IMG/VR virus record: IMGVR_UViG_3300045450_000050 | Location: 71,343-135,342 of that record | DNA length: 64,000 bases | DNA from: a virus | Taxonomy: Duplodnaviria; Heunggongvirae; Uroviricota; Caudoviricetes | Reading direction: 5' to 3' (one strand) | Shown: positions 1 to 64,000 of the stretch, piece after piece | Numbering within the stretch: position 1 is the stretch's first letter | How the letters are laid out: the number at the start of each line of letters is the position of its first letter | Notes under the pieces: generated by a model | The model's input: the letters and a program-made list of their open reading frames with translations, nothing else | Database searches by the model: none | Told to the model about the DNA's origin: nothing | Program-made: the position numbers and the translations under genes

Positions 1-288
1 CAGCACCGACGTTCCGGAGATCCGGTACTCCCAGAAGTCGCGTCCCCGGAAGGACTCGTAGAAGAAGCCCTCGGCGTGCTCGTAGCTCCCGCCACGTTCG
101 GGCTCGCGTGCACGCAGCTCCGCCTCTTGCTCGGCAACTTCCTGCGCCCAGTGCTTGGCCTGCTTGCGGGCGCTTTTCAGGCGCTCTTCGAGGTCACGGC
201 GTATGCGCACCCACTCGGCGTTCTCGCGGCGGCTGTGGGCGATGTAGTTCCTCAGCGCTTCGGTGGGGACGAACGAATAGTCAGCCAT
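1..288 (-). CDS. hypothetical protein (5' part; continues beyond window start)
   Basis: Minus-strand ATG at 288..286 (MADYSFVPTEALRNY...), open to position 1, high GC3; not in track because no stop in window. Confidence 0.45.
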   Translation of the reverse strand, partial: MADYSFVPTEALRNYIAHSRRENAEWVRIRRDLEERLKSARKQAKHWAQEVAEQEAELRAREPERGGSYEHAEGFFYESFRGRDFWEYRISGTSVL

Positions 289-333
289 GGCCCAGCTCCT
301 TCAAGGCGAGGGCCATCCGCACGTAGATGCCCA

Positions 334-636
334 TCAGCGTCGCGCCTCCTGGACACGCCGGATGTACTTCTGCTTCAGGGTGAGGGGAGCATCTTCCCAG
401 CGCGTGATGTCGTAGACCGCGCCGATGTAGTCGCGAGCGTCTTGCTCGTCCTCATCGAACCACTTCTTCGCGAGGTCGTCGGTCGAAAGCACGGAAGGAA
501 TCATCTGAGCTTTCACGGGCGGCGAGCTGAAGCGCGGCTTGGGCGTCTCGAAGTTCGCCGTCAGGCCGCAGACTCGGCACCACGGCGGCTTGCCATCGCG
601 GTTCTGGATCGGGTCGTGGTCGTGCTCGACAGGCAT
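334..636 (-). CDS. hypothetical protein (~100 aa)
   Basis: Track ORF 334..918 trimmed to internal ATG 636 (MPVEHDHD...); ATGA overlap with stop of upstream HDAC gene. Confidence 0.6.
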   Translation of the reverse strand: MPVEHDHDPIQNRDGKPPWCRVCGLTANFETPKPRFSSPPVKAQMIPSVLSTDDLAKKWFDEDEQDARDYIGAVYDITRWEDAPLTLKQKYIRRVQEARR

Positions 637-1556
637 CAGTTCTCCGTCAGTTCGGCGTTGAGAGCGAGCACGACCTGTGCCCACGCCACGGGGGTGTACG
701 TGAAGGGGGTGTAGCCACCCGCGCCGCCTGCGAGCACGGGAATGCCCAGGTCGTGCGCCATCTCGCCGACACGGTGCGCCGCATCGGTCAAGCCTTCGAT
801 GGTGTACTTCAGGCCCCCCAGGGGATCTTCGGTGAGGCCATCTGCGCCGATGGCGAGCAGCAGCACATCGGGACCGAAGTCCTGGATCTTGTCGATGGCT
901 ACGCGGACGGCATTCCACAGCGCGGTGTCACCGTCGCCCTCGGTCAGCGGAAAGTTGTAGGCGTTCAGCAGCTCGCGCGACGTGTTGCCAGTGCCCGGGT
1001 AGATCCCCTGCTGGTGGATCGAGATCGTGAGCACGTTCGGATTGTCGAGAGTGAGGTCCTCGACGCCGTCACCGTGATGCACATCCCAATCCAAGTACGC
1101 CACGCGCTTGCCCTGGTCGGTGAAGAACTTCGCGGCCCACGCCATGTCGTTGAGCGCGCAGAAGCCCGCGCTGTGCGCGTATGCGGCGTGGTGCTTCGCA
1201 CCCTGAGGGTTGAAGAACACCTCGCGCGGGTAGCCCCGGCGCACGACCTCCTGCGCAAGCGCACGGGTGCCTGCGAACATCATCGGTGCGACGTACGAAC
1301 CCTGCTCACCGGGATGCGTCAGATCACGGCCATCGAACAGGTCGTCGATGTACTGCGGGTCGTGGATCTCCTTCAGACGCTCGCGGTCAGCGTCCCGGTT
1401 GGTCTTCGCCGGGCTCGGGATGATGACGTTGACGGGAGTCCCGTCGTTGTCGGCCTCAGCCTTGATGTGCTTGACGGCGAGGTAGGCGCGCTGGGGGGAC
1501 GCGTGCGAGCCCGTCCAGTCGAGATATGCGGGGCTGTAGCCGATGTGGATGGTCAT
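636..1556 (-). CDS. histone deacetylase-family protein (HDAC/AcuC/acetylpolyamine amidohydrolase-like)
   Basis: 306 aa; HDAC signature DWDVHHGDG and AHSAGFCALND; RBS GAAGGA upstream of ATG 1556. Confidence 0.85.
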   Translation of the reverse strand: MTIHIGYSPAYLDWTGSHASPQRAYLAVKHIKAEADNDGTPVNVIIPSPAKTNRDADRERLKEIHDPQYIDDLFDGRDLTHPGEQGSYVAPMMFAGTRALAQEVVRRGYPREVFFNPQGAKHHAAYAHSAGFCALNDMAWAAKFFTDQGKRVAYLDWDVHHGDGVEDLTLDNPNVLTISIHQQGIYPGTGNTSRELLNAYNFPLTEGDGDTALWNAVRVAIDKIQDFGPDVLLLAIGADGLTEDPLGGLKYTIEGLTDAAHRVGEMAHDLGIPVLAGGAGGYTPFTYTPVAWAQVVLALNAELTEN

Positions 1557-1685
1557 GAGGTCCTTCTTTCCATCAGGCCACTCTTAGGCCTAATAAATGC
1601 AGTATACGCGCTAACCGAGGGCTCCGCTAGTAGATAGGCTGCTTCGCATGGCGACTGGGATGTGCGAAGCCCTCGGAGTCTTTGG

Positions 1686-1934
1686 TTACTCGGGCTGGCC
1701 GGTGATCGGATTGCGGCCCAGAGCGCGCTGGATGTTGTGCTCGACCGCGGCGGCGAGGCACTCGATGGAGCAGGCGTAGGTCTTCGGAATCGGTCCACCC
1801 CCTGCCCCTGTTGCCCAGGAGCCCTTGCCGAGGTGGTAGCCGGAAGTCGCCGTGACTCCTTCGAAGTCAACTTCTTCCTCCTCGCCGCACTCTGCGTTGT
1901 CGCAGATCAGGATCTTGGCCGTGCGCATACCCAT
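1686..1934 (-). CDS. small Cys-rich hypothetical protein
   Basis: Track ORF 1686..2012 trimmed to ATG at 1934 (MGMRTAKILICDNAECG...); ATGA overlap with upstream stop. Confidence 0.55.
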   Translation of the reverse strand: MGMRTAKILICDNAECGEEEEVDFEGVTATSGYHLGKGSWATGAGGGPIPKTYACSIECLAAAVEHNIQRALGRNPITGQPE

Positions 1935-2272
1935 CAGAGTCCTTCCCGGTACGCCAACATCGTCAGCGCATACCGCTTCATCAAGTAGTAGTTGTGCTTG
2001 GAGGACTGCCACATGTCTCCATACAAGAGACCGAACAGCGCCGCGATGATGAACTTGTCCCAGTAGTCACCGCCGCTGATGTCGGTGATGAGCAGCCCGA
2101 TCCCGGCGAAGAGATTGAGAACGATGGTGGGCAGACCCGCGAGCCAGACGCCCCACTTCTGGGCCGCACCCAGCTTGCGGTACTTCTCGGCTTCGTCGCG
2201 CATGTACTGCTCGTAGTGCTCGTCGGAGAAGAACTGGTCGGGGGTGCGGGGGTTGAACTCTTGCTGAATCAC
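1934..2272 (-). CDS. membrane protein, hypothetical
   Basis: 112 aa with two predicted TM helices (WLAGLPTIVLNLFAGIGLLI.., FIIAALFGLLYG). Confidence 0.7.
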   Translation of the reverse strand: MIQQEFNPRTPDQFFSDEHYEQYMRDEAEKYRKLGAAQKWGVWLAGLPTIVLNLFAGIGLLITDISGGDYWDKFIIAALFGLLYGDMWQSSKHNYYLMKRYALTMLAYREGL

Positions 2273-2469
2273 TGCGGCTCCTCGGGCTCGACGATAACGG
2301 ACGCCAGCGTGGCATGGATCTGTGCGATGGCGAGCTGGTGAGTGATGTTCTGGTTGAGCACGGCGATGACGCTGGGGTTCAGGAGCTTGTCACTTCCGGC
2401 TGCGCTGACGGCCAGTGCCGACTCCAGGTACTTCTCCGCTGCCTGGTAGTGCTCTTCACGAGTAGCCAT
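2269..2469 (-). CDS. hypothetical protein (66 aa)
   Basis: Trimmed from track ORF 2269..2919 to MATREEHYQAAEKYLE...; ATGA overlap with upstream stop. Confidence 0.55.
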   Translation of the reverse strand: MATREEHYQAAEKYLESALAVSAAGSDKLLNPSVIAVLNQNITHQLAIAQIHATLASVIVEPEEPQ

Positions 2470-2678
2470 CAGCGACCCCACCGTCCTGTTTCCTTGACCC
2501 AGCGCTCCTGGTCGACTTTCCACCCCTTGAAGGGCGGGTTCCCCTGCGAGACGGGCTGCTGCGGCTTGGGAGTGGGCTCTGCCACCTTGGGTGCCTCCGG
2601 GGCCTTGGGTGCGTCGGGCAGGACGATGGCGTCCAGGCCCAGAGTGGATGCGCGGCGGCGCGGGCGTCGAGTTCTCAC
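2469..2678 (-). CDS. hypothetical protein (69 aa)
   Basis: Track ORF; Pro/Lys-rich; start overlaps upstream stop. Confidence 0.5.
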   Translation of the reverse strand: MRTRRPRRRASTLGLDAIVLPDAPKAPEAPKVAEPTPKPQQPVSQGNPPFKGWKVDQERWVKETGRWGR

Positions 2679-3295
2679 ACGACAGCCTTGCCGTCGAGCA
2701 CGCCGCGGACATAGGCCGCACGTGCTTCCGCGTTGCGGTCGACGCCGGGCTCGCCGTCTTGCGGGGGGTACAGCTCCAGCGCTCGATTCTCGATTCGAGT
2801 CTGTGCTTCGTCAGCCCGCTTAGCCAGCATCTCGGCGAGGTCACGGTGCCCCTTCGGAATCCAGTCCTCGTCGTAGTGATCGAGGGTGATCTCGTACAGC
2901 GACATGCCCTTGTACTCACGGGGGGAGTACACGTCGATCTTGCCCACCGGCACGTCGGCGTCGGCGTAGTAGCGCGTGGTTGACGTGCCCAGCTCCATGA
3001 CGAGGCCGCGACCCATCTCGGTCGCCTTCTCCTGGGCCTCTCGGCGCTGCGTCACGTCGAAGCTGGCGGGCTTGATGTCCAGGCGTGTCACGTTGTCGGG
3101 GTGGGCGAAGTGGTTCGCGTAGGTCTCGCCTTCGCTGAGTCGTGCGTGCATGAGGGTCTCCTGCCTCTTGGTCTCTTCGTCGAACGCTGCCATGATGGCC
3201 GCGCCCTCTCGGTTCGCCTTCTTGCTACCGCCATAGATCAGGTAGAAGATCGCGTTCTTCAGATCTTGTCGACGGGTTTTGCGGGTGGGGATCAC
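2675..3295 (-). CDS. hypothetical protein (~206 aa, GTG start)
   Basis: Track ORF 2675..3637 trimmed to GTG 3295 (VIPTRKTRRQDL...) with GAAGAG RBS; GTGA overlap with upstream stop. Confidence 0.6.
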   Translation of the reverse strand: MIPTRKTRRQDLKNAIFYLIYGGSKKANREGAAIMAAFDEETKRQETLMHARLSEGETYANHFAHPDNVTRLDIKPASFDVTQRREAQEKATEMGRGLVMELGTSTTRYYADADVPVGKIDVYSPREYKGMSLYEITLDHYDEDWIPKGHRDLAEMLAKRADEAQTRIENRALELYPPQDGEPGVDRNAEARAAYVRGVLDGKAVV

Positions 3296-3546
3296 GGCAT
3301 TCTCTTCAAGATCAGGTAGTCCTTCACCTTGCCGATGCGCCCGTGTGTCGGGCACTCCACCGGCTCGTTGGGGTTGAGCTTGCGCCAGGTATCGATGAGA
3401 CCGGCGTGCTCGTTGCAGAGGTACATGAGCTGGCCGGTCTCGGCCTCGCACTCGGGCCCGTAGATGAACTGCGCAGGCGCACCGCAGCCGCGGGGGCCGA
3501 TGAAGGTCTGGATGGTCGTCTCGCAGACGAACTCGCTGGCGTCCAT
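3292..3546 (-). CDS. small Cys-rich hypothetical protein (84 aa)
   Basis: Trimmed to MDASEFVCETT...; several Cys (zinc-ribbon-like); ATGA overlap. Confidence 0.6.
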   Translation of the reverse strand: MDASEFVCETTIQTFIGPRGCGAPAQFIYGPECEAETGQLMYLCNEHAGLIDTWRKLNPNEPVECPTHGRIGKVKDYLILKRMP

Positions 3547-3917
3547 CAGATGTTTCCGTCCGCCACACGCTCGTTCGCAGTCGGCTCTTCGACGGGGGTG
3601 CGTGTGCTGTGCGTGTCGAGCCACTCCTGGGCATCACTGATGTCGACGAGGGTGGTGAGGTTGGCCACCGCGGCGATGAGCGCCTTCACGTCACGCTTGC
3701 GCGCGCTGTGCGTGTTCTTGTGCGTGTCGAGCCACTCCTGGGCGTCACGAGCAGTGTCGATGGCCTGCGAGAGCGTTATCTGACGACGCATCCGCTCCTG
3801 TTGTGCTTCGCGTTCCTGCTTGTCGAGCGCTGCACGCGCGTCGACTCGCGAAAGGAACTCGGGCTCGTCTGTCGTGACGGGCCCTGATGTCTTGGGGCGG
3901 CGGCTGAAAAGTCGCAT
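3546..3917 (-). CDS. hypothetical protein with internal duplication
   Basis: Trimmed to MRLFSRRPKTSG...; peptide DAQEWLDTH occurs twice, encoded by a ~40-bp direct repeat at ~3599-3640 and ~3709-3750. Confidence 0.6.
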   Translation of the reverse strand: MRLFSRRPKTSGPVTTDEPEFLSRVDARAALDKQEREAQQERMRRQITLSQAIDTARDAQEWLDTHKNTHSARKRDVKALIAAVANLTTLVDISDAQEWLDTHSTRTPVEEPTANERVADGNI

Positions 3918-3918
3918 G

Positions 3919-4125
3919 TCAGGCTTCCTCGTAGTGGGTGATCCGCATGGGATCGAAGTTCTCGGGCGGATTGATGGCGACGAACATGGTGTGCTCACCA
4001 TCCTTCTTCGCACGAACCGGTACGCGGGTGCCATCATCGAGGACGGCGATTCGTGTGCTCATGTCCGTGATACTCCGGATGGAGCAGGCACATTCACCGT
4101 TAGGTCGACCGTTACACGAGCACAT
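3919..4125 (-). CDS. small Cys-rich hypothetical protein (68 aa)
   Basis: AAGGAA RBS 5 nt before ATG 4125; N-terminal CxC..CxC. Confidence 0.6.
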   Translation of the reverse strand: MCSCNGRPNGECACSIRSITDMSTRIAVLDDGTRVPVRAKKDGEHTMFVAINPPENFDPMRITHYEEA

Positions 4126-4492
4126 CGTGGTTCCTTACTGCCGTCAATGCGGCTTCCAGCTTCTTGCGGTGCACGTGCTTGCGAGCCAGCTCCTTGTCGA
4201 GGGTGGTGAAGCCCCACTGCGCCCCGCAACGGCAAACCCAGTCGCCCCTGAAGCTGGACTCGACCTTGTGGTGCTTGCTCTGCGTCTCCATGGCCTGGAG
4301 GGCGCGGGCGATGTCGACCTCGCTCCAAGTGCCCCGAGTCTTCGGGCTCATGCGGTCACGGACAGCTTGACGCAGCGCTTCAACAGCGTCGCCACGCGCG
4401 TTGGCCAGGTAGGTCCGCACGAAACTTTCCAGGCGCGCTGCGCGCCGGGGGCTCGGTGTCAGCACGGGCTCGCCCGTCTTGTTGTCGATCAT
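4112..4492 (-). CDS. hypothetical protein (126 aa)
   Basis: Trimmed from 4112..4855 to MIDNKTGEPVLTP...; ATGA overlap. Confidence 0.65.
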   Translation of the reverse strand: MIDNKTGEPVLTPSPRRAARLESFVRTYLANARGDAVEALRQAVRDRMSPKTRGTWSEVDIARALQAMETQSKHHKVESSFRGDWVCRCGAQWGFTTLDKELARKHVHRKKLEAALTAVRNHDVLV

Positions 4493-4812
4493 CGTTCCTT
4501 CACCACCGTCATGTCCCATCCCTGGTTGACGGCGTCCTGCTCGTGGTCCCTGATCCAATTCAGGCCCTCGGTCTTGGTGTCGAAGCGATAGGGCAGGCGG
4601 TTGTGGACGGTGCTGCCCACCTCGTTCTGCCGCTCCATGTCGATGCGCCACTTCAGGTCGATGATGCGCACGCCCTCGGCGTAGAGAGTCGCGGCGACCT
4701 CTCGGTGGTAGCTGAGGTAGTGGCTGAATGTGGTGTGCTTCGCCTCTGCCTGATGCAGCGCGAGGGCCAGCTTCTCGATGGCCTTGGCCTCGATATCGTC
4801 CAGATGTGTCAT
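4489..4812 (-). CDS. hypothetical protein (107 aa)
   Basis: Trimmed to MTHLDDIEAKAIEK...; ATGA overlap. Confidence 0.65.
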   Translation of the reverse strand: MTHLDDIEAKAIEKLALALHQAEAKHTTFSHYLSYHREVAATLYAEGVRIIDLKWRIDMERQNEVGSTVHNRLPYRFDTKTEGLNWIRDHEQDAVNQGWDMTVVKER

Positions 4813-5282
4813 CAGGCGCGCCCTCGCTCCTGGCGGACGTACTTGTAGCGACCACGGATCTCGGTCACCATCTGATCGCGCTTGGCCTGGTCCAGCTCGC
4901 TCCACGGCATGAAGGCGGCGGTGAAGCCGTTGGTCTCATAGACCGCACGTGTCACGTCCTCCCAGAACTTGTCGGTGTTCTGCGGCTGAGTGAGCAGCGC
5001 CACGACGACCGTATCGATGTCGCGGTGCTGGTAGCCGAGCTGGCCGTTCGAGTCGGCGACGGCATCCAAGCGCTCGACGGCAGCGTGGACCTCGGCATCG
5101 CGCGGGAGGAGCAGGAACATGCCCTCCACGATTGCCTTGATGGACTTGCTGCCCTCGACGATCTCGGCCTGCGCAGCATCGGAGCGGCCCTGCTTGGCGT
5201 GGGCGAGCGCGGTGTTGAGGCGGTACATCAGCTCCGCCTGGAGCTTGTCGACCACAGCGTTCTGAATGGGGTTGTTCGGCAT
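4812..5282 (-). CDS. hypothetical protein (156 aa)
   Basis: Full track ORF; promoter-like motif at 5321-5354 upstream. Confidence 0.75.
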   Translation of the reverse strand: MPNNPIQNAVVDKLQAELMYRLNTALAHAKQGRSDAAQAEIVEGSKSIKAIVEGMFLLLPRDAEVHAAVERLDAVADSNGQLGYQHRDIDTVVVALLTQPQNTDKFWEDVTRAVYETNGFTAAFMPWSELDQAKRDQMVTEIRGRYKYVRQERGRA

Positions 5283-5320
5283 GATGCCCTTTCGCTAGGC
5301 GAGTGCTTTCGACCCGCAGA

Positions 5321-5354
5321 TTGATTATTGCACGTTACGCGCTATCGCACAAAG
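5321..5354 (-). promoter_or_regulatory. promoter-like motif copy
   Basis: TTGATTATTGCACGTTACGCGCTATCGCACAAAG. Confidence 0.55.
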
Positions 5355-5560
5355 AGGGACAAGACCGTGCCGCCGAGTACCACGCCAAGCAGAGCAATGA
5401 GCGCGACGAGCGGCCATGTCCAGCGGTCACTGCGCTTGGGCTTGTCCCAAACGGCGCGGTGACCGTAGTCGGCGGGATGGACGTGGCGGAAGGTGTTCTT
5501 GGCGGTGACATAGATCGCGCAGTCGCACTCGGCGCACTTCAGGTACTGGGGCCGAGTCAT
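5342..5560 (-). CDS. small membrane protein with N-terminal CxxC
   Basis: 72 aa, C-terminal TM helix; 3' end overlaps promoter motif. Confidence 0.65.
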   Translation of the reverse strand: MTRPQYLKCAECDCAIYVTAKNTFRHVHPADYGHRAVWDKPKRSDRWTWPLVALIALLGVVLGGTVLSLFVR

Positions 5561-5865
5561 CGGTCACCTCCATACAGCCAATAGCCGTCACTAACATCAT
5601 TTTCGTAGCCCACCAGGACCCAGCTTTGTTTATCTACGTGACGGGGTCCGTGCGTAGAAACGTCCTCTGTGCAGCGCACGCGCTTTCCCGGCGAGTTTTC
5701 CCACGTGAAGCCGCACCGCCCATCGGCCGTGGCGGTCTGCCGCAGGCCGCGCTCACAGATGTCGAAGTGCTCGGTCAGGCTCTTGGCGATGGTCGCGGGC
5801 GAGGCGGCGTAGATCAAGCCGAACCGGATGTGCTTCTCAATCTCGCGCTCGATGTCACTTGCCAC
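5557..5865 (-). CDS. hypothetical protein (GTG start; alternative ATG 5937)
   Basis: GAGAGGAA RBS before in-frame GTG 5865; the ATG at 5937 would overlap the upstream gene by 83 nt. Confidence 0.5.
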   Translation of the reverse strand: MASDIEREIEKHIRFGLIYAASPATIAKSLTEHFDICERGLRQTATADGRCGFTWENSPGKRVRCTEDVSTHGPRHVDKQSWVLVGYENDVSDGYWLYGGDR

Positions 5866-6094
5866 GGTTGCGTTCCTCTCGGATTTCCCGCAGACGCCGG
5901 AGCATGTAATCGCGGTACTCGGGCCCAGTCGAGTCATCGCTGGGGGTCTGGAGAGCTGTTCCCACGTCGTCCCAGGCGTTTTCGAGCTGGGTCCGAAGCT
6001 CGACGAACCGAGGCAGGAGCCACAGCCCTGTCGCGAGGGAGCCGACGAACAAGCCCATGACGACGAGGAAGACGTACAGGATCGTCTCTTGCAT
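5855..6094 (-). CDS. membrane protein (79 aa)
   Basis: Track ORF; N-terminal TM helix. Confidence 0.65.
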   Translation of the reverse strand: MQETILYVFLVVMGLFVGSLATGLWLLPRFVELRTQLENAWDDVGTALQTPSDDSTGPEYRDYMLRRLREIREERNRGK

Positions 6095-6270
6095 CAGTCG
6101 GCTTCCCGTCCGCGAAAGAACTGGAACAGGAAAGTGCCCCCGATGATGACGGCTCCGAACCCTATGTTGATGGGGCTGTACGGGTTTCCTGCGATGGCGA
6201 GCGCTGTTCCTGCGACGACCTGCCCGCCGCCGAAGGCGTAGGGCAGGAAGCGGCTTCCACGGAACTTCAT
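6094..6270 (-). CDS. small membrane protein (~58 aa)
   Basis: Not in track; ORF MKFRGSRFLPYAFGGGQVVAGTALAIAG... fills the gap; stop/start overlaps on both sides. Confidence 0.4.
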   Translation of the reverse strand: MKFRGSRFLPYAFGGGQVVAGTALAIAGNPYSPINIGFGAVIIGGTFLFQFFRGREAD

Positions 6271-6614
6271 CGCTTCGTCGCCGCGATGATGTCTTCGAAG
6301 ATCAAGTGCTTGTCTTCGTTCCGATGCGCGATGCCGACGATCATGCGGTTTTCACGCAGCACGATCACGTCCTTGCCCTTGACTTCGGACCAGTCACGGA
6401 CGCCGACAACGTCCAGGACGGTCTTCAGGTAGAGCGTCAGCGCCTCCGGCCCCCAGGCACGTGCGGGCTCGCCTTGGCCCCAGTTCGGGCCCTTGAAGAT
6501 CAGGTACGCGGTGAAGATGTTGTGATCTTCGAAGCCGAGCATGGCCCTGTCGACGGTTGCCAGTTCGGCGTCGTAGACCTTGCTGCCGATCCCGATAGTC
6601 ATCGTGCGTCTCAT
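6267..6614 (-). CDS. hypothetical protein (115 aa)
   Basis: Track ORF; ATGA overlaps on both sides. Confidence 0.7.
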   Translation of the reverse strand: MRRTMTIGIGSKVYDAELATVDRAMLGFEDHNIFTAYLIFKGPNWGQGEPARAWGPEALTLYLKTVLDVVGVRDWSEVKGKDVIVLRENRMIVGIAHRNEDKHLIFEDIIAATKR

Positions 6615-7177
6615 GCCTTGTCCTCCTCGTGCTTCTGCGAGCGTACGTCGACCTTGCGAGCCACCGTCAGCAGGGCCTCAGTGGCGATGTGCGGGCCGAA
6701 CGGACGGCGACCGCGCAGGACGAACGTCTCGCGCGCCTCGTGCTCCCAGTAGCCCTTGTAGAGCCCGAAGACGATCTGGAAGATCTCGCTGTCGGTGGAG
6801 TGCTCGGAGGGGTACGCCTTGCCACCGCGGCCGGTGCCCATCTTCTTCGTGATGGTGTCTTCGCGGTAGCACTCGATCTGGACGTACGCGCCCTTGCCCG
6901 GGGTCTTCGACACCACGACCGAGCAGTTCATGCCCAGCTCGATTTCGGAAGTGAGCTGCTGCATGCGCTCGACCAGCTCGTCGGCGACGGCTTCGGGGTC
7001 GGGTTCGCCTTGCGCCAGGTCGATCTCGTCCCAGTTCCACTCGCCGGGCTCGTCCTGGCTGGCGATGAAGCCGTCGATGGACTCGCGACTGGTGAAGTAG
7101 CCGTAGTCGGTCGTGGTGTCCCACATCACGTAGTTGTCCACGTCGATGCGCTTGCGCTGAGGCAGGAAGATGGTCAT
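6611..7177 (-). CDS. hypothetical protein (188 aa)
   Basis: Track ORF. Confidence 0.75.
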   Translation of the reverse strand: MTIFLPQRKRIDVDNYVMWDTTTDYGYFTSRESIDGFIASQDEPGEWNWDEIDLAQGEPDPEAVADELVERMQQLTSEIELGMNCSVVVSKTPGKGAYVQIECYREDTITKKMGTGRGGKAYPSEHSTDSEIFQIVFGLYKGYWEHEARETFVLRGRRPFGPHIATEALLTVARKVDVRSQKHEEDKA

Positions 7178-7308
7178 GAGGTCTCCTCGGTGTGGAAGTG
7201 GGGGCGCTCGCAGGGAGTGCCATGGTCGAACCAGCGGACGCCGTCCTCGACGACGCAGAACGAGTGCAGGGCGAAGATGTCCTGCTGGCGGGGGTCGAAG
7301 CGGTCCAT
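7174..7308 (-). CDS. small hypothetical protein (44 aa)
   Basis: Trimmed to ATG 7308 (MDRFDPRQQDIF...). Confidence 0.4.
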   Translation of the reverse strand: MDRFDPRQQDIFALHSFCVVEDGVRWFDHGTPCERPHFHTEETS

Positions 7309-7309
7309 G

Positions 7310-7384
7310 TCAGGCTCCGTACAGGGGGAACAGGGCGCGCAGGATGCCGCCGAGCACGAGACCGCCACCGACGACGACGGCCAT
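7310..7384 (-). CDS. possible 24-aa hydrophobic peptide
   Basis: ATG..TGA micro-ORF MAVVVGGGLVLGGILRALFPLYGA filling the gap between genes. Confidence 0.25.
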   Translation of the reverse strand: MAVVVGGGLVLGGILRALFPLYGA

Positions 7385-7407
7385 GGGCCAGGTGTAGACG
7401 CGCTCTC

Positions 7408-7716
7408 TCACGACTGCTCCTTCGGGGTGGCGACGGCGTGCGCCAGGATGGCGTACCAGCTCGTCAGGTCGTGGGGGTACTCGTGGAGCCAGGTGCGCTG
7501 TGCGCCCTCTTCCTCACCCCGCTGGTGGCGCTGGAGGGCGTACTGAGCAACCATCTGCGCCGTGGGGTCGCCGTAGCCGAGCTGCGTGGCCATGCGCAGG
7601 CCCGCCGCGATGTTGACGGGGTCGACGTTCACACCAGGCACGAGCGGGTTGCCGTGCATGTCGCGGGTGTTGTGACCGGGGTGGCCCTCGTACAGGGGCT
7701 CCTCGATGAGGCTCAC
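7408..7716 (-). CDS. hypothetical protein (102 aa, GTG start)
   Basis: GTGA overlap with upstream stop. Confidence 0.6.
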   Translation of the reverse strand: MSLIEEPLYEGHPGHNTRDMHGNPLVPGVNVDPVNIAAGLRMATQLGYGDPTAQMVAQYALQRHQRGEEEGAQRTWLHEYPHDLTSWYAILAHAVATPKEQS

Positions 7717-8129
7717 TGGGCCGACTCCAGCCGTCCGCACTTGGCGCAGGCGGGACCGAACGGCGTGCCCACGGAAGGGCCGTGCACGTGCTCGACCTTC
7801 TGTGCGGCGGTCTGCTCGACGATCTTCGACGCCGTCTGCTGCCAGCTCGCCGCGGTGCTCTCCTGGACGGAGGGGCGCAGGTTGCGGTGGCGGAGGATGT
7901 CGGCAGCGGCTCGGTACGCGCGGTACTCCTCGGCGGCTTTCATGGCCTCGCCCACGGAGACTTCTCCGTGGAGGCGAACGGACTCGCGGATCTCTTCGTT
8001 GGTGCCGGAGATGTCGACGCCGTATTTGTCCTCGAAGGTTGCGACGATCTCGTCTTCGCCACGATCGGCGTAGGCGAGTAACGCCCGGAGACGCTTGTCA
8101 GTGAGTTTCTGGGGGGTGCGGGCAGGCAT
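7713..8129 (-). CDS. hypothetical protein (138 aa)
   Basis: Track ORF; first gene after promoter motif 8177-8207. Confidence 0.7.
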   Translation of the reverse strand: MPARTPQKLTDKRLRALLAYADRGEDEIVATFEDKYGVDISGTNEEIRESVRLHGEVSVGEAMKAAEEYRAYRAAADILRHRNLRPSVQESTAASWQQTASKIVEQTAAQKVEHVHGPSVGTPFGPACAKCGRLESAQ

Positions 8130-8176
8130 GTGGATGTCCCTCTGTCTGGCAGGGTGCTCGTGACTCTGCGGTGGTT

Positions 8177-8207
8177 AGATTGTGGCACGTTACGCGCTAA
8201 CGGTCAA
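8177..8207 (-). promoter_or_regulatory. promoter-like motif copy
   Basis: TAGATTGTGGCACGTTACGCGCTAACGGTCAA. Confidence 0.5.
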
Positions 8208-8217
8208 TTCCGGATCT

Positions 8218-8361
8218 CTACTGGTGGTCCCGTTGGTGAGTGCACGCGCAGGCACGTCGAAGCCACCGACCGTCAGCATCTTGTCGGTGCTGGTTATGCC
8301 AGATCCGTCCCAGCGGAGCATCGTTCACCGGGACCCAGGGAAGGGTGGGCATGTCAGTCAT
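8218..8361 (-). CDS. small hypothetical protein (47 aa)
   Basis: Trimmed to ATG 8361; ATGA overlap. Confidence 0.4.
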   Translation of the reverse strand: MTDMPTLPWVPVNDAPLGRIWHNQHRQDADGRWLRRACACTHQRDHQ

Positions 8362-8566
8362 CGGCATCCCATGTTCATCACTTGTCGCAGTACGGCGTGC
8401 AGTCTGCGTCCACATCGGGGACACACCGTGAGGGCCCCGATGAGCGAGTTGGTGTGGAGCTTGCCGCACGGGCAGTAGAAAAACACGGGCGGCTGCACGC
8501 GGGGCAGCGCCAAGAACTCACGGAGCTGCACACCCGACATGCCGTAGACGTTCATCGGTCGCCCAT
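8358..8566 (-). CDS. zinc-ribbon-like small protein (68 aa)
   Basis: Trimmed to MNVYGMSGVQ...; CPCG..CPRCG motifs; ATGA overlap. Confidence 0.55.
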
Positions 8567-8757
8567 CAGAGATCCCCCGTGCTGTAGGGAGCCGTTGGTA
8601 GCAGGGCCTCGGCAACCTCGCTGGGAAGCAGCTCCGTCACATTGATGCGAGTTCCGTTGCGGAACTCGATGCTGGAGCCGCCACGAGTGGAACGCGACAC
8701 GATCATGACCTCGCGGGAATTCACGTAGACATCACCGACTTTCACGAGACTGATCAC
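8566..8757 (-). CDS. hypothetical protein (63 aa)
   Basis: Track ORF; ATGA overlap. Confidence 0.6.
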   Translation of the reverse strand: MISLVKVGDVYVNSREVMIVSRSTRGGSSIEFRNGTRINVTELLPSEVAEALLPTAPYSTGDL

Positions 8758-8987
8758 GGCTGAGTCGCTCCGTTCCAGACCAGTCGACGAGACTGCTGCA
8801 TGATCACGTGAACCTCCTCGATGAGCGGGGCGTAGTCGGCCAGGTCGTTCTCTTCGACGTAATCGCGCGCAGCCTCGAAGGTGCTGCGCTTGACTATGCG
8901 CCTGGGCGTGTCAGGCGGGAACCAGACGACGTGGAACTCCTTGGTCTCCTTGCGGTCGAACATGCCGACCTCTCCGGGAATGCCCAT
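8754..8987 (-). CDS. hypothetical protein (77 aa)
   Basis: Trimmed to MGIPGEVGMFDRKE... Confidence 0.6.
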   Translation of the reverse strand: MGIPGEVGMFDRKETKEFHVVWFPPDTPRRIVKRSTFEAARDYVEENDLADYAPLIEEVHVIMQQSRRLVWNGATQP

Positions 8988-9637
8988 CAGTCGTCGTCCC
9001 CCTCCGACTGGAATGCCGCCCAGACGAGCTTGTCGATTTCCGCCATGACAGCCTGGTACTGGTCGTAGCTTGTGAAGGTCATGCCAGAGCCACCGTGGGC
9101 ATTTCGGGTCTCGATCTTGACCAAGGGGAAGCTCTTCTGGACCTCCATGTGCCCGGTCCAGTTGGGCCGTCCGTGCTCGCCGAGATGGTTCTTGGGGCGC
9201 GTGCATGTGCCGAGCGAGGGGTAGTTGGCGCTGACGTTCTCATCACAGCGGGACTTGCCCGCGTAGTCGGCATCCACGTCGGATTCCTTGATGAATACCA
9301 GATTGCCGATGGTGACGGGGTCCTTGGGCAGCAGCTTCTCCTCTGCAATGCGACGACGAAGTTCGGCGTTGCGAGCGTCCTTCAGGGCACGCTCTGCCTC
9401 AGCGACGGTCATGGGAGCCGTCGTGGGCCCGCTCGGATGCACGAAATCCGCCCGGTACTCTCCGACCAAATCGCGCAGCCTGTTCAGGGCTTCACGAGCG
9501 TCCTGAGGGCTGCGCATGTCGCGGTGTGCACCATCGACCTTCTGGCGCAGGTTCTCCAACGCGTCTTGGTCGGGCTCGTCAGAGGGCACGATCCTGTCGC
9601 GCAGCTCGGGGGACAGGTCTTCGGGGTCGATGCTCAC
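8987..9637 (-). CDS. hypothetical protein (216 aa, GTG start)
   Basis: Track ORF; GTGA overlap with upstream micro-ORF. Confidence 0.7.
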   Translation of the reverse strand: MSIDPEDLSPELRDRIVPSDEPDQDALENLRQKVDGAHRDMRSPQDAREALNRLRDLVGEYRADFVHPSGPTTAPMTVAEAERALKDARNAELRRRIAEEKLLPKDPVTIGNLVFIKESDVDADYAGKSRCDENVSANYPSLGTCTRPKNHLGEHGRPNWTGHMEVQKSFPLVKIETRNAHGGSGMTFTSYDQYQAVMAEIDKLVWAAFQSEGDDD

Positions 9638-9777
9638 CAGCTCATCTCCTTCGGGGAGTTGCGGCGTTCCCAGCGGACGTAGAACCGGTAGCGCCGGTAG
9701 GCGATAGCCGCGTTCTTCAGGCGAAGGCGGCGCAGCGCACGGATGGTCTCGTTGCGGTAGTGCATGGTCAGGGGCAT
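9634..9777 (-). CDS. small Arg-rich basic protein (47 aa)
   Basis: Not in track; MPLTMHYRNETIRALRRLRLKNAAIAYRRYRF...; overlaps both neighbours. Confidence 0.45.
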   Translation of the reverse strand: MPLTMHYRNETIRALRRLRLKNAAIAYRRYRFYVRWERRNSPKEMSW

Positions 9778-10085
9778 CATGTGTCCAGCTCCAGGTGCTT
9801 CTCGATGCGCAGCAGCCGCTCGTGCAGCCTGCGCGGGTTCCAGTCGAAGGGGTCGACGTGGAAGGCCTTGTAGTTCTCGAACTCGACGTGGACCTCGACG
9901 CGGTCTCCGGGTTCCAAGCCCAGGTTCAGCGCCGCCTCGGCGTGCTTGGGTCGAGCCCAGGGCCAGTGCGTCACCTCGGGCTCCCAGCCGAGGTTGTAGG
10001 GCTTGCCTTCGCTGTCCAGCTCCGAGATCTCGATTCCGTGGTCGTCGAGCTTCACCAGCATGCCGACGTAGCTGCCGTTTCCCAT
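9777..10085 (-). CDS. hypothetical protein (102 aa)
   Basis: Track ORF. Confidence 0.7.
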   Translation of the reverse strand: MGNGSYVGMLVKLDDHGIEISELDSEGKPYNLGWEPEVTHWPWARPKHAEAALNLGLEPGDRVEVHVEFENYKAFHVDPFDWNPRRLHERLLRIEKHLELDT

Positions 10086-10186
10086 CAGATGGCCTCCAGC
10101 CGGGTGACTTGCAGGGCGGACGCCTGCACGTGGGACGACATGACGGAGCCGACCTGCACGTTATACCCCCGAACAGTGCTCGCCAT
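10085..10186 (-). CDS. possible 33-aa peptide
   Basis: ATG..TGA overlapping downstream ATG; no clear RBS. Confidence 0.2.
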   Translation of the reverse strand: MASTVRGYNVQVGSVMSSHVQASALQVTRLEAI

Positions 10187-10242
10187 CACGTGTAGGGCCT
10201 GAATACGTCCGGGCTCGTCGGGGGGATCGGGGGTGGCGGTCT

Positions 10243-10503
10243 TCACTGGTAGCTTCCTTCGTCTTGGACGTACTGGCGGCGAGGATCGAACACCAGGGCG
10301 ATGTTGTCTGGGGCGACAGCTCGACTCGCATACCGCTGCTCAGAGAGCATGCGTCGGTAGGGGGAAGGATCGAGTTCCTCGTTCTTCTGCATGTGTCCCG
10401 CCTTGATCAGCGCGTCCTCGATCTTGAACGCGAGACCGCAGGCGGTGTGGGCAGGAACGATCTCGGTCAGGATCTCCTCGATGGTGTTGTGACGGTCAGG
10501 CAT
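10243..10503 (-). CDS. hypothetical protein (86 aa)
   Basis: Track ORF. Confidence 0.7.
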   Translation of the reverse strand: MPDRHNTIEEILTEIVPAHTACGLAFKIEDALIKAGHMQKNEELDPSPYRRMLSEQRYASRAVAPDNIALVFDPRRQYVQDEGSYQ

Positions 10504-11155
10504 TCGGCACCTCCAGCATGTCGAGCAGGTTGGCCAGGATCTCCACGCCGCGCGCCGTGGCCTGGGAGGTCTCAGGGTGGGTGGCGTCTCCGCGCACAGC
10601 GAGGTCGGAAGTACGGTTGGCCATGGCCATCTTGATCTCGTTGTAGGCGACGATCTTGCCGCGCCGAGTCAGCTCCTCGTCCCCGAGAGGGCCGTTCTGT
10701 ACGAAGGGGGTCGTGACGGCGGCGTACGGGGCCTGGGTGTCCATGGAGCGGCGGTTCCCGGTCAGCAGGTCGTGCATGGTGGGCAGCGGGGGATCGACGT
10801 TCTTCGGGCCCTGCGCAGACTTGCTCCACGTGAAGGGCTGGCGCGGAGGCTTGCGCTCGCCCTGCTTGACCTTGTTCTCACGGTCGAGTTCGTCCTGCGC
10901 GATGTCGATCAGCTTCTGACCGACTCGCTCGGAGTAGTCGCGCTCGCCTTCCGTCCAGGTGGTGGGGTAGGCGCGACAGAACGCCAGGGCAGCACGGGAC
11001 TGCTTGCGCTGCACCTTGGCCCGGTCGTACCAGCCCTTCTTCTCCGAGGCAGGCAGATCGCTCCACGCGTCGGGGATGTCATCTCGGTCGGCCTCGTAGT
11101 ACATCTCCTGGGCACGGGCCCAGATGTCGTAGTAGTGCTTCGGCTTGCGGTTCAT
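10496..11155 (-). CDS. hypothetical protein (219 aa)
   Basis: Track ORF. Confidence 0.75.
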   Translation of the reverse strand: MNRKPKHYYDIWARAQEMYYEADRDDIPDAWSDLPASEKKGWYDRAKVQRKQSRAALAFCRAYPTTWTEGERDYSERVGQKLIDIAQDELDRENKVKQGERKPPRQPFTWSKSAQGPKNVDPPLPTMHDLLTGNRRSMDTQAPYAAVTTPFVQNGPLGDEELTRRGKIVAYNEIKMAMANRTSDLAVRGDATHPETSQATARGVEILANLLDMLEVPNA

Positions 11156-11310
11156 TCGTCGACCTTCCAGTGAGGGTTCAGGTGGTTGGAGTCGTTCAGG
11201 ACAGCACGGATGCGCATGAGAGCGTCGTAGGCCTTGTGGGGCTTGGCCTGGTAGTAGTCCTCGTCCTCCAGCAGGGCACGGATGCGGGCCAGGGTCTCTT
11301 CAGCGCTCAC
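11152..11310 (-). CDS. small hypothetical protein (52 aa, GTG start)
   Basis: Not in track; GAGGTGA RBS 4 nt before GTG; ATGA overlap downstream. Confidence 0.5.
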   Translation of the reverse strand: MSAEETLARIRALLEDEDYYQAKPHKAYDALMRIRAVLNDSNHLNPHWKVDE

Positions 11311-11474
11311 GGGATCACCTCGATGGTGCAGTCGGCACGGACGGCGCAGTCCTGGAGGAACGCCTTGGGCCCGAGCTTGATGGTCACCCCGCGGAAGTCG
11401 AGCTGCATCGCCGTGCCATCACGCAGGGTCACCACGCCCCCGTCGACGATTATGCGGTTCTCTGACGTGCTCAC
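11307..11474 (-). CDS. small hypothetical protein (55 aa, GTG start)
   Basis: Not in track; GTGA overlaps on both sides. Confidence 0.5.
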   Translation of the reverse strand: MSTSENRIIVDGGVVTLRDGTAMQLDFRGVTIKLGPKAFLQDCAVRADCTIEVIP

Positions 11475-11977
11475 GGGACCGGCTCCCAGTCATCGACGGC
11501 GTGGCGACGCACGATGTAGGCGTCGGGGGCGAAGGTGAGGTAGTCCTTCAGGCGCTTCTTGGTGCCCTCCAGGGAGTAGTCGGGGACCGTGCGGCGCAGC
11601 TTGTCCCGCGCGGTGCGCTGGGGGATCTCGATGGCGTACTCCCAGATGACGCCCTCGCTCAGGACGGCACGGAAGCGCTCCAGCCACTCGTTCACCACGT
11701 TCGTGGCCAGGGGCTCCTGCTTGATGGGCACCATGGCACGCACGAGGCCTTCGAGGGTGTCGGGCTCCGCAGGACGCGCCGTTTTCGGCGACACGATCTC
11801 GGTCACCGAGCCGTCCTCGTGCACGTGCCAGTTGGGCAGGGCTTCCAGGGTGACATCGACTCCCGCACGGGCGGCGATGACGTAGCTCTCCGGCAGGGGG
11901 TGGGGTCCGAGGCCGCTGTCGGCAGCTCGGTTGATGGCGTCCGCGTACAGGGCGTCACGGTCGGTGAAGTCAGGCAT
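11471..11977 (-). CDS. hypothetical protein (168 aa)
   Basis: Track ORF. Confidence 0.75.
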   Translation of the reverse strand: MPDFTDRDALYADAINRAADSGLGPHPLPESYVIAARAGVDVTLEALPNWHVHEDGSVTEIVSPKTARPAEPDTLEGLVRAMVPIKQEPLATNVVNEWLERFRAVLSEGVIWEYAIEIPQRTARDKLRRTVPDYSLEGTKKRLKDYLTFAPDAYIVRRHAVDDWEPVP

Positions 11978-12323
11978 CGGGGCTCTCCTTGAAGGTGTGC
12001 TCGTTGGGGATTTCGCGGCGAAGCTGGGTCAGCAGGGGATGGACCTTGTACTCCTCCAGCAGGTCGAGGTCGTCTCGGATCTGCTCCAGCAGAGAAACCT
12101 GCACGGCGATGAACGGGGTCGTGGCGTTCTTGATCAGGCCTTCCACGCGCTCTTTGGCGCTCCGAACGTAGGGGATGATCTGCGCGGAGGTCTGCATGAT
12201 GAGGGGGCCGATGTCCCACTGCACCCACACCTTGTCTTCCGACGCGTGCTGGACGGTCCCAAGGGCCTCGGTGTCGCGGGCGTGGCGTACCCGGTCTCCG
12301 AAGGCGTAGGTGTGCTCAGTCAT
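11970..12323 (-). CDS. hypothetical protein (117 aa)
   Basis: Trimmed to MTEHTYAFGDRVRH...; ATGA overlap. Confidence 0.7.
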   Translation of the reverse strand: MTEHTYAFGDRVRHARDTEALGTVQHASEDKVWVQWDIGPLIMQTSAQIIPYVRSAKERVEGLIKNATTPFIAVQVSLLEQIRDDLDLLEEYKVHPLLTQLRREIPNEHTFKESPDA

Positions 12324-12769
12324 CGGTGGGCCTCCCACTTCGGTGCCTTGACGCGCCGCACGGGCACGTAGTTCCAGTACGGAGTGCCGTCCGCATCATG
12401 ACCGTCAGCCTTGTGCTCGTCGTACTCGGCCTTGGTGACGACACGGACATAGCGACGGATGCCATCCCCGGCGTCGAAGCGTGCACCGCTCTCCCACCCG
12501 TCGATGAGGGGGTACGCCTTGCCGTACTCGTAGTCGATTTGGGGCACTCCGTCGACGAGACGTGCAGCGATCAGGGCGGTGCGTGCAGCCAGGATGTAGC
12601 CCTCCCAGTTCGTGCTCGCGGCACGGTTGGCCAGGGTACGCGCCACTGCCTCGACCTCTGCGGCGCTGGGGAGCGCGTAGGGGTACAGATTCCCTTGCCG
12701 AGCGACTTCGGCCGCGAGACGGGCGCTCATGCCCTTATGGGGGGTGTCAGCCACGGCGCTCCTCCTCAT
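12320..12769 (-). CDS. hypothetical protein (149 aa; alternative start 12730)
   Basis: Track ORF. Confidence 0.65.
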   Translation of the reverse strand: MRRSAVADTPHKGMSARLAAEVARQGNLYPYALPSAAEVEAVARTLANRAASTNWEGYILAARTALIAARLVDGVPQIDYEYGKAYPLIDGWESGARFDAGDGIRRYVRVVTKAEYDEHKADGHDADGTPYWNYVPVRRVKAPKWEAHR

Positions 12770-13010
12770 CGATCAGTTCCATCAGCTCGGTCTTGAAGCT
12801 GGCCACGCTCTCCAGCTCCACGGCCTGCGGAAGCAAGCTGTGCTCCTGGACGAGACCGTTCGCCTCCAGGGCCTGCACGTACAGGTCTTCCAGGTGCTCG
12901 ATCCGGCGCACGACTCGGTTCGCCGTGGCCTCGTCCTTGATGGGCCCGATGGCGCGCACCACGTGGGTGCCGTCAGGGCGTACCACCACGACCCAGGGTC
13001 GATTAGACAT
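12747..13010 (-). CDS. hypothetical protein (87 aa)
   Basis: GGAGAG RBS 4 nt before ATG 13010. Confidence 0.65.
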   Translation of the reverse strand: MSNRPWVVVVRPDGTHVVRAIGPIKDEATANRVVRRIEHLEDLYVQALEANGLVQEHSLLPQAVELESVASFKTELMELIDEEERRG

Positions 13011-13248
13011 AGCGCTCTCCATGGGGGTCGGTGTAGGCGCGGCGGGCGATCTGCGCCATGGTGTGCAGGTTGTTGACGCTGCGCGGGTGGGCGTGCTCCT
13101 GGATAGCCAGGGCGAGCGAGTACAGGGTCAGAGGGACTTCGTACATGCGTCGCTGTGCGTCCTGCCGGTACAGCCAGTCCTGATAGCTCCTGTGGCTCAT
13201 GTGCTGCACGGCCACGTATGGAGGACCAAAGAAGCGATGATCAGCCAC
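13003..13248 (-). CDS. hypothetical protein (81 aa)
   Basis: Track ORF. Confidence 0.65.
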   Translation of the reverse strand: MADHRFFGPPYVAVQHMSHRSYQDWLYRQDAQRRMYEVPLTLYSLALAIQEHAHPRSVNNLHTMAQIARRAYTDPHGERYV

Positions 13249-13717
13249 GGGGCACCTCCGGACGCAGGGCTATGGCGAGCAGGTTCGCTTCCCGCAGGCG
13301 CGTGCAAGGGGGATTCACGTCGTGGGCCGCGCCGCGACTGCCTCCGCACGAACAGCGTCCCCGTGCTCCGTCGAAGAACGACAGGATCTTCTCCGCGGTC
13401 GCCTCCTGGTCGTAGCCGGGCACACCATGGGACTGATCCCAGGCCACGTTGTAGCCGAGGCTGTTCACGCACTCGGAGCAGACCTCGATCTCGCCCTCGA
13501 CGCGGATCTTGCGGTGGCGTGCCGAATCATCCTGGCGGCGCTTGACCCAGGACTGGCGGATGTTGTCTTCCATCCCCGCTGCGTGGGTGATCAGCTCTGC
13601 GACTCGTGCCATCAGGTTGCGCACAACCACGTCGGGGACAAAGCTGCCCCGCTCGGTGTAGCGCTTGGCTTCGCGCAGGGCCTGGCGTGCGTCCAGGATG
13701 AAGCTGGTCTCGGTCAT
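13241..13717 (-). CDS. Cys-rich hypothetical protein (158 aa)
   Basis: Trimmed from 13241..13906 to MTETSFILDARQ...; CSECV..CSCGG. Confidence 0.65.
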   Translation of the reverse strand: MTETSFILDARQALREAKRYTERGSFVPDVVVRNLMARVAELITHAAGMEDNIRQSWVKRRQDDSARHRKIRVEGEIEVCSECVNSLGYNVAWDQSHGVPGYDQEATAEKILSFFDGARGRCSCGGSRGAAHDVNPPCTRLREANLLAIALRPEVPRG

Positions 13718-13719
13718 GA

Positions 13720-13923
13720 TCAAACCCAATCGCAGGGGCCACTGTGGCCACGGGTGAGGATGCAACGGGGGCTGATCTGGCACCAGTTGCTGCGGCGATA
13801 CCTCCGGTCGATGAGGATGTTCCGGAGGATGTTCCGGATGAGGAGGGCCAGCAACCACGCAAGGCCACCGACGACGATCAGCACGCCGATGATGAGCGCG
13901 AACCAATCTGCGATCTCGGTCAC
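13720..13923 (-). CDS. small membrane protein (67 aa)
   Basis: Track ORF; TM helix. Confidence 0.65.
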   Translation of the reverse strand: MTEIADWFALIIGVLIVVGGLAWLLALLIRNILRNILIDRRYRRSNWCQISPRCILTRGHSGPCDWV

Positions 13924-14147
13924 AGGGTGCCTTCCTCGGAGACGACGTAGGTTGCTCCCTCAGGGAACGGGATGGTGGGGAACTCGGCCTCCCACTGGGC
14001 GCGGGTGTAGGCCGTGACGGGCTCCAGGACGACGGTTCCGTCCGGGTGCAGGGTGGCCCGATAGTCGCGGTCGGGCTCCAGCAACTTGCTCAGGGACAGG
14101 CGGGCTCGGGCGTCGGTACGCACCAGCAGGACACGGGGGGAGATCAC
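13920..14147 (-). CDS. small hypothetical protein (possibly AbrB/SpoVT-like fold)
   Basis: GTG start, GTGA overlap; VISPRVLLVRTDARARLSLSKLLE... Confidence 0.45.
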   Translation of the reverse strand: MISPRVLLVRTDARARLSLSKLLEPDRDYRATLHPDGTVVLEPVTAYTRAQWEAEFPTIPFPEGATYVVSEEGTL

Positions 14148-14560
14148 AGCTTGCCTCCTACAGCGAGCGCGGCCAGGTAGTTTTCCTGTGCGAACTCCGG
14201 GTAGGCCTCCCATGCGACGGCGGTCTCGTCCTCAGCGGTCTCCCGCTCGTAGTGGACCTTGGCGAGGGCGAGCGCGGCCTCACTGCGTTCCATCAGGGCC
14301 AGGCCGTAGTTCGCGTCAGAGGGCTTGCCCATGGGGTACAGGGCCTCTCGCACGAAGGGCACGCCCAAGACCTTGAAGCCCCGGATGCGCCCGACGCCGT
14401 AGATCCCTCCCAGGGTGCCGAACAGCTTGGACCCGCTGGGGCGGTGGATCAGCATGACCTGATCCCCGATGTGGAAGAACTCGCCGTCGCGGATGAAGCC
14501 CTTGATGTCGGCGGGCGTCTCGGCGTCCTTCGGGAACAGGGTGATCTGGGGTTCGGGCAT
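14144..14560 (-). CDS. hypothetical protein (138 aa)
   Basis: GAGAGG RBS before ATG 14560 (MPEPQITLFPKD...). Confidence 0.65.
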   Translation of the reverse strand: MPEPQITLFPKDAETPADIKGFIRDGEFFHIGDQVMLIHRPSGSKLFGTLGGIYGVGRIRGFKVLGVPFVREALYPMGKPSDANYGLALMERSEAALALAKVHYERETAEDETAVAWEAYPEFAQENYLAALAVGGKL

Positions 14561-14647
14561 GGGATGCCTCTCTGTCTGGCGGAGCGCTCTTGGCCCCTCA
14601 CGTGGATGTGTTCCCTTAGGATAGCGCATAACGCGCTGAAATGGGGA

Positions 14648-14860
14648 CTAGGAAGATTCGGATGCCCGCTGCACGAAGGACAGGGCCTGACGGAGACCTG
14701 CGATCTTGCCCCGGGCGTGGGCACTGGCGCGGAGTCGGGCGGACAACTCCAGGGGATGGGGTTCGGCGATGGTCTGCAATTCCCGCAGGCGTGCTCGGGC
14801 AATCCGTAGTTCTTCCACGGCGTCTTCCAGGGCCTGACGGATTTGGGCTTCGGCGCTCAC
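14648..14860 (-). CDS. coiled-coil small protein (70 aa)
   Basis: Track ORF. Confidence 0.6.
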   Translation of the reverse strand: MSAEAQIRQALEDAVEELRIARARLRELQTIAEPHPLELSARLRASAHARGKIAGLRQALSFVQRASESS

Positions 14861-15099
14861 TGGTGCGTCCTCAGGGGCTCGCCCTCACGGCGGATGCCGT
14901 TGTCCCAGTGGGTGGGCAGCACTCGGTTCGCACCGTAGCGTCCTGTCGAGCCCTCGGTGGCACGGTCCCAGCCCTGTGCGATGCGCAGGATCAGGGCCAT
15001 GCGCTCAGAGGACGACAGGCTGAAGTTGTCCATGACCATGCCGATGCAGGTCAAGTCGCTGTTGCTGCGGCTCTCGACGGATGCGGAATCCAGGGCCAT
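14857..15099 (-). CDS. hypothetical protein (80 aa)
   Basis: AAAGGA RBS before ATG 15099. Confidence 0.6.
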   Translation of the reverse strand: MALDSASVESRSNSDLTCIGMVMDNFSLSSSERMALILRIAQGWDRATEGSTGRYGANRVLPTHWDNGIRREGEPLRTHQ

Positions 15100-15129
15100 A
15101 TCAGGTCCTTTCGGGTTGGGTGCGGGAAG

Positions 15130-15156
15130 GCCCCCCGAGGCGGTCTCAGGGGGCCT
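15130..15156 (-). terminator. GC-rich hairpin (possible terminator or attenuator) in an intergenic gap
   Basis: GGCCCCC-N13-GGGGGCC; no clear U-tract. Confidence 0.3.
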
Positions 15157-15167
15157 GTGAGCGGGGC

Positions 15168-15509
15168 TCAGGCCGTGGCGGGCTTGCTCGCGTCGAAGTC
15201 CTCCAGGGAGTCGAACACGTCGTGCATGGTCGCGCCCACGGGCACGAGTGCAGGGACGACGGCCATGTAGCCCTCACCGGCCCACTCGATGGCGTTCGCA
15301 CGCATGGCGTAGTAGCGGATCTCGTCGCCCTTCTCGGCCATGTAGCCCGGGATGTGGGTGACGACGACGCTGTCAGGGGCGACGCCGATTGTGCCCTGCG
15401 GCGTGAGGACCGCATACAGGTGGCCAGTGACGCCCTGGAAGTAGCCAGTGCGTCCTGCGGCATCTCCGGTCTCGACGCGGACGTGGGAACCGATCTGGGG
15501 AGTAGCCAT
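15168..15509 (-). CDS. hypothetical protein (113 aa)
   Basis: Track ORF; preceded by motif, stem-loop and RBS cassette. Confidence 0.75.
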   Translation of the reverse strand: MATPQIGSHVRVETGDAAGRTGYFQGVTGHLYAVLTPQGTIGVAPDSVVVTHIPGYMAEKGDEIRYYAMRANAIEWAGEGYMAVVPALVPVGATMHDVFDSLEDFDASKPATA

Positions 15510-15552
15510 GGCGTGTGCCTCTCGTGAGGGGGAGTCTGTCGCTCCCGGTAGC

Positions 15553-15586
15553 TCTATTGTTGCACGTCACGCGCTAACGCACAAGC
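15553..15586 (-). promoter_or_regulatory. promoter-like motif copy, with stem-loop and RBS cassette
   Basis: CTCTATTGTTGCACGTCACGCGCTAACGCACAAGC. Confidence 0.6.
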
Positions 15587-15644
15587 TGAAACGCGAAGTG
15601 GCCCCCCGGGTTCTCCGAGGGGCCGAGCAATGGGGGCGGCACGG

Positions 15645-15809
15645 TCATGCGACACCCCCAAGGATCGAGCGCAGACGTGCACGCTCTTCGTCCTCTGCGG
15701 AGCGCTGTTCGTCCGTGAGGGCGGCTCTGCGGGCTCGGGCGTATTCGATCACCCGTGCATCCTCTGCGGCCCTCTCAGCGGCGCGTGTGGCTCGGGAAGC
15801 GGCATCCAT
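15645..15809 (-). CDS. small hypothetical protein (54 aa)
   Basis: Trimmed to MDAASRATRAAERAAEDARVIEY... Confidence 0.45.
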   Translation of the reverse strand: MDAASRATRAAERAAEDARVIEYARARRAALTDEQRSAEDEERARLRSILGGVA

Positions 15810-15985
15810 CACTTGCCTCGCGTCTCGATGGCGGCGCAGATTCCCGCAACGCCGAACAGTAGGACGGTCGAGACGATGGCCCAGCCGGTGAGCGGACTCC
15901 ACCCCTCCACGTGCCAGCAGACGATGGCTGTGACGAGCCACAGTAGGCCTGCCAGGAAAGACGCCCACGCGGGCACCTTCCACAT
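15809..15985 (-). CDS. small membrane protein (58 aa)
   Basis: Not in track; MWKVPAWASFLAGLLWLVTAIVCW... Confidence 0.45.
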   Translation of the reverse strand: MWKVPAWASFLAGLLWLVTAIVCWHVEGWSPLTGWAIVSTVLLFGVAGICAAIETRGK

Positions 15986-16128
15986 CAGAAGCTCCCTGTG
16001 GCGACGCCGAGCACGTAGAGGACGTACAGGCCCGCCACGGTGACGATGGCGACTCCGAGGTAGGCAGCGATGGACGCAGCCACACGGCGCACGTCACGGC
16101 CCTTCTGGGTGATGCGCAGCTTGCCCAT
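15985..16128 (-). CDS. small membrane protein (47 aa)
   Basis: Not in track; MGKLRITQKGRDVRRVAASIAAYLGVAIVTVAG... Confidence 0.4.
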   Translation of the reverse strand: MGKLRITQKGRDVRRVAASIAAYLGVAIVTVAGLYVLYVLGVATGSF

Positions 16129-16271
16129 CAGGAGACCCCTGCTGCGGCGTCCAGGCCGCTCTCACGGCCCAGGTCGTACGCGTCGAGCATGGCCGCTTTC
16201 AGCAGGCTGCGTACGTAGGGAGTCTCGCCGACCGCGTAGTTCTCGGTCAGCACTTCCAGCTCGGTGGCCAT
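16128..16271 (-). CDS. small hypothetical protein (47 aa)
   Basis: Trimmed to MATELEVLTENYAVG... Confidence 0.4.
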   Translation of the reverse strand: MATELEVLTENYAVGETPYVRSLLKAAMLDAYDLGRESGLDAAAGVS

Positions 16272-16390
16272 CAGACGGCCCGACGCGAGATGACGAACCA
16301 CAGGCCGAAGAGGCGGATGCTGCGGCTGACGGTGACAGCGGGCCGGGATGGGCGGTTGGCGACGTGCGCACTGGCGGGGACGGGAAGCAT
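16271..16390 (-). CDS. possible 39-aa peptide
   Basis: ATG 16390; overlaps downstream start. Confidence 0.25.
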   Translation of the reverse strand: MLPVPASAHVANRPSRPAVTVSRSIRLFGLWFVISRRAV

Positions 16391-16438
16391 GAGGGTCCGA
16401 TCTCTCGATGCGAGGGCTCTTGCCTCGCTGTACCCCTA

Positions 16439-16468
16439 GCTTAGTGCACGTCACGCGCTAACGTCAAG
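16439..16468 (-). promoter_or_regulatory. promoter-like motif copy
   Basis: CTTAGTGCACGTCACGCGCTAACGTCAAGC. Confidence 0.5.
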
Positions 16469-16856
16469 CGTGCGCTTCGATTGGTCCATCTGGTCTGAAA
16501 GTCGCCATCCGAACACTGCGCTGGATGTCGCTGCCATCTGGTCTCACGAGTGCCATGTCACGGAAGCTGCCGGTGCCTCGCATGCCCATGCGCGCGTCGT
16601 AGCCGTTGTCCAGGAGGATGCGGTTGTAGAGGCGGATGATGGCGCGCCCTCGGTTGTGGTGCGTATCCAGGTGCACCTCCCCGTCAGCGTTCAGCACGGC
16701 CACCAGACGGTTGCGGTAGTAGAGACTCACTTCATCTGGCGTGCTCGGGGTCATGACCACGAACAGGAACGGGATGATCTCGACTCGATAGGTCCGTCGC
16801 ACCCGCCCACGCAGGATCTCGAAGTGGAGGGATACGTCGGCGGGGAAGGTCAGCAC
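16464..16856 (-). CDS. hypothetical protein (130 aa, GTG start)
   Basis: Track ORF; high GC3 from the first codon. Confidence 0.6.
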   Translation of the reverse strand: MLTFPADVSLHFEILRGRVRRTYRVEIIPFLFVVMTPSTPDEVSLYYRNRLVAVLNADGEVHLDTHHNRGRAIIRLYNRILLDNGYDARMGMRGTGSFRDMALVRPDGSDIQRSVRMATFRPDGPIEAHA

Positions 16857-16897
16857 CCGGCCAGCCTACCGCTCCGAATCTTCTTAGCGCGTGACAC

Positions 16898-16942
16898 GCG
16901 AAAACCCCGCCCCCGGACTGTGGCTGGCCTGCGGGGACGGGG
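16898..16942 (-). terminator. intrinsic terminator
   Basis: Minus strand CCCCGUCCCCG-N16-CGGGGGCGGGG followed by UUUUCG. Confidence 0.55.
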
Positions 16943-16955
16943 CTCTCTGGGTGAG

Positions 16956-17363
16956 TCAGTGCGAGTACAGGCGCTGCGCCTCCATCAGGCCACGCAGGCG
17001 ACCCTGCGAGAGGGCGATGGACTCGATCTGAGAGTTGATGGTGCTCAAGCTCAGCGGGTAGTCGGACGCGAGGCGAACCAACTCTTCCTGCTTACGAGCA
17101 AGTTCGCCTTCGACCATGACGATGCGCGACTGGAGTTTGGCTGCGGGGCTGTCCTTCGGCGTGATGTTGCGCAGGGCGGTCGCGAGGCTGTGCTCGGGAC
17201 GCACCTCGGTGTCGATCTCGTAGGTGTACTGACCGATGGTGTCGTTCCACTCGATCTCAGACACGAAGTGCCCACTGCGCTGGTGAGCGACACGGGACTG
17301 CTGAGCGGTCTCGATGCCCTTGCCTGCGGCCACCGTGCGGTTGGGGTTGAAGTGCTTCGTCAT
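16956..17363 (-). CDS. hypothetical protein (135 aa), C-terminal coiled coil
   Basis: Track ORF. Confidence 0.7.
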   Translation of the reverse strand: MTKHFNPNRTVAAGKGIETAQQSRVAHQRSGHFVSEIEWNDTIGQYTYEIDTEVRPEHSLATALRNITPKDSPAAKLQSRIVMVEGELARKQEELVRLASDYPLSLSTINSQIESIALSQGRLRGLMEAQRLYSH

Positions 17364-17407
17364 GTCAGATTCCGTTCTCCGGGGGAAGTCTCGTGCCTCC
17401 CGATGGA

Positions 17408-17441
17408 TCTATTCTTGCACGTCACGCGCTAACGCACAAGC
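17408..17441 (-). promoter_or_regulatory. promoter-like motif copy
   Basis: TCTATTCTTGCACGTCACGCGCTAACGCACAAGC (consensus copy). Confidence 0.6.
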
Positions 17442-17447
17442 CCCAGA

Positions 17448-17870
17448 TCAGACGAGATCCCAGCTAGTCGCGAGACCGTACTTCCAGCGAAGAAACCGTT
17501 CTAGGTCATACGCGCTAACCACAGCATCGAAGACAGGCGTCGACTCCCGGTTAGCGCGTGACGCGCGCGATGTGAGCCCTGCCATCATCCGGTAGGACTC
17601 CAGGTCGATTTGGCCTTCCACGGTGACGCTTCTCGGCTCCCACGTCCAGGCGTCCAGGATCTCGGCCACACCCTCGAAGTCATCCTGCCCCTCAGGGGTC
17701 CAGTTCTGGCGCTCGTCCCGTTCAGCGGCAGTGGGTATGTGCGCGTCACGCGCTAGCTGCGGGTCCACCCATATGAGACCGAGCATGCCTGTGGGCGAGC
17801 CGATGACTCGAAGCTCCGAATCTTCTTGCGCGTCACGCGCTACCCGCACGGCGGGGATGCCAGGTTTCAT
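17448..17870 (-). CDS. hypothetical protein (140 aa); reading frame contains several inverted copies of the ACGCGCTAAC half-motif
   Basis: Track ORF; coding status uncertain because of embedded dyad repeats (17507-17572, 17738-17760, 17826-17848). Confidence 0.45.
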   Translation of the reverse strand: MKPGIPAVRVARDAQEDSELRVIGSPTGMLGLIWVDPQLARDAHIPTAAERDERQNWTPEGQDDFEGVAEILDAWTWEPRSVTVEGQIDLESYRMMAGLTSRASRANRESTPVFDAVVSAYDLERFLRWKYGLATSWDLV

Positions 17871-18928
17871 TTCAGGTTCGCTTCCACGTACTCGGCTGCG
17901 AGACGTGCTGCCTCGGCAATGGTGATGGTGTCTGCGTCGGACTCGCCATAGTTGGGGCTCTTCATGTCCACGCTCTTGCCATGTTCGTGCATGTACGCGC
18001 TAAACCCCTCTGCCAGTCCGCCCAGGGCCTCGCTGTAGCTGATCTCGGCTTGGGCAAGCTCTTCGTTCGCTGCGTTCAGATTCGCGAGGGTTGCCGCTGC
18101 TGCCTTGTCAGCTTCCAGATAGGACGTGAGGCTGCGCTTTAGTGCTGCGTACGCGCTAGCCGCTGCCATCAGGTCGGCTTCGCTCGGGATCTCGAAGTCG
18201 GCTGCGCCCCTGAGGGCTCGTACACGGCCTGCGTTGATCTCCAGGGCCTCCAGGGCACCGGCGAGGCTATCTACGGCCTCAGACAGGCTCCTGGCGCGTT
18301 CTATGGCACCTTCCGCCTCGCCCAGGGCTGCTACTTGCGCTTTCAGGTCGCGATACCCCGGCACTTTTGCCTTGATCACTTCCAGATCCGCGCTGCGTGT
18401 GGTGAGCGTGCGCTTGTGGGCATCCTTGCGCCTGTTGCTCTCCCGCGCACCCTCTAGGAGCACCGTGGCATTCGTGAGGGCTCCCAGGGTCCGCGCGATC
18501 TCTGGTGCGCTCTCATCGAGCAAGTAGGGCTTGTCGAATTGCGATGCGAACGCGAGCGGGTCCTTCGGGTCGATCCCCAGGAACGCGCTCACCTCCACAG
18601 GCACTTCCCCGCCCAGCTTGCTGTACGTCGTCTGCGGTGCAAGCGGGTGGCTCGGGTCGTTCGGGATGACCACATAGCTGTTGTCGCTCGTGCCCTTGCC
18701 CCTGGTGAGCGTCACGCTCCCGTGTGTGGTGCGAAGCGTGATAGCTGCCGTCCGCTCCCCCTGACTGATGAACGCTGCGCCGCGTCGGTTCGCAATCGCT
18801 GTGTTCAGCGCTCGGGTGAGTGCGCTCTTGCCGCTGGACGACGGGCCGACGATCACGGTAAACGGTGCCAGGTCCAAGCTCACGTCATGCAGAGACTGGA
18901 AGTTCCGTACGTGGATGTGCTCGATCAC
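17867..18928 (-). CDS. SMC/SbcC/RecF-like ABC ATPase head domain protein (truncated, coiled coil)
   Basis: N-terminus MIEHIHVRNFQSLHDVSLDLAPFTVIVGPSSSGKSA (Walker A); long coiled coil; no Walker B or signature segment found. Confidence 0.75.
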   Translation of the reverse strand: MIEHIHVRNFQSLHDVSLDLAPFTVIVGPSSSGKSALTRALNTAIANRRGAAFISQGERTAAITLRTTHGSVTLTRGKGTSDNSYVVIPNDPSHPLAPQTTYSKLGGEVPVEVSAFLGIDPKDPLAFASQFDKPYLLDESAPEIARTLGALTNATVLLEGARESNRRKDAHKRTLTTRSADLEVIKAKVPGYRDLKAQVAALGEAEGAIERARSLSEAVDSLAGALEALEINAGRVRALRGAADFEIPSEADLMAAASAYAALKRSLTSYLEADKAAAATLANLNAANEELAQAEISYSEALGGLAEGFSAYMHEHGKSVDMKSPNYGESDADTITIAEAARLAAEYVEANLK

Positions 18929-19074
18929 GGGATGCTCCGATGTGTCTCGTATGCGCTCGGATCGATCCGCACCTCAGGTGACCACTCGCTATCCACACTG
19001 AGGGTGAGTCGATAGATGGCTGCTGCCGCCCATGCGAGCGCTGCCAGGCTCAGCGCGATGATGACTGGTCTCAT
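18925..19074 (-). CDS. small secreted/membrane peptide (49 aa)
   Basis: Not in track; MRPVIIALSLAALAWAAAAIY...; GTGA and ATGA overlaps. Confidence 0.45.
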   Translation of the reverse strand: MRPVIIALSLAALAWAAAAIYRLTLSVDSEWSPEVRIDPSAYETHRSIP

Positions 19075-19328
19075 GACCGTGATACTCCCTCGGGGCTCGT
19101 GATATCCGCACTGCTGACGATCCGTGCCAGGTGCTCACGGGACAACCGCGTCTTCGTCATCAGATACGGATACGGGATGCGTGCCTCTCGTGCATCCCTG
19201 ATGAGGTTGTCACGGTTAGCGCGTGACGCGGCGAGGGCTTGCTCTGCCTTGCGTACCTCCTCGCATGCCTCAGTCAGTGCCGATAGCGCGAGTGACGCAC
19301 TAATGGTTGGTGCCGGTCGTTTTGCCAT
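19071..19328 (-). CDS. hypothetical protein, possible HTH regulator (85 aa)
   Basis: Track ORF; IPYPYLMTKTRLSREHLARIV helix-turn-helix-like segment. Confidence 0.6.
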   Translation of the reverse strand: MAKRPAPTISASLALSALTEACEEVRKAEQALAASRANRDNLIRDAREARIPYPYLMTKTRLSREHLARIVSSADITSPEGVSRS

Positions 19329-19334
19329 GACCGA

Positions 19335-19366
19335 ATTGTAGCGTGTCCGTTACGCGCTAACGCGGC
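19335..19366 (-). promoter_or_regulatory. promoter-like motif copy
   Basis: ATTGTAGCGTGTCCGTTACGCGCTAACGCGGC. Confidence 0.5.
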
Positions 19367-19432
19367 CCGGGGGTGTGTCGCTAATTCGCGATTCCAGGTA
19401 CACCCCCGGTGTGCTGTGTGAGGCTCACAGGG

Positions 19433-19765
19433 CTACTTCCAAGGGCACCCGCTCTCATGGTCAACGTCGCTGCGCTCGTGGCAGTAGGCGCACACATTGC
19501 GTCGGCGCTGTTCGATGTAGTCGGTGGGAGGTGTCCCGTACCTGCCCAGGTCATCACTGCCCCAGGCAAGCATGTTGTGATGCTCGACGGCCCACGTGGG
19601 ATTGATCTCGACGTAGCGGCCGCTGCCGTCCCGTTCGATAGCGCGGGAGACAATCTGGGCGTCTTCCTCTCGCCAGAACGGACCCCCTGCGAGTTGGTAG
19701 CCGCTGCCATCCGGATTGATGACGTACAGGTGTGCCCTGCCGGTGCGCTCGGGGTATGTAGCCAT
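19433..19765 (-). CDS. hypothetical protein, C-terminal Cys/His cluster
   Basis: Track ORF; CAYCHERSDVDHESGCP. Confidence 0.7.
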   Translation of the reverse strand: MATYPERTGRAHLYVINPDGSGYQLAGGPFWREEDAQIVSRAIERDGSGRYVEINPTWAVEHHNMLAWGSDDLGRYGTPPTDYIEQRRRNVCAYCHERSDVDHESGCPWK

Positions 19766-19767
19766 GA

Positions 19768-20283
19768 TCAGGACCCCGCGCCCAGCATGGCGAAGATCTC
19801 TTCGCTGGTCTCGTACACGTGCAGGATGCCGCCCGTGGTGAGACTGATGTACGTACTGTTGTCGGCGTCACTCTCCACGGGGGTGAAGCGCGTGATGGTG
19901 AAACGGTGCACGTGCGTGGGCATCTGTCGGCCCACCTCGAACACGGTGATGAAGTCGTGGCGCACACGGGGGGCTGCGGGCGTCGGGGTGGCCCTGACAG
20001 TAGCCCTGAGGTTGTCGAAGTAGTCGCGTGCCCCGGCTGCGTACGCGTTGTATGCCTGGACGCCCACCTCATCGAACAACTCGGTGAGGGCTCCGTACAG
20101 CTCGTCAACGCCGATGTCCTCGCCCTGCACGTACACGTCCTCCCCCGCGTGGGCGGCGAGCGCGTGACGCATGTCATCGATGAGTGCGATGGGGTAGTCC
20201 TCCCACGAGTCGGGGCGGTCGTCCGTGTAGTCACGGAAGCGATTGATGATCAGATTGGTGCTGGCGGGGATCTTGATAGCCAT
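19768..20283 (-). CDS. hypothetical protein (171 aa)
   Basis: Track ORF. Confidence 0.75.
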   Translation of the reverse strand: MAIKIPASTNLIINRFRDYTDDRPDSWEDYPIALIDDMRHALAAHAGEDVYVQGEDIGVDELYGALTELFDEVGVQAYNAYAAGARDYFDNLRATVRATPTPAAPRVRHDFITVFEVGRQMPTHVHRFTITRFTPVESDADNSTYISLTTGGILHVYETSEEIFAMLGAGS

Positions 20284-20316
20284 GATGCGTTCTCGATTCT
20301 GGATTCAGGGTGGATG

Positions 20317-20640
20317 TCAGCGGAGGGGGCGACGGTTGAGGGATGCGTAGCCCAGGTCGGCGTTCCAAGCGAGCAGGTAGTCCTGCCCACCCACGCGCTG
20401 GATGCTCACGCGGTCGCTGCTGCCCCACTGACCACCGTCTGTGGTGTGGGCCTCATCGGTCTCGCTGCCCATGTCCCACTGTGCGAGATACACGGCCATG
20501 TCATGCGTGCCTGCGTCGGCGATCTCGTCGTATCCGTCGCCCTGGACGTACGCGATGGAGACCCACTGGCCCTGGCCACGGTCCCAGTAGGTCTCGTGGT
20601 CGAAAACGGCGGTGATGTCGGCGTCGGTGATGTCAGCCAT
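20317..20640 (-). CDS. acidic hypothetical protein (107 aa)
   Basis: Track ORF. Confidence 0.7.
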   Translation of the reverse strand: MADITDADITAVFDHETYWDRGQGQWVSIAYVQGDGYDEIADAGTHDMAVYLAQWDMGSETDEAHTTDGGQWGSSDRVSIQRVGGQDYLLAWNADLGYASLNRRPLR

Positions 20641-20684
20641 GATGTGATTCCGTTCGTCGGGGGGAGTCTCTTGCTCCCCGTATG

Positions 20685-20754
20685 ACTCAATTAAAACACG
20701 TCACGCGCTAACCGTCAAGACTAAATCTCGAATTGGTTAGCGCGTGACGTGTGG
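20685..20754 (-). promoter_or_regulatory. promoter-like motif copy plus inverted half-site (dyad)
   Basis: ACGTCACGCGCTAACCGTCAAG ... GGTTAGCGCGTGACGT inverted repeat ~26 bp apart. Confidence 0.5.
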
Positions 20755-20758
20755 GGGC

Positions 20759-20935
20759 TCAGGTGTAGCGCTTCGTGGCTTCCACGTCCGCGGCGTACAC
20801 ACGTGCCCAGGTGTCTGCGAGCGTCATGATGCGCTCGAATGAGGGACCCTGAGTGCCAATCGCTACCGTGGCCTTGCTCAGGGCTTGGATGGTCTGATCA
20901 CGCGACTGTGCCGCGTTTGTGTGCGGGTTAGGCAT
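20759..20935 (-). CDS. small hypothetical protein (58 aa)
   Basis: Not in track; MPNPHTNAAQSRDQTIQALSKATVAIG... Confidence 0.4.
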   Translation of the reverse strand: MPNPHTNAAQSRDQTIQALSKATVAIGTQGPSFERIMTLADTWARVYAADVEATKRYT

Positions 20936-21299
20936 GGCTCGTCATTATGACCGTGAGCGAGTCGGGCGAGACGAGAACCGCGGATGCGTCCCCCTCGAAT
21001 TGCACCAAAACGCTGCTGCTGTCTCGGCCTTGGATGAGTGAGCGTGAGAGGGTGATGCCCTCGCGCCCACTCGCATTGAGCCTGACGCGTTGTCCTGCGT
21101 GGCCATGGGGGCGCTGCATCTCAGCTTCCGCCTTTCGAAGTGTCATCTTGTCGCCGTAGCGGAGCATGTATCTCTGCGGGGTGCCGTCTTCATCCCAGCC
21201 GTGCACCTCATAACTCTCCACATACGAGTCATAGATCGAGAACGACCGTCCGCTCTTCGTATCGATGTCCGCGATGATGCCGCGGTTGCGGATGGTCAC
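20928..21299 (-). CDS. hypothetical protein (123 aa)
   Basis: Track ORF. Confidence 0.7.
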   Translation of the reverse strand: MTIRNRGIIADIDTKSGRSFSIYDSYVESYEVHGWDEDGTPQRYMLRYGDKMTLRKAEAEMQRPHGHAGQRVRLNASGREGITLSRSLIQGRDSSSVLVQFEGDASAVLVSPDSLTVIMTSHA

Positions 21300-21583
21300 A
21301 GTCCCACGCCGATCTTGGCGAGACCTTCGTTCAGCGTGGCCATAACCTGGCCCAGCTTGCGCTCGAATTCGTCGTGCGGCACGCGGGTGCTCTTGCTGCT
21401 GCCGTCGATCTCATTGAGGTGTCGGCCCGTGGTGTTCGACCAGATGTTCTCACTGACCACACGGCGCTGCCCCGGCACGTGGAACGCGACGACGGTCTCG
21501 TACGAGAACCACAGGACGAGATTGCCCAGGTAGACGCGGGTGAGGTTGTTGTTCTGGCTGCGGCTCAGTTCGACAGTGGCCAT
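21296..21583 (-). CDS. hypothetical protein (95 aa)
   Basis: Track ORF; canonical motif/stem-loop/GAAGGGA cassette upstream. Confidence 0.7.
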   Translation of the reverse strand: MATVELSRSQNNNLTRVYLGNLVLWFSYETVVAFHVPGQRRVVSENIWSNTTGRHLNEIDGSSKSTRVPHDEFERKLGQVMATLNEGLAKIGVGL

Positions 21584-21626
21584 GGTGATATCCCTTCGTG
21601 GGTGGGAGTCTGTTGCTCCCTGGTAG

Positions 21627-21662
21627 CTCTATTCTTGCACGTCACGCGCTAACAACGCAAGC
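21627..21662 (-). promoter_or_regulatory. promoter-like motif copy with stem-loop and RBS cassette
   Basis: CTCTATTCTTGCACGTCACGCGCTAACAACGCAAGC; followed by GGGAGCAACAGACTCCC and GAAGGGA. Confidence 0.6.
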
Positions 21663-21798
21663 CAATTCCGGAATCAGTTTTGATCTCGGGTGCGAGGCGC
21701 ACGACCGCGGCGCTCCGAATCATCTCAGGCCTGCCGGGGCAAGACGATGCCCCCGTGTCGGGGGGTGACACGGGGGCTGTTCGTTCTGGGACGTAGGG

Positions 21799-21933
21799 CT
21801 ACACCTTCCCCACCCCCTTACGGCCCAGCCGCATGATGACGGCGAGTGTGATGCACGCGATGAGGCAGACGATGCCCAGCGCGGCGAGGGTGGGAGTGAG
21901 AGTCAGGACGTAGAACGTCTGAGACACGCTCAC
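21799..21933 (-). CDS. small membrane protein (44 aa)
   Basis: GTGA overlap; VSVSQTFYVLTLTPTLAALGIVCLIACITLAVIM... Confidence 0.4.
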   Translation of the reverse strand: MSVSQTFYVLTLTPTLAALGIVCLIACITLAVIMRLGRKGVGKV

Positions 21934-22190
21934 TTGACGTTGCGCACCGCGCGCATGCCCAGGTCGGTGAGACGGGCGCGGTGCGGCTTGCTCAGGTCGA
22001 CAGCGACCATGCCCTTGCCCTCCAGACGGGAGAACATGGCGTCGTTGATGACGGAGCCCGGGGCGATGGGCGCGGTGCCGTGGGTGTCGATCAGGCGCAG
22101 GGCCTCGACCTGAGGCTTGGTCAGCTTCGCGGCCTTGGTCGCGGCGGCGAGGGTGGAGGTACGGACGGCGAAGATCTCGCGTGCACTCAT
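21930..22190 (-). CDS. hypothetical protein (86 aa), possibly winged-helix
   Basis: Track ORF. Confidence 0.65.
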   Translation of the reverse strand: MSAREIFAVRTSTLAAATKAAKLTKPQVEALRLIDTHGTAPIAPGSVINDAMFSRLEGKGMVAVDLSKPHRARLTDLGMRAVRNVK

Positions 22191-22231
22191 GATGGATCAG
22201 TCTTTTCTGTGTGGATGTGATCGGTGGATGG

Positions 22232-22693
22232 TCAGGATGTGAAGTCTTCGAAGCCCTCACGGGCAAGGAACGCGGTTGCGTCGGCGTAGGTGGCGAACGG
22301 CACGTGCGTGATCAGGCCGACTGCGGTGAGATACCACTGCACGTCGTAGGTGCCGTCCTCGGTGCCGTAGACGTTCGCTTCCGCTTCGGCGTCGTCGGTC
22401 TGGTCGTTCGGGCCGAAACGGAGCCACACGTCCAGGGCCACGTCGGTGAAGCGCTCACGGACGCGGAACGGGCCGTTGTCCTGCCACCACTCCAGCGTGT
22501 GAGCCTCGCCCGGCACGGCTTCGTGGTCCTCCAGGGCATTGTCGTGGTCGTTGCCGCGCGTGAGGTGAACCCACGGTGCGATGTCGTCGGGGTTGTCCTC
22601 ATGCGCGCTGTTGACCTCGATGAAGAACGGGCACGGTGCGCCGTCCTCGGTGTGACCTGCACACAGGATGTAGTCGCGTTCCTTGATGGCCAT
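22232..22693 (-). CDS. acidic hypothetical protein (153 aa)
   Basis: Track ORF; cassette upstream. Confidence 0.75.
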   Translation of the reverse strand: MAIKERDYILCAGHTEDGAPCPFFIEVNSAHEDNPDDIAPWVHLTRGNDHDNALEDHEAVPGEAHTLEWWQDNGPFRVRERFTDVALDVWLRFGPNDQTDDAEAEANVYGTEDGTYDVQWYLTAVGLITHVPFATYADATAFLAREGFEDFTS

Positions 22694-22737
22694 GGCCTGA
22701 TTCCCTTCGTGGGTGGGAGTCTGTTGCTCCCGATGTA

Positions 22738-22771
22738 TCTATTATTGCACGTCACGCGCTAACGCGCAAGC
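22738..22771 (-). promoter_or_regulatory. promoter-like motif copy with stem-loop and RBS cassette
   Basis: TCTATTATTGCACGTCACGCGCTAACGCGCAAGC. Confidence 0.6.
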
Positions 22772-22866
22772 TCAGTTTCGATCTCGCTTGCTCGGGGGCG
22801 TGGGGGCCGCAATCATGCCGATCAGGGCCCCCACGACGAACACGTGCAAGATGATGCCTTCGAGGC

Positions 22867-23562
22867 TCACACGCTCAGCATTTCGGGAAGCTCGGGAGCC
22901 CCGGACTCGAACGCGCCCGCAGACCGCTTCGCGTAGGTCTCGCCCACGTATCCCCAGCACTGGATGTCGACCTCGAAGTCATCGAAGTCGATCTCGTCGT
23001 CAGCGAGCACACGCTCGGGCAGGGTGGCCCAACCGATGCCGTAGACCTCACCTTCGGCGATTGCACGCACCTCATCGGACATGGAGTCGACCCATTTCTG
23101 TGCCTCATCCTGATCGATCAGACCGTCGTCCTCGATGTGAGCACGAAATTCGGGCGTGTTCAGGATCAGCACGTCGTACGCGTGCCCGTAGCCGTAGTCG
23201 CCGCGGTGGAACGTGGTGCCGTGGAAGATCCATGCCCAGCGAGCGAGCACGGCGTCGCCCTTGTCGATGTGGTGCGCGCTCAGGCCGTTGTAGCGGTAGC
23301 CCGCGGCGTAGCGGAAGCGGTCGCGCGCCTCGACGATGCGCGACGCGATGGACGCACTGTCACCATCGAAGCCGCCCACGTGGTCGACACTGTCGCGGTC
23401 CACCAGGAACACGGGCAGGATCGCGTCGCCGTCCAGGTTGGTCGAGAACGATGCCTCACTGTCACGCTGGATGACGGCGAGCACACGGGGGTCGTTCGTG
23501 GGTGCCCACGCCGTCTGGTAGTCGTCCGTGTCGGTCCAGTCGTTGCACGTGATGATGTTCAT
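22867..23562 (-). CDS. hypothetical protein (231 aa)
   Basis: Track ORF; cassette upstream. Confidence 0.75.
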   Translation of the reverse strand: MNIITCNDWTDTDDYQTAWAPTNDPRVLAVIQRDSEASFSTNLDGDAILPVFLVDRDSVDHVGGFDGDSASIASRIVEARDRFRYAAGYRYNGLSAHHIDKGDAVLARWAWIFHGTTFHRGDYGYGHAYDVLILNTPEFRAHIEDDGLIDQDEAQKWVDSMSDEVRAIAEGEVYGIGWATLPERVLADDEIDFDDFEVDIQCWGYVGETYAKRSAGAFESGAPELPEMLSV

Positions 23563-23605
23563 GGTGATGTCCCTTCGTGGGTGGGAGTCTCTTGCTCCCG
23601 ATGTG

Positions 23606-23639
23606 TCTATTCTTGCATGTCACGCGCTAACGCACAAGC
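23606..23639 (-). promoter_or_regulatory. promoter-like motif copy with stem-loop and RBS cassette
   Basis: TCTATTCTTGCATGTCACGCGCTAACGCACAAGC. Confidence 0.6.
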
Positions 23640-23657
23640 CTGAATCTGAAATTAGTT

Positions 23658-23921
23658 TCAGTGCCAGTCGAGCAGGGTGTGTAGATCCGCGGGCTCGATG
23701 TCCAGTTCCCGCACGCGCACGCGATGCGTGGGGAGGTCGATCTCGATGATGGACAGGTACACGCTCGATGAGTCCATCTGAGGCGGGCTCAGGATCATGC
23801 ATGTGGTGCCGTCGACCGTGTAGGTGACGATGGCATCTTCGCCGTATGCCTCGGTGATGATGTCGATCTGTTCCTGCATCTCAGGCAGGGGAAGTAGCCG
23901 TTCGGCCATGGGGTAGTGCAT
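23658..23921 (-). CDS. hypothetical protein (87 aa)
   Basis: Track ORF. Confidence 0.65.
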   Translation of the reverse strand: MHYPMAERLLPLPEMQEQIDIITEAYGEDAIVTYTVDGTTCMILSPPQMDSSSVYLSIIEIDLPTHRVRVRELDIEPADLHTLLDWH

Positions 23922-24000
23922 CCGTTCTGGTTAGTGCGTAACGCTCAGTATCTCATGTACAGGGGCGCGAACGCAATGCTCCGAATCTTCTTCTCATCAG

Positions 24001-24031
24001 GCAAAAAGATGGGGGACGGTTGCCCGTCCCC
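24001..24031 (-). terminator. intrinsic terminator
   Basis: Minus strand GGGGGACGG-GCAA-CCGUCCCCC followed by CAUCUUUUUG. Confidence 0.55.
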
Positions 24032-24037
24032 CTGATC

Positions 24038-24526
24038 TCAGTCCTCGCGCAACCCTTCCTCCCAGGCCTCGCGACCCTTGCCGAAGAACGCGGCCAGGCG
24101 GTGCTCGGTGGACTCACACGCGTCGTACATGCGCTGTGCTTTCCGGATGTCCGTGGGAGTCTCCCACTCCATGCCGAGGCCCAACGCCCAGCCCTCACCG
24201 AAGCGCTCGTAGGCAATCGTGCCTGCATCCAGGAACGCCGCCTCCAGGCCTTCGTGGCCAATGGGCGTGGATGCGAGCGTGCCACACCTCCACGTGATCG
24301 AGAACGTGCGGCCCTGGTGCCGGTAGGTGAACACGTAGGTGTAGTGCTCCCAGCCGTCGACCTCGCGCGGCTGCGCCTTCGTGCTGTCCAGGCGCACGCT
24401 GTAGCCGATGACCGAAGCGCCGGGGTCGACCGCGGTCTGGGTGAGGCCCAGGTAGTTGACCACGGTCTCACCGCTCAGGATGAGGATGCCGCTGATGGGG
24501 GCGGTGAGGGGCTTGTGCGCGTTCAT
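24038..24526 (-). CDS. hypothetical protein (162 aa)
   Basis: Track ORF 24038..24586 trimmed; its first 20 aa (MTCKNRSIGSTRLPPTNGIT) are the translated promoter-motif/stem-loop/RBS cassette. Confidence 0.7.
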   Translation of the reverse strand: MNAHKPLTAPISGILILSGETVVNYLGLTQTAVDPGASVIGYSVRLDSTKAQPREVDGWEHYTYVFTYRHQGRTFSITWRCGTLASTPIGHEGLEAAFLDAGTIAYERFGEGWALGLGMEWETPTDIRKAQRMYDACESTEHRLAAFFGKGREAWEEGLRED

Positions 24527-24568
24527 GGTGATTCCGTTCGTCGGTGGGAGTCTCGTGCTCCCTATGGA

Positions 24569-24601
24569 TCTATTCTTGCACGTCACGCGCTAACGCGCAA
24601 C
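24569..24601 (-). promoter_or_regulatory. promoter-like motif copy with stem-loop and RBS cassette
   Basis: TCTATTCTTGCACGTCACGCGCTAACGCGCAAC. Confidence 0.6.
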
Positions 24602-24607
24602 TCCATC

Positions 24608-24748
24608 TCAGTCTTTCGTGCGCAGGATGTCGATCAGGACATACACGCCGAACCCGAAGAGGGCCAGGACGGCGAGACCCGCGCTCGCGATCTCGGGGTC
24701 GATCCATCCCTCGGGATAGCGCGCGACCTCGGCCAGGATGGGGCTCAC
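24608..24748 (-). CDS. small membrane protein (46 aa)
   Basis: Not in track; GTGA overlap. Confidence 0.4.
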   Translation of the reverse strand: MSPILAEVARYPEGWIDPEIASAGLAVLALFGFGVYVLIDILRTKD

Positions 24749-25485
24749 GGGGTGACCATCTCGTCAGCCTGCGGCGTGCCCAGGGCCTTGATGAAGTCAC
24801 GCGCTGCGGCGAGGGCGTCGCGCTTTGAACCAATGGTCGTGTAGTTGATGATGTCGTAGGTGTAGTCGCACGTGATCTCGCTCCCGCCGATGTCGGACAG
24901 GTCACTGCAATGCATGTATTCGGTCATGTTCTCGACGGCGTATCCGTCACGGCGCGGGCGGAAGTCTTCGCCGTTGTCGACACCCGGGACCACGTACGCG
25001 GCCTCGGTGACCACAAGGTGCGTGCCATCCAGCAGGGACTGGATGAAGCGACGGCCAGGGGCCGCGGAGAGTTGACGGTCACCGCCGATGTCGCCCTCAT
25101 CGGCGACGTACCCCCCGTACTCGACGGGCGCAGCCTGGGGCCAGTACGCGACCGCCCAGCCGATGGCATCGCCCTCGGGGAGACTGCCGTCTTCGTCGCG
25201 CACCTCCACGACACAGAACGCGACCGCGCCGTTGTCGGTGTGGGTGGCGAGGTCGTCCAGTGCCCACTGTCCCCACTGCTCGGATGCGTGCATGACCGCG
25301 CCGTTGTAGCTCTGCTGGCCCGTGTGACCGGTCAGCACGTGCCATCCGCTGTCCACGCTCACGTCGTCGGGTCCCAGGATGACCTCAGGGGCGTGCAGGA
25401 ACACGCTCGACTCGGTGATGGTGCCGTCCGCGTTCAGGACGTACACGGCGTCGAAGTCGGGGTCGAAGGTGGCGATGTCGATCAT
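24745..25485 (-). CDS. acidic hypothetical protein (246 aa)
   Basis: Trimmed to MIDIATFDPDFD... (cassette-derived N-terminal extension removed). Confidence 0.7.
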   Translation of the reverse strand: MIDIATFDPDFDAVYVLNADGTITESSVFLHAPEVILGPDDVSVDSGWHVLTGHTGQQSYNGAVMHASEQWGQWALDDLATHTDNGAVAFCVVEVRDEDGSLPEGDAIGWAVAYWPQAAPVEYGGYVADEGDIGGDRQLSAAPGRRFIQSLLDGTHLVVTEAAYVVPGVDNGEDFRPRRDGYAVENMTEYMHCSDLSDIGGSEITCDYTYDIINYTTIGSKRDALAAARDFIKALGTPQADEMVTP

Positions 25486-25527
25486 GGTCTTGCCTCTCGT
25501 GAGGGGGAGTCTCTTGCTCCCGATGTG

Positions 25528-25561
25528 TCTATTCTTGCATGTCACGCGCTAACGCACAAGC
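25528..25561 (-). promoter_or_regulatory. promoter-like motif copy with stem-loop and RBS cassette
   Basis: TCTATTCTTGCATGTCACGCGCTAACGCACAAGC. Confidence 0.6.
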
Positions 25562-25573
25562 CTGAATCTGGAA

Positions 25574-25762
25574 TTAGTTTTCGAGCGCCATGGGAGCGGG
25601 CTCAGGTGCATCCAGGATCTCGGGGTGATAGATGCCGTTGTGCGCCTCGATCTGACGTTGCACGACATCGGGCAGGTTCTGCGAGCGCTGGAAGTGCGGA
25701 CACTTGTCACACACGGCGCGCACGTAACCGGGCGTGCGGCCAGGCACTGCGTGGGCACTCAT
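25574..25762 (-). CDS. small zinc-ribbon-like protein (62 aa)
   Basis: ATGA overlap; CDKCPH. Confidence 0.55.
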   Translation of the reverse strand: MSAHAVPGRTPGYVRAVCDKCPHFQRSQNLPDVVQRQIEAHNGIYHPEILDAPEPAPMALEN

Positions 25763-26079
25763 GCGCCCTGGTGCTCCCACGTGTCGAAGTAGCCGTTCTC
25801 CCAGGCGTCGGCCAGCGCTTCGACCCCATCGACTGCGCTAGTCGATCCGAGACGTGCGTACCCCACGTCAGCGGCGACGCTGCGGGGCGAGGGGCTGTCG
25901 GCCCACTCGCCACTGAGGGGCGTCTCTTCGGAACGCACACAGCCCGCGGCGATCTGCGCACGGGCACGGTCGCTGCCCAGTGCGGAAGCTGCATCGAACT
26001 GCTCTTGCGTGGGCCATGCACCGGAGGGAGCCACCTGAAAGAAATGGTGTCCTTCGTACTCGTGCTCTTTGAACTCCAT
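25759..26079 (-). CDS. hypothetical protein (106 aa)
   Basis: Trimmed to MEFKEHEYEGHHFF... Confidence 0.65.
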   Translation of the reverse strand: MEFKEHEYEGHHFFQVAPSGAWPTQEQFDAASALGSDRARAQIAAGCVRSEETPLSGEWADSPSPRSVAADVGYARLGSTSAVDGVEALADAWENGYFDTWEHQGA

Positions 26080-26121
26080 GGTGTCTCCGATGTCCGGGGG
26101 GAGGCTCGTGCTCCCGATGGA

Positions 26122-26155
26122 TCTATTTAAGCACGTCACGCGCTAACGCACAAGC
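26122..26155 (-). promoter_or_regulatory. promoter-like motif copy with stem-loop and RBS cassette
   Basis: TCTATTTAAGCACGTCACGCGCTAACGCACAAGC. Confidence 0.6.
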
Positions 26156-26326
26156 TCGGATCTGGAAGTGATGTCGGCCTGCGTGCCGGGGTGCTCCGAA
26201 TCTTCTCCGGCCACGCGCCCGCGCATGAGAGAGGCCCCCCACCTCCCGAGAGAGATGAGGGGCCATGCCGCGGGTACGCACTTTGTGCTTTCGCGGGGGC
26301 TGTACTCTGTGCGGCGTGTGGTCAGC

Positions 26327-34888: not shown

Positions 34889-35292
34889 GCGGCCCCCTTC
34901 TTCGTGATCTCGATGTACGCATTGCAGTCACCGTGCCCGCACTCGTAGAGGACCATGGCGACGTTGGGCACCTTCACCCACGTGTGCATAGCGTTGCGCG
35001 GATGGGCCTCGGTGTACCCCTTCGGGTAGAAGACCCGCGCCTTCTCATCTTCGAGCACGTCGATCCCGTAGTTAGCCTGCGGCTTCGGCCCCTGCATGAC
35101 GTACTCGTACGGTCCCCCGAGCGCGGGGCGAGCGGGACGCACAGCCTGGTCCACCGAGCGGGCCGTGACGGCCTGTGTGAGGCCCTGGACGCCGCGGAGC
35201 AGGTCCTGCCACTCGTTCGCCGAAAGAGGTCCGGAGACGGTCACCGTGACCGTTGCGTGTGCTGATGTCACGGCATAGGACATGAGGCTCAT
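34885..35292 (-). CDS. hypothetical protein (135 aa)
   Basis: Trimmed to MSLMSYAVTSAH... Confidence 0.65.
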   Translation of the reverse strand: MSLMSYAVTSAHATVTVTVSGPLSANEWQDLLRGVQGLTQAVTARSVDQAVRPARPALGGPYEYVMQGPKPQANYGIDVLEDEKARVFYPKGYTEAHPRNAMHTWVKVPNVAMVLYECGHGDCNAYIEITKKGAA

Positions 35293-36683
35293 GATTTGCT
35301 TCCGTTCCTGGCGTTGAACGCCTGATCCCACTTCGTCATTTCGTCGTCACGCTTCTTCTCGTCGGCCTTGTTCAGCTCTGCCGTCAGCTCGTCGGTCGTC
35401 ATCTGGTACAGCACGCCGATGTCCTTTGCCTTGACCTCAGTCGGAGCCGCACGCTCCAGCATCGAGTCGAGCCGATGAAGCTGCTTGCGAAGCATCCGTG
35501 TGCCCGTGGACTCGGCCCAGGAACGGGTCGGACGCCAGTAGACCCAGTCCTTCCCGATAGCCAGGCTGACCAGTACCTCGAAGCCCCAGATGTTCGCGGG
35601 GCGCACGGCGTAGCGCATCTCTCCGTGCCGCTTGCGGTACTCCTCGCGCGTGAGCACGAGAGGGCGTCGCCGCGTTGAGTGCTCGTACCTGACACCACTT
35701 TCCGTCACGAACACACGACTGCCCCCGGGGAGGATCTGACTGTGCAGCGTGATGGAGGCGTTCTTCGTCAGCGGGGGAGAGGGCGGGAACGCCTTAGCGT
35801 CCGTTGCGTGCCCCCAGATACCGTCCGGTGTCACGCCCACCGAACGCTGATAGCCGCGCACGGCCTCCGTCGTCGCCCAGTCGTAGTTACTGCCCAGATG
35901 TTGTGGGCTGACATACCCGTTGTTGACCAGGAAGCGCTGGATTTCGGAAGTCGGTCGAGTGACGGGCATCGAGTTGAACCCCGTCGCATTCGCGCGCTTG
36001 CGCTCTGCCAGGCGATGCTCTGTCGCACGACGGCGGGTATCCGCCTCCCACTTGCTCTGCATCGCGGCGTACTTCGCCTTGCGCTGGATCTCATCGTCCT
36101 GCTCCCGGCGCATGGTTTCGGCTTCCTTGCGCCGACGAATGGTGTCCTGAATCTTTGTGGCGGTCACCCCGACGAGATTGGCCGTGTTGTCGGCGAGGAA
36201 GAACGCGGCGTCCTGAGTCCAGGTAGCGCGGCGCGTCTTATACGTGCCCTTGTGGATGGAGTGGTGCAGGCCCGGCACCTCGCACTCGATGTAGACGAGC
36301 GGTCCCACGGACGACGCCGTGAGGATCATGGCCTCGCTGGCGCACCTGACGATCTCGCGAGTGCCCTGGTACTCACCAAAGCTCCCCTTGCGTCCGAGGT
36401 ATCGACCGCTCTTGTCGTAGACCTCGCCACCGCGAAGATCGATCTTGGCTCCACGGTCGCTGTCGTCACCCAAGTTGTTGTACGAGTCCTGCTCCTCGAA
36501 CGGGCAGCCACAGCGGGTCGAGTGGTAGCGGTCGTGCTGGCCGAGCATAGACGAGTTACTTGCCTCGTTCGCCCGCATCTTCGCGCGCAACTGATCCTGA
36601 GTGATGTGCCCGTTCTCCAGGAACCGGCGCAGGAACTCAGGATCACCTCCGTCGCGGTAGCGGTCGTAGTCGGCGTTGCTCAT
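35289..36683 (-). CDS. peptidoglycan-binding (PG_binding_1) domain protein, possible cell-wall hydrolase/lysis accessory
   Basis: 464 aa; NGYVSPQHLGSNYDWATTEAVRGYQRSVGVTPDGIWGHAT matches PG_binding_1. Confidence 0.75.
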   Translation of the reverse strand: MSNADYDRYRDGGDPEFLRRFLENGHITQDQLRAKMRANEASNSSMLGQHDRYHSTRCGCPFEEQDSYNNLGDDSDRGAKIDLRGGEVYDKSGRYLGRKGSFGEYQGTREIVRCASEAMILTASSVGPLVYIECEVPGLHHSIHKGTYKTRRATWTQDAAFFLADNTANLVGVTATKIQDTIRRRKEAETMRREQDDEIQRKAKYAAMQSKWEADTRRRATEHRLAERKRANATGFNSMPVTRPTSEIQRFLVNNGYVSPQHLGSNYDWATTEAVRGYQRSVGVTPDGIWGHATDAKAFPPSPPLTKNASITLHSQILPGGSRVFVTESGVRYEHSTRRRPLVLTREEYRKRHGEMRYAVRPANIWGFEVLVSLAIGKDWVYWRPTRSWAESTGTRMLRKQLHRLDSMLERAAPTEVKAKDIGVLYQMTTDELTAELNKADEKKRDDEMTKWDQAFNARNGSKS

Positions 36684-36883
36684 CAGAATTCCTCGGGACG
36701 TGCCGGGGGGAGGTTCTGCGCGCGGCGCTGCGTGCCCTCGATGACACCCTGCTCACGCGCGGCGCGGATGGCCTTCTGGAAGTAGGCGGCGTTCTTGATG
36801 CGCTGCGAGGCGAACATCACGCCGGAGGCAAACCCACCGCCTGCGAGGGCGACGGCGGCAATGGCAAGCAGAAAAGGGGTCAC
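36683..36883 (-). CDS. small membrane-anchored protein (66 aa)
   Basis: N-terminal TM helix. Confidence 0.6.
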   Translation of the reverse strand: MTPFLLAIAAVALAGGGFASGVMFASQRIKNAAYFQKAIRAAREQGVIEGTQRRAQNLPPARPEEF

Positions 36884-36964
36884 GTGGATGCTCCTTGGAA
36901 GATGAAGGGGTGGGGGGCGGATCGTTACTGACGCCGCTTCTAGGCACGTCCGCCCCCCGATCTG

Positions 36965-37921
36965 TTACTGCGCTGCGGGCGCGTCTCGGTTGAGGAGCAC
37001 GCCGCCCTCGCCGCCGTCGATGATGAGGTTGCCGCCCTTCGAGACCTCGATCAGCGCGTCGATCCGGCGCTGCTCGATCACCTGGGGGGTCAGCGACTCC
37101 GTGAGGATGCGGTTGGCGTCGGCCTCAGCCTGTGCCGCCGCGATCTTCGTCTCGTTCTGGACCGCCGCGGTGCGCTGCTCGGCCTCGGCCGTCTGCGCCG
37201 CCTGGTTGGCCTCCTCGATACGAGTCAGCGCGGCCTCGACATTCTCGTCGAACCGAACGTCCTGGATCGTCACCGCGGAGAACTCGACTCCGTACTGCGC
37301 CAGGCGCTCGTTCAGCGCCTCCTGGATCTTCAGCTCGGCCTCGCCGCGCTTGGCACCGCGGAACTCGATGGCGCTGTACTCGGACGGGATCTGACGCGAG
37401 ATCGACAGCACCTGACGCGAGATGATCTGCTCGGTGAAGCGCTCCTGCGAGCGGAACTCCTGGTAGATGTCCTCGACGTTGTCGGCGTTCACGCCGTAGA
37501 CGAAGGTCATGTCGACACGCGCCTGGGTCGAGCCACCGGCCACGCCACCCACGGAGACGGTGACCTCCTGGCCGTTGACGGTGCCACCCGTGTAGCTGGG
37601 CGCGCCCTGGTCGCCGCCTCCGGCGAAGACCAGTTCCTGGCTGAACAGATCGAAGTCGACGAAGTCGACCCATGCGGGCTTGAAGCCTGACCCGGGCTGC
37701 TCGATGGTGCCGACGACCTGCTTGTCGACGGAGTTGACCATGACCTTGGCCTCACCGACGCCGTTCGTCCACCACGTGGAGAAGAAGATCAGTACGGCGG
37801 CGACGACGCCCATGATGAAGCCGACCAGGATGCTGATGCCGACGCCCTTGGCGAAGCCGTAGATCAGCACTCCGAGGGCGATGACGCCCAACAGGAGGCC
37901 GATGATGAACAGAGCGGTCAT
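36965..37921 (-). CDS. SPFH/band-7 (stomatin/prohibitin-like) membrane protein
   Basis: 318 aa; two N-terminal TM helices; SPFH-type Ala/Glu-rich coiled coil. Confidence 0.85.
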   Translation of the reverse strand: MTALFIIGLLLGVIALGVLIYGFAKGVGISILVGFIMGVVAAVLIFFSTWWTNGVGEAKVMVNSVDKQVVGTIEQPGSGFKPAWVDFVDFDLFSQELVFAGGGDQGAPSYTGGTVNGQEVTVSVGGVAGGSTQARVDMTFVYGVNADNVEDIYQEFRSQERFTEQIISRQVLSISRQIPSEYSAIEFRGAKRGEAELKIQEALNERLAQYGVEFSAVTIQDVRFDENVEAALTRIEEANQAAQTAEAEQRTAAVQNETKIAAAQAEADANRILTESLTPQVIEQRRIDALIEVSKGGNLIIDGGEGGVLLNRDAPAAQ

Positions 37922-37949
37922 ATGACTGCCTTTCGATTGGTGGTGTGGG

Positions 37950-38459
37950 TTAGTCCACGCTGAACGTGCGGACGCTTTGGGCGCGGTCCATCTTGTCGAT
38001 GGCCGCGACGATGAGAGAGCCTGCCTTGACCAGCTCTTCGCGCTTGACGGCGTCGGGCAGGATGTTGGTGGCGTTGGAGAGAGGGCCGAGGCGGAACACG
38101 GCCTGGTTGATCAGGTGTGCCGTCGTGCCGTTGTCGTCGTGCGCTGCGGTGTAGCCGCGCTCGTGGTGGGTCTTGCGCTCGCGCCAGATGTCGTCGAGCA
38201 CGGACGTGGCGTTCAGGTCCTCGAAGCCCTCGACGAAGTTCGCGGGCGGGACGGGCACCACGCCGGAATCGGTCTTGACGAGCCACGGCTGGAAGTCGAG
38301 CGCGCCCAGGTTCTCCTCGGCGCTGGCCAGCTCCTGATCGATGTGCTCTTCGGGCGCATCGAAGCCACGCAGCCAGCCGACCAGCACGTCCTTCCAGTCG
38401 GGGGCGGACAGGTGGACAGCCTCGAACGTGGTCGTGGCGCGAACGGTGGTTGCGGGCAT
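37950..38459 (-). CDS. hypothetical protein (169 aa)
   Basis: Trimmed to MPATTVRATTTFEAVH... Confidence 0.65.
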   Translation of the reverse strand: MPATTVRATTTFEAVHLSAPDWKDVLVGWLRGFDAPEEHIDQELASAEENLGALDFQPWLVKTDSGVVPVPPANFVEGFEDLNATSVLDDIWRERKTHHERGYTAAHDDNGTTAHLINQAVFRLGPLSNATNILPDAVKREELVKAGSLIVAAIDKMDRAQSVRTFSVD

Positions 38460-38460
38460 C

Positions 38461-38703
38461 TCAGGCCTTCTCTCGGAGGTCGTGCACCTCGCGCCAGGAC
38501 GTGTCTTCATCGAAGATCTGCACGCTGACGGAGGCAGGGGAGTTGTGGATGTGGTGATCGATCTGGCCCACGTGGACGGCCACGATGGCGTCGTACACGA
38601 ACTTGGCAGTGTCCAGATCGGGAACGTCGATGGACAGGCCATGGTCGGGCACTGCCGTCATGACGTAGCAGACCCGGAGGTCGCCGTGCTGAGGGATCTT
38701 CAT
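38461..38703 (-). CDS. hypothetical protein (80 aa)
   Basis: Track ORF. Confidence 0.65.
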   Translation of the reverse strand: MKIPQHGDLRVCYVMTAVPDHGLSIDVPDLDTAKFVYDAIVAVHVGQIDHHIHNSPASVSVQIFDEDTSWREVHDLREKA

Positions 38704-38827
38704 GTACGTGATACGCCTTTCGGGCTGTCGAAAACAACCTTCGCGCTCACATGGCTGTCCCCCTCCGGGGCGAATTCACTCAGAGGGGGACGACGCACGC
38801 AGAATAGCGCGAACGTGTCCGAATTGG

Positions 38828-39274
38828 CTACTGCTTCGAGCGCAGTTCCAGGTACTCGGGGATGGACTCGGAGCGGATGGCCAGGGGGTTGGCCCGACGC
38901 ACGAAGTCTCGCCACGACATCAGTGAGTCGAACATGGTCGTCATGTTCTCGGGCGTGGGGTCCCGGTAGAACACGGTGATTGCCGTCTGAAACAACTGGT
39001 GCAGCTTCTTGTAGTCCTTGCGCTGCTTCAGCACGCCAAGACGCCAATCGTCCACGGGCACGAGGGTGGCTCGGGGGAGCCCGTCGTCGTCGATGGCCTC
39101 GGCGTCAGCGCGACCATCGGTGTAGTACCACTGGTGCTCGCGCTTGGCTTGGAGATAGACCTCCACGCCCCCCTCATCACGCTTGGTGACCTCGACGGGG
39201 AAGAACGAGTTCTGTCGCCCGCTGAGGACGTAAGCCACGTCCCCGACCTTCAGTTCTGCGATGGAATTCACCAT
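38828..39274 (-). CDS. hypothetical protein (148 aa)
   Basis: GAGGAGG RBS before ATG 39274. Confidence 0.65.
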   Translation of the reverse strand: MVNSIAELKVGDVAYVLSGRQNSFFPVEVTKRDEGGVEVYLQAKREHQWYYTDGRADAEAIDDDGLPRATLVPVDDWRLGVLKQRKDYKKLHQLFQTAITVFYRDPTPENMTTMFDSLMSWRDFVRRANPLAIRSESIPEYLELRSKQ

Positions 39275-39909
39275 CCGTAGCCTCCTCGGCGTTGCTGTGC
39301 TTCGATGTGCTCGCGGCCCCACGAAGCCTGCCACTGTGTTCGCCGACCGTACTTACGGTGCAGCTTGTGCATCTCGGGCAGGTTGTCCCCGCTCATGTTG
39401 AGCCAGATGTCGTGCCAGGCCATGTCCCACGTCGTGCCCACGGGCCACTTCATGGCCAAAGCGTCGCCCTGGTGGATCGTGACACGGGGGTCGTCGTAGT
39501 GGGGGGCGATGTGCTTGATGATGCGCTCGTCGATCTCGACAACGTCGATGTGCGCGACGTTGTCGAGCTTCAGCAGGGCACCGAGGATCATCCCTGCACC
39601 GAGGCCGTTGATCACCACACGTGCGTTCGGGATGCGCTGGGCCCGGTAGAAGACATGCGAGTGATCGCGCTTCTCGTCGGGGGTGTCGCTCATCCAGAGG
39701 CGACCGTCGATGTAGACGGTGGTGAGTTTCCCGGCGTTGATGCGCCCACGACCGCCGTCGAGAATGGCGCGGAGGCTGGTCGCGTTGGCCTGCTCCTCGG
39801 TGATCTCCTTGACGGTGACCTTGATGCCGTCGACATCCATCTCAGGCAGGCTCAACTCCATGGCCTCGCGGTAGGTGAGGCTGTGGGGGGCGTATGCGGT
39901 GCTGGTCAC
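39268..39909 (-). CDS. Rossmann-fold class I SAM-dependent methyltransferase / spermidine-synthase-like protein
   Basis: VVINGLGAGMILGALL..VVEIDERII nucleotide-binding pattern. Confidence 0.55.
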   Translation of the reverse strand: MTSTAYAPHSLTYREAMELSLPEMDVDGIKVTVKEITEEQANATSLRAILDGGRGRINAGKLTTVYIDGRLWMSDTPDEKRDHSHVFYRAQRIPNARVVINGLGAGMILGALLKLDNVAHIDVVEIDERIIKHIAPHYDDPRVTIHQGDALAMKWPVGTTWDMAWHDIWLNMSGDNLPEMHKLHRKYGRRTQWQASWGREHIEAQQRRGGYGW

Positions 39910-40442
39910 TGGTCGCCCTCCTTGGACATGCTGAAGATTTCGTCGGGGTAGTTCTTAGTGTCCTGGTTGAAGTCGATCCCGGGGTGGAAGATCGACCCCG
40001 GGAAGATCCGCTCGGACTTGGTCTCAGGCCCGCCGTTGCGGAAGGGCTTGGGGTCGAGGCGACGAGTGTCCTCGGTGATGAACGGGGTGGTCTCTTTCAG
40101 GCCACGTGCCGCCTTCGCTGCCTGGAGGACAGCCCCGCGGACGATGCGGCGGGTGTTGGGATCGATGCCGCTGTAGCCGCCGATGGAGCGCTGGGACGAG
40201 ATGCGCTCGGCGATCTGCTCGGGCGTCTCCACCTCGCCGGGGGTCTGGCTGGCGTAGATCTCGCCCAGGTCCTCCCAGAGGCGACGTGCCTCGCGGTCGG
40301 TGAGGTTGACCGTCAGGGACCCGAAGCTGATCGTGGTGGCGTGGAACTCGCCACGCTCGGAGTTGAAAGCAGCGAGCTTGTCATCACGGGTGACCCGGGG
40401 CGGGTTGCTTTCGCCAGTCACGTGAGCGCTGAACCGGCTCAT
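39906..40442 (-). CDS. hypothetical protein (178 aa)
   Basis: Track ORF; ATGA overlaps. Confidence 0.7.
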   Translation of the reverse strand: MSRFSAHVTGESNPPRVTRDDKLAAFNSERGEFHATTISFGSLTVNLTDREARRLWEDLGEIYASQTPGEVETPEQIAERISSQRSIGGYSGIDPNTRRIVRGAVLQAAKAARGLKETTPFITEDTRRLDPKPFRNGGPETKSERIFPGSIFHPGIDFNQDTKNYPDEIFSMSKEGDQ

Positions 40443-40801
40443 CGCTCGGTCTCCGCCGTGAAGATTGCGTCCTTGACGGTCGTCTCCTGCTCGGCTGTAC
40501 GAGCATCGATGACGCGCTGCGCCTCACGGGACAGCAGCAGCTCACGGAGCTGACGGGCGGGGCCGTCGAGCTGCGCGTTGGCCACGCCGGAGGTGACGAT
40601 GGCCACGACCTGCGCGGGCAGGCCGATGTAGCTCGTGGCGCGCGTCAGGTTGGCGTGCTCCTCGTTGGCCTTGGCCCGCTCGATCTCGTTCTCGATGTCG
40701 TCGGCCATGCGGCGCAGCTTGTTGGCCACGGCCTGCGAGGTCTCGTAGATGCGGTTGATGCCGAAGCGCTCGAACGTCTCAGCGCGGTCGTTGGTTTCCA
40801 C
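40439..40801 (-). CDS. hypothetical protein (120 aa)
   Basis: Track ORF. Confidence 0.7.
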   Translation of the reverse strand: METNDRAETFERFGINRIYETSQAVANKLRRMADDIENEIERAKANEEHANLTRATSYIGLPAQVVAIVTSGVANAQLDGPARQLRELLLSREAQRVIDARTAEQETTVKDAIFTAETER

Positions 40802-40913
40802 TGGCGGGTTCCTTAACTCTCGAAGGATTTTGCGGCGGGCCGGAGTGGAACCTATGTGATCCGAGCTGTCTCTTTGTTGGCCCGCCGTGACTACAGGTTA
40901 GCGCGTATGCGCA

Positions 40914-41129
40914 CTAATCCGCAAGTTCGCGTTTTCTGTTGTCCACGCTGACGAACATGCGCGTCTTGTCAGTCACGTCGTCGTCCTGGTGGAACAGCAT
41001 CGAGCCCTGCTCGGTCTCGAAGCGGACGGAGGGTGGGGCCTCTCCCCCGGGGATCAGCATGACGAAGCGCTTCCCGGTGCCGGGGTGGACGAAGACGAAC
41101 GTCTCCTCGGGGGAGGGGTGCCAGACCAT
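40914..41129 (-). CDS. hypothetical protein (71 aa)
   Basis: Trimmed to MVWHPSPEETFVF... Confidence 0.55.
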   Translation of the reverse strand: MVWHPSPEETFVFVHPGTGKRFVMLIPGGEAPPSVRFETEQGSMLFHQDDDVTDKTRMFVSVDNRKRELAD

Positions 41130-41344
41130 CAGTGCTTCCACGTTTCGTGCTCGATCTTGCTCTGATTGGGATAGACACGTATGCGGTGCGAGCGCAAGGC
41201 TGTCTCGCGGGAGAAATGAACGACATTCCGAGGTCCGATACGAACCGCCCAAGCCGACAGATCCAGGCCCAATTCGTCGGCGTATATCTGGATCGTGTTG
41301 GGGCCCAGTCCGACGCCGTGAGGGACCTCAGGAGGGGTCGGCAT
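41129..41344 (-). CDS. hypothetical protein (71 aa)
   Basis: Track ORF. Confidence 0.6.
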   Translation of the reverse strand: MPTPPEVPHGVGLGPNTIQIYADELGLDLSAWAVRIGPRNVVHFSRETALRSHRIRVYPNQSKIEHETWKH

Positions 41345-41600
41345 GGTCGTACTCCCCCACGAACTTCTCGTAGTCGCCGATACGGTCCAGGATGTCCTGG
41401 GCGGCGTTGCTGATGGCCTTCTGGTCGGCCACCACGTACTCGCTGTTGAGCACGGTCGATGCGCCGCGGGACCCGCGCTTGTAGCGCTCGATGAGCTTCA
41501 GGACCATGGGCTTGGTCTGGCTCTTCGGGTTGAGGTCGATCACCCACTTCCGCCCTGGTCCGGGATCGGGGAGGAAGGATAGGTTCTTGTTGTTGGTCAT
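41328..41600 (-). CDS. hypothetical protein (90 aa); likely leaderless mRNA
   Basis: ATG directly preceded by CGTATAACGGGC (-10-like TATAAC) and an upstream terminator hairpin. Confidence 0.6.
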   Translation of the reverse strand: MTNNKNLSFLPDPGPGRKWVIDLNPKSQTKPMVLKLIERYKRGSRGASTVLNSEYVVADQKAISNAAQDILDRIGDYEKFVGEYDHADPS

Positions 41601-41610
41601 GCCCGTTATA

Positions 41611-41656
41611 CGACAAAGACCCCCGAAGCATCCACTCTTCGGGGGTCTTTCGTGAC
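41611..41656. terminator. bidirectional intrinsic terminator downstream of rsr
   Basis: GACCCCCGAAG-N8-CTTCGGGGGTC flanked by T-rich tracts on both strands. Confidence 0.55.
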
Positions 41657-41781
41657 TCCGGCTGGATTCGAGCCAGCAGCAGTGGAGGTTATGAGCCTCC
41701 CGCCCCACCAAGGAAGAGCCGTGGGACAGCATACTCCACCGGCCCGCATGGGGGAAGTTGAGCCGGTGGAGTAGCTGGGTC

Positions 41782-43422
41782 TCACATCTTGGCGAACGCC
41801 GAGATGACCTGGGGAACGGACGAGTCGAAGCCGACCACGTCCAGGGTGCGGGGGTCCTTGGGGTCCGCGACCGAGGACCGCGAGGCGTTGGTCGCCACGA
41901 CGACGAGCTTGGCGTCGATACCCGTTTCCTTGCGGTACTTCGCCAGCTCCTCGTGCGTGTGCGCCGGGCCTGCGTAGGTCTCGTTGTCCGTCATGAGCAC
42001 GAACACGTCGACCTGGATCTTCTGCTCGCGTGCGTAGCGGATCACGCACGACACGTCGGTCATGCGGCCCGTGTGTGCCCGTGCCTCCCACGTTGCCTCC
42101 TGGAGGGTCATGCCCTTTCGGATGCTCAGCGGGTAGGTGTACGCGTCGAAGCCGATGGTGTGGACCTCGGGCTCGATGTTCGCGATAACGCAGGCCATGG
42201 CCGCGCCACCCTCGGACGCCGTCATGTTGGGCACGTCAGCGATGCGAGCACCCATCGATCCGGAGGTGTCCACGCCCACGAGGTAGCGCAGACCCGTGGG
42301 CTCTGCGAACTTGAACGCGAGATGGAACGCCTCGTCGAGCGCGGCGATGATGCGCTGGTTGGGCACCCAAGTGGCCGTCGAGCGGGCCTGGGTGGAGTGA
42401 CCGAGCGCGTACGCCTTCTGGGCGAGCAGGATCGTCATCGGGTGCAGGCGCGCCTTGGCCAGCGCGTCACGATCCGTCAGACGGTCCACCACGAGCTGCG
42501 TCTTGCCTCCGAGGGGAACGATGACACCGATGCGCGTCAGACGCGAGAGCTGGCGGAGCAGCGCGCCCAGGGGCACGTTGTTGTTCTCCAGCAGGGCCGT
42601 CCAGACCGCCTCGTTGTTCAGCGCCGACGAGGGCAGCATCTCCCACGACAGGCCGTACGTCTTGATGATCGAGATCAGCTCGGACACCTTGGCGCTGGGC
42701 GTGTTCTCCCACTCCAGGGCCTTCAGGTTGCCGGTGACAGCCTTGGGCAGCAGCACGCGCGAGGGGTCTTCGACGCGGCCGAGCGTGTAGTCCATGAGGT
42801 GGCGGAACAGCTCGTCCTCGCTCGACTTGGTGGGCCGAGCGAGCTTGATCAGGTCGGCGTGCGACCATCCCTCGCGGTTCTTGTACTTCGTGAGCTGGTA
42901 GCCGAGGCGCTCGATGTCCTTGCCCTCGTACCAGCGCTTGAACGCCTTGCGGGCACCCATACCGAAGCCCTTGCCTCCGCGAAGGTTCTTCAGGAACTCG
43001 GCGAACATGAACAGCGTCGTGCCCGTACGGCAGACCTTGTCGACCTGCTGGTACGCGTAGCTGCGCGCGGCGTCGTCCTCGGTGGTCGCGATGACCAGAG
43101 CGAGCGCGAAGATGGCGGGGTCCTGCTTGGGAGCGCGGCCCTCGACCGAGACCGAGACGATGAGATCGATCAGTTCGAACACCTTGTCGGTGCGAGCCAC
43201 GTCCTCGATGTCGCTGACGCGCTTCAGCGTCAGCTTCTGGCCGGTCTGGTAGAAGCCGCTCTCGGCACCGAGGATGAGGAAGCGCTTGATGGCTTCCATC
43301 TTGCCGACCTTGAAGACGTAGCCGCCCGCGGCGTTCTTCTTCTGCTCGGGTGCGGCCTTCTTCGTGCCGGGCGTGGTCTTCTGAACGGGTGCTCCGACCG
43401 TGCGGAGAGTGCTGTTACCCAT
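41782..43422 (-). CDS. rsr: Ro60-like TROVE-domain protein with C-terminal vWA/MIDAS domain
   Basis: 546 aa after trimming the track ORF to ATG 43422 (AAAGGA RBS); N-terminal GGYVFKVGKMEAIKRFLILGAESGFYQ, C-terminal MIDAS VGVDTSGSMG; adjacent Y-RNA-like array. Confidence 0.8.
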   Translation of the reverse strand: MGNSTLRTVGAPVQKTTPGTKKAAPEQKKNAAGGYVFKVGKMEAIKRFLILGAESGFYQTGQKLTLKRVSDIEDVARTDKVFELIDLIVSVSVEGRAPKQDPAIFALALVIATTEDDAARSYAYQQVDKVCRTGTTLFMFAEFLKNLRGGKGFGMGARKAFKRWYEGKDIERLGYQLTKYKNREGWSHADLIKLARPTKSSEDELFRHLMDYTLGRVEDPSRVLLPKAVTGNLKALEWENTPSAKVSELISIIKTYGLSWEMLPSSALNNEAVWTALLENNNVPLGALLRQLSRLTRIGVIVPLGGKTQLVVDRLTDRDALAKARLHPMTILLAQKAYALGHSTQARSTATWVPNQRIIAALDEAFHLAFKFAEPTGLRYLVGVDTSGSMGARIADVPNMTASEGGAAMACVIANIEPEVHTIGFDAYTYPLSIRKGMTLQEATWEARAHTGRMTDVSCVIRYAREQKIQVDVFVLMTDNETYAGPAHTHEELAKYRKETGIDAKLVVVATNASRSSVADPKDPRTLDVVGFDSSVPQVISAFAKM

Positions 43423-43445
43423 GGATGTCGTCCTTTCGATCAGGG

Positions 43446-43502
43446 CATAGAAAAATCCCGGGGGTGGACTGGCTGTTGGCCAGTATGGGACCCACCCCCG
43501 GG
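43446..43502 (-). terminator. intrinsic terminator between the Y-RNA-like array and rsr
   Basis: Minus-strand hairpin CCCGGGGGUGG...CCACCCCCGGG followed by AUUUUUCU. Confidence 0.6.
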
Positions 43503-43504
43503 AC

Positions 43505-43737
43505 GGGGAATCCAGACAGGAGATCGCTGCGCGAGGATCTAGGCAGTGATAACGCGGAGCTAACAGCCTGGAAAGTTTAGTGGGCAGACAGGAAACGCAA
43601 TCGGGAATGGTTGTTTGAGTTTGAGTCAAATTGATAACCCGGAAGCAGCAGCCTGCTCATGTGAAGTTGTAAGGCCCGACAGGAAACGACCCGGGAGAGT
43701 ATCACCACAAGATAACCCGGACCAGACAGCCTGGCCT
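43505..43737 (-). ncRNA. three tandem short Y-RNA-like stem modules (no tRNA-like domain)
   Basis: Each starts CAGGCUG-N-(C/G)GGUUAUC and ends CCUGUCUG, with complementary 5' and 3' arms. Confidence 0.4.
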
Positions 43738-43774
43738 TTGTGAATGAGAGAGCTTTGACCCTCTCTCACCCGAG

Positions 43775-43918
43775 AAAAATAATGTCAGACAGGAAGGCGA
43801 ACCTCGCGTTTAGGCGCTCTGCCGATTGAGCTATACCGGATTGCTCCGGCACTGGGACTCGAACCCAGAACATCCCGCTTAGAAGGCGATAACGAGATTC
43901 AGGCAGCCTGACATCTTC
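43775..43918 (-). ncRNA. Y-RNA-like ncRNA with circularly permuted tRNA-like domain (module 2)
   Basis: Minus strand: T-arm CUGGG-UUCGAGU-CCCAG, 7-bp acceptor-like stem UGCCGGA/UCCGGUA closed by GCAA loop, D-arm GCUC-AAUCGGCA-GAGC; 5' and 3' ends pair in a long imperfect stem. Confidence 0.6.
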
Positions 43919-43930
43919 TTCTGTTGTGTT

Positions 43931-43964
43931 CTGATTATTGCACGACTCGCGCTAACGAGTCAAG
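43931..43964 (-). promoter_or_regulatory. promoter-like motif copy inside the Y-RNA locus
   Basis: CTGATTATTGCACGACTCGCGCTAACGAGTCAAG. Confidence 0.5.
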
Positions 43965-44110
43965 TAGTACCGCAGACAGGGGGCGAGTTCGGAGATTTTA
44001 CGCTGCTCTACCAACTGAGCTACCCCCCGATGTGGTCGGGGGACCTGGACTCGAACCAGGGACCAACGGCTCCGGATGCGATAACCGAGTCTCTTCAGCC
44101 TGCGGAAGTC
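43945..44110 (-). ncRNA. Y-RNA-like ncRNA with circularly permuted tRNA-like domain (module 1)
   Basis: T-arm CCUGG-UUCGAGU-CCAGG, acceptor-like stem UCCCCCG/CGGGGGG closed by 7-nt loop, D-arm GCUC-AGUUGGUA-GAGC, flanking complementary arms. Confidence 0.55.
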
Positions 44111-44167
44111 TGTTGTGTTGTTGTGCCCGTTATACGCCTGAGCCCCGGGCACAATCCACACTAGCGG

Positions 44168-45739
44168 TCAGAAAATCCAGGATTTCTGCAACTCGTCCTG
44201 GGTGGGCTCCGGGTGCTTGCTGTCCAGCCATGCGTGTGCCTCGTCCACGGACGAGAACGTCTTGCGCGTGCCCGGTCCCGTGAACTCCCAGCCGGTCGAC
44301 ACAGTGCCCAGGAAGACGTTCTCGCCCTCCAGGTAGGCCTGTGCTGCTCCGGCGAGCACACGAGGCTCGTACTGCTTGGGAGCAGTGGTGCTGGGGCGCG
44401 GGTAGCGGCGCTCGAAATACGGCCCTCCGAGGAGAACGGCGTCCTTCAGTCGCACACCGGGGATGCCTGCGAACATGAGGGTCTGCGAGTGTGCACCGTA
44501 CATGACGTGCTTCTCGATGCTGATGCCCGAGATCTCGCCGCCGCCCTCCTGACGCTCCACCTGGAGGTGGTCGCAGTGGGCTCCCGAGCCGACCGGCTTC
44601 AGGATGGGTGCGCCGTAGCCGCCGTAGATGCCGATGCGGCTCAGGGTAGTTCCGGGCTTGGCCGTGACGAAGCGGTGACGGTCATCGCTGGCGATGAGCA
44701 GACCACGAGACACGGGCTCGATCCACTCGATGTCCGACGCCGACTTGCTGTCGTTCGCCGTGACGCGACACATGTTGATCTCACTCCACGCCCACGCGCT
44801 CTTGTGCGAGTTGCGGAACAGCACGGCCTGGCCGATGGCCTCGAAGCCGACGAACGAGATGCCCTGGATCTCCACGAACGAGATGCCCGAATCCAGCTTG
44901 ACGCGACCGTAGCCGTTCAGCGGAGTGATGAGCACGTTCTGCCCGGCGCTGTTCACGCCGTTGAGACCTGCCAGCTCACCCGCACGCGACGAACCTGCAC
45001 CGGCACCGTTGAGCGCGCCGTCTCGAACCTTCAGGTGACGAGCACCCGCGAGGATGGCCTGTCGGATGGCGCTCCACGAGCAGTCCACGATCACCGAGGG
45101 AACCTGTCCCGGACGCGGGGTGTTGGATGGCCAGAAGACGCCGAAACGTCCTCCTGCCGGAACGGGAAGCGTCACGACGGGCGGAGGAGTCGGCGTGGGC
45201 TCAGGAGTCGGTGTGGGAGTCGGTGTGGGCGTCGGTGTGGGCTCGGGAGCCGCACCCTTGGTCACCGCGCTGGATGCCGTGACCGAAGCTGCTCCTGAGG
45301 TTGCGCGCACCGAGAAGGTGACCGCACCGGCAGGAACACCCGCCGTCTTGATGGTGGCCTCGTAGAGAGATCCGGCCTTGGTCAGGGTGGCGACGACCGC
45401 GTCCTGGTACAGCAGGACAACGGTGGGTGCATCCAGGCCCGCCACCGCAGCCGAGACATAGACCGTGTCGGCATCGAACGTAGTTCCCGGCGCAGGCGTC
45501 AGGATCGTCACGCTCGGAGGAGCGGGCTGCGGGTCGGGCACGGGCTCCAGAGTCGGAACCGGCTCAGGGCCCGGCACAGGAGCCTCCAGCTCCGCGATAC
45601 GAGCGCGCAGCTCAGCGATGACGCCCTGATCGGCCGTCACCTTGCTCTGCTCCGCCACCAGTGCGCTCTCCAGTTCCGAGAACTGCTCGTCGTAGTAGTT
45701 CTCGGCACGCTTGCGCGCTTCTGTGTGGTCCAGGGTCAT
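44168..45739 (-). CDS. structural/cell-wall-binding protein with N-terminal coiled coil, Pro/Thr linker and C-terminal beta-helix (pectate-lyase-like) region; possible tailspike/depolymerase
   Basis: 523 aa; TPTPTPTPTPEPTPTPP linker; beta-rich C-terminus; located next to the lysin. Confidence 0.65.
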   Translation of the reverse strand: MTLDHTEARKRAENYYDEQFSELESALVAEQSKVTADQGVIAELRARIAELEAPVPGPEPVPTLEPVPDPQPAPPSVTILTPAPGTTFDADTVYVSAAVAGLDAPTVVLLYQDAVVATLTKAGSLYEATIKTAGVPAGAVTFSVRATSGAASVTASSAVTKGAAPEPTPTPTPTPTPTPEPTPTPPPVVTLPVPAGGRFGVFWPSNTPRPGQVPSVIVDCSWSAIRQAILAGARHLKVRDGALNGAGAGSSRAGELAGLNGVNSAGQNVLITPLNGYGRVKLDSGISFVEIQGISFVGFEAIGQAVLFRNSHKSAWAWSEINMCRVTANDSKSASDIEWIEPVSRGLLIASDDRHRFVTAKPGTTLSRIGIYGGYGAPILKPVGSGAHCDHLQVERQEGGGEISGISIEKHVMYGAHSQTLMFAGIPGVRLKDAVLLGGPYFERRYPRPSTTAPKQYEPRVLAGAAQAYLEGENVFLGTVSTGWEFTGPGTRKTFSSVDEAHAWLDSKHPEPTQDELQKSWIF

Positions 45740-45765
45740 GGCCGTTCCTTCGGCTCGGGTGGTGC

Positions 45766-47862
45766 TCAGGGCAGGTACTTGGAGATCTCTTCGGCGTCCG
45801 AGAGCTGGTTGGCTCGCAGGTTCTTCAGGAACTCTACGGACACGGAGACCGTGTCTGCGGGGACCTCGGGCTCGGGCGTCGTGGTGTCGACGTACTTGGT
45901 CTGGTAGATCACCTTGGCGCGCAGCAGGATCTTGTCCAGATCCATCGATGGCCCGGGGCAGACCGTGCTCGTGGACTTGCCCGCAGGGGTGTCACGGTGA
46001 GGGATCAGTCCCGGCACAGTGATGACGTTCTCGCCGTTGCGCAGCTCGGCCGCGCCCCGCTGAATCGGGAACTGGTAGCGGTGAGCCGCCCAGGCCAGGA
46101 TGTCGGCGATGCGCTCGTGCGAGGCACCGCTGATGCCCCAGTTGGGCTCCGCCGAAGTGTTGCCCGTCTCGATGGTGACGGCCTGGTGATCGATCTGACC
46201 CGTCGTCCACGCGCGGTAGTCGTCGGGGGGAACGATCTCGTCCGCCGAGCCATCCTGGTTGACGTTCCAGTTCGGCGAGACGTTGCGGTCGTTCGCAGCC
46301 ATGAAGCGCTTGCGGGCGCTCTCGGCGCTGCCCGTGTCTGCACGGTGGTGAAGGATCAGGGCCTGGACCTTGCCTGTACGCACCGACTTGTTCGGCGAGA
46401 TGTCGGCCCATGCAGCACCGGGGTACTGAGGGGTCTTCTTGCCGTACGTGGGGTCGGCTGCGGGGTCCTTGGGAGCGTCGGGCAGAGCCACGCCGGGGAA
46501 GCCCTTGGCGTCGGAGGCGGGGCCCCAGACACCGTCAGCGTCGAGGCCGTTCTTCTCCTGCCACTGCGCCACCTTCACCGAGGTGTTGGGGCCGTAGCTG
46601 CCGTCGATCTCCGCGCCGACGAGCTTCTGGATGTCCTCCGTCTTGCGCGTGGTCGCGTTGCGGCCCGTGGTCGGGTAGCTCGACGCGGGGTTGGTGACCG
46701 GGAAGCCCTCGGCGTCGGAGGACTCGCCCCAGATGCCGTCTGCTTCGAGACCGTTCGCTGCCTGCCAGACCTTCACCTTGTCGGTGGTCTCCTGGCCCCA
46801 GATGCCGTCTGCGGTGGCACCCACCAGGCGCTGGATGTCCCAGGTGGAGCGTGTCGTACGGTTGCCACCGACCGAGGCGGGCGGGAACGCCTTGGCGTCC
46901 GCGAGCGGGCCCCAGACACCGTCAGGCTCCAGGCCGTTGTCCTTCTGGAACGCGATGACTGCCGAAGTGGTGGCCTGACCGTAGTCGCCGTCCGCTCCGT
47001 ACTGGCCGAGGTCGTAGCCCTTCGACTTCAGATAGTTCTGGATCTCGGTCGTCGAGCGCGAAGTCGCGTTGCGGCCCACGGGGGCCGCGGTGAGCTTCTG
47101 GTCCATGACGTTGTTCGTCGCGGGACCGGCGATGCCATCTGCGGCAAGACCGTTGGCCGACTGGAAGCGCTTGACTGCCTCCCGAGTGCCACCACCGTCG
47201 AGACCGTCGACTGTGACAGGACCCAGGCCAAGACGGTTGAGCTTGTCCTGGATCGCACGGACCCATGCGCCGCCGTACATGCTGTTCGCAGGGTGCTGCT
47301 CGCGGTGAGCTGCCTCGGTGCCTGCGCCCCACGCGCCGTCCTGCGCCACGCCCAGGATGCCCTGGTAGCGCTTGACCGCTGCCTGAGTGGCAGGGCCGTC
47401 GATGCCGTCTACGGTCAGGCCCGCGCCGAGGTTGTCGTTCAGCCAGTTCTGGGCATCACGAATCGACGGTCCTCCGGAGGCTCCACCGGCAGGCGCACCC
47501 TGGCCACGGAAGTTGTCTTCGGACTCCAGGTACTCGGTGTGCCAGACCTCGGACGCGACCGTGCGACGGTGGCCGTTGCGATTGATCGTGAGCCCACGCC
47601 AACCGGTGCCGTCATACAGACCCAGCAGGCCGTAGACAGCGTAGCCCCAGTCGATGGCGTTGCCGCGCTCGTGGATGGACTGACCGGGCGGAAGCGCGAG
47701 TGGTCCGCCGTTCTTGTACTTGCGGTAGGCCTCAGCCTGCTCGGCGTATGTACGCCCCGCGGAAGCGATGGGGAGGATGCGCCCGAAGGCACTGTCCATC
47801 CGGTGGACAGACGCAGCACAGGCGTCAGATGCCCAGCCACGACCGTGGGAGAGAGTTGCCAT
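45766..47862 (-). CDS. multidomain endolysin: M15 zinc peptidase + 5x PG_binding_1 repeats + N-acetylmuramoyl-L-alanine amidase (Amidase_2)
   Basis: SIHERGNAIDW (M15), five DGxxGxxT..Q..NGLxxDG repeats, C-terminal ILHHRADTGSAE...IETGN; track ORF trimmed at ATG 47862 because its 5' extension overlaps tRNA-Ala. Confidence 0.85.
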   Translation of the reverse strand: MATLSHGRGWASDACAASVHRMDSAFGRILPIASAGRTYAEQAEAYRKYKNGGPLALPPGQSIHERGNAIDWGYAVYGLLGLYDGTGWRGLTINRNGHRRTVASEVWHTEYLESEDNFRGQGAPAGGASGGPSIRDAQNWLNDNLGAGLTVDGIDGPATQAAVKRYQGILGVAQDGAWGAGTEAAHREQHPANSMYGGAWVRAIQDKLNRLGLGPVTVDGLDGGGTREAVKRFQSANGLAADGIAGPATNNVMDQKLTAAPVGRNATSRSTTEIQNYLKSKGYDLGQYGADGDYGQATTSAVIAFQKDNGLEPDGVWGPLADAKAFPPASVGGNRTTRSTWDIQRLVGATADGIWGQETTDKVKVWQAANGLEADGIWGESSDAEGFPVTNPASSYPTTGRNATTRKTEDIQKLVGAEIDGSYGPNTSVKVAQWQEKNGLDADGVWGPASDAKGFPGVALPDAPKDPAADPTYGKKTPQYPGAAWADISPNKSVRTGKVQALILHHRADTGSAESARKRFMAANDRNVSPNWNVNQDGSADEIVPPDDYRAWTTGQIDHQAVTIETGNTSAEPNWGISGASHERIADILAWAAHRYQFPIQRGAAELRNGENVITVPGLIPHRDTPAGKSTSTVCPGPSMDLDKILLRAKVIYQTKYVDTTTPEPEVPADTVSVSVEFLKNLRANQLSDAEEISKYLP
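46300..47300 (-). repeat. five coding repeats of a PG_binding_1 module within the lysin gene
   Basis: ~150-nt periodic repeats visible in both DNA and protein. Confidence 0.7.
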
Positions 47863-47963
47863 GGGTCGGTCCTCCAGGGGACATGCCGAACAAGGGAGTA
47901 TCGGCACAGGGAGTATCGGCCTGGCATGTGAACGTGCGGGTGCTCGATATACGAGACTTGCTG

Positions 47964-48036
47964 TGGAAACGGGGAGACTCGAACTCCCGACATCCTGCTT
48001 GCAAAACAGGCGCTCTACCAACTGAGCTACGCCCCC
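47964..48036 (-). tRNA. tRNA-Ala(UGC)
   Basis: Cloverleaf by eye; G3:U70; anticodon loop UUUGCAA. Confidence 0.75.
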
Positions 48037-48124
48037 ATGGGTGATGCTGAAGTGAGTCACCGATCAGTTCGAGAGTCCGGTTATCTACGAGAGGGCCCCT
48101 CCGGGCGTCCCACTCACTTCTGCG

Positions 48125-48197
48125 TGGCCAGGGCTGGACTTGAACCAGCGACCCCCGTCTTATCAGGACGGTGCTCTACCTGCTGAGCTACATGACC
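48125..48197 (-). tRNA. tRNA-Ile(GAU)
   Basis: Anticodon loop CUGAUAA; one acceptor mismatch. Confidence 0.65.
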
Positions 48198-48198
48198 G

Positions 48199-48278
48199 TG
48201 GAGAGGCAGGCGGGAATCGAACCCGCGTTCTCATCCGCTACAGGTGTCCGGGTTAGAACTCCGGCCTGATACTGCCCC
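48199..48278 (-). tRNA. atypical tRNA-like gene with encoded CCA (possible Arg(UCU)); aberrant D-arm region
   Basis: Canonical T-arm GCGGG-UUCGAUU-CCCGC, 7-bp acceptor stem and CCA; anticodon-like loop GUUCUAA; no standard D-arm. Confidence 0.35.
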
Positions 48279-48293
48279 GTGATTCTGAAATTG

Positions 48294-48363
48294 AAGCGCT
48301 AGCGGGAGTCGAGCCCGCAACCAAGACTTTGCAGGTCCTGTTCGCCTACCCGGTCATAGCGCC
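48294..48363 (-). tRNA. tRNA-Cys(GCA)
   Basis: Anticodon loop CUGCAAA. Confidence 0.6.
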
Positions 48364-48364
48364 G

Positions 48365-48436
48365 TAGGCCCCCCGGGGATCGAACCCGAGACCCCTGGAT
48401 TAAAAGTCCGGTGCTCTGCCACTGAGCTAGAGGCCC
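48365..48436 (-). tRNA. tRNA-Lys(UUU)
   Basis: Anticodon loop CUUUUAA. Confidence 0.7.
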
Positions 48437-48437
48437 G

Positions 48438-48508
48438 CACCGGAAGCTGGATTCGAACCAACGTGAACGGCTCCAAAGGCCGTCGTCCTGCCACTAAACG
48501 ATTCCGGT
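48438..48508 (-). tRNA. tRNA-Gln(UUG)
   Basis: Anticodon loop CUUUGGA; A1:U72. Confidence 0.65.
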
Positions 48509-48512
48509 AAAG

Positions 48513-48584
48513 CACCCCATCCTGGTTACGATCCAAGGACTTCTGCTCCAGAGGCAGACGTGTTGCCGATTACACCAACGGGGT
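48513..48584 (-). tRNA. tRNA-Gln(CUG)
   Basis: Anticodon loop CUCUGGA; T-loop AUCGUAA. Confidence 0.65.
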
Positions 48585-48657
48585 ATAGCTCTTTGTCGCC
48601 AGGTGAGCAATGCCTGGAGGGGACCTATCAACCCCTCGCCAGTCGTGCGCGCAACGT

Positions 48658-48728
48658 GCCCCACGCAGGTATCGAACCCGCGACCTCCAGTTCCGGAAAC
48701 TGGCGCTCTTCCACTGAGCTAGAAGGGC
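48658..48728 (-). tRNA. tRNA-Arg(CCG)
   Basis: Anticodon loop UUCCGGA. Confidence 0.65.
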
Positions 48729-48792
48729 AAAGAAGGTCCGGGGTGCTACGAATGTGGCCGAAGCCTAGTCAATGGATTGTCGAACCTTCTGG

Positions 48793-48864
48793 TGCCCTCG
48801 GCAGGAGTCGAACCTACATCCCTGGTTCCGTAGACCAGTGTCGTGTCCGTTGGACGACGAGGGC
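48793..48864 (-). tRNA. tRNA-Arg(ACG)
   Basis: Anticodon loop CUACGGA. Confidence 0.75.
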
Positions 48865-48928
48865 GTCGATGGTGGGTCATCACCCTGTGTGGGACTCGTC
48901 GTAGGGGCCCCTACCCTCTTATGTTGCG

Positions 48929-49001
48929 CTCCCCGAGCTGGACTCGAACCAACGACCCTGCGGTTAACAGCCGCGCACTCTACCAACTGAGCTATCGGGG
49001 A
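48929..49001 (-). tRNA. tRNA-Asn(GUU)
   Basis: Anticodon loop CUGUUAA. Confidence 0.75.
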
Positions 49002-49096
49002 ATACGATCAGTTCACGCCACGCGACTTCCGAGCCGGAATCGAACCGACTCAGAGGGGGTCTCGAACCCCATTCTGATCAGAGCCACCAGGCTCTT

Positions 49097-49169
49097 GTGG
49101 GCCGTGAGGGACTCGAACCCCCGCGCATCTCCGTGTAAAGGAGCAGCTCTGCCGCTGAGCTAACGGTCC
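49097..49169 (-). tRNA. tRNA-Val(UAC)
   Basis: Anticodon loop UUUACAC; A3-C70 mismatch. Confidence 0.65.
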
Positions 49170-49240
49170 ATGTGTCGCGCTACCCGTCCCCATGGGCCAG
49201 GTCTGCATTCCCTTGATGCGCGACTACCAAGGTTCCAGCG

Positions 49241-49314
49241 TGCCGACGACAGGAATCGAACCCGCGTCCTCCTTATTACAAGTAAGGTGCTCGGCCAGCG
49301 TGAGCTACATCGGC
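49241..49314 (-). tRNA. tRNA-Thr(UGU)
   Basis: Anticodon loop CUUGUAA. Confidence 0.7.
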
Positions 49315-49379
49315 GTGCGAGGCGGCATGATTTGTGACCTTTGCGCTTCTCTCCGGGACGGTCAGGCGGAGACCTCTTG

Positions 49380-49494
49380 TGTGCGTGACAGACGGGGAGC
49401 GAGTCCTGGGGTGCCCACCAATCGGGCGTATGACCTAGCGGCCACAGGTGGAGTCGAACCATCGATAACCAGAAGCTCTTCAGCCTGTCGTGCG
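49380..49494 (-). ncRNA. Y-RNA-like ncRNA with permuted tRNA-like domain (module 6) inside the tRNA cluster
   Basis: 5' GACAGGCUGAAGAGCUUCUGGUUAUCG matches the rsr-proximal modules; T-arm GAUGG-UUCGACU-CCACC, acceptor-like UGUGGCC/GGUCAUA closed by GCUA, D-arm GCCC-GAUUGGU-GGGC. Confidence 0.5.
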
Positions 49495-49568
49495 TGCAGT
49501 GAACGGGGTCCGAACCCGTGACCTCCTCGTTGGCAACGAGGTGCTCTGCCAGATTGAGCTACCACTAC
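49495..49568 (-). tRNA. tRNA-Gly(GCC)
   Basis: Anticodon loop UUGCCAA. Confidence 0.7.
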
Positions 49569-49658
49569 GGAGTGTGGGACGGGCTCCAACTTCGCCCTTC
49601 CTGAGGCCCACACGGCCCCAACGGATTTCGGATCGCGATCCAGGCATTCCTACCTTCG

Positions 49659-49732
49659 AGAGGTATACGAGACTCGAACTCGTTCTATTCCACTTTGGAA
49701 GAGTGGTGCCGCACCATATCGGCATATACCCC
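49659..49732 (-). tRNA. tRNA-Gly(UCC)
   Basis: Anticodon loop CUUCCAA. Confidence 0.7.
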
Positions 49733-49788
49733 AGAAGAGTCTCGACACCGCTAAACGCAGTCGTCACCACTTGCAATGTCGGACCCCG

Positions 49789-49860
49789 TGCTCCCCCGGA
49801 ATTTCGAAATCCGGACCCTCCGGTTAAGAGCCGGATGCTCTGCCTCTGAGCTAGAGGAGC
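49789..49860 (-). tRNA. tRNA-Lys(CUU)
   Basis: Anticodon loop CUCUUAA. Confidence 0.65.
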
Positions 49861-50050
49861 GTTAGGTGGGGCCCAAGCGAGTGCGCTTACTCGCCCGGCC
49901 CCGGAGATTGTCGGATCTCACCCTGCCACACCATTCAGTGGCCTAAACCTGCCCTGTAACCCAAGGCAGGATTATGGGCCAGACTCTGCGTCTGATGACA
50001 GCCAGGATCTCGCCTGGTCACAAACGTTGGGCTGACGACCCTCGGTGACT

Positions 50051-50084
50051 CGATTAAAGCATGTCACGCGCTAACGCGCAACTC
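50051..50084 (-). promoter_or_regulatory. promoter-like motif copy upstream of the main tRNA cluster
   Basis: CGATTAAAGCATGTCACGCGCTAACGCGCAACTC. Confidence 0.5.
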
Positions 50085-50085
50085 G

Positions 50086-50171
50086 CGGAAGAAGGAGGGC
50101 ACGATCCCCACACCGTTGCCGGTGCCTCCGGTTAGCAACCGGGCTACAGGACCCCCCGTAGATCGTCTTCC
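50086..50171 (-). tRNA. tRNA-Ser(GCU), class II, atypical T-loop
   Basis: Anticodon loop UUGCUAA; variable arm CACCG-GCAA-CGGUG; T-loop AUCGUGC. Confidence 0.5.
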
Positions 50172-50175
50172 ATGG

Positions 50176-50259
50176 CGGAGAGAGGAGGGCACGATCCCCA
50201 CACCTTGCAGTGCTGCACGCTTTCCAAGCGTGAGTCGGGACCTCCCGATCTTCACTCTC
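50176..50259 (-). tRNA. tRNA-Ser(GGA), class II, atypical T-loop
   Basis: Anticodon loop UUGGAAA; shares the GGAGGGCACGAUCCCCACACC segment with the neighbouring Ser tRNA. Confidence 0.5.
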
Positions 50260-50275
50260 CATGCATGAAGACTCG

Positions 50276-50363
50276 GCGGAAGGTGGGAGGGTCGAACTCC
50301 CACGCCCTTTCGAGCAAGCACTTTTCGAGAATGCCGCCGCCGCCAACTATCGGCTGGACCTTC
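50276..50363 (-). tRNA. tRNA-Ser(CGA), class II
   Basis: Anticodon loop CUCGAAA; variable arm closed by GAAA; T-arm GGGAG-UUCGACC-CUCCC. Confidence 0.6.
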
Positions 50364-50574
50364 CGCCAAACCTTCATGCCTCTGTGGAATTAGAAAAGCC
50401 CCGGACTCTTCGAGTCTGGGGCTGTCCGTTGCTCAGCTTTCGCTGGCAGGTCCTATCGCAGGACAGCCCTATGTACCGATGACGGCATTTGCCGTCCCGG
50501 TCTTGGACTGTCGCGAGCTGAGGAACATGTTGATCACCGTACATGCTCCTCAGCTCACGTGCAACTCATCGCGA

Positions 50575-52707
50575 TCAGACCGTGTCCACGGCCAGGACAG
50601 CGAACGCGTTCCAGCGACCTGTGGTGTCGCTGTTGATGCGCGAGAACCCGGCGAAGCCCGTGGCGTTCGTGACACCGGTGTTGGTGATGTTGGTGATTAC
50701 CGTGCCGACATCGGTCGCGCTCGTGGCCTTGACGATGGAGATCGCCGTGCCCTTCATGCGAAGGCCTACCCAGTCGCCTACCGCGAACGTGCCTGCGGGG
50801 GCAGTCGCAATCGACGTAGTTCCGTTCGCCAGGTATGCCGACCCGTCACTGCGAAGGTAGAGCCGGTACTGCGTGGCTCCGGAAGAGGTCACCGTGGAGC
50901 GGCGTGCATCGATGGTGTAGAGCGTCGTCCCGGACGCCGTAGGCATGACAGCGATCTGACCACGTGCCTCGTAGTCGGCCTGGCCCACGGCGAGGAACTG
51001 ACCACCCGTGACTCCGGTCGGGGCGAGGGTGTTGTCGGTGATCTGCCAGGCAGCGGCGTTCTCCTGCCACGAGATTGCCGAACCACCGAACGCGCGGTCG
51101 GTCGCCGAGGAACCGACCGTGGTCGAGTTCGCGCGGTCGAACGAGTCGGAGTACAGCACGTTCATCGACCCGCCGACAGGAGCAGCAGACACCGTGTAGG
51201 CCAGCGTCTTGCTGTTGTTGCCCGTGCTGTTGGTAGCCGTGAACGTGACGTTGCCCGTACCTGCCGTCGTCGGCTTTCCAGAGATGACGCCAGCGCTGGA
51301 GATGGACAGGCCAGCGGGAAGGCCCGACGCGGTCACAGTCGATGTGTCGCCCGTGTACGTGATCGTCTGGGAGAAGTCCACGCCCACGGTCATCGAGTTC
51401 AGGCTGGTCGTGGTGATCGTCGGAGCCGTGCCGGTAGGCGGTGTAGTCGCCGCGCCAGCCGCCACGAGAGCGCCGCCCAGGAAGCTCGTGCGCAGGATGT
51501 CCGCCATGAAGTCATGGCCCTGGTCGTTCATGTGGATCTCGTCGGTGTCGATGTAGTCCCACGGGTCTGCCCCGGCCGCGCCCGTGACGCCCTGGCGGGC
51601 CCAGTCGTCGGAGTTGTCCGTGACCACCACGTTGGTAGCTGCTGCGGCAATCTCCTTCAGGGCGGTGAGGTAGTCCGCCCATGGAGCCACGCGGTTGGTC
51701 AATGCGGCGCTGTCGAAGCGGGGGTAGGTGTGGATCAGGACGTGGACGTGCTGTACGCCGATGGCAGCATCGAGTGCCGCGATCTCGTTCTGGAGGTTGC
51801 TCTTGTACGTGGCCACGGGCACGCCGTTGCCGTAGTCGTTCGCACCGATCATGTGCACGAGCACGCGCGGGTTCAGCGCAGCGATCTGGTTGCGCGTTGT
51901 CGAGCTGATGTACGGCGTGGCACCGTTCTGGTTGCCAGAACGCGAACCAGAGATACCCGCGTTCACACCGAAGATGCCTGCGCCCGAAGGGGCCGACGAC
52001 ACAGCCTGAGCGAGCGTCTGCACGCCCGTCGGGTGCGATCCAGAAGGGAGGGGGTAGGCCGCACGGATGAATGCCATGGTCTTGTTCACGTAGCGGTTCT
52101 CAGCCGCGCTGGCGTTGTTGCCTGCGGTCGACGAAGAGCCCAGCCACACGATGGTGACCGGGGACGAGGTCAGGCGCTTGGACATTGCACCTCGGAAGAT
52201 GCTGATGGCGTCAGCGGTTGTGTCCACCGACCCGCCACCGCTACCAGCAGGCCCGGCTGGTCCCTGGATGCCCTGCGGACCTGTAGCCCCAGTCGCTCCC
52301 GTCGCTCCGGTGTCGCCCTTCGGTCCCGTTGCCCCTGTTGCTCCGGTGTCGCCCTTGGGTCCCTGAGGACCTGTTGCTCCGGTGTCGCCCTTCGGTCCCT
52401 GAGGTCCGACTGTTCCCGACCCGGACCCGGACCCGGCTGGTCCCTGGATGCCCTGTGGTCCCTGGGGTCCTGTCGCTCCGGTGTCCCCCTTGGGTCCTGT
52501 TGCTCCCGTGGCCCCGGCAGCGCCAGTGTCACCCTTCACTCCCTGGGCTCCGGCAGCGCCAGTGTCCCCCTTGGGTCCCTGAACGCCCTGGATGCCCTGA
52601 GGCCCCTGAGGGCCGGTGGCTCCCGTAGCTCCGGTGTCGCCCTTGGGCCCCTGTGGTCCAATCGAACCAGACCCATCACCCGAAACAGGTACGCGTGTAA
52701 AAGGCAT
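50575..52707 (-). CDS. tail fibre/minor tail protein with N-terminal collagen-like Gly-X-Y repeats and SGNH/GDSL-type hydrolase domain
   Basis: 710 aa; ~55 G-X-Y triplets; SGNH blocks [28 protein letters not shown]; beta-rich C-terminus. Confidence 0.85.
52170..52650 (-). repeat. collagen-like Gly-X-Y triplet repeats (coding, within the tail fibre gene)
   Basis: Repeated GGxCCxxxxGGxxCC nucleotide periodicity encoding [13 protein letters not shown]. Confidence 0.8.
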
Positions 52708-52711
52708 CTGC

Positions 52712-52954
52712 TTATCCGATCTCGATCACACGGACATCCGTGGCAGCTTGGGTGGAGACGACGTAGATGTCATCGAGTGAGCCCGATGTGGCGAACTCCA
52801 TGATCATCTGAGGCATAAGTTCGAGGCCGGTGTCTGGAGACACCGTGCCCTGAGTATCGATGTAAATCGTTCCCGGCCCTCGGTTTTGAATGACGGGACG
52901 AGCGCGACCACTCGACACGACCTTCTGCGGAGTTGTCCCTACGATCATGCGCAT
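52712..52954 (-). CDS. hypothetical tail-associated protein (80 aa)
   Basis: Track ORF. Confidence 0.65.
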
Positions 52955-52957
52955 GAG

Positions 52958-53509
52958 CTATGCCTCCTGAACCCAGAGTTCGTAGCCGCCAGATCCGTTC
53001 GACTTGTACCACAGCGCCGGTCCCGAGGTTGTGGGCGCGACAGTGCCTCCCACGAAGACCTGCTGCGGAGCAGTGATGGGCTGGGGCGTGACGTTGCCTC
53101 CACCGGACACGGGCACGAGAAGCGCGATGTCCTGTGCTGAACTGCTCGGCACCGCGATGTCGAGCTGGGGGAAATCGACGATCTGACCGTTCAAGGACAG
53201 CCGGAACGTCACACGGTAGACCCAGCCCGTAGGCGAGGTTGGTCCGTTCGTGGCGACCAGATACACACCCTTGACGCCGTTGAGCGAGAGGTCTCCCGCG
53301 GCGTCGAGCGTGGTCACGATAGGCGTAGGCGCGATGATCGTAGGCGGGGTCGAGCCCAGAACCTTCACGGGCCCGACGAGCGGAGTGAACGTGACGGTTC
53401 CCTCCATGGGCAGCACGTCAGGGTACTCGCCGGAGTCCCCGCTGTCGGCAACGATGGCTGCGAAACGTCCGGTCACCCGTCCGTACGCCAGTCCTGGCAT
53501 GTCAGCCAT
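52958..53509 (-). CDS. minor tail-like protein (183 aa)
   Basis: Track ORF; beta-rich, Pro/Thr-rich. Confidence 0.7.
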   Translation of the reverse strand: MADMPGLAYGRVTGRFAAIVADSGDSGEYPDVLPMEGTVTFTPLVGPVKVLGSTPPTIIAPTPIVTTLDAAGDLSLNGVKGVYLVATNGPTSPTGWVYRVTFRLSLNGQIVDFPQLDIAVPSSSAQDIALLVPVSGGGNVTPQPITAPQQVFVGGTVAPTTSGPALWYKSNGSGGYELWVQEA

Positions 53510-53554
53510 AGGGGCTCCTCTGTCAGGCCTACCTCAATATCGGGAGTATCGGAC

Positions 53555-53869
53555 TTAGGACTTCCGTCGCCGCGCTAGCCGAACGATTCCCGTCGTCACC
53601 AGGACGATGATGCCGACAGCGAGGAAGCCCACGATGTACGGCGTGAGCGGGGCGACATGATGCAGCGCCGACTCTTCGTTGGGGAAGATGCCCGGCGAAT
53701 CAGGACGGGGCCAGTGGTGGTCTGTGGGCGCGTGAGACACTTCCTGGCTAGTCCCTGCGGCCTTGTGCATGAGAGTCGTCGGGGAACCCGCATGCGCCGT
53801 CACCGAGCCCGCGAGCGCGAGGGAGATGCCGAGAAGAGATCCCAGCACCATGTTGGTGACGGCTCTCAT
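53555..53869 (-). CDS. secreted/membrane-anchored protein (signal peptide + C-terminal TM, RRRKS tail)
   Basis: Track ORF 53555..54049 trimmed to ATG 53869 because its 5' part overlaps tRNA genes. Confidence 0.55.
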   Translation of the reverse strand: MRAVTNMVLGSLLGISLALAGSVTAHAGSPTTLMHKAAGTSQEVSHAPTDHHWPRPDSPGIFPNEESALHHVAPLTPYIVGFLAVGIIVLVTTGIVRLARRRKS

Positions 53870-53912
53870 GTCCTGAGTATCGGACTTCAGTCCGCATGCG
53901 ACAGAATACGAA

Positions 53913-53989
53913 GTGGTAGCGCTCCAGGGACTCGAACCCTGACTGGCGTGCACCTCATGCACGTGCCTCTTCCATTGGGCTAGAGCGCC
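53913..53989 (-). tRNA. tRNA with anticodon GAG (Leu?), class I shape, CCA encoded
   Basis: Anticodon loop AUGAGGU; short variable loop, unusual for Leu. Confidence 0.5.
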
Positions 53990-54063
53990 GTACCCCTCCC
54001 CGGATTCGAACCGGGAACCTCCGCGCCCTGAACGCGTCGCCTCTACCATTTGGGCTAGAAGGG
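53990..54063 (-). tRNA. tRNA with anticodon CAG (Leu?), class I shape
   Basis: Anticodon loop UUCAGGG. Confidence 0.45.
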
Positions 54064-54076
54064 CTCACTGTGTTGC

Positions 54077-54150
54077 GTGGACAACGCCGGAGTCGAACCG
54101 GTCAACCTCTCGTGTTTCAAACGAGCGCTCTACCAACTGAGCTTGAAGTC
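54077..54150 (-). tRNA. tRNA-Phe(GAA), two acceptor-stem mismatches (possible pseudo-tRNA)
   Basis: Anticodon loop UUGAAAC; U5-U68 and U6-U67 mismatches. Confidence 0.5.
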
Positions 54151-54152
54151 CG

Positions 54153-54237
54153 TGGTGCCAGAGGAGGGAGTCGAACCCTCACAGCCGAAGCGGGTGATTT
54201 ACAGTCACTTGCCCTCGCCAATGGGACGGTGCCCTGA
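54153..54237 (-). tRNA. tRNA-Tyr(GUA), class II, CCA encoded
   Basis: Anticodon loop CUGUAAA; variable arm with UUCG loop. Confidence 0.55.
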
Positions 54238-54257
54238 CATATGTATTCAGTTGTTGC

Positions 54258-54330
54258 GTAGAGCGTGCGGGATTCGAACCCGCGCTGTTGGCGTGAAAAA
54301 CCAATGACCTAGGCCGCTAATCGAACGCTC
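54258..54330 (-). tRNA. tRNA-Glu(UUC)
   Basis: Anticodon loop UUUUCAC. Confidence 0.55.
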
Positions 54331-54331
54331 C

Positions 54332-54402
54332 GTAGCCCACGAGGGTTTCGATCCCTCGACATCAGATTGAGAATCTGACGTGTTCCCATTACACCAGTGG
54401 GC
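54332..54402 (-). tRNA. tRNA-Glu(CUC)
   Basis: Anticodon loop UUCUCAA; T-loop AUCGAAA. Confidence 0.65.
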
Positions 54403-54418
54403 CATGTTCAGTTGTTGC

Positions 54419-54491
54419 GCGAACCTGACGGGTTTCGATCCCGCTACCTTCCGCTCGACAGGCGGATGCTCTCCCAATTGAGCTACAGGTC
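54419..54491 (-). tRNA. tRNA-Asp(GUC)
   Basis: Anticodon loop CUGUCGA; T-loop AUCGAAA. Confidence 0.7.
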
Positions 54492-54569
54492 CATGGGGTG
54501 GATGACGGGTACTGCCCCCGCTACAAGCAGTTCCACAAACTGCTGCCTCGCTTTTCGGCCTCAAACACC

Positions 54570-54641
54570 GTACGGATGGGGAGGATCGAACTCCCGGTCT
54601 CCTGATCCCAAATCAGGCGGCATACCGCTTGCCTACACCCG
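54570..54641 (-). tRNA. tRNA-Pro(UGG)
   Basis: Anticodon loop UUUGGGA; A1:U72. Confidence 0.6.
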
Positions 54642-54656
54642 TATATTGAATTGTCC

Positions 54657-54707
54657 TGTACGCGAAGACGACCCCCCGGATATCTCCGAGGGGTCGTCTT
54701 CGCGTAC
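54657..54707. terminator. 18-bp perfect hairpin at the edge of the tRNA cluster (terminator or processing signal)
   Basis: GTACGCGAAGACGACCCC-N15-GGGGTCGTCTTCGCGTAC. Confidence 0.4.
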
Positions 54708-54777
54708 GCGCGCTTCAGACCCCCCGGATGGGCTCCAGGAGGTAATCGAAGTGCTCGAACGTGTTCATGCTCTGACC

Positions 54778-54927
54778 TTATGACGCGAGTAGCTGCGGTG
54801 TCAAGTCAACATCCGCATGAGCTGTCTCCTGATGCTCCAGGAGGGCCCACAGACCCGATGGCTGGCCGTGCAGAGTGCCTTCGTCGATGAAGACCTCGCC
54901 GCACCAGCAGGCGCGCTCTGTGCCCAT
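54778..54927 (-). CDS. small Cys-containing hypothetical protein (49 aa)
   Basis: Trimmed from track ORF 54778..55032. Confidence 0.35.
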   Translation of the reverse strand: MGTERACWCGEVFIDEGTLHGQPSGLWALLEHQETAHADVDLTPQLLAS

Positions 54928-54931
54928 GGGC

Positions 54932-55138
54932 TCAGATGTTGGGGGTGGTGTGAGTCGAGATGAAGTGGTCCTCCAGGAGATCCACTGCGGCGCTCTTGGT
55001 GCCTGCGACCTGAAGGGTGTCGCAGAGCGCACACTGAGCCTCCCAGCCCAGCTCCTCGTCCTTGGTGACGGTGCCGAGATCTACGTCGACCTCTCCCACC
55101 TCGGCGTGGACGGTTCCCTGGCGATTGACGCTGACCAT
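54932..55138 (-). CDS. small hypothetical protein (68 aa)
   Basis: AAGGGAG RBS before ATG 55138. Confidence 0.5.
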   Translation of the reverse strand: MVSVNRQGTVHAEVGEVDVDLGTVTKDEELGWEAQCALCDTLQVAGTKSAAVDLLEDHFISTHTTPNI

Positions 55139-55210
55139 GATGGCTCCCTTGGCTCGGGAGGAGTATCGGCGCATGCAGAAGGGCCCCAGATCTCTCTGAG
55201 GCCCTTCGTT

Positions 55211-55283
55211 GCAGGGGGTGCAGGATTTGAACCTACGCCTATCGGGTTGGAGCCGAGCGTCTTTGGCCGCTGAACTAACCCCC
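55211..55283 (-). tRNA. tRNA-Trp(CCA)
   Basis: Anticodon loop CUCCAAC; perfect acceptor GGGGGGU/ACCCCCU. Confidence 0.65.
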
Positions 55284-55334
55284 CAGATGGCACCGTGGTT
55301 CGATCCGACGAAAGATGACCCCCACGGTGCTCGT

Positions 55335-55416
55335 AGCCGTCTCGGGACTCGAACCCGAACGAGGCGAACCCCTACGCATTTTGAGTGCGCTCTGTCTACC
55401 CATTCCAGCAGACGGC
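55335..55416 (-). tRNA. tRNA-Leu(CAA), class II
   Basis: Anticodon loop CUCAAAA; variable arm with UUCG loop; perfect acceptor stem. Confidence 0.65.
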
Positions 55417-55427
55417 CGATGAAGACG

Positions 55428-55643
55428 TTACTTGTGATCGAACACCCACGTCAAGCCAGCCCGGAGCACTCGCGAGCGGGTGTTCTTCTCGGCGCGCTGG
55501 TCGCTGTCGGTGTTGTGGATGGGCATGGAGGTCTTCCCGTCCGGGAAGTAGACCATCCAGCCCCCTGATGCCGTCTCGCGGACGGTACAGCCCTGCTTCT
55601 CCAGGTCTGTGATGATGATTCGGTTGCGCTTGGTCTTAGCCAT
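55428..55643 (-). CDS. HicA/YcfA-like mRNA-interferase domain protein (71 aa)
   Basis: ITDLEKQGCTVRETASGGWMVYFPDGKTSMPIH...RVLRAGL resembles the HicA fold pattern. Confidence 0.5.
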   Translation of the reverse strand: MAKTKRNRIIITDLEKQGCTVRETASGGWMVYFPDGKTSMPIHNTDSDQRAEKNTRSRVLRAGLTWVFDHK

Positions 55644-55836
55644 CGTCGCGCCCCCGCCGACGCAGGATCTCGTAGACGATGGCCATGGGGATGACCGCCA
55701 CGATGCCGAGCACGATGGCCCCGCCGTAGCGCTCCTCATTGACGTGCTGCAAGATCATGAAGACCAAGACGGCCCATGCGGCGACACTCACCCAAAGGGC
55801 GGTACGCGCTACCGTCTTGCTCTGATCTTCGGACAT
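55636..55836 (-). CDS. small membrane protein (66 aa)
   Basis: AAGGAGA RBS; two TM helices; 8-nt overlap with the HicA-like gene. Confidence 0.6.
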   Translation of the reverse strand: MSEDQSKTVARTALWVSVAAWAVLVFMILQHVNEERYGGAIVLGIVAVIPMAIVYEILRRRGRDDG

Positions 55837-55913
55837 GCTGATTCTCCTTGTGGTTGACCGCCCCCTCAGACGTTAGCAGGTAACGCGCACAAATGCGAGC
55901 TAATTCGCGAACT

Positions 55914-56369
55914 CTACACCGACTCGGACTTCTCGTCGGTGGCTTCGAGATAGAAGGGAGGTCGGTTGTTGGGATCAGTCAGCTCCTTTGGACCGGCCTC
56001 CGGGTTGACGTATGACCCATTCGGAGTGCCGCCATAGACGATGTACTTCCACTGTGTCTGATCGAAGTCGTGGCCTCCCGGAAGGCGGCGCGCCTCCGTG
56101 TGGTACTTGTCGTGGTGCTCCTCCCACACGCTCAGTCGCTCGTCCTCGTCCGTTAGGAGCGTGATCAGGCGCTGAGTGAGGGCCACAGCGTTGGGAGACT
56201 TCTCGCGGATGTACATCGTCTCCTGCACCCCCTCCAGGCGGAAGTGCACGTCGATGAGATACCAGGGGTGGTCGTCCCAGTTCTCCTTCCAGGACTTCAT
56301 GCCCCAGGCCAGGTTCTCGTCGACATGGATGAGTTCCATGTCGAAATCGACAGATACGAGCTTGGTCAT
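55914..56369 (-). CDS. hypothetical protein (151 aa)
   Basis: Trimmed from track ORF 55914..56798 to MTKLVSVDFDM... Confidence 0.65.
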   Translation of the reverse strand: MTKLVSVDFDMELIHVDENLAWGMKSWKENWDDHPWYLIDVHFRLEGVQETMYIREKSPNAVALTQRLITLLTDEDERLSVWEEHHDKYHTEARRLPGGHDFDQTQWKYIVYGGTPNGSYVNPEAGPKELTDPNNRPPFYLEATDEKSESV

Positions 56370-56554
56370 GCTGCTCTCTCTTTCACCTTCGCGATGATGT
56401 CGTGCTGATCGGCCTCCGTGTGAGCACACGCTGCGCGTGGCCACGGGGTGCCGTCGATGAGGCACTTCCACTTCGGGTCGAAGGCGTGCTTCGCCTGCTT
56501 GACGCGCTTCTCGATCTGGGCCCACTGGGCTCGCGAGATGTGGTGGGTGCTCAT
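56366..56554 (-). CDS. small hypothetical protein (62 aa)
   Basis: ATGA overlaps. Confidence 0.5.
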   Translation of the reverse strand: MSTHHISRAQWAQIEKRVKQAKHAFDPKWKCLIDGTPWPRAACAHTEADQHDIIAKVKERAA

Positions 56555-56823
56555 GCTGATTCGATCTCTCCTCGCCGGGGCTCGATCTCGGGCTGATCGT
56601 CGCCTGGCATCTGATCCTTCCATATCCGACCCCCCGTGAAAGGCCCGGATACGGTGAGTGTTTGAGAGTACCCAGGCCTTCCCAGGATGGGTCCGAAAAT
56701 GTCGACGAGGGGCTCCACCTCCATCTCCAGCGTGACGGGCTCGTGCATGGCATAGACCATCCTCGTGCCGTCTGTGAACTCGGCCACAAGAGCGGCACGT
56801 TTCAGGTGAGCGAACTGCTTCAT
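56551..56823 (-). CDS. hypothetical protein (90 aa)
   Basis: Trimmed to MKQFAHLKRAAL... Confidence 0.55.
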   Translation of the reverse strand: MKQFAHLKRAALVAEFTDGTRMVYAMHEPVTLEMEVEPLVDIFGPILGRPGYSQTLTVSGPFTGGRIWKDQMPGDDQPEIEPRRGEIESA

Positions 56824-57023
56824 CACGGCAGATGCTCCCTCACCGTCGTAATCACCTGTGTCTGGCGCTCCCACCAGCCCTCTTCCCCGTCGTGGCCTCT
56901 GGGCTCCGTGTACGGGCCCATGGTCACGAACGGCGCGTGGAACCAATAGGTGACCTTGGCTCCAGACGAATACACAGACACCGCCTGTTCCGGTCGAGTC
57001 TGCGGAACCATCAGAAGCGACAT
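56823..57023 (-). CDS. hypothetical protein (66 aa)
   Basis: Trimmed to MSLLMVPQTRPE... Confidence 0.5.
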   Translation of the reverse strand: MSLLMVPQTRPEQAVSVYSSGAKVTYWFHAPFVTMGPYTEPRGHDGEEGWWERQTQVITTVREHLP

Positions 57024-57214
57024 CAGACTTCCTTCACCGACTGGGTCCAGCGCGCCGTGATGCTGCCCTGATCTCGGTCCTGCGGTCGGTCGGCAGAGGT
57101 GTAGGCCACGCTGACCTTGGCCATCGGCGGGACCGTCCTCAGCCAATTCGAGATGTCACCCGCCGTCGTGCGGATGTCGACGTTCAGCGTGGTCTGCATG
57201 TCCTGCGTAGCCAC
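57023..57214 (-). CDS. hypothetical protein (63 aa)
   Basis: Track ORF. Confidence 0.55.
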   Translation of the reverse strand: MATQDMQTTLNVDIRTTAGDISNWLRTVPPMAKVSVAYTSADRPQDRDQGSITARWTQSVKEV

Positions 57215-57450
57215 TACTTCGACACCCTCCGGTACTCGCGCTTCAGCGTCTGGAAGCTGAGCTTGCCGCGCCGACTAACGACGAGCTTGTTGCCGTCATC
57301 GGTGACCACGACGTAGCGGTACAGGGGGCCACGCACTTCGTGGTTGGCGAGGATGCCGAGGATCTTGATGCGGCGGTTGTCGTAGCGGTTGTCGGTGCTC
57401 AGGAACGTCTCCCCGACGTTCTCGTCGGGCTCCTGGTAGATCTCTGCCAT
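57214..57450 (-). CDS. hypothetical protein (78 aa)
   Basis: Track ORF. Confidence 0.65.
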   Translation of the reverse strand: MAEIYQEPDENVGETFLSTDNRYDNRRIKILGILANHEVRGPLYRYVVVTDDGNKLVVSRRGKLSFQTLKREYRRVSK

Positions 57451-57459
57451 GTCGTCCTC

Positions 57460-58083
57460 CTAGACGAGTTCTGCGGCCTTGCGCACCCAGGCCTGGATGC
57501 GCTGTGCCTCTTTGAGGTGGGCGTTCACGTCGTCCCAGGCGCGGTGCGTCTTGTTGCCGTCGCGAGAGGACTCGGGCAGCGGGTTGACGACCGGCTGGTT
57601 GAAGTTGAACGTGGTCAGTCCACGCCGGAGCGAACCGATGTCGATCTCGGCGTAGTGCAGCCAACGGGAGAACATCGGCATCTTCACGTCGATGATCGGG
57701 TGATCGAAACGGGCGACTCCTGAGCCTGCGATAGCGAACTCGCCGGGGTCGTACGCGGTCTTCTCCTGGAACATCTTGTGGATCTGAGCGTCCAGCTCCT
57801 CCAGCGTCAGAGCATCCGGGCTCTTGACGCAGTCGCGGACGAGGTGGTTGGCCATGTGCATCTCGCGCACGAAGTCGTTCTTCTTCAGCGCTGCTCCCGC
57901 CTCGGGCGTCATGCGGACGACCTCGTGATAGCCAGTGATGGGCTGAAGATCGAGATCCGTCACGAGCACCGCGACTTCCAGCATGTGAAGATCGCGGTAG
58001 TCCATGATCCCGTCGCCGGGTTCCGGCAGGCCCGTGGTCTCCAGGTCCACCCAGGCGAGAGCGTTGATGGGCTTATGCGCCAC
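57460..58083 (-). CDS. DnaQ-like DEDDh 3'-5' exonuclease
   Basis: AGGAGG RBS then GTG 58083; Exo I motif ALAWVDLETTGL; Exo III-like H-x4-D (THRAWDDVNAHL). Confidence 0.75.
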   Translation of the reverse strand: MAHKPINALAWVDLETTGLPEPGDGIMDYRDLHMLEVAVLVTDLDLQPITGYHEVVRMTPEAGAALKKNDFVREMHMANHLVRDCVKSPDALTLEELDAQIHKMFQEKTAYDPGEFAIAGSGVARFDHPIIDVKMPMFSRWLHYAEIDIGSLRRGLTTFNFNQPVVNPLPESSRDGNKTHRAWDDVNAHLKEAQRIQAWVRKAAELV

Positions 58084-58417
58084 CGTTGGCCTCCTCGTAC
58101 TGAGCGACGATCTCCTGGGAGATTCGACCGCGATCAGCGACGGCGATGTCGTTCTCCCCCGCCCACTCACGAATCTTCCAGGCCGGAGTCCCCTGACGCT
58201 TGTAGCGCTTGTTCTTGGGCGCTCCCGAAGGCGTGTGGAGTCCGATGCGTGCACGCTCCGCGAAGGGACGGACGGCGGCGTCGAGCTTGGCTCGGTTCTC
58301 CGGGCTCAGCTCCATCTCGTAGAGCGCGCCGTCGACCGAGAAGCGTACGGTCGCCACGTCGTCGCTGATCGTGCCGTCGAGGTCGTCGATCATCTGGGTG
58401 GTGGTCCTGGTAGCCAT
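58073..58417 (-). CDS. lsr2: Lsr2-like nucleoid-associated DNA-binding protein
   Basis: C-terminus KIREWAGENDIAVADRGRISQEIVAQYEEANGG matches the Lsr2 RGR DNA-binding motif. Confidence 0.75.
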   Translation of the reverse strand: MATRTTTQMIDDLDGTISDDVATVRFSVDGALYEMELSPENRAKLDAAVRPFAERARIGLHTPSGAPKNKRYKRQGTPAWKIREWAGENDIAVADRGRISQEIVAQYEEANGGA

Positions 58418-58692
58418 CAGTCGGTCTCCATTCCATTGCCGACGACGCGGCGCAATTGTTCGAGGGTGTCGCTGATTCCGGAGCCGTACGAAGCGAGACG
58501 CTTGCGCTCCACGAGAAGCCGCGAAGTCAAGAGGCGAGCGTCACGGATCGTGAGGTCATCCAGACGGTCGCTGCGCTGCCGCTCGTTGAGCGCGAGCAGC
58601 TCCTTGTCTGCCGCAGAGAGCAGATACCCCTCCTTGTCGACGGCTACCTGGATGTGCTCACGATCACGGTCGATGTTGATTCTGCTTGACAT
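58417..58692 (-). CDS. hypothetical protein (91 aa); likely leaderless mRNA
   Basis: ATG immediately preceded by CGTATAACGGGC. Confidence 0.6.
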   Translation of the reverse strand: MSSRINIDRDREHIQVAVDKEGYLLSAADKELLALNERQRSDRLDDLTIRDARLLTSRLLVERKRLASYGSGISDTLEQLRRVVGNGMETD

Positions 58693-58706
58693 GCCCGTTA
58701 TACGCC

Positions 58707-58747
58707 GAATGCCTCGGAGATATCCACACTCCGAGGCATTCTTTTTG
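58707..58747 (+). terminator. intrinsic terminator (plus-strand polarity)
   Basis: GAATGCCTCGGAG-N9-CTCCGAGGCATTC followed by TTTTTG. Confidence 0.5.
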
Positions 58748-58752
58748 ATGCG

Positions 58753-59913
58753 TTACGCGATAGCGCGAATTGCGTAGGGATTCATCGCATTGCGGTCAGC
58801 CCCACGGCCTTCCTCCCAGATCTGCGCCTTCAGAGTGTCGAAGGTCTGGGTGGGGATGGCTCCGCCGATGCGCATCAGCCGGTCGCGGCGGGAGTCGACC
58901 ATGTCGTGATCGTTCGCTGCCTCGGAGATGGCGTTGGTGATGTGGTACAGCGTGGTCTCGGCCGGGTTGTCCATGAGCAGCGACTGGATGTCGTTGCGCT
59001 GGCTGACGGGCACCTTGTACTGCGTGAAGATGTCGCGCAGGATGTCGGACGTGTTGCCCTCGGTGCTGAGCGTCGTCAGGGACTGCACCTGATCGAAGTG
59101 GTGCTCCAGGCCACCCAGGATCTCCTCGACCGTCTCAGCCGCCCAGTCATACACGGTGTCGTTCTGTCCATCCGAGCGCCGGTTCCACACGCCCGACTCG
59201 CTGATCGTGCTCGTGTAGCCGTTGGTGCACCAGTAGCGGAACAGGTACGCCTCCATCGTCGTCTGGGTCTTGCCGACGAGCGAGTTCGACAGGTGCACTC
59301 CGGCGTACCAGAGGTCGTCCTGCCCCTCAGGCACGTCTGCCATCATGCCGTCGTGGATGACGCGATCCGTGGCTGGCGTGATGAGACGGATGTTGGTCTT
59401 CAGGAACGAGTTCGAGAACTTGTAGTCGGCGTAGATCGGCGCGTCCGACCCCTGCGTCTTGCGGATGCCCTCGACCGTGCGCTCCAGGAGCTGGAGGTTG
59501 GAGAAGGGCAGGCGGGTGGCCTTGCCGAACGCGGTGAGGTGTCCGCCCGCGACGAACGCGTTCAGTTCGGTGCCTCCCATGCCCGCGCCGTAGTGCCAGT
59601 TCAGCAGGCGCTCGATGTGCACGGCGGGCACCTTCTTGACGTACGGCGCGAGCAGACCGTGTGCGGCTGCTGCCTGGTTGACGGCCTCCTTGGTCATCTG
59701 GCGCTCGGTGCCGTCGATGGTCATGGTGACCGGCACGAGATCGGTCTTCTCCAGCGCGTCGATCCCCGAGGCCCAGTCGGGCTCCATGTGGAACGAGATG
59801 TCGTTGTCGGCATCGACGTTGATGGTCTCCAGCGGCTCGGTGAGCTGGAGCTGGCGGGTCACGTCGTCGAGGGAGAGGAGCTTGTGGTCGAGGTCGTGGA
59901 TGCTGATGCTCAT
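58753..59913 (-). CDS. hypothetical protein (386 aa)
   Basis: Track ORF. Confidence 0.8.
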   Translation of the reverse strand: MSISIHDLDHKLLSLDDVTRQLQLTEPLETINVDADNDISFHMEPDWASGIDALEKTDLVPVTMTIDGTERQMTKEAVNQAAAAHGLLAPYVKKVPAVHIERLLNWHYGAGMGGTELNAFVAGGHLTAFGKATRLPFSNLQLLERTVEGIRKTQGSDAPIYADYKFSNSFLKTNIRLITPATDRVIHDGMMADVPEGQDDLWYAGVHLSNSLVGKTQTTMEAYLFRYWCTNGYTSTISESGVWNRRSDGQNDTVYDWAAETVEEILGGLEHHFDQVQSLTTLSTEGNTSDILRDIFTQYKVPVSQRNDIQSLLMDNPAETTLYHITNAISEAANDHDMVDSRRDRLMRIGGAIPTQTFDTLKAQIWEEGRGADRNAMNPYAIRAIA

Positions 59914-59925
59914 GATGTCCTGATT

Positions 59926-61194
59926 TCAGATCTCGCGTCGGTTACCGGCGCTGGTGGATTCTTCTGAGGCGAGGATGTCGTCGAGTTCGTCGGACTCTGC
60001 GGCCTCCTCATCGGTGGGACCATCGACGGTGGGCACCACGTGCTTCAGTGCGTCGGCGTTGTCTCTGACGATCTGCTCGGCCATCCCGATCAGCTTCTCG
60101 CGCCACTCGGGGTGCGCATCCGCCGCAGCGAAGACAGCCTTCTCGCCGTGGATGTTCAGGCGATTGGTGCCCGTCTTCTCCCGGTTCATCCACGGCATCT
60201 CAACCTTGTCTTCGAGCTTGTGGAAGTAGAACCGACCCGCCTGGTACGAGACGTACTTGTTGGCGAGCAGGACCTGCATGGCCGTCCAGAAGTTGTCGAA
60301 ACCGCGGCCGTAGCGCACGCGCACGACGGCTTCGCGGTTGGGCGGGAAGGTCTTGTTCTTGACGGTCTTCACGCGTACGTCGGTGGCGACCGGGATCTCC
60401 TTGACCTCCGCCGTCACCGGGTCCGTGTAGGGCCCCTTGTGGGTCTTCACGGGACGGAACTGGAGACGCACCGAGGCGAAGAACTTGATCGACTTGCCGC
60501 CCGGCGTCGTGGTCGGAGGAGGGCCGTAGCTGGCTGGTCCGCCCATGGCCATGACCTCCATCTCGTGGTTGACCATGATGAGCGAGCCCTGGGACTCACG
60601 CAGGATCGGGTTGAGGTTCTGCCCGAACGTGCGCATGAGGCGCGCGGTGATGGCCGGGAGGCTCTTCGAGATGGACTCAGCTTCGGCCTGCGCCGAAGGC
60701 ACCATGCCCGCGACGGAGTCGATGACAGCCAGGCGCAGCTCGCCCGTCTTGAACGCCGCGGTGAGGAAATCCGCGCCCTGCTCCAGGGTGTCGGGCTGGA
60801 AGAGCTGGAACGAAGGGTGCTCGGGGTCCAGACCCAGAGCGACGCAGTAGTCCAGATCCATCGTCTGCTCGTAGTCCGCATAGATGAGCACATCCGTGGG
60901 ACTGATACCCAGCTCCTTCGAGCCGCCCAGCTTGATGATGCGCTGAGCGTTGATGAGGCACTGGGTCGCCAGCGTCGTCTTGCCCGAGGACGGAGGCCCG
61001 TAGAACTCCGCCGTACGTCCGAGAGGCATGCCACCACCGAGAGCCGCGTCCACGCCGATGTTGCCGGTCGAGATGCGGGTGTGGTCGGACACCTTCGTCG
61101 CCATGGTGCCGATGCTGATGTCGTACTTCTTCTCGGCGTTCAGCAGCAGCGTCTGGAGTGGTGAAAGGGCCTTGGTGGTACGTGCAGCGACCAT
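59926..61194 (-). CDS. RecA-family recombinase (RecA/UvsX/RadA-like ATPase)
   Basis: GGGMPLGRTAEFYGPPSSGKTTLATQ Walker A in RecA context; 422 aa. Confidence 0.8.
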   Translation of the reverse strand: MVAARTTKALSPLQTLLLNAEKKYDISIGTMATKVSDHTRISTGNIGVDAALGGGMPLGRTAEFYGPPSSGKTTLATQCLINAQRIIKLGGSKELGISPTDVLIYADYEQTMDLDYCVALGLDPEHPSFQLFQPDTLEQGADFLTAAFKTGELRLAVIDSVAGMVPSAQAEAESISKSLPAITARLMRTFGQNLNPILRESQGSLIMVNHEMEVMAMGGPASYGPPPTTTPGGKSIKFFASVRLQFRPVKTHKGPYTDPVTAEVKEIPVATDVRVKTVKNKTFPPNREAVVRVRYGRGFDNFWTAMQVLLANKYVSYQAGRFYFHKLEDKVEMPWMNREKTGTNRLNIHGEKAVFAAADAHPEWREKLIGMAEQIVRDNADALKHVVPTVDGPTDEEAAESDELDDILASEESTSAGNRREI

Positions 61195-61538
61195 CAGTCC
61201 TCGCCCCCCTGCTCGTCGCGCAGCACGCGCCGGTCGTCGATGTCGACCGCGTAGGTGAAGTGAGTCTTCTCCAGGCGAACGGTGAACAGCACGTCGTGCT
61301 GGGGGCCCGGGACGAGGCGGAGCTTGCGAAGATGCGCATCGAAGGCATCCTGGAACTTCTTCTCACCGTCATCCGCGATGATCTGATCGACGGTCCAGTT
61401 GCCGAACGGAGTGTGAAGAACGCCCCAGCGGGGGAACCAATCGATGGTGCCGTTAGGCCAGCGAACGCCCAACCGCTCGAAGACGGCATCCGCTTCGGAG
61501 TCGTAGTTGTCTGCCTCGCCTAGTGCGATGTACTGCAT
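61194..61538 (-). CDS. hypothetical protein (114 aa)
   Basis: Track ORF. Confidence 0.7.
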   Translation of the reverse strand: MQYIALGEADNYDSEADAVFERLGVRWPNGTIDWFPRWGVLHTPFGNWTVDQIIADDGEKKFQDAFDAHLRKLRLVPGPQHDVLFTVRLEKTHFTYAVDIDDRRVLRDEQGGED

Positions 61539-61547
61539 GGTGACCTC

Positions 61548-62150
61548 TTAGATGTGTGCGGGCTCGACGCCCTGAAACGGAAACTCCGAAAGCTGGAAGT
61601 CGCGAAGGTACTCGGACATCAGGAATGCAGAGACGTAGTCCGTGCGGTTCTTGTCGAGGACGTTCGTGTACTTCTTCAGCGGCTTCAGAGTGGGGTTCTT
61701 GGCCTGCCAGTCGGAGATGAGATCGGGAGCTTCGTAGCCCAGCTCTCGGGCATACTCTGCTGCCTTGGCCTCTCGCCAGCGGTCCTTCTGCGTTGTCGTC
61801 ATCCGGGCTGCGATGTCAGCGGGAACACGCTGGACGCCGGGGAACTTGGTCATCCAGGTAGACGGGTTGACCATGAAGACGCGGTCGAGGCTCTGGTTGC
61901 CGAAGGCCATGATGATGCCCTGGAGCTTGAAGACCGGCTTCGTCATCACCTGGGTGTAGCGAGGGTTCTTGGGCACGTCCTCGATGAACGTGGCCTCGCA
62001 CTCAGGATCGAGGGCCGTCCGCGCGATGCGAGCGGCGAAGGCAAACGCTGACTGATCGCGCGAGTCGTACTGCGCGCGGACCCCGCCGCCCTCTTCCCGA
62101 AGCACTGTGGCCGAGAAGAGGGCGGCGAGATCTACTACCTGGCGGAACAC
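61548..62150 (-). CDS. hypothetical protein (200 aa)
   Basis: Track ORF. Confidence 0.75.
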   Translation of the reverse strand: MFRQVVDLAALFSATVLREEGGGVRAQYDSRDQSAFAFAARIARTALDPECEATFIEDVPKNPRYTQVMTKPVFKLQGIIMAFGNQSLDRVFMVNPSTWMTKFPGVQRVPADIAARMTTTQKDRWREAKAAEYARELGYEAPDLISDWQAKNPTLKPLKKYTNVLDKNRTDYVSAFLMSEYLRDFQLSEFPFQGVEPAHI

Positions 62151-63227
62151 TTACTCCATGCCACCGAGGAGGTCGTCGAAGTTGTCGACGGCGTCATCGG
62201 AAGCCTTGGCCGGAGCGGTCTCCTTCTTGGGCTCGTCGGCCTCGGAAGCCGGTCCACCCTCGCTGAGTCCCGCGCCGAGCGAGTTGAGCAGGTCCGAGTC
62301 GTCGTCCGACTCGGTCGAGCTTGGTCCAGTGGAGTCGTCCGAAGCGAGAGCGGCCAGCTCTGCATCGGCAGCGTCGTCCTTTGCCCAGCCCTCGGCGTCC
62401 TTGGCCGCGTCGGGCTCCTTGTCGAGCAGCGCCGAGAGGTCGGTGTCGAGGGACGTGTCCTTCGCACCGCCGTTCTCGTAGGCCTTGACCTCGGACCACG
62501 CTTCCTTGATGGTGGCCACGTCCTCCTTGATCCAGTCGGCCTTCTTGCGTGCGCCGATGGCGATGGTGAGGTCGGGGATCTGGTTCTCCTTCCAGGTCTC
62601 GGCGAAGAGGACCTGGCGCTCCTTGTCGACCATCCACTCGGCCTTCTTCAGGCTTGGTGTGATGTCGAACTGCTGGAAGTTCGCGTTCGTGCAGGGACCC
62701 AGGACAAGGTCGTGCTTGCGCAGGTCGCCGCCCTCGATGTCGTTGCGGATGTCGACGAGCTTGTTGAAGACGGTCTGGGTGAAGCTCCACACGAGCAGCT
62801 CGACCGAGAACGGGTTCTGGATGTCGGACGTGTTGCCCTTGGTCCGGTAGCGCATGACGTGCATGGCGTAGCGGCGCTTGGGAGCGTCGGTGTAGTCGGA
62901 GTTCTCGGCAGCGAGAGCGCACATGGGGCAGCGCTCCTTGTCGAGGCCCTTGTCCTCCAGGACCTCCTCGCGGCCCTCGCAGATCGGGTTGCCGACGAAC
63001 TGCTTCTTGTGGGCGCGGTACTCCTCGCCGTTCTTGCGCTTCAGCGTCTCCATCTGCGGGACGCCGTTCACGATCTCCGGCTTGCGGAGCGTGTGCACGT
63101 ACTCCATGACGGGAGGTTCGAGGCCGATGACGATGCGGGCCTTCTCGCCCTGCGTCAGCTTCAGCTTCGGGTACTCGTAGTTGTTCGTGGACTTCTTGTT
63201 GTCGTTGGAGAACTCAACGCGACCCAT
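62151..63227 (-). CDS. putative ssDNA-binding protein (gp32-like: zinc-binding segment plus long acidic C-terminal tail)
   Basis: CEGREEVLEDKGLDKERCPMC; ~100-aa D/E/A/S-rich tail ending DNFDDLLGGME; adjacent to the RecA-like gene. Confidence 0.55.
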   Translation of the reverse strand: MGRVEFSNDNKKSTNNYEYPKLKLTQGEKARIVIGLEPPVMEYVHTLRKPEIVNGVPQMETLKRKNGEEYRAHKKQFVGNPICEGREEVLEDKGLDKERCPMCALAAENSDYTDAPKRRYAMHVMRYRTKGNTSDIQNPFSVELLVWSFTQTVFNKLVDIRNDIEGGDLRKHDLVLGPCTNANFQQFDITPSLKKAEWMVDKERQVLFAETWKENQIPDLTIAIGARKKADWIKEDVATIKEAWSEVKAYENGGAKDTSLDTDLSALLDKEPDAAKDAEGWAKDDAADAELAALASDDSTGPSSTESDDDSDLLNSLGAGLSEGGPASEADEPKKETAPAKASDDAVDNFDDLLGGME

Positions 63228-63329
63228 GATGGGCCCTCATTTCTTCTTGATTGGCGGTGGACCGAACCTCGATATCGGGCGGACCACTTTGGATTTCAGG
63301 ATGAGCCTACACACACCCTCCGACATCGC

Positions 63330-63860
63330 TCACCGGTCGAGAGATGCCTCGAATTGGAGGGCGTGCAGCAGCGCTCGTGCGTCCTTGCGCATGGCATCGA
63401 GCTGCCAGTAGATGTCACTGATGACGGTGTGCGCCTCGGTGGTCACGTCCACTAGGCGAGCTGTCTGATGCGCCTCTCGGCGCTTCTCGAACGAGTCGAG
63501 CTTGGCCTGGGATTCCCTCTCCTTTCCTGTCTCGAAGTCGACCCGGCGCGCGGCTCGCTTCGCTGTTGCTTCGTCGAGCGCATTCTCAGCGACGAACGTC
63601 GCCTCGCTCTGCGCACGTTTGGCTCGATGCCGCGCACGAGTGCACGCGGTACGAAGTTCGTCGATCCGATCCGCTCGCGCCAAGACGACACGGATGTAGT
63701 CCACCCACTCGTGCGGCGACTGCGGATCGTAGTCCCTGAGCTTTCGGTTATGGGGATCTCCCACCGTGCCGTGGCGCAGTGAGATGGCCTCGTCGACCCA
63801 GCCCAGCACCTGGGCCTCCAGCTTGCTCAGGGGAATGTCGTACTGATCGATGTCCACCAT
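63330..63860 (-). CDS. hypothetical protein (176 aa)
   Basis: Track ORF. Confidence 0.7.
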   Translation of the reverse strand: MVDIDQYDIPLSKLEAQVLGWVDEAISLRHGTVGDPHNRKLRDYDPQSPHEWVDYIRVVLARADRIDELRTACTRARHRAKRAQSEATFVAENALDEATAKRAARRVDFETGKERESQAKLDSFEKRREAHQTARLVDVTTEAHTVISDIYWQLDAMRKDARALLHALQFEASLDR

Positions 63861-64000
63861 CAGAACTCCACCTGAGCGAAGTCGTCCACAGACACGTCGC
63901 TGGTCTCATAGGCGAGGTCAGCCCCTCCCAGGAGCAGCGAGATGATGCCCTGGTCGTCCTTCTCGATCAGGAACGTCTTGTCGTCCGTCACATCACCCTC
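63857..64000 (-). CDS. hypothetical protein (3' part; gene starts beyond window end)
   Basis: Open minus-strand frame ending at 63857 and overlapping the downstream ATG. Confidence 0.45.

What the first reader, a model, noticed from the sequence alone, without database searches (positions are those of the whole stretch)
636..1556. Phage-encoded HDAC-family deacetylase
A complete HDAC/AcuC-type enzyme (DWDVHHGDG, GFCALND) with its own terminator, promoter and RBS context, inside an operon of small unknown early proteins. Lysine or polyamine deacetylases are uncommon in phages. It could reverse host acetylation-based regulation or defence, or modify polyamines for DNA packaging.
Basis: partly seen in the sequence, partly recalled or inferred. 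Interest (0 to 1): 0.55.

Follow-up and report, generated by a model that had tools for sequence, protein, structure and literature searches.

The report
Phage-borne divergent AcuC-like zinc deacylase
A 135-kb Microbacterium-type phage carries an apparently intact zinc-dependent deacetylase of the histone-deacetylase family, from an unstudied branch shared by actinobacteria and their phages, so it is a good candidate for a virus-encoded "eraser" of protein acyl marks.

Summary

It is neither a canonical AcuC nor an acetylpolyamine amidohydrolase. It belongs to a separate, compact clade closest to actinobacterial AcuC. That clade has an invariant PQGAKHH motif (Lys in place of the class I foot-pocket Leu/Trp), AGGY, a Leu "PLG" gatekeeper, and no class I L2 loop.

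The clade is rare in cultured phages: no PHROG, no phage entry in BFVD, and 8 of 50,697 phage records. It occurs on at least 138 IMG/VR contigs, usually next to a dual-specificity phosphatase. In freshwater actinobacterial genomes it sits in NrtR-vWA-HDAC-phosphatase-chaperone operons that resemble predicted anti-viral de-modification systems.

The most likely function is a protein acyl-lysine deacylase used during infection. This is inferred, not shown. The polyamine reading is disfavoured. A conserved promoter-like motif and an RBS are present. "Own terminator" is not supported, and "early" cannot be tested.

The parts
636..1556 (-). HDAC-family (arginase/deacetylase fold) Zn-dependent deacylase gene, 306 aa, member of the 'PQGAKHH/AGGY' clade
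1561..1565 (-). Shine-Dalgarno-like AAGGA, 5-9 nt upstream of the ATG
   Evidence: Read directly from the sequence.
1597..1618 (-). Conserved promoter-like motif TCGGTTAGCGCGTATACTGCAT. It is a variant, without a -35 element, of a phage promoter family that shares the core GTTAGCGCG.
   Evidence: Identical over 22 of 22 nt upstream of Magritte gp204, although the two genomes share no megablast-level DNA identity. Unique in the window at up to 3 mismatches, with 0 expected by chance. The core recurs about 20 times on the minus strand of the window and in Magritte. Function as a promoter is inferred.
334..636 (-). Downstream 100-aa ORF whose ATG overlaps the HDAC stop codon (CTGATG), so it is probably translationally coupled. 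Function unknown, and not conserved in relatives.
   Evidence: Junction sequence. Called as a gene on the same contig in public assemblies. No Pfam hit. No homologue in Magritte or the other loci.

Best explanation
The gene encodes a catalytically competent, zinc-dependent amidohydrolase of the histone-deacetylase family. It belongs to a distinct compact clade of about 300 aa, restricted mostly to Actinomycetota and their phages, whose nearest named relatives are bacterial AcuC proteins.

The proposed chemistry is the standard HDAC mechanism. Zn2+ is held by D158, H160 and D239. A water molecule is activated by the H122/H123 pair. The acyl carbonyl is polarised by Tyr282. The substrate chain is threaded between F132 and Y186.

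The most likely substrate is an N-epsilon-acyl-lysine on a protein. On this reading the phage makes the enzyme from its own promoter during infection to strip acyl marks from host or phage proteins, either to reset acetylation-controlled host functions or to undo a host-imposed modification.

Shown here: family membership, the intact active site, the separate clade, conservation at the syntenic position in Magritte-like phages, and the gene neighbourhoods of relatives. Inferred: protein rather than small-molecule substrate, the identity of the targets, and the benefit to the phage.

Two clade-specific changes in the foot pocket (Lys121 for Leu/Trp, Ala279 for Gly) and the missing L2 loop suggest an acyl preference and a substrate-docking mode different from class I HDACs and AcuC.
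For: Family and fold:
- Pfam PF00850 at 181.5 bits.
- AF2 model with pLDDT 94.5.

Active site:
- Mapped onto HDAC8, whose sequence was verified as 1t64_A.
- R37 to R23, H142/H143 to H122/H123, G151-F152-C153 to G131-F132-C133, D176/D178/H180 to D156/D158/H160, S199 to S179, F208 to Y186, D267 to D239, Y306 to Y282.
- All of these except Y186 are invariant in 47 homologues; the column of Y186 is mostly Phe (GIFPGTG in the consensus).

Features pointing to a lysine substrate rather than a polyamine:
- The gatekeeper is Leu246 in a DPLGG motif (L246 invariant, P245 in at least 90% of the 47 sequences), like lysine deacetylases and unlike PEG in HDAC10 or PIS in APAH (criteria from PMC11532494).
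- The XGGY motif is AGGY, which fits cluster 2 (G/A)GGY.
- Family-profile scores are AcuC-like 166-196 bits, class I 135-149, APAH-like 97.

Conservation:
- The orthologue sits at the syntenic place in Magritte.
- Close relatives lie on other 104-135 kb phage contigs, while the flanking genes are not conserved.

Guilt by association in relatives:
- A DSPc protein-phosphatase-type gene lies directly upstream and co-directional in 61 of the 81 loci scored (80 IMG/VR loci plus the window), and in the locus in 73 of the 80 IMG/VR loci, next to a proteasome-like Ntn hydrolase.
- In actinobacterial genomes the clade sits in operons with vWA and TY-Chap3 peptide-binding chaperones, a DSP phosphatase and an NrtR-like regulator.
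Against: - There is no biochemical evidence for any member of this clade.
- None of the partner genes (DSP, vWA, chaperones) is present in this window, in Magritte or on the sampled parts of the contig. The association argument is therefore transferred from homologues that are 40-45% identical.
- The window encodes no acetyltransferase, ADP-ribosyltransferase, sirtuin or macro domain that would indicate a target pathway.
- The class I Asp that docks the peptide backbone (HDAC8 D101) has no counterpart. That would be compatible with a non-peptide substrate.
- DSP-type phosphatases and the NrtR/Macro/Nudix context can also point to nucleotide or sugar-phosphate substrates (PMC9503650).
- Placement relative to cluster 5 (HDAC11-like) enzymes is unresolved. 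Structure favours the compact cluster-5-like proteins by a small margin, while the sequence profile favours AcuC and class I.
Confidence: 0.5

Rival explanations
1. Acetylpolyamine amidohydrolase. The enzyme would release free putrescine, spermidine or cadaverine from their N-acetylated, inactive forms, to support translation or charge neutralisation of the 135-kb genome during packaging.
For: - APAHs are HDAC-fold enzymes.
- Giant viruses encode active APAHs, and viruses widely manipulate spermidine (PMC9992855).
- A linear acetylated amine would fit the conserved F132/Y186 tunnel.
- The missing peptide-docking Asp is compatible with a non-peptide substrate.
- One ORF in the window (39268-39909) gives a weak spermidine-synthase-type hit.
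Against: - The APAH signatures RPPGHH and EGGY are absent; the protein has PQGAKHH and AGGY.
- The gatekeeper is PLG, not PIS or PEG.
- The 306-aa core has no room for the L1/L2 polyamine-specificity loops.
- The systematic survey in PMC9992855 found viral APAH homologues only in Imitervirales.
- The spermidine-synthase-like ORF lacks GGGDGG (it has GLGAGM) and lacks the DSxDP motif expected from general knowledge of aminopropyltransferases, so it looks like a generic methyltransferase fold.
Confidence: 0.15
2. A deacylase acting on a non-protein metabolite or signal in a virus-host conflict, for example an acylated nucleotide, an ADP-ribose derivative or another small amide or ester. It would work together with, or descend from, the NrtR-regulated phosphatase/Macro/Nudix systems of actinobacteria. 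The phage copy would destroy or mimic that signal.
For: - Cellular clade members sit in operons with an NrtR-like Nudix-wHTH regulator, ARPP-1 (2e-53), DSP and HD phosphatases, an NT5C nucleotidase and a Macro domain (4e-38).
- This matches the architecture of the 'ARG-centric' systems, which were predicted to process ADP-ribose adducts (PMC9503650).
- The unusual invariant Lys121 in the foot pocket and the missing peptide-docking loop would suit a charged, non-peptide acyl group.
Against: - The lysine tunnel and gatekeeper are of the protein-deacetylase type.
- The same operons contain vWA and TY-Chap3 proteins, which were predicted to bind peptides.
- None of these partners is in this phage.
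- No HDAC-fold enzyme is known to act on nucleotide-linked acyl groups (my own knowledge).
Confidence: 0.15
3. A recently captured host gene carried as a passenger with no dedicated role, or a decaying or non-catalytic copy.
For: It lies in a long run of small, poorly conserved genes whose neighbours differ between related phages. Phages often carry such cargo.
Against: - The nearest cellular homologue is only about 43% identical. Phage orthologues at 55-64% identity form their own clade and keep the syntenic position.
- GC content and GC3 match the rest of the genome (65% against 63.7%; GC3 0.85).
- Every catalytic residue is retained, and the residues of the double-His pair, the metal sites, the GFC motif and the catalytic Tyr are invariant.
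- The gene has its own conserved upstream motif.
Confidence: 0.07

Closest known systems
Bacterial AcuC (e.g. B. subtilis / S. aureus AcuC; cluster 2c of Graf et al. 2024, PMC11532494)
   Same: AcuC is the highest-scoring named family against the clade profile: actinobacterial AcuC-like 166-196 bits and S. aureus AcuC 159 bits. It is the sister group in the NJ tree. It shares the double-His pair, the GFC motif, DxDxHHGDGVE, the Zn ligands and an XGGY motif of the (G/A)GGY type.
   Different: The protein is 306 aa, against about 390-400 aa for AcuC. XGGLHH is replaced by the invariant QGAKHH (Gly to Ala, Leu to Lys). The L2 loop is shortened. There is no acuA/acuB or acetyl-CoA synthetase context. 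The gene is phage-borne. Identity is only 32-40%.
Eukaryotic class I HDACs (HDAC8, HDAC1-3, Rpd3/Clr6)
   Different: There is no counterpart of the substrate-docking Asp (HDAC8 D101). Lys replaces the foot-pocket residue W141 (L139 in HDAC1). Ala replaces G303. The C-terminal helices are absent. Identity is about 25%.
Compact bacterial deacylases: PDB 5zmp 'lysine deacylase', 5ji5, V. cholerae HdaH (cluster 5b), Leptospira HDAC11
   Different: Identity is 22-28%. Cluster 5 foot-pocket motifs are GGG(Y/F)HH and (G/S)GGY and are linked to long-chain deacylation. Here the motifs are QGAKHH and AGGY. No relationship beyond the shared core was established.
Acetylpolyamine amidohydrolases (M. ramosa APAH, Pseudomonas ApaH; giant-virus APAHs of Li et al. 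2023, PMC9992855)
   Same: They share the fold and the metal chemistry, and there is a viral precedent for HDAC-fold enzymes.
Rhodococcus phage E3 gp202 'putative histone deacetylase'
   Same: It is the only other clearly phage-encoded HDAC-domain protein found among cultured phages. It is also from a roughly 140-kb actinophage and is also about 300 aa.
   Different: It belongs to a different subfamily (SSGLHH, DFDAHCGGG, LAGGY). It is 26% identical and scores 69.5 bits against the clade profile. This indicates an independent acquisition.
'ARG-centric' predicted anti-ADP-ribosylation conflict systems (Iyer, Burroughs, Anantharaman, Aravind 2022, PMC9503650)
   Same: Cellular members of this HDAC clade sit in operons with the same parts list: an NrtR-like Nudix-HTH regulator, ARPP-1, vWA, a rhodanese-phosphatase-type DSP, TY-Chap3, HD and NT5C phosphatases, a Macro domain, PD-(D/E)XK and HNH nucleases, and a helicase-nuclease.
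   Different: No ADP-ribosylglycohydrolase was seen within 6 kb on either side among the neighbours scanned. The HDAC sits in the core of the operon, and the paper does not mention an HDAC or arginase-fold component. The phage in this window has the HDAC alone.

Membership tests
HDAC / classical Zn-dependent deacylase superfamily (Pfam PF00850) | Profile match above the curated threshold over the whole domain | tested here: met
   181.5 bits against a cut-off of 27.9; residues 20-298 on profile positions 4-297 of 298.
HDAC / classical Zn-dependent deacylase superfamily (Pfam PF00850) | Arginase/deacetylase alpha/beta fold, closer to deacylases than to ureohydrolases | tested here: met
HDAC / classical Zn-dependent deacylase superfamily (Pfam PF00850) | Double-His pair, Asp-His-Asp zinc ligands, catalytic Tyr in XGGY, and the GFC tunnel motif | tested here: met
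   H122/H123, D158/H160/D239, Y282 in AGGY, and G131-F132-C133. All are invariant in 47 homologues and map onto HDAC8 H142/H143, D178/H180/D267, Y306 and G151-C153.
HDAC / classical Zn-dependent deacylase superfamily (Pfam PF00850) | Zn2+-dependent amide hydrolysis | not testable with these tools
   Requires an enzyme assay.
AcuC / class I-like (cluster 2 of Graf et al. 2024) | XGGLHH motif preceding the catalytic His pair | tested here: not met
   The motif is QGAKHH (PQGAKHH, residues 117-123). K121 and A120 are conserved across the clade.
AcuC / class I-like (cluster 2 of Graf et al. 2024) | (G/A)GGY motif | tested here: met
   A279-G280-G281-Y282.
AcuC / class I-like (cluster 2 of Graf et al. 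2024) | Nearest neighbour by sequence | tested here: met
   Clade profile scores: AcuC-like 159-196 bits, class I 135-149, APAH-like 97, E3 gp202 69.5. AcuC-like proteins are the sister group in the NJ tree, which has no bootstrap support and includes no cluster 5 references.
AcuC / class I-like (cluster 2 of Graf et al. 2024) | L2-loop Asp that docks the substrate peptide backbone (HDAC8 D101), and a length of about 390 aa with a C-terminal extension | tested here: not met
   There is a 9-residue gap opposite HDAC8 D101-F109, so D101 has no counterpart. The protein ends at residue 306. The alignment in this loop is at low identity, so an alternative acidic residue cannot be excluded.
AcuC / class I-like (cluster 2 of Graf et al. 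2024) | acuABC or acetyl-CoA-synthetase regulatory context | tested here: not met
   No GNAT, AcuA, AcuB or Acs domain was found among 88 window ORFs. The neighbours are small ORFs of unknown function.
Acetylpolyamine amidohydrolase (cluster 4) | RPPGHH and EGGY motifs, and a PIS (or, in HDAC10, PEG) gatekeeper | tested here: not met
   The protein has PQGAKHH, AGGY and DPLGG, with L246 invariant.
Acetylpolyamine amidohydrolase (cluster 4) | Extended L1/L2 polyamine-specificity loops forming a head-to-head dimer | tested here: inconclusive
Class IV / HDAC11-like compact deacylases (cluster 5) | Compact core of about 300 aa, and best structural neighbours | tested here: met
Class IV / HDAC11-like compact deacylases (cluster 5) | GGG(Y/F)HH and (G/S)GGY foot-pocket motifs | tested here: not met
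   The protein has QGAKHH and AGGY.
ARG-centric type conflict operon (PMC9503650) | Linked NrtR or WYL regulator, rhodanese-phosphatase, vWA or TY chaperone, and ARPP | tested here: not met
   For this phage, tblastn of all partner families against the window, Magritte and L002 found nothing. The feature is met only for cellular homologues (14 of 20 loci), and no ARG domain was seen there.

The most novel reading that the evidence does not exclude
The PQGAKHH clade would be the hydrolytic 'eraser' of an undescribed actinobacterial conflict module (NrtR | ARPP-vWA-HDAC-DSP phosphatase-TY chaperone) that removes virus-imposed protein modifications. On this reading actinophages have repeatedly captured the eraser, either with the phosphatase in freshwater phages or alone in Magritte-like phages such as this one, to undo host-imposed defensive acylation or phosphorylation. 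The invariant foot-pocket Lys121 would give the clade a non-acetyl preference, possibly for acidic acyl groups such as succinyl or malonyl, which is unknown among zinc HDACs.
Probability: 0.2. Interest if true: 0.75.

Novelty: new variant of a known kind. Interest (0 to 1): 0.55.

Why it matters
Reversible lysine acylation is widespread in bacteria, but no phage-encoded zinc deacylase has been characterised in the literature I could search. This gene family offers a tractable case. A cultured relative exists (Microbacterium phage Magritte gp204, currently annotated "hypothetical protein"). The protein is small and its structure is confidently modelled. The active-site differences are clear enough to mutate.

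If the enzyme removes acyl marks during infection, protein de-acylation would join the known ways in which phages take over or defend themselves against their hosts. The same clade sits in actinobacterial operons that look like anti-viral de-modification systems, so both sides of the conflict may use the same chemistry. At the least, the result lets hundreds of metagenomic and isolate phage genes now labelled "hypothetical" or "AcuC" be annotated more precisely.

Tried and rejected
- The generic sigma-70 and terminator scan of 1-4000 found no promoter and only two terminator-like hits on the opposite strand at 3698. It therefore gives no support for an 'own terminator'. The upstream stem-loop is not significant.
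- Megablast of 1-6000 against the phage collection found nothing. The relationship to Magritte is visible only at protein level.
- NCBIfam, PHROGs and PADLOC gave no hit for the protein. PADLOC also gave no hit for the nine genes of a cellular operon.
- The afdb50 fold library was not available.
- I looked in the window, Magritte and L002 for the partners seen elsewhere (DSP phosphatase, proteasome-like, vWA, TY-Chap3, ARPP, NrtR, HD). None was found.
- I looked for an acetyltransferase, ART, sirtuin or macro domain among 88 window ORFs. None was found.
- The spermidine-synthase-type hit at 39268-39909 was followed up and rejected as a true aminopropyltransferase.
- The immediate flanking ORFs are not conserved in any related locus, so they give no functional clue.
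- The C-terminal tails of the longer homologues have no Pfam match.
- Literature searches for phage HDAC or AcuC returned nothing specific.
- Other 'phage' HDAC hits were examined. The Staphylococcus 'Kay' records and Pseudomonas phage Y10 are unverified records carrying host-type AcuC or APAH genes. They should not be counted as bona fide phage deacetylases.
- Rfam found only tRNAs in the window.
Full report
**1. What is at 636-1556**

The minus strand carries an ATG-started ORF at exactly 636..1556 (306 aa). An AAGGA lies 5-9 nt upstream of the start.

Pfam Hist_deacetyl (PF00850) matches essentially the whole protein, with E = 3.1e-53 and 181.5 bits against a cut-off of 27.9. An AlphaFold2 model built on 47 homologues is confident, with mean pLDDT 94.5 and pTM 0.93.

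**2. Is the active site intact?**

I verified my copy of the human HDAC8 sequence against PDB 1t64_A, where it is identical over 377 of 377 residues. I then added it to the family alignment. The mapping is:

| HDAC8 residue | Role | This protein |
|---|---|---|
| R37 | acetate-channel gate | R23 |
| H142/H143 | catalytic His pair | H122/H123 |
| G151-F152-C153 | GFC tunnel motif | G131-F132-C133 |
| D176, S199 | K+ site | D156, S179 |
| D178/H180/D267 | zinc ligands | D158/H160/D239 |
| F208 | second tunnel wall | Y186 |
| M274 (Leu in HDAC1) | gatekeeper | L246 |
| Y306 | catalytic Tyr | Y282 |

All of these except Y186 are invariant in the 47-sequence alignment; its column is mostly Phe (GIFPGTG in the consensus). 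Nothing suggests a pseudo-enzyme.

**3. Is it in a phage?**

Yes.
- The identical protein is recorded on a 135,342-bp contig.
- The window has 24 tRNA genes in two blocks, and almost all genes lie on one strand.
- tblastn of its ORFs shows it to be collinear, in reverse, with Microbacterium phage Magritte from about 60 to 112 kb, at 40-80% amino-acid identity. Magritte is a 133,228-bp siphovirus.
- There is no megablast-level DNA identity to any phage record.
- Magritte gp204, annotated "hypothetical protein", is the orthologue at the syntenic position, 59.5% identical over 100% of the length.
- Gene composition matches the genome: GC 65% against 63.7%, GC3 0.85.

**4. Transcription context**

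A gap of about 130 bp precedes the gene, and gaps of 76-220 bp precede its orthologues. Within that gap, TCGGTTAGCGCGTATACTGCAT (1597-1618, minus strand) is identical upstream of Magritte gp204. It is unique in the window at up to 3 mismatches, with 0 expected by chance.

Its core, GTTAGCGCG, recurs about 20 times on the coding strand of the window and in Magritte. It mostly appears as TTG(T/C)GC-GTTAGCGCGTGACGTGC-AAGAAT, a sigma-70-like arrangement. The copy upstream of the HDAC gene lacks the -35 part.

I read this as a phage promoter family, so 'own promoter' is plausible. This is an inference.

'Own terminator' is not supported. The TGA overlaps the ATG of a 100-aa downstream ORF at 334-636 (CTGATG). 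No terminator was found. The upstream stem-loop is not better than shuffled sequence (z = -1.64). Nothing bears on 'early'.

**5. Which kind of HDAC?**

Single-sequence searches place the protein about equally far, at roughly 25% identity, from every solved family. The family profile is more discriminating.

| Comparison sequence | Profile score (bits) |
|---|---|
| Actinobacterial AcuC-like proteins | 166-196 |
| S. aureus AcuC | 159 |
| Class I HDACs (Clr6, HDAC1, HDAC2, Rpd3, HDAC8) | 135-149 |
| 5zmp lysine deacylase | 145 |
| HDAC6 domains | about 100 each |
| APAH-like protein | 97 |
| Rhodococcus phage E3 gp202 | 69.5 |

In an NJ tree the protein's relatives form one clade that is sister to actinobacterial AcuC-like proteins. 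The window protein sits inside a Magritte-like sub-clade. The tree has no bootstrap support and includes no cluster 5 references.

The clade is defined by these features:
- PQGAKHH where cluster 2 has XGGLHH.
- AGGY, which is allowed in cluster 2 as (G/A)GGY.
- A length of about 300-340 aa instead of about 395.
- A 9-residue deletion that removes the class I L2-loop Asp (HDAC8 D101).

Lys121 replaces HDAC8 W141 (HDAC1 L139), and Ala279 replaces HDAC8 G303. From general knowledge of class I HDAC structures, both positions line the internal foot pocket.

The APAH signatures of Graf et al. 2024 are absent: RPPGHH, EGGY, the PIS gatekeeper and the L1/L2 loops. The gatekeeper here is Leu, in a PLG motif as in lysine deacetylases, with L246 invariant.

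My verdict is a divergent, compact, AcuC-related lineage. It is neither AcuC proper nor APAH. Its position relative to the compact cluster 5 enzymes remains open.

**6. How common is it?**

Among cultured phages it is rare.
- There is no PHROG family.
- tblastn finds 8 of 50,697 phage records.
- Of those 8, only Magritte belongs to this clade.
- E3 gp202 is a different subfamily.
- The Pseudomonas phage Y10 and Staphylococcus 'Kay' records are flagged UNVERIFIED and carry host-type APAH and AcuC genes.
- BFVD holds HDAC folds only from giant eukaryotic viruses.
- The systematic survey of viral polyamine enzymes found APAH homologues only in Imitervirales (PMC9992855).

In metagenomes the clade is not rare.
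- At least 138 IMG/VR contigs encode a relative, many of them 100-135 kb long.
- Several close homologues recur on dozens of contigs.

**7. Clues from relatives**

In the loci of 73 of the 80 retrieved IMG/VR contigs there is a DSPc dual-specificity phosphatase gene. Most of the retrieved contigs have 43-49% GC. The phosphatase has PF00782 at 2.6e-12 and an intact CX5R motif. Across the 81 loci scored (the 80 IMG/VR loci plus the window), it lies directly upstream and co-directional with the HDAC gene in 61. It is often preceded by a proteasome-like Ntn hydrolase.

In genomes, PQGAKHH-type (or HLPGAKHH-type) proteins occur in Nanopelagicales, Rhodoluna, Aurantimicrobium, other Microbacteriaceae/Micrococcales, Geodermatophilaceae and Nocardioidaceae. 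In 14 of 20 such loci the gene lies in an operon of the form NrtR-like regulator | (ARPP-1) vWA - unknown - HDAC - DSP - TY-Chap3 - HD. These operons carry occasional Macro, PD-(D/E)XK, HNH, NT5C and helicase-nuclease genes.

That parts list is the one described for the 'ARG-centric' systems, which were predicted to undo viral ADP-ribosylation (PMC9503650). Two things differ. I saw no ADP-ribosylglycohydrolase among the neighbours scanned. The paper mentions no HDAC or arginase-fold member. PADLOC does not know these genes.

None of these partners is in this window, in Magritte or on the sampled flanks. The window also encodes no acetyltransferase, ART, sirtuin or macro domain. The immediate neighbours of the gene are unique to this phage.

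**8. Interpretation**

That the protein is an active Zn-dependent amidohydrolase is close to certain. That it belongs to an uncharacterised actinobacterial and actinophage clade is shown.

That its substrate is an acyl-lysine on proteins is the best-supported inference. It rests on:
- the tunnel and the Leu gatekeeper;
- AcuC and class I ancestry;
- repeated linkage in relatives to a protein-phosphatase-type enzyme, a protease-like protein and predicted peptide-binding chaperones.

I put this at about 0.5. The polyamine reading is about 0.15 and is contradicted by every APAH-specific feature tested. A non-protein conflict metabolite is about 0.15 and is kept alive by the NrtR/Macro/phosphatase context, the lost peptide-docking loop and the unusual Lys121. 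A functionless passenger is under 0.1.

**9. Novelty and score**

The enzyme class is well known. What is new is the clade-specific active-site periphery, the phage distribution, and the operon context in hosts. I rate it a new variant of a known kind, with interest 0.55. A specialist would be moderately surprised. The finding also gives a directly testable system, because a cultured phage with the orthologue exists.

Noticed in passing
window minus strand, approx. 5346, 8201, 15578, 16462, 17433, 20712, 21653, 22763, 23631, 24594, 25553, 26147, 27410, 31072, 32010, 43956, 50075; also Magritte (L004-L006): A repeated promoter-like element, TTG(T/C)GC-GTTAGCGCGTGACGTGC-AAGAAT(AGA), precedes many small genes. 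It has a sigma-70-like -35 element, a 17-nt spacer and an extended -10. A second class, GTTAGCGCGTAT..., lacks the -35 element, and the copy upstream of the HDAC gene belongs to this class. The shared GTTAGCGCG core could be a binding site for a phage factor.
   Followed up: partly
window 47963-55417 (-): ARAGORN finds 24 tRNA genes in two blocks, and Rfam confirms 22 of them. Their order is similar to the tRNA array of Magritte.
   Followed up: partly
window 41782-43629 (-): A phage-encoded Ro60-like protein is present (TROVE 5.6e-42, vWA_Ro60 6.1e-47). It is orthologous to Magritte gp118, 'Ro-like RNA binding protein'. Rfam found no Y RNA at gathering threshold, so a partner RNA, if there is one, is not a known family.
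   Followed up: partly
window 39268-39909 (-): A 213-aa methyltransferase-fold ORF, the orthologue of Magritte gp123. Its only Pfam and PDB matches are spermidine synthases (24.6 bits; E about 1e-3). It has GLGAGM instead of GGGDGG and lacks DSxDP, so it is probably not an aminopropyltransferase.
   Followed up: yes
L008-L084 (IMG/VR contigs, 43-49% GC), e.g. L036 4770-6924: A conserved three-gene run, proteasome-like Ntn hydrolase - DSPc phosphatase - HDAC, often with overlapping stop and start codons, lies a few kb from the large terminase. These are probably phages of low-GC freshwater Actinomycetota.
   Followed up: partly
L090-L106 (Nanopelagicaceae, Rhodoluna, Micrococcales genomes/MAGs), e.g. 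L106 1839-9940: An operon of the form NrtR-like | ARPP-1 - vWA - unknown (155-180 aa) - HDAC - DSPc - unknown - TY-Chap3 - HD, with Macro (L100), PD-(D/E)XK, HNH, NT5C and a 1,200-aa helicase-nuclease nearby. It resembles the 'ARG-centric' conflict systems but has an HDAC and no ARG among the neighbours scanned. PADLOC gives no hits.
   Followed up: partly
homologues P0006, P0009, P0023, P0025, P0044 (L007, L167-L170): Many Magritte-clade orthologues are 390-432 aa long. They add an acidic linker and, in most, a strongly basic C-terminus (e.g. ...RRKGKRGRR) with no Pfam match. The window protein and Magritte gp204 lack this extension. It may be a targeting or nucleic-acid-binding tail.
   Followed up: partly
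L094 2771-4750 (Microbacteriaceae MAG): Two HDAC-family genes lie in tandem. One is of the PQGAKHH type and the other is a divergent paralogue with SGQHH.
   Followed up: no
L172 (Pseudomonas phage Y10, UNVERIFIED) and L173 (Staphylococcus phage 'SA 1306 Kay', UNVERIFIED_ORG): These 'phage' records carry a host-type APAH-like gene (RPPGHH...EGGY) and a canonical AcuC-like gene (GGGLHH...GGGGY, 396 aa). They probably reflect host DNA in the assemblies rather than phage genes.
   Followed up: partly

What the first reader, a model, noticed from the sequence alone, without database searches (positions are those of the whole stretch)
15510..15590. About 22 copies of a ~34-bp conserved motif, most followed by a conserved 5' stem-loop and RBS
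The plus-strand consensus TCTATTCTTGCACGTCACGCGCTAACGCACAAGC recurs upstream of minus-strand gene starts: near-consensus or variant copies with core start coordinates 5321, 8177, 15553, 16439, 17408, 19335, 20685, 21627, 22738, 23606, 24569, 25528, 26122, 27385, 28835, 31047, 31984, 43931 and 50051, plus degenerate copies at about 1590, 14621, 40897, 55870 and 58750. In gene orientation it reads GCTTGTGCGTTAGCGCGTGACGTGCAAGAATAGA. That fits a sigma70-like layout (TTGTGC, 17 bp, AAGAAT), or it could serve a phage-specific polymerase or sigma factor. In about ten copies the motif is followed by a hairpin GGGAGC-N6-7-CTCCC and then GAAGGGA, 6-8 nt before the ATG. Conservation is high enough that several track ORFs begin with the same translated peptide (MTCKNRSIGS.RLPPT.GIT). 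The half-site ACGCGCTAAC also occurs inverted (20735-20754, 16884-16897, 19215-19228, and several within 17500-17850), which suggests an operator for a dimeric regulator.
Basis: seen in the sequence. Interest (0 to 1): 0.6.

Follow-up and report, generated by a model that had tools for sequence, protein, structure and literature searches.

The report
Repeated phage promoter–operator–leader cassette
A large phage related to Microbacterium phage Magritte carries about 20 copies of one ~110-bp control cassette (promoter, probable regulator site, structured mRNA leader) in front of small genes, a tRNA array and a Y-RNA-like gene; this is a known kind of phage regulatory repeat in a new, well-defined form.

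Summary
A matrix scan finds 18 strong copies, all on the gene (minus) strand, scoring 27-64 bits against at most 12 in shuffles. Four to six variant copies exist as well.

Each copy reads as a primary-sigma-type promoter:
- TTGnnn at -35
- a 17-18 bp spacer
- TG at -15/-14
- (A/T)(A/T)nAAT at -10
- a pyrimidine-purine start about 7 nt downstream

The spacer is as conserved as the -35 hexamer and holds a dyad, GTTA-N5-T(G/A)AC. This dyad also occurs outside promoters, in both orientations, which suggests an operator.

Fourteen or fifteen window copies continue into a ~45-nt leader. Hairpin 1 has strongly covarying stems and a near-invariant loop, CA-N-N-AGA. A weaker hairpin 2 has the ribosome-binding site as its 3' arm. 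Promoter copies lacking the leader precede a 14-tRNA array and a YrlA-like RNA, so the upstream half acts in transcription.

The cassette is conserved in the singleton phage Magritte (18 canonical copies) and in two metagenomic fragments. It is absent from other phages and is not a repeat in bacterial genomes.

The closest known kinds are T4-type PeSL cassettes and actinophage SAS/ESAS motifs. No transcription data exist, and a phage-encoded sigma factor remains a rival.

The parts
15507..15584 (-). Promoter 15556-15584 (TTGTGC, 17-bp spacer, AACAAT). Leader 15507-15552 with hairpin GGGAGC-GACAGA-CTCCC and the ribosome-binding site. ATG at 15509 for ORF 15168-15509.
5280..5352 (-). Cassette: promoter 5324-5352 (TTGTGC-N17-AATAAT, core GATAGCGCGTAACG) and leader 5280-5322, before ORF 4812-5282.
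8127..8207 (-). Cassette: promoter 8179-8207 (TTGACC-N17-CACAAT, perfect dyad CGTTAGCGCGTAACG) and leader 8127-8173, before ORF 7713-8129.
16388..16467 (-). Cassette: promoter 16439-16467 (TTGACG, -10 TAAGCT or CTAAGC) and leader 16388-16433. The hairpin-1 stem here is GCGAGG/CCTCGC, a compensated variant.
17361..17439 (-). Cassette with the exact 34-mer consensus: promoter 17411-17439 and leader 17361-17406, before ORF 16956-17363.
20638..20718 (-). Cassette: promoter 20690-20718 (TTGACG-N17-TTTAAT) and the best-scoring leader, 20638-20684 (53.6 bits). A second, inverted dyad lies at 20736-20748, 36 bp upstream.
21581..21660 (-). Cassette: promoter 21631-21660 (18-bp spacer) and leader 21581-21626, before ORF 21296-21583. 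It is orthologous to the Magritte cassette at 95070 and the L045 cassette at 1749, whose hairpin stems differ.
22691..22769 (-). Cassette: promoter 22741-22769 and leader 22691-22737, before ORF 22232-22693, which has no Magritte homologue.
23560..23637 (-). Cassette: promoter 23609-23637 and leader 23560-23605, before ORF 22867-23562. It is orthologous to Magritte gp151 and to metagenome contig L044.
24524..24600 (-). Cassette: promoter 24572-24600 and leader 24524-24568, before ORF 24038-24526. This copy is the source of the artefactual 'MTCKNRSIGS' peptide.
25483..25559 (-). Cassette: promoter 25531-25559 and leader 25483-25527, before ORF 24745-25485. It is orthologous to Magritte 89625.
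26077..26153 (-). Cassette: promoter 26125-26153 (TTGTGC-N17-TTAAAT) and leader 26077-26121.
27332..27417 (-). Cassette: promoter 27388-27417 (18-bp spacer) and a longer leader, 27332-27382 (hairpin GGGC/GCCC), before ORF 26327-27334. It is orthologous to Magritte gp144.
28751..28864 (-). Promoter 28836-28864 (TTGACA-N17-AACAAT), the only copy found by the generic E. coli-style scan. An 81-nt structured leader runs to the GTG at 28753.
30918..31078 (-). Promoter 31050-31078 (perfect dyad). It is followed by an inserted strong hairpin at about 30978-31016, and then a leader module at 30918-30963 that ends in a GTG start.
31934..32016 (-). Promoter 31988-32016 (TTGTGC-N17-AAGAAT, dyad CGTTAGCGCATAACG) and a 50-nt leader with hairpin GCTG-CACGAGT-CAGC, before ORF 31082-31936.
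43934..43963 (-). Promoter copy without a leader (TTGACT-N18-AATAAT). It lies directly upstream of a YrlA-like RNA (43780-43913), further conserved non-coding RNA, and the Ro60/TROVE gene 41782-43629.
50053..50081 (-). Promoter copy without a leader (TTGCGC-N17-TTTAAT), upstream of the 14-tRNA array at 47963-49860. It is orthologous to Magritte 71524, which precedes tRNA-Lys(ctt).
19326..19362 (-). Variant: perfect dyad CGTTAGCGCGTAACG (19348-19362), then 7 nt, TACAAT (19335-19340), 6 nt and ATG (19326-19328). This is a leaderless promoter for an 85-aa helix-rich, HTH-like ORF (19071-19328), the candidate regulator.
1585..1626 (-). Variant promoter GGTTAGCGCG-TATACT, before ORF 636-1556. The same variant precedes the orthologous Magritte gene (111250).
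40895..40924 (-). Variant: TTGCGG, an 18-nt spacer holding two inverted half-sites (TTAGTGCG-CATA-CGCGCTAA), then TAACCT.
55871..55885 (.). Isolated perfect dyad CGTTACCTGCTAACG with a different centre. It is conserved at the orthologous Magritte position (67916).
17506..17844 (.). Four operator-like sites outside any promoter, all inside ORF 17448-17870: 17831-17844, 17744-17757, 17550-17562 (inverted) and about 17506-17519.
19215..19227 (+). Inverted dyad inside the 85-aa ORF. The 17-nt stretch CACGCGCTAACCGTGAC is identical in Magritte and L045.
23930..23942 (.). Dyad GTTAGTGCGTAAC lying downstream of the -10 of a different promoter (TTGCGT-N18-GATACT) that serves ORF 23658-23909. The arrangement is conserved in contig L044.
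16883..16896 (+). Inverted core CTTAGCGCGTGACA, next to an AAGATTCGGAGC element and just after a terminator-like hairpin.

Best explanation
The repeat is a modular expression cassette of a large, Magritte-like siphovirus. It has three layers.

(1) Promoter. It is read most likely by the host primary sigma factor. Its parts are an A/T-rich upstream tract (aATTTCAGATTc), TTGnnn at -35, a 17-18 bp spacer, TG at -15/-14, (A/T)(A/T)nAAT at -10, and a start at a C/T-A step about 7 nt downstream.

(2) Operator. The spacer carries a 13-15 bp dyad, (C)GTTA-N5-T(G/A)AC(G). A phage-encoded dimeric DNA-binding protein probably binds it and switches the whole set of about 20 transcription units together. 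Given the site's position between -35 and -10, the switch is most likely repression.

(3) Leader. At protein-coding units the transcript begins 2-4 nt before a 5-7 bp hairpin with a near-invariant loop, CA-N-N-AGA. A weak second hairpin follows, whose 3' arm is an extended ribosome-binding site (GAAGGGA) 6-8 nt before the ATG. The 5'-terminal hairpin probably protects the mRNA. Because its loop sequence is conserved, it is probably also recognised by a specific factor.

What is shown and what is inferred:
- Shown from sequence: the anatomy, strand bias, spacing, covariation, conservation in relatives, and association with RNA genes.
- Inferred: promoter activity, the identity of the sigma factor, binding of a regulator, and the role of the hairpin.

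As a by-product, the repeated cassettes probably act as recombination points that shuffle small genes, as PeSL cassettes do in T4-type phages.
For: Strand and location:
- 18 strong copies lie on the gene strand and none on the other.
- In Magritte, 15 matrix hits are all on the gene strand.

Promoter geometry, over 40 copies from four sources:
- TTG at -35 in 35, a 17-18 bp spacer in all, and TG before the -10 in 38.
- When the -35 hexamer slides by 1 nt relative to the core, or the spacer changes as in Magritte variant B, the TTG-to--10 distance and the TG are kept.
- An A lies 7 nt after the -10 in 78% of copies, and a pyrimidine-purine step is there in 15 of 18 window copies.

Action in transcription:
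- Copies without the leader precede the tRNA array and a YrlA-like RNA next to the Ro60 gene.
- The same holds at the orthologous Magritte positions 71524 and 76177.

Operator:
- The spacer carries 1.19 bits per position, against 1.20 for the -35 hexamer and 0.49 after the -10. Within it the GTTA and T-AC arms score high and the centre low.
- The dyad GTTA-N5-TRAC has 22 distinct sites in the window against 0.63 expected, and 14 in Magritte against 2.
- The centre varies in Magritte (GCGCG, GTGCG, GAGAG, GAGAA) while the arms are kept.
- At least six window sites lie outside the canonical context, in both orientations and at different positions relative to other promoters.

Leader:
- 31 hits at E<1e-3 in four sources, all on the gene strand.
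- Hairpin 1 is 89% paired. Over both hairpins there are 58 doubly compensated cells, 50 of them in hairpin 1, against 15.6 in shuffles (0 of 500 shuffles reach this). Slid controls pair at 34-54%.
- Loop conservation: C 31/31, A 28/31, A 30/31, G 30/31.

Lineage conservation:
- Many window and Magritte units share only the 80-100 bp cassette, at 76-84% identity, while their ORFs are unrelated.
Against: - No transcription start, expression or binding data exist for this phage or for Magritte.
- The hexamers are only moderate matches to the E. coli consensus. The generic scan finds just 1 of the 18 copies.
- Position -11 is T or C in about a third of copies, for example TTTAAT and TTAAAT.
- The lineage encodes sigma-like proteins. 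Magritte gp47 passes the TIGR02937 cut-off and resembles FliA/WhiG. A 225-aa sub-threshold homologue lies just beyond the window.
- Most copies have an imperfect dyad (TGAC rather than TAAC).
- Magritte variant B damages the second arm.
- No regulator has been identified. The 85-aa candidate rests on weak HTH evidence: PHROG E 3e-4 for its orthologue, a model with pLDDT 75, and no structural match.
- Hairpin 2 has only 3 base pairs and modest support.
Confidence: 0.65

Rival explanations
1. The motif is the promoter class of a phage-encoded sigma factor (middle or late transcription) rather than of the host primary sigma. On this reading the conserved 'spacer' is part of an extended recognition sequence.
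For: - Magritte gp47 (246 aa) scores 51.1 bits on TIGR02937, above the 42.9 cut-off, and also hits FliA/WhiG and SigB/F/G models.
- gp47 has a Pfam Sigma70_r4_2 match at E 3.4e-9.
- gp60, and its 225-aa orthologue just outside the window, are weakly sigma-like.
- The spacer is unusually conserved.
- Some Magritte copies lack TTG at -35 yet keep the core and the -10.
Against: - TTG, the 17-18 bp spacing and an almost invariant TG at -15/-14 are hallmarks of group-1 sigma recognition.
- The two best-conserved spacer blocks are only 5 nt apart, so they cannot serve as -35 and -10 elements.
- The core occurs at several different distances from -10 elements and in both orientations. That fits a separate DNA-binding protein, not a sigma factor.
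- No match to the sigma-28/WhiG (TAAA-N15-GCCGATAA) or ECF (GGAAC...CGTC) consensus could be made by eye; these consensus sequences are taken from my own knowledge.
Confidence: 0.15
2. The cassettes matter mainly as recombination substrates: PeSL-like mobile regulatory cassettes that shuffle and import small genes. Their sequence uniformity would then reflect concerted evolution rather than regulator binding.
For: - In window 14-26 kb, many units share only the cassette with Magritte, while the ORFs between cassettes are unrelated.
- The blocks [85-aa gene + ATPase] and [gp157-like gene] are in opposite order in the two phages.
- PeSLs are described as sigma-70 promoter plus stem-loop plus ribosome-binding-site cassettes placed before ORFans in hyperplastic regions (PMC2839356, PMC4122927).
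Against: - Conservation is sharply uneven at single-base scale. The spacer arms, TG, AAT and the loop are near-invariant, while the 3' half of the -35 hexamer, the dyad centre, the region after the -10 and the hairpin stems vary. Homogenisation alone would not produce this pattern.
- This role is compatible with, and probably additional to, the regulatory function. It is not a true alternative.
Confidence: 0.3
3. The element acts only in translation, like the start-associated sequences (SAS/ESAS) of Cluster K and Cluster EF phages, and the upstream 34-mer is not a promoter.
For: - Most copies lie at a fixed distance of about 45 nt from a start codon.
- The ribosome-binding region is unusually conserved (ACGAAGGGAATCAC) and can pair extensively with the 16S rRNA 3' end (sequence inspection).
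Against: - The 34-mer occurs without any leader or ribosome-binding site in front of the tRNA array and the Y-RNA-like gene, in both phages.
- It shows -35/-10 geometry with the TG kept.
- ESAS arms are conserved in sequence (PMC3203893). Here the stems vary and covary.
Confidence: 0.04
4. The motif is a host-derived dispersed repeat or miniature mobile element, or it is a promoter for a phage single-subunit RNA polymerase.
For: - The copies are highly uniform.
- Short inverted cores flank some copies, for example 20736 and 20700.
Against: - A scan of one genome per 185,579 bacterial and archaeal species with the 17-mer core gives 36 single hits in unrelated taxa. That is below my own rough chance estimate of about 280, and no genome has multiple copies.
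- IMG/VR gives 3 single hits.
- Among 50,697 phage records, only Magritte shares the cassette.
- No RNA polymerase domain was found in the large unannotated Magritte proteins tested.
Confidence: 0.03

Closest known systems
PeSL (promoter-early stem-loop) cassettes of T4-type phages (Arbiol et al. 2010, PMC2839356; Comeau et al. 2014, PMC4122927)
   Same: - Dozens of near-identical composite cassettes: an A/T-rich tract, a sigma-70-like promoter, a stem-loop and a ribosome-binding site.
- They sit immediately upstream of small ORFans in the variable part of a large lytic-type genome.
- The cassettes are often the only similarity left between related phages, which points to module shuffling.
   Different: - The host and phage type differ: this is an actinobacterial siphovirus at 64% G+C.
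- The PeSL stem-loop lies within, overlapping, upstream of or just after the promoter boxes, ahead of the transcription start, and acts as a terminator. Here the hairpin is transcribed at the 5' end, has no U-tract, and has covarying stems with an invariant loop.
- The spacer here also carries a conserved dyad that recurs outside promoters.
SAS/ESAS start-associated sequences of Cluster K mycobacteriophages and Cluster EF Microbacterium phages (Pope et al. 2011, PMC3203893; Jacobs-Sera et al. 2020, PMC7302621)
   Same: - Actinobacteriophage-specific repeats of 10-20 copies, all in one orientation, just upstream of start codons.
- The ribosome-binding region is more conserved than ribosome-binding sites need to be.
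- An inverted-repeat element lies immediately upstream.
- The function is untested.
   Different: - There is no sequence similarity.
- ESAS arms are 17-bp inverted repeats conserved in sequence. Here the arms are 5-7 nt, vary and covary, and it is the loop that is conserved.
- This cassette includes a recognisable promoter, which also occurs alone before RNA genes.
Stoperators of Cluster A mycobacteriophages (L5 repressor; Brown et al. 1997; cited from my own knowledge)
   Same: A short conserved site, repeated about 20-30 times across a phage genome and at promoters, through which one phage protein could control many transcription units at once.
   Different: - Stoperators are 13-14 bp and asymmetric, are orientation-dependent, lie mostly within short intergenic gaps rather than in promoter spacers, and belong to temperate phages with a known immunity repressor.
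- Here the site is a dyad, lies mostly between -35 and -10, and has no identified repressor.
Early promoter families of large lytic phages (T4 early promoters; SPO1 host-takeover module; phiC31 early promoters with conserved inverted-repeat operators; cited from my own knowledge)
   Same: - Many strong, unusually uniform host-type promoters drive short operons of small early genes.
- In phiC31 they are combined with repeated repressor-binding inverted repeats.
   Different: - The sequence is unrelated.
- The timing class is unknown here.
- The operator is embedded in the spacer.
- Each unit carries a conserved structured leader.
Leader-RNA hairpins that act on polymerase or mRNA fate (lambda nut boxB, HK022 put, 5'-terminal stabiliser hairpins such as the ompA leader; cited from my own knowledge)
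   Same: A short G+C-rich hairpin with a purine-rich, sequence-conserved loop lies within a few nucleotides of the 5' end of phage transcripts.
   Different: - There is no boxA-like partner.
- There are 15-20 copies per genome rather than two.
- The hairpin lies directly against the ribosome-binding site.
- No N-like or Q-like protein has been identified.
- No Rfam family matches.

Membership tests
Primary-sigma (sigma-70/SigA-type) promoter | A -35 hexamer resembling TTGACA | tested here: met
   TTG in 35 of 40 copies. The last three bases vary (TGC, CGC, ACG, ACA)..
Primary-sigma (sigma-70/SigA-type) promoter | A 16-19 bp spacer, kept constant when neighbouring elements shift | tested here: met
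   17 or 18 bp in all 40 tabulated copies. This holds even where the -35 hexamer slides relative to the core, and in Magritte variant B..
Primary-sigma (sigma-70/SigA-type) promoter | A -10 hexamer of form TAnnnT, with A at -11 and T at -7 | tested here: inconclusive
   T at -7 in 100% of copies and AAT at 97-100%. The first base is A or T, and -11 is A in only about 62% (TTTAAT and TTAAAT variants)..
Primary-sigma (sigma-70/SigA-type) promoter | Extended -10 TG at -15/-14 | tested here: met
   38 of 40 copies.
Primary-sigma (sigma-70/SigA-type) promoter | Transcripts initiate 6-9 nt downstream of the -10 | not testable with these tools
   Only a prediction is available: a pyrimidine-purine step 7 nt after the -10 in 15 of 18 window copies. 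This needs dRNA-seq or 5'-RACE.
PeSL cassette | A repeated composite of an A/T-rich tract, a sigma-70-like promoter and a ribosome-binding site, placed before ORFans in variable regions | tested here: met
PeSL cassette | The stem-loop acts as terminator or attenuator for upstream transcription and lies in or around the promoter | tested here: not met
   The hairpin starts about 10 nt after the -10, inside the predicted transcript. It has a 5-7 bp stem and no U-tract. Separate terminator-like hairpins lie upstream of some cassettes.
PeSL cassette | Recombination between cassettes shuffles genes | tested here: inconclusive
   There is cassette-only similarity and one block-order swap relative to Magritte. 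No breakpoints have been mapped among close relatives.
SAS/ESAS | A 13-bp asymmetric conserved sequence at the ribosome-binding site, 3-8 bp before the start codon | tested here: inconclusive
   There is an analogous conserved ribosome-binding block, ACGAAGGGAATCAC, 2-8 nt before the ATG. It has no sequence similarity to GGGATAGGAGCCC or GGGAAAGGACCCC.
SAS/ESAS | ESAS: 17-bp imperfect inverted repeats whose sequence is conserved | tested here: not met
   The stems are 5-7 bp, differ between copies and covary. It is the loop that is conserved.
Cluster A stoperator-type repressor sites | An asymmetric 13-14 bp site with orientation tied to the direction of transcription | tested here: not met
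   The site is a dyad. Several copies are perfect palindromes, and it occurs in both orientations.
Cluster A stoperator-type repressor sites | Bound by an identified phage immunity repressor | not testable with these tools
   No repressor or integrase is annotated in Magritte (PMC11663251). The 85-aa HTH-like protein is only a candidate.
Known RNA families (Rfam 15) | The leader reaches a family's gathering score | tested here: not met
   Only tRNAs reach gathering score in the window.

The most novel reading that the evidence does not exclude
The cassette defines a two-layer phage regulon.

Layer 1: one phage DNA-binding protein, possibly the leaderless 85-aa protein, sits on the spacer dyad of about 20 promoters. 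This could amount to an immunity-like global silencer in a phage that makes turbid plaques but has no recognisable repressor.

Layer 2: a second, dedicated factor recognises the invariant CA-N-N-AGA loop at the 5' end of every protein-coding transcript. It would control these transcripts together, through translation or mRNA stability, or as a nut/put-like signal. The last option would let polymerase read through the inter-unit terminators of a genome in which almost every gene points the same way.
Probability: 0.25. Interest if true: 0.65.

Novelty: new variant of a known kind. Interest (0 to 1): 0.45.

Why it matters
- The cassette gives a concrete regulatory map for an almost unannotated singleton phage lineage. 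More than 80% of Magritte's genes have no identifiable homologues. The map predicts about 20 start sites, one shared operator and one shared leader RNA.
- Every prediction can be tested directly, because Magritte and its host M. foliorum NRRL B-24224 are in culture.
- If active in uninfected cells, the cassette would be a compact, strong expression module for Microbacterium and related Actinobacteria. It combines a promoter, a stabilising leader and a ribosome-binding site.
- A covarying stem with an invariant loop is a clean case of a candidate protein-recognised RNA hairpin present in 15-20 copies per genome.
- Cassette-only similarity between relatives extends the 'mobile regulatory cassette' idea from T4-type myoviruses to actinobacterial siphoviruses.

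Tried and rejected
- **Palindrome GCGCGT-G-ACG(T/C)GC as the operator.** Suggested by the promoterless sites at 17744 and 17831. Dropped because Magritte copies replace GCGCG with GAGAG or GAGAA while keeping GTTA and T(G/A)AC.
- **Upstream element as a palindrome, ATTTC-N-GAAAT.** It is perfect in some Magritte and L045 copies but not significantly enriched in the window: 11 hits against 5.4 expected. I keep it only as an A/T-rich, UP-like tract.
- **Searching for relatives by motif.**
  - IMG/VR exact core: 3 single hits.
  - RecA-based locus search in IMG/VR: nothing.
  - Metagenome scan: one 1.1-kb contig.
  - Genome scan: only chance-level single hits.
- **Rfam.** No family matches the leader. 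The YrlA match is below the gathering score (32 bits against 69) and is not found at the Magritte position.
- **A second, late-type repeated motif in Magritte's left arm.** The repeat finder returned only coding-sequence noise.
- **The 85-aa candidate regulator.** No Pfam or NCBIfam hit and no Foldseek PDB match. Only a weak PHROG HTH hit for its orthologue.
- **Ten further small conserved window proteins.** No significant DNA-binding domain.
- **Large unannotated Magritte proteins.** gp249, gp17 and gp27 show no RNA polymerase domains.
- **Generic sigma-70 and terminator scan.** It finds only 1 of the 18 copies, and terminators at chance level. It is too strict for this organism.
- **Matching the motif to other consensus sequences.** By eye I compared it with sigma-28/WhiG, SigB/F, ECF, CRP/GlxR and DtxR iron-box sequences. 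No convincing match.
Full report
**What the window is**

- The window is 63-65% G+C throughout. By codon-position G+C, essentially every real gene lies on the minus strand.
- It holds 24 minus-strand tRNA genes, a Ro60/TROVE gene, an endolysin, a RecA-like gene, an Lsr2-like gene and many small ORFs without known domains.
- The only relative among 50,697 phage records is Microbacterium phage Magritte (OR553905). Magritte is 133,228 bp, a siphovirus, and a singleton isolated on M. foliorum.
- RecA is about 75-77% identical at protein level and Ro60 about 62%. The window is syntenic with Magritte 60-112 kb.
- The window is identical (0 mismatches in 14,075 bases) to a Logan assembly contig, SRR35356220_6949.

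**The observation**

- The 34-mer with up to 3 mismatches occurs 8 times, always in the same orientation, and never in shuffles.
- A 42-nt weight matrix built from the copies finds 18 sites of 27-64 bits on the minus strand. Nothing comparable lies on the plus strand, and the shuffle maximum is 12 bits.
- In gene orientation the consensus is GC-TTGTGC-GTTAGCGCGTGACGTGC-AAGAAT-AGA.
The exception (19335) and the listed 'degenerate' copies are genuine variants of different kinds, described below.
- The recurring 'peptide' is the translation of promoter plus leader from a GTG inside the motif. It appears only because mechanical ORF calling extends to that GTG.

**Promoter anatomy**

I tabulated 40 copies: 17 in the window, 18 in Magritte, 1 in a 1.1-kb metagenome contig (L044) and 4 in a 4.1-kb Logan contig (L045). 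An 18th window copy (16439-16467) fell below the table's score threshold and was added by hand.

- 35 of the 40 have TTG at -35, all have a 17-18 bp spacer, and 38 have TG immediately before the -10.
- The -10 is (A/T)(A/T)nAAT, with AAT 97-100% conserved.
- In some copies the -35 hexamer slides by one base relative to the conserved core. In a second Magritte variant the spacer is GTTAGCGCGTACGTGTGC-TTAAAT. In both cases the -35 to -10 distance and the TG are preserved. That is the behaviour expected of elements read by a group-1 sigma factor.
- An A lies 7 nt after the -10 in 78% of copies, and a pyrimidine-purine step is there in 15 of 18 window copies.
- About 24 of the 40 copies have an A/T-rich tract (aATTTCAGATTc) at roughly -52 to -40.
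- By strict E. coli criteria the hexamers are mediocre. A generic scan finds only one copy, and -11 is not A in about a third of copies.

**Evidence that the upstream half acts in transcription**

- Two window copies have no hairpin and no ribosome-binding site. One (50053-50081) precedes the 14-tRNA array. The other (43934-43963) precedes a YrlA-like RNA (Rfam RF02553, full-length match, 32.4 bits, E 2.3e-5, below the gathering score) and further conserved non-coding sequence ahead of the Ro60 gene.
- Magritte has motif copies at the orthologous places, before tRNA-Lys(ctt) and before its Ro gene.
- Other orthologous pairs are 21631/95070, 25531/89625, 27388/88397 and 1585/111250.

**The spacer behaves like an operator**

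- Across the 40 copies the spacer carries 1.19 bits per position. The -35 hexamer carries 1.20, and the ten bases after the -10 carry 0.49. Within the spacer the profile is high at GTTA, low over the next five bases, and high again at T-AC and TG.
- This defines a dyad, (C)GTTA-N5-T(G/A)AC(G). Five window sites are perfect 15-bp palindromes.
- GTTA-N5-TRAC has 22 distinct sites in the window against 0.63 expected, and 14 in Magritte against about 2.
- In Magritte the centre varies (GCGCG, GTGCG, GAGAG, GAGAA) while the arms are kept. This is the signature of two contacted half-sites.
- The site also occurs outside the canonical promoter context and in both orientations:
  - four sites inside ORF 17448-17870;
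  - an inverted site 36 bp upstream of the 20690-20718 promoter;
  - a site downstream of the -10 of a different promoter (TTGCGT-N18-GATACT, before ORF 23658-23909), an arrangement conserved in L044;
  - an isolated dyad at 55871-55885, conserved in Magritte.
- In L045 each inter-unit region has two or three such sites.
- A site that keeps its sequence while changing position and orientation relative to polymerase elements is better explained by a separate DNA-binding protein than by sigma recognition.

**A candidate regulator (weak)**

- At 19326-19362 a perfect dyad lies 7 nt upstream of TACAAT, which is followed 6 nt later by an ATG. This is a leaderless arrangement for an 85-aa ORF.
- Orthologues exist in Magritte (93575-93793, 60% identity; the annotated gp154 starts later) and in L045 (63% identity). 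Each has a TAGCGCGTAC element against its own -10 and the same leaderless spacing.
- All three carry an internal inverted site, CACGCGCTAACCGTGAC, identical over 17 nt.
- The orthologue weakly matches a PHROG 'HTH DNA binding protein' family (E 3e-4).
- A single-sequence AlphaFold model (pLDDT 74.7) shows a long helix followed by two short helices. Foldseek finds nothing.
- This is a lead, not an identification.

**The leader**

- In 14 window copies, with one more at E 0.0045, the distance from the -10 to the start codon is 40-52 nt.
- A covariance model built from 22 leaders finds 31 hits at E<1e-3 in the four sources, all on the gene strand. These include five Magritte leaders whose promoters the matrix had missed.
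- Hairpin 1 is 89% paired across the 31 sequences. Over both hairpins, 58 cells have changes on both sides, 50 of them in hairpin 1, against 15.6 in shuffles (0 of 500 reach this). Slid controls pair at only 34-54%.
- Hairpin-1 stems include GGGAG/CTCCC, GCGAGG/CCTCGC, GGCGAG/CTCGCC, GGAGGA/TCCTCC, GCCGA/TCGGC, GCCAAG/CTTGGC and GAGCCG/CGGCTC.
- The 7-nt loop is nearly fixed: C 31/31, A 28/31, N, N, A 30/31, G 30/31, A 22/31. Orthologous cassettes in different phages have different stems and the same loop.
- With the predicted start, the hairpin begins 2-4 nt from the 5' end.
- A second hairpin of 3-4 bp (CCC-ACGAA-GGG, CCG-ACGAA-CGG, CCTC-ACGA-GAGG) has the ribosome-binding site as its 3' arm. 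Its support is modest: 82% paired, with five CG-to-GC exchanges at the inner pair.
- No Rfam family matches.
- A 5'-terminal hairpin is an established way to protect bacterial mRNAs from 5'-end-dependent decay (general knowledge). The invariant loop points in addition to sequence-specific recognition. What recognises it is unknown.

**Lineage restriction and evolution**

- The 17-mer core gives only single hits in unrelated taxa across one genome for each of 185,579 bacterial and archaeal species: 36 in total, below my own rough chance estimate of about 280.
- IMG/VR gives three single hits.
- The cassette as a whole matches only Magritte among phage records.
- The Magritte genome announcement does not mention it. 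The survey of Microbacterium phage repeats describes other, unrelated motifs.
- In window 14-26 kb many units align to Magritte only over the 80-100 bp cassette, at 76-84% identity and to several Magritte cassettes at once. The ORFs have no homologue, and two gene blocks are in swapped order.
- This is the pattern described for PeSL cassettes of T4-type phages.

**The main rival**

- Magritte gp47, annotated only as 'DNA binding protein', is a sigma-70-family protein: TIGR02937 at 51.1 bits against a cut-off of 42.9, FliA/WhiG-like, with Pfam Sigma70_r4_2 at E 3.4e-9.
- gp60, and its 225-aa orthologue just beyond this window, are weakly sigma-like.
- A phage sigma could therefore read these promoters.
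- I rate this lower for two reasons. The TTG/17-18/TG geometry is that of primary-sigma promoters, and the conserved core is positionally uncoupled from the -10.
- Only transcription assays can settle it.

**Verdict**

- It is a lineage-specific composite cassette (promoter, embedded dyad operator, structured leader). That makes it a new variant of the known class of repeated phage regulatory cassettes.
- It is worth a modest follow-up because all predictions can be tested in an available phage-host pair.

Noticed in passing
window 43630-43913 (-), with Ro60 gene 41782-43629 (-): A YrlA-like Y RNA candidate (43780-43913; Rfam 32.4 bits, below gathering score) lies beside a phage Ro60/TROVE gene. 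About 150 nt of further non-coding sequence follows, with a repeated CAGGCTG...GGTTATC module that is conserved in Magritte. Magritte lacks the YrlA-like segment at this position and instead has a tRNA-Arg(tct) upstream of its promoter.
   Followed up: partly
window 16872-16881, 17814-17823, 23979-23988, 26194-26203 (-); Magritte 84546, 86805, 89559, 91404, 94927, 96205, 97237, 98868; L044 395: A second repeated motif, (A/G)A(A/C)AAGATTCGGAGC, always on the gene strand. It often sits right after a terminator-like hairpin and next to an inverted operator core. In some Magritte copies it lies 8-10 nt before a start codon, where GGAG could serve as the ribosome-binding site. It resembles the cassette's upstream tract (AGATTCAGGC). 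Its function is unknown.
   Followed up: partly
window 19071-19328 (-); Magritte 93575-93793: A leaderless 85-aa HTH-like gene is conserved in three relatives. The Magritte annotation (gp154, 93668-93823) appears to start too late, because the leaderless ATG was missed.
   Followed up: partly
window 17448-17870 (-): A 140-aa ORF carries four operator-like sites. Its N-terminus resembles a 74-aa ORF in L045 (1535-1759). It is unclear whether this is a real gene with embedded sites, a decoy or sink for the regulator, or non-coding sequence.
   Followed up: partly
window about 30978-31016 (-): A strong hairpin (GGGGACCGCG...CGCGGTCCCC) is inserted between promoter 31050-31078 and its leader module 30918-30963. 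It could be an attenuator or an extra regulatory RNA.
   Followed up: no
Magritte 47155-47895 (gp47) and 53644-54345 (gp60); L046 546-1223: Magritte gp47, annotated 'DNA binding protein', is a sigma-70-family protein resembling FliA/WhiG. gp60, and the 225-aa orthologue just outside this window, are weakly sigma-like and sit next to clamp-loader-like genes.
   Followed up: partly
window about 25541: By coordinate arithmetic, the identical Logan contig SRR35356220_6949 (47,306 bp) should end at window position about 25541. That is exactly at the repeated core of cassette 25531-25559, which suggests the repeats break short-read assemblies. This is an inference; that end of the contig was not read.
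   Followed up: no
window 17867-21583 compared with Magritte 93575-95495: Gene order differs. In Magritte the [85-aa gene + AAA ATPase] block precedes the gp157-like gene. In the window it follows it, with several lineage-specific ORFs in between.
   Followed up: partly
window 50575-52707 (-) and 45766-48060 (-): One protein combines collagen-like repeats, a GDSL lipase domain and an Ig-like domain. The endolysin has an amidase domain and five peptidoglycan-binding repeats. Its mechanically called ORF overlaps tRNA-Ala, so the true start is later, at about 47862.
   Followed up: no
Magritte 106106, 117556, 93820, 119626: A further promoter-like class, GTTAGCGCG-TATCAC-TCAC-ATG: the operator half-site abuts a -10-like hexamer 4 nt before an ATG. 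These are possibly leaderless genes. No exact counterpart was seen in the window.
   Followed up: no

What the first reader, a model, noticed from the sequence alone, without database searches (positions are those of the whole stretch)
43423..44167. Ro60 (rsr) preceded by a tandem array of Y-RNA-like modules, two with circularly permuted tRNA-like domains
Upstream of the TROVE/vWA Ro60 homolog lie five co-oriented modules. Each begins CAGGCUG...(C/G)GGUUAUC and ends CCUGUCUG, with complementary 5' and 3' arms. Modules 1 and 2 (43945-44110, 43775-43918) each contain a canonical T-arm (GG-UUCGAGU-CC), a 7-bp acceptor-like stem closed by a small loop, and a D-arm (GCUC-AxUxGGxA-GAGC). The order is T-arm, acceptor 3' strand, loop, acceptor 5' strand, D-arm. 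That is a tRNA opened at the anticodon and closed at the acceptor end, which is how bacterial Y RNAs (YrlA-type) are described. A promoter-like motif (43931-43964) and an intrinsic terminator (43446-43502) bracket the array, so rsr expression may depend on read-through. Ro60 with Y RNAs has been reported in some phages. A five-module array containing two tRNA-like Y RNAs would be unusual.
Basis: partly seen in the sequence, partly recalled or inferred. Interest (0 to 1): 0.8.

Follow-up and report, generated by a model that had tools for sequence, protein, structure and literature searches.

The report
Phage Ro60 gene with Y-RNA array
An actinobacterial-type phage carries, just upstream of its Ro60 RNA-binding protein gene, five small structured RNA genes (two of them tRNA mimics), which is a well-supported but expected example of the known Ro60/Y-RNA partnership, and related phages have the same kind of array.

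Summary
Window 41782-43422(-) encodes a full-length Ro60/Rsr (TROVE + Ro60-vWA; E 4e-90 to D. radiodurans Rsr). The 745-nt spacer upstream holds five co-oriented modules. Each has a covarying terminal stem (N4-AGGC/GUCU-N4, with an invariant G·U), an internal loop, a second covarying stem and then UUAUC. Modules 1 and 2 contain a T arm, a closed 7-bp acceptor stem and a D arm. They give sub-threshold Rfam YrlA hits (43 and 32 bits), as other actinophage YrlA candidates do (28-47 bits). Three points need correcting.

- The promoter lies between modules 1 and 2, so it does not bracket the array.
- The tRNA-like domains also keep an anticodon-arm-like hairpin, so the break sits at the D/anticodon junction.
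- The array is not unusual. Magritte has six modules, a related MAG contig five, and Zooman, Cece and prophiGD43A-5 five or six.

A sixth module lies in the tRNA cluster (49387-49489). The best explanation is a polycistronic set of YrlA- and YrlB-type Y RNAs that bind phage Ro60 and give it several effector-recruiting RNPs. This is a new member of a known kind. Expression and Ro60 binding are inferred, not shown.

The parts
41782..43422 (-). Ro60/Rsr gene (546 aa; ATG at 43422-43420)
   Evidence: Pfam TROVE 3.2e-42 and vWA_Ro60 5e-47. PHROG 850 RNA-binding protein 1.6e-61. Full-length matches to D. radiodurans Rsr 2nvo (4.3e-90) and Xenopus Ro60 1yvp (1.5e-86). 62% identical to the Magritte Ro-like protein.
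43431..43437 (-). Shine-Dalgarno-like GAAAGGA, 8 nt upstream of the Ro60 ATG
   Evidence: Read directly from the sequence. GAAAGGA is conserved in Magritte.
43449..43502 (-). Intrinsic-terminator-like hairpin (stem 43457-43502) followed by AUUUUUCU, lying between the array and the Ro60 ribosome-binding site
   Evidence: RNAfold gives -34.2 kcal/mol, z = -4.90, with 0 of 200 shuffles folding as well. It is absent from Magritte at the same place. The simple terminator scan did not call it because of its branched stem.
43511..43572 (-). Module W5: short (YrlB-like) Y RNA candidate with a 19-nt distal loop
   Evidence: Model R1 scores 48.6 bits, E 1e-8. The terminal stem UCCAGGC/GUCUGGA and a second stem are present. 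It aligns with Magritte M6.
43582..43658 (-). Module W4: short Y RNA candidate with an A/C-rich distal loop
   Evidence: R1 scores 47.4 bits. The fold has z = -2.0 and closes the terminal stem. It aligns with Magritte M5, whose loop is also A/C-rich.
43672..43737 (-). Module W3: short Y RNA candidate with a small distal hairpin UUAUC-UUGUG-GUGAU
   Evidence: R1 scores 47.1 bits. The MFE structure shows both stems. It is orthologous to Magritte M4, with compensatory changes in the second stem.
43743..43770 (-). Conserved hairpin GUGAGAGAG-GGUCAAAG-CUCUCUCAU; role unknown (possibly a processing or stabilising element)
   Evidence: Fold energy -14.1 kcal/mol, z = -3.3. Magritte has the same loop with two compensatory stem changes (UCGGAGAG/CUCUCCGA). 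It was found in no other locus fetched.
43781..43915 (-). Module W2: YrlA-type tRNA-like Y RNA of the tetraloop class. Sub-features: anticodon-arm-like hairpin 43875-43889 (loop CUUCUAA), T arm 43852-43868, acceptor hairpin 43834-43851 (GCAA loop), D arm 43816-43831.
   Evidence: Rfam YrlA 32.4 bits, E 5.9e-5. R1 47.6 bits. The fold has z = -2.9. ARAGORN reads a cloverleaf after permutation. Helices covary across 16 modules. It is orthologous to Magritte M3, which GenBank annotates as tRNA-Arg(tct).
43934..43963 (-). Internal sigma-70-type promoter-like site TTGACT-N18-(TG)cAATAAT, between W1 and W2
   Evidence: 10 of 12 positions match, with TG upstream. The region has 2 sites against 0.2 expected. 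The 30-nt pattern is unique in the window. Nearly the same sequence occurs in the Magritte array, but there it lies after M3.
43970..44105 (-). Module W1: YrlA-type tRNA-like Y RNA of the CCA-loop class. Sub-features: anticodon-arm-like hairpin 44066-44082, T arm 44044-44060, acceptor hairpin 44023-44043 (3' strand followed by ACCA), D arm 44005-44020.
   Evidence: Rfam YrlA 43.3 bits, E 4.2e-8. The MFE structure shows the terminal stem, T arm, acceptor and D arm. ARAGORN reads a cloverleaf with an ACCA end after permutation. It is orthologous to Magritte M1.
44129..44134 (-). Weak candidate -10 element (TATAAC) followed by the conserved leader ACAACACAACAGA upstream of W1; speculative
   Evidence: CGTAT and the leader are conserved in Magritte upstream of M1. 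A similar leader follows the internal promoter. The promoter scan did not call this site.
49387..49489 (-). Module W6: a sixth Y-RNA-like module outside the finding, inside the tRNA cluster. It has the same termini (GACAGGCUGAAG...CCCCGUCUGUC), a T-loop-like GGUUCGACUCC (49450-49460), a 5-bp hairpin (49431-49444) and a D-arm-like GCCC-GAUUGGU-GGGC (49413-49427).
   Evidence: Regex hit. The only hit to CAGGCTG-N11-GTTATC. The MFE structure closes the terminal and second stems. The same T-loop-only type lies next to Ro60 in A3Wally, Zooman and L036.

Best explanation
The spacer upstream of the phage Ro60 gene is a cluster of five Y RNA genes, and a sixth copy lies among the phage tRNA genes. Each RNA closes its 5' and 3' ends into a conserved bulged helix (5'-N4-AGGC-UG... 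/ ...CCUGUCU-N4-3'). This corresponds to the Ro60-binding stem of bacterial YrlA/YrlB and animal Y RNAs.

A second helix then leads to a variable distal domain.

- In W1 and W2 this domain is a YrlA-type tRNA mimic: an anticodon-arm-like hairpin, a variable loop, a T arm, a closed 7-bp acceptor stem and a D arm.
- In W3-W5 it is a short loop or hairpin of the YrlB type.

Inferred mechanism (no step below was shown here):

1. The modules are transcribed as one or two polycistronic precursors. One starts upstream of W1. The other starts at the internal promoter before W2.
2. The precursors are cut and trimmed back to the terminal stems, and the products are stabilised by binding phage Ro60.
3. 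W1 has a 7-bp acceptor stem and an encoded ACCA. It is predicted to be cleaved by RNase P into a two-piece RNA with a CCA end, as shown for M. smegmatis YrlA.
4. The different distal domains let one Ro60 ring assemble several RNPs that tether or gate host effectors such as PNPase or tRNA-binding enzymes during infection.
5. The strong hairpin and U-tract before the Ro60 ribosome-binding site make Ro60 mRNA depend on read-through. Y RNAs would then be made in excess over Ro60.
For: - **Protein partner.** The ORF is a full-length Ro60.
- **Module repeat.** CAGGCTG-N10-GTTATC occurs 5 times on one strand against 0.00 expected.
- **RNA structure.** Both helices covary: 89.8% of cells are paired against 43% or less when slid, and 12 of 19 pairs show double changes. 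An invariant G·U pair makes the pairing specific to the minus strand, and so to RNA.
- **Model hits.** Model R1 scores 46-53 bits on W2-W5 and on Magritte M3-M6 (24 bits on M2). These sequences trained the model, so the scores only show that the whole modules fit it. Nothing else in the window scores comparably.
- **YrlA similarity.** Rfam YrlA hits fall on W1 (43.3 bits, E 4e-8) and W2 (32.4 bits, E 6e-5).
- **tRNA-like helices.** Across 16 actinophage modules the T arm, the 7-bp acceptor stem and the D arm are 98.8-100% paired, and all 7 acceptor pairs covary.
- **Cloverleaf test.** ARAGORN reads cloverleaves only after the Ro-stem arms are removed and the RNA is permuted.
- **tRNA similarity.** The permuted domains are as similar to the phage's own tRNAs as those tRNAs are to one another.
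- **Conservation.** The modules are orthologous one-to-one with Magritte, although genome-wide DNA similarity is patchy. A 52%-identical Ro60 locus (L036) has five modules with AGGCCGAAG...CCCGUCU termini. These bridge to the published GNCGAAN0-1G motif.
- **Composition.** GC falls to 0.50-0.58 in the spacer, against 0.64-0.69 in the flanking genes. The overlapping ORFs have no significant family match; the best is E 0.0098 to a PHROG of unknown function.
- **Literature.** YrlA lies within 4 kb of Ro60 on the same strand in 254 bacteria and 22 phages. [quoted passage not shown] D. radiodurans Yrn1 and Yrn2 are co-transcribed with a tRNA (PMC4201824). Thermus phage Ro60 binds two upstream Y-like RNAs and host PNPase (PMC12135203).
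Against: - There are no expression, processing or binding data for this phage.
- W1 and W2 score below the Rfam YrlA gathering threshold of 69 bits. All actinophage candidates tested also fall below it, including one in the Bixzunavirus phage Essence (28-47 bits). By my recollection the published example ET08 belongs to the same cluster.
- The published 5' motif GNCGAAN0-1G is not met literally. W1 and W6 have GCUGAAG, and W2-W5 have GCUG followed by other bases.
- RNAfold z-scores for single modules are modest (-0.2 to -2.9).
- The internal promoter cannot account for W1. The candidate promoter upstream of W1 is weak.
- The terminator is not conserved in Magritte, so the read-through idea applies to this phage only.
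Confidence: 0.82

Rival explanations
1. The modules are cis-acting elements of the Ro60 mRNA leader rather than independent stable small RNAs. Examples would be Ro60 autoregulatory binding sites or transcript stabilisers.
For: All five modules are co-oriented with Ro60 and lie directly upstream. No promoter fits between the terminator and the Ro60 ribosome-binding site, so Ro60 mRNA must start within or upstream of the array.
Against: - A strong terminator-like hairpin separates the array from Ro60.
- A sixth module sits 5.9 kb upstream among the tRNAs.
- In Zooman five modules are separated from Ro60 by the endolysin gene, and in Sixama they lie downstream of Ro60 among tRNAs.
- In M. smegmatis the equivalent upstream RNAs are processed and bound by Rsr (PMC4201824).
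- This reading is not exclusive of the main explanation.
Confidence: 0.1
2. W1 and W2 are decayed or rearranged tRNA genes (tRNA pseudogenes or dimer remnants), and the short modules are unrelated repeats. None would have a Ro60-linked function.
For: The phage has 24 tRNA genes nearby. The tRNA-like parts are within the similarity range of real tRNAs. Annotators called the Magritte orthologue a tRNA.
Against: - ARAGORN finds no tRNA in the native sequences.
- The permuted order with a closed acceptor stem is conserved with compensatory changes across 16 modules from several phage groups.
- All modules share the same covarying terminal helix.
- They co-occur with Ro60 genes.
Confidence: 0.04
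3. The repeats act at the DNA level, as binding sites for a regulator, recombination sites or a miniature mobile element.
For: Five copies of conserved end motifs lie in a short spacer. The 5' flank and terminal strand of W4 are identical over 24 nt to those of Magritte M6, which suggests exchange between modules.
Against: - Pairing is kept through G·U pairs. These include one that is invariant in all 12 modules and would be an A·C mismatch on the other strand.
- All copies are on one strand.
- Stem sequences differ between copies through compensatory changes rather than being copies of one element.
Confidence: 0.02

Closest known systems
YrlA (Rfam RF02553), the tRNA-like bacterial and phage Y RNA of Chen et al. 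2014 (PMC4201824); structure in Wang et al. 2018 (bioRxiv 10.1101/312249)
   Same: - It lies on the same strand as Ro60 and within 1 kb of it.
- The terminal stem is followed by YUAY (here UUAUC).
- The order is T arm, closed acceptor stem, D arm, and the tRNA elbow nucleotides are conserved.
- The 7-bp acceptor stem resembles that of M. smegmatis YrlA, which is cut by RNase P and receives CCA.
   Different: - Scores are 43 and 32 bits, below the 69-bit gathering threshold.
- The 5' motif is GCUG(AAG) rather than GNCGAA.
- W1 encodes a complete ACCA after the acceptor 3' strand.
- Both modules carry a hairpin with a 7-nt loop that resembles an anticodon arm. S. Typhimurium YrlA 'lacks the anticodon loop', and Chen et al. 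call the equivalent less-conserved stem-loop 'V'.
- There are two such RNAs per locus.
YrlB (S. Typhimurium, M. smegmatis) and D. radiodurans Yrn2: short Y RNAs without a tRNA domain
   Same: W3-W5 are short hairpin-type RNAs with the same Ro-stem as the neighbouring YrlA-type RNAs. They lie between YrlA and Ro60, as M. smegmatis YrlB does, and are probably processed from a shared precursor.
   Different: There are three distinct short RNAs rather than one. They have no detectable sequence similarity to the described YrlBs, and no Rfam family covers them.
Thermus phage phiLo Ro60 with Yrl1 and Yrl2 (PMC12135203)
   Same: A phage-encoded Ro60 has Y-like RNAs directly upstream. Those RNAs were shown to bind the phage Ro60 and host PNPase.
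   Different: That phage has two RNAs, which were found through a CGAA motif. No tRNA-like domain was reported for them. Here there are five plus one RNAs, the CGAA motif is replaced, and two of the RNAs are tRNA mimics.
Microbacterium phage Magritte (OR553905), intergenic region 75.7-76.5 kb upstream of gene 118
   Same: The array is orthologous: W1~M1, W2~M3, W3~M4, W4~M5, W5~M6. It has the same AGGCUG/CCUGUC termini, the same internal promoter sequence and the same GGUCAAAG hairpin.
   Different: - Magritte has a sixth module (M2).
- Its promoter lies after M3 rather than before the W2 orthologue.
- It has no terminator before Ro60.
- The region is not annotated as Y RNA, and M3 is annotated as tRNA-Arg(tct).

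Membership tests
Ro60/Rsr protein family | TROVE (HEAT-repeat ring) domain followed by a vWA domain, full length of about 530 aa | tested here: met
   Pfam TROVE 3.2e-42 and vWA_Ro60 5e-47. Alignment over residues 17-545 to Rsr 2nvo and 20-543 to Xenopus Ro60.
YrlA (RF02553) | Score at or above the Rfam gathering threshold (69 bits) | tested here: not met
   W1 scores 43.3 bits and W2 32.4 bits. All actinophage YrlA candidates also fail, including one in the Bixzunavirus phage Essence (28-47 bits). The threshold therefore does not discriminate within this clade.
YrlA (RF02553) | Encoded within 4 kb of Ro60 on the same strand (criterion of Chen et al. 2014) | tested here: met
   W1 and W2 lie 360-680 nt upstream of the Ro60 ATG on the minus strand.
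YrlA (RF02553) | tRNA-like domain in the order T arm, closed acceptor-like stem, D arm, with conserved elbow nucleotides | tested here: met
   The features were read directly. RNAalifold and pair counts on 16 modules give T arm 98.8%, acceptor 99.1% and D arm 100% paired, with covariation. ARAGORN reads a cloverleaf after permutation.
YrlA (RF02553) | 5' GNCGAAN0-1G motif, the presumed Ro60 contact | tested here: not met
   W1 and W6 have GCUGAAG (U in place of C). W2-W5 have GCUGCCUG, GCUGUCUG, GCUGCUG and GCUGUUAG. The related locus L036 has the canonical GCCGAAG in the same position. The window form is therefore a derived variant.
Y RNA (general definition) | 5' and 3' ends pair into a long stem that carries the Ro60 site, with a variable internal loop or distal domain; length about 60-150 nt | tested here: met
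   The terminal and second stems covary. MFE folds close the ends in all six modules. Lengths are 62-136 nt.
Y RNA (general definition) | Bound and stabilised by Ro60 in vivo | not testable with these tools
   This needs immunoprecipitation or EMSA. Only genomic linkage is available.
Y RNA (general definition) | Expressed as a discrete small RNA | not testable with these tools
   No transcriptome data are available for this phage. The promoter and terminator are consensus matches only.
tRNA (RF00005) | Canonical cloverleaf in the normal order, detected by tRNA finders | tested here: not met
   ARAGORN makes no call at 43423-44167. Rfam tRNA scores 14.7 bits, E 8. The native modules give no ARAGORN call.

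The most novel reading that the evidence does not exclude
The tRNA-like Y RNAs may be working tRNA decoys or substrates rather than mere scaffolds. The evidence is suggestive only.

- W1-type RNAs (W1, Magritte M1 and M3, Zooman 3, Cece 3, Sixama 1) encode N-CCA directly after a 7-bp acceptor 3' strand.
- All 16 tRNA-like modules examined except Magritte M2 (Cece 3 ambiguous) keep a 7-nt anticodon-loop-like hairpin with a U33-like U and a closing A. In one class the loop reads CU-NNU-AA.

After RNase P cleavage these RNAs could present a near-complete tRNA on a Ro60 handle. They might be charged, or they might soak up or report host tRNA-targeting defence nucleases. Ro60 with PNPase would then clear or repair the damaged tRNAs beside the phage's own 24-tRNA set. 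In this reading the multi-module array is an anti-defence toolkit.
Probability: 0.1. Interest if true: 0.75.

Novelty: new member of a known kind. Interest (0 to 1): 0.38.

Why it matters
This is a clean, comparatively supported case of a phage Ro60 gene with a whole set of Y RNAs: two tRNA mimics, three short RNAs and one more among the tRNAs.

- **Several partner RNAs.** Actinophage Ro60 genes come with 2-6 partner RNAs of recurring structural classes. This argues that one Ro60 ring is meant to form several different RNPs.
- **Annotation.** GenBank records do not annotate these RNAs, and some call them tRNAs (Magritte gene 117, SM23 tRNA-Asn, prophiGD43A-5 tRNA-Thr). Rfam's YrlA threshold misses the whole clade.
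- **Ro60 contact.** The variant Ro-stem motif (GGCUG instead of GCCGAA) gives natural sequence variation for mapping what Ro60 actually reads.

The finding does not change the picture set out in 2014. It extends it.

Tried and rejected
- **Rfam at gathering thresholds** over the whole window gave only tRNAs. The YrlA hits appear only in E-value mode.
- **Megablast of the region against phage records** gave no match. Only sensitive blastn and protein search led to Magritte.
- **Ro60 relatives in IMG/VR:** three distant loci, of which only L003 was informative.
- **IMG/VR scan for CAGGCTGAAG-N5-9-GGTTATC:** 18 single hits, none with a matching 3' arm, so they are chance matches.
- **Model R1 with filters off:** the long tRNA-like modules were lost because of the hit-length limit. 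This could not serve as a census tool.
- **RNAduplex-based scan:** too noisy to use. It was replaced by a helix-rule scan with an opposite-strand control, which gave 63 versus 12 hits.
- **Search for a parent tRNA of W1 and W2 among the window's 24 tRNAs:** no specific parent.
- **RNA-repair or PNPase genes near the locus:** none found. The neighbours are an endolysin, an Ig-domain protein, a methyltransferase, a Band-7 protein and RecA.
- **The 2019 and 2020 Ro60/Y RNA reviews** were not held in the library, and the supplementary tables of Chen 2014 were not available. I therefore cannot say how many YrlA copies per phage were already listed there.
- **The plus-strand promoter-like match at 43755-43783** was dismissed as the reverse complement of the conserved hairpin region.
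Full report
**What is there**

On the minus strand, the ORF at 41782-43422 is a full-length Ro60/Rsr. It matches Pfam TROVE (3.2e-42) and the Ro60 vWA domain (5e-47) and PHROG 850 'RNA-binding protein'. It aligns end to end with D. radiodurans Rsr (2nvo, 4.3e-90) and Xenopus Ro60 (1yvp, 1.5e-86). The window is an actinophage-type genome. It has 24 tRNA genes at 47.9-55.4 kb and an endolysin at 45766-47931. Its nearest relative is Microbacterium phage Magritte, with 62% Ro60 identity and only patchy ~78% DNA identity.

**The observation**

The 745-nt spacer from 43423 to 44167 has a lower GC content (0.50-0.58) than the flanking genes (0.64-0.69). Its overlapping ORFs have no significant family match; the best is E 0.0098 to a PHROG of unknown function. 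CAGGCTG-N10-GTTATC occurs five times, all on the minus strand in this spacer, against 0.00 expected by chance. The modules are:

| Module | Coordinates (minus strand) |
|---|---|
| W1 | 43970-44105 |
| W2 | 43781-43915 |
| W3 | 43672-43737 |
| W4 | 43582-43658 |
| W5 | 43511-43572 |

W2 and W5 have CGUUAUC, and W3 ends CCUGUCGG.

**Is it RNA structure?**

I aligned the 5' and 3' arms of the six window modules and the six Magritte modules (A1). Two helices are supported: a terminal stem N4-AGGC/GUCU-N4 plus a G-C pair beyond a U·U mismatch, and a second stem that ends immediately before UUAUC.

- 89.8% of cells pair, against 28-43% when the 3' partners are slid.
- 12 of 19 pairs carry changes on both sides.
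- No shuffle reaches the observed covariation score.
- One pair is an invariant G·U. This fixes the pairing to the minus-strand transcript and argues against a DNA-level repeat.

A covariance model built from these arms (R1) scores 46-53 bits on W2-W5 and on Magritte M3-M6, and 24 bits on M2. These are training sequences, so the scores only show that the whole modules fit the model. The informative result is that nothing else in the window scores comparably. Thermodynamic folds close the ends of every module, though z-scores are modest.

**The tRNA-like domains**

Rfam in E-value mode places YrlA (RF02553) on W1 (43.3 bits, E 4e-8) and W2 (32.4 bits, E 6e-5). Both are below the 69-bit gathering score. 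That failure is general for this clade. Every actinophage YrlA candidate I tested scores 28-47 bits, including one in Essence (36 bits), a Bixzunavirus like the published example ET08 by my recollection.

I then aligned 16 tRNA-like modules from the window, Magritte, Zooman, Cece, FuzzBuster, SM23, BearBQ, prophiGD43A-5, Sixama, Essence, Farewell and an IMG/VR contig.

- RNAalifold recovers the T arm, a 7-bp acceptor stem and the D arm.
- These are 98.8%, 99.1% and 100% paired.
- All seven acceptor pairs covary.

ARAGORN finds no tRNA in the native modules. Once the Ro-stem arms are removed and the sequence is permuted at the acceptor loop, it reads full cloverleaves for W1, W2, M1 and M3. The reason is a short hairpin with a 7-nt loop that sits between UUAUC and the variable loop. 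The loop is AUCCGGA in W1 and CUUCUAA in W2. It recurs in 14 of the 16 modules examined; Magritte M2 lacks it and Cece 3 is ambiguous. The loop has the form (A/C)-U-NNN-N-A, and one stem pair covaries.

The permutation break is therefore at the D/anticodon-stem junction, not in the anticodon. Chen et al. 2014 call the equivalent element the 'V' stem-loop, and S. Typhimurium YrlA lacks an anticodon loop (bioRxiv 10.1101/312249). The layout fits the dimeric-tRNA origin model cited in that preprint.

The permuted domains share 52-56 identical positions with the window's own tRNAs. tRNA-to-tRNA comparisons give a median of 45 and a maximum of 59. The domains have no specific parent tRNA.

**Two acceptor-loop classes**

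- In W1, M1, M3, Zooman 3, Cece 3 and Sixama 1 the acceptor 3' strand is followed directly by N-CCA. W1 reads UCCCCCG-ACCA-CAU-CGGGGGG.
- In W2, M2, FuzzBuster 1 and Farewell 1 the stem is closed by a GCAA or UUCG tetraloop.

M. smegmatis YrlA, which also has a 7-bp stem, is cut by RNase P and gains CCA in vivo (PMC4201824). I therefore predict that W1 is processed into a two-piece, CCA-ended RNA and that W2 is not. This is inference only.

**Transcription signals**

The promoter-like site TTGACT-N18-(TG)cAATAAT at 43963-43934 is a 10-of-12 match and is unique in the window. Almost the same sequence lies inside the Magritte array, but after M3. In the window it lies between W1 and W2, so it cannot serve W1. 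A weak TATAAC with the conserved leader ACAACACAACAGA lies upstream of W1 and M1.

The hairpin at 43457-43502 (-34.2 kcal/mol, z = -4.9) with AUUUUUCU ends 11 nt before the Ro60 Shine-Dalgarno sequence. There is no room for a promoter after it. Magritte lacks this hairpin.

A separate small hairpin (43743-43770, loop GGUCAAAG) is conserved with two compensatory changes in Magritte and was found nowhere else. Its role is unknown.

**How unusual is it?**

It is not unusual.

- Magritte has six modules in the same place.
- A MAG contig whose Ro60 is 52% identical (L036) has five. Their termini, AGGCCGAAG...CCCGUCU, link the window's AGGCUG form to the published GNCGAAN0-1G motif.
- Zooman has six, five of them upstream of its endolysin.
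- Cece has five and prophiGD43A-5 five or six.
- An IMG/VR contig has four or five. FuzzBuster, SM23, Essence and Sixama each have three. BearBQ, Myrna and Farewell each have two.
- A helix-rule scan finds 63 modules on the Ro60 strand against 12 on the opposite strand across 18 loci.

The window also has a sixth module, W6 (49387-49489), between tRNA-Gly and tRNA-Thr. Sixama likewise places modules among its tRNAs. The exact AGGCUGAAG variant appears confined to the window and Magritte lineage. An IMG/VR scan gave only chance hits.

**What is known already**

- Chen et al. 2014 (PMC4201824) reported YrlA within 4 kb of Ro60 in 254 bacteria and 22 phages, with several copies in some loci.
- The same paper reported a second, short Y RNA (YrlB) processed from the same precursor in M. 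smegmatis.
- It also reported Y RNAs co-transcribed with a tRNA in D. radiodurans, which has five small RNAs upstream of rsr.
- A 2025 study showed that a Thermus phage Ro60 binds two upstream Y-like RNAs and host PNPase (PMC12135203).

I found no paper that describes multi-module arrays in actinophages.

**Verdict**

The finding is real and correctly identified. It is a new member of a known kind. The extensions beyond the published picture are:

- the number of modules (five plus one);
- the three short YrlB-like RNAs;
- the derived Ro-stem motif;
- the two acceptor-loop classes;
- the retained anticodon-like hairpin.

Expression, processing and Ro60 binding are inferred from homology and covariation and were not shown here.

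Noticed in passing
window 49387-49489 (-): A sixth Y-RNA-like module (W6) has the same AGGCUGAAG...CCCCGUCUGUC termini. It sits between tRNA-Gly(gcc) and tRNA-Thr(tgt), 5.9 kb upstream of Ro60. Its distal domain has a T-loop-like GGUUCGACUCC, a 5-bp hairpin and a D-arm-like hairpin. A3Wally, Zooman and L036 carry this 'T-loop' type right next to Ro60.
   Followed up: partly
window 43743-43770 (-); L001 2662-2690: A small hairpin with the loop GGUCAAAG is conserved between the window and Magritte, with two compensatory stem changes. In the window it follows W2 and a U-run. In Magritte it follows the internal promoter directly, which suggests a 5' stabiliser or processing signal. It was found in no other locus.
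   Followed up: partly
L001 2476-2552 (Magritte gene 117); L010 2168-2234 (SM23); L011 1741-1819 (prophiGD43A-5 gene 51): Features annotated in GenBank as tRNA-Arg(tct), tRNA-Asn and tRNA-Thr(tgt) overlap the 5' parts of YrlA-type modules. These are probably mis-calls. The tRNA finder pairs the Ro-stem 5' strand with the acceptor 3' strand and reads the anticodon-like hairpin as the anticodon arm.
   Followed up: partly
A2 alignment; window 43875-43889 and 44066-44082: The anticodon-arm-like hairpins fall into two recurrent loop types across phage groups. One is AU-NNN-RA (W1, M1, Zooman 3, Sixama 2, Essence 2, Farewell 1, L036-1). The other is CU-NNU-AA (W2 UCU, M3 UCU, Zooman 5 UGU, FuzzBuster and SM23 GUU, BearBQ GCU). 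In the second type every 'anticodon' ends in U followed by AA. From memory, this is the context of tRNAs that read ANN codons; I did not test it.
   Followed up: no
L003 2616-2769 (IMGVR_UViG_3300017650_000001): One module has the usual Y-type terminal stem and UUAUC, but its core is in the normal tRNA order (D arm, anticodon arm, T arm). Rfam tRNA scores 41 bits over model positions 6-65. Here the Y stem replaces the acceptor stem rather than entering at the anticodon side.
   Followed up: no
window 43659-43674 with 43651-43658; L001 2853-2876: The 24 nt ACAACUUCACAUGAGCAGGCUG (spacer plus terminal 5' strand) before W4 are identical to those before Magritte M6. The rest of W4 aligns better with M5. 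This suggests mosaic exchange between modules.
   Followed up: no
L036 (CAZIWB010000017.1, labelled uncultured Cellvibrionaceae MAG): This 126-kb contig has the same tRNA order as the window (Val, Asn, Arg, Arg, Gln, Gln, Lys, Cys ... Ile, Ala), a 52%-identical Ro60 and a five-module Y array. It looks like a phage genome of this lineage that was binned into a bacterial MAG.
   Followed up: partly
window 48202-48279 (-): A weak tRNA-Sec/tRNA-like Rfam hit (25 bits, E 0.14) falls in the gap between tRNA-Ile and tRNA-Cys. ARAGORN does not call it. It may be a degenerate tRNA or another structured RNA.
   Followed up: no
L016 4961-5017 (Gordonia phage GMA2): A Pistol ribozyme hit above the gathering score (56.8 bits against 34.5) lies in the tRNA/tmRNA cluster downstream of the GMA2 Ro60 gene. 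A sub-threshold YrlA hit (43 bits) lies nearby at 4676-4785.
   Followed up: no
window 44168-45739 (-): A 523-aa ORF with a bacterial Ig-like (Big_7) domain lies between the endolysin and the Y-RNA array. Magritte has no gene at this position; there the endolysin is followed directly by the array.
   Followed up: no
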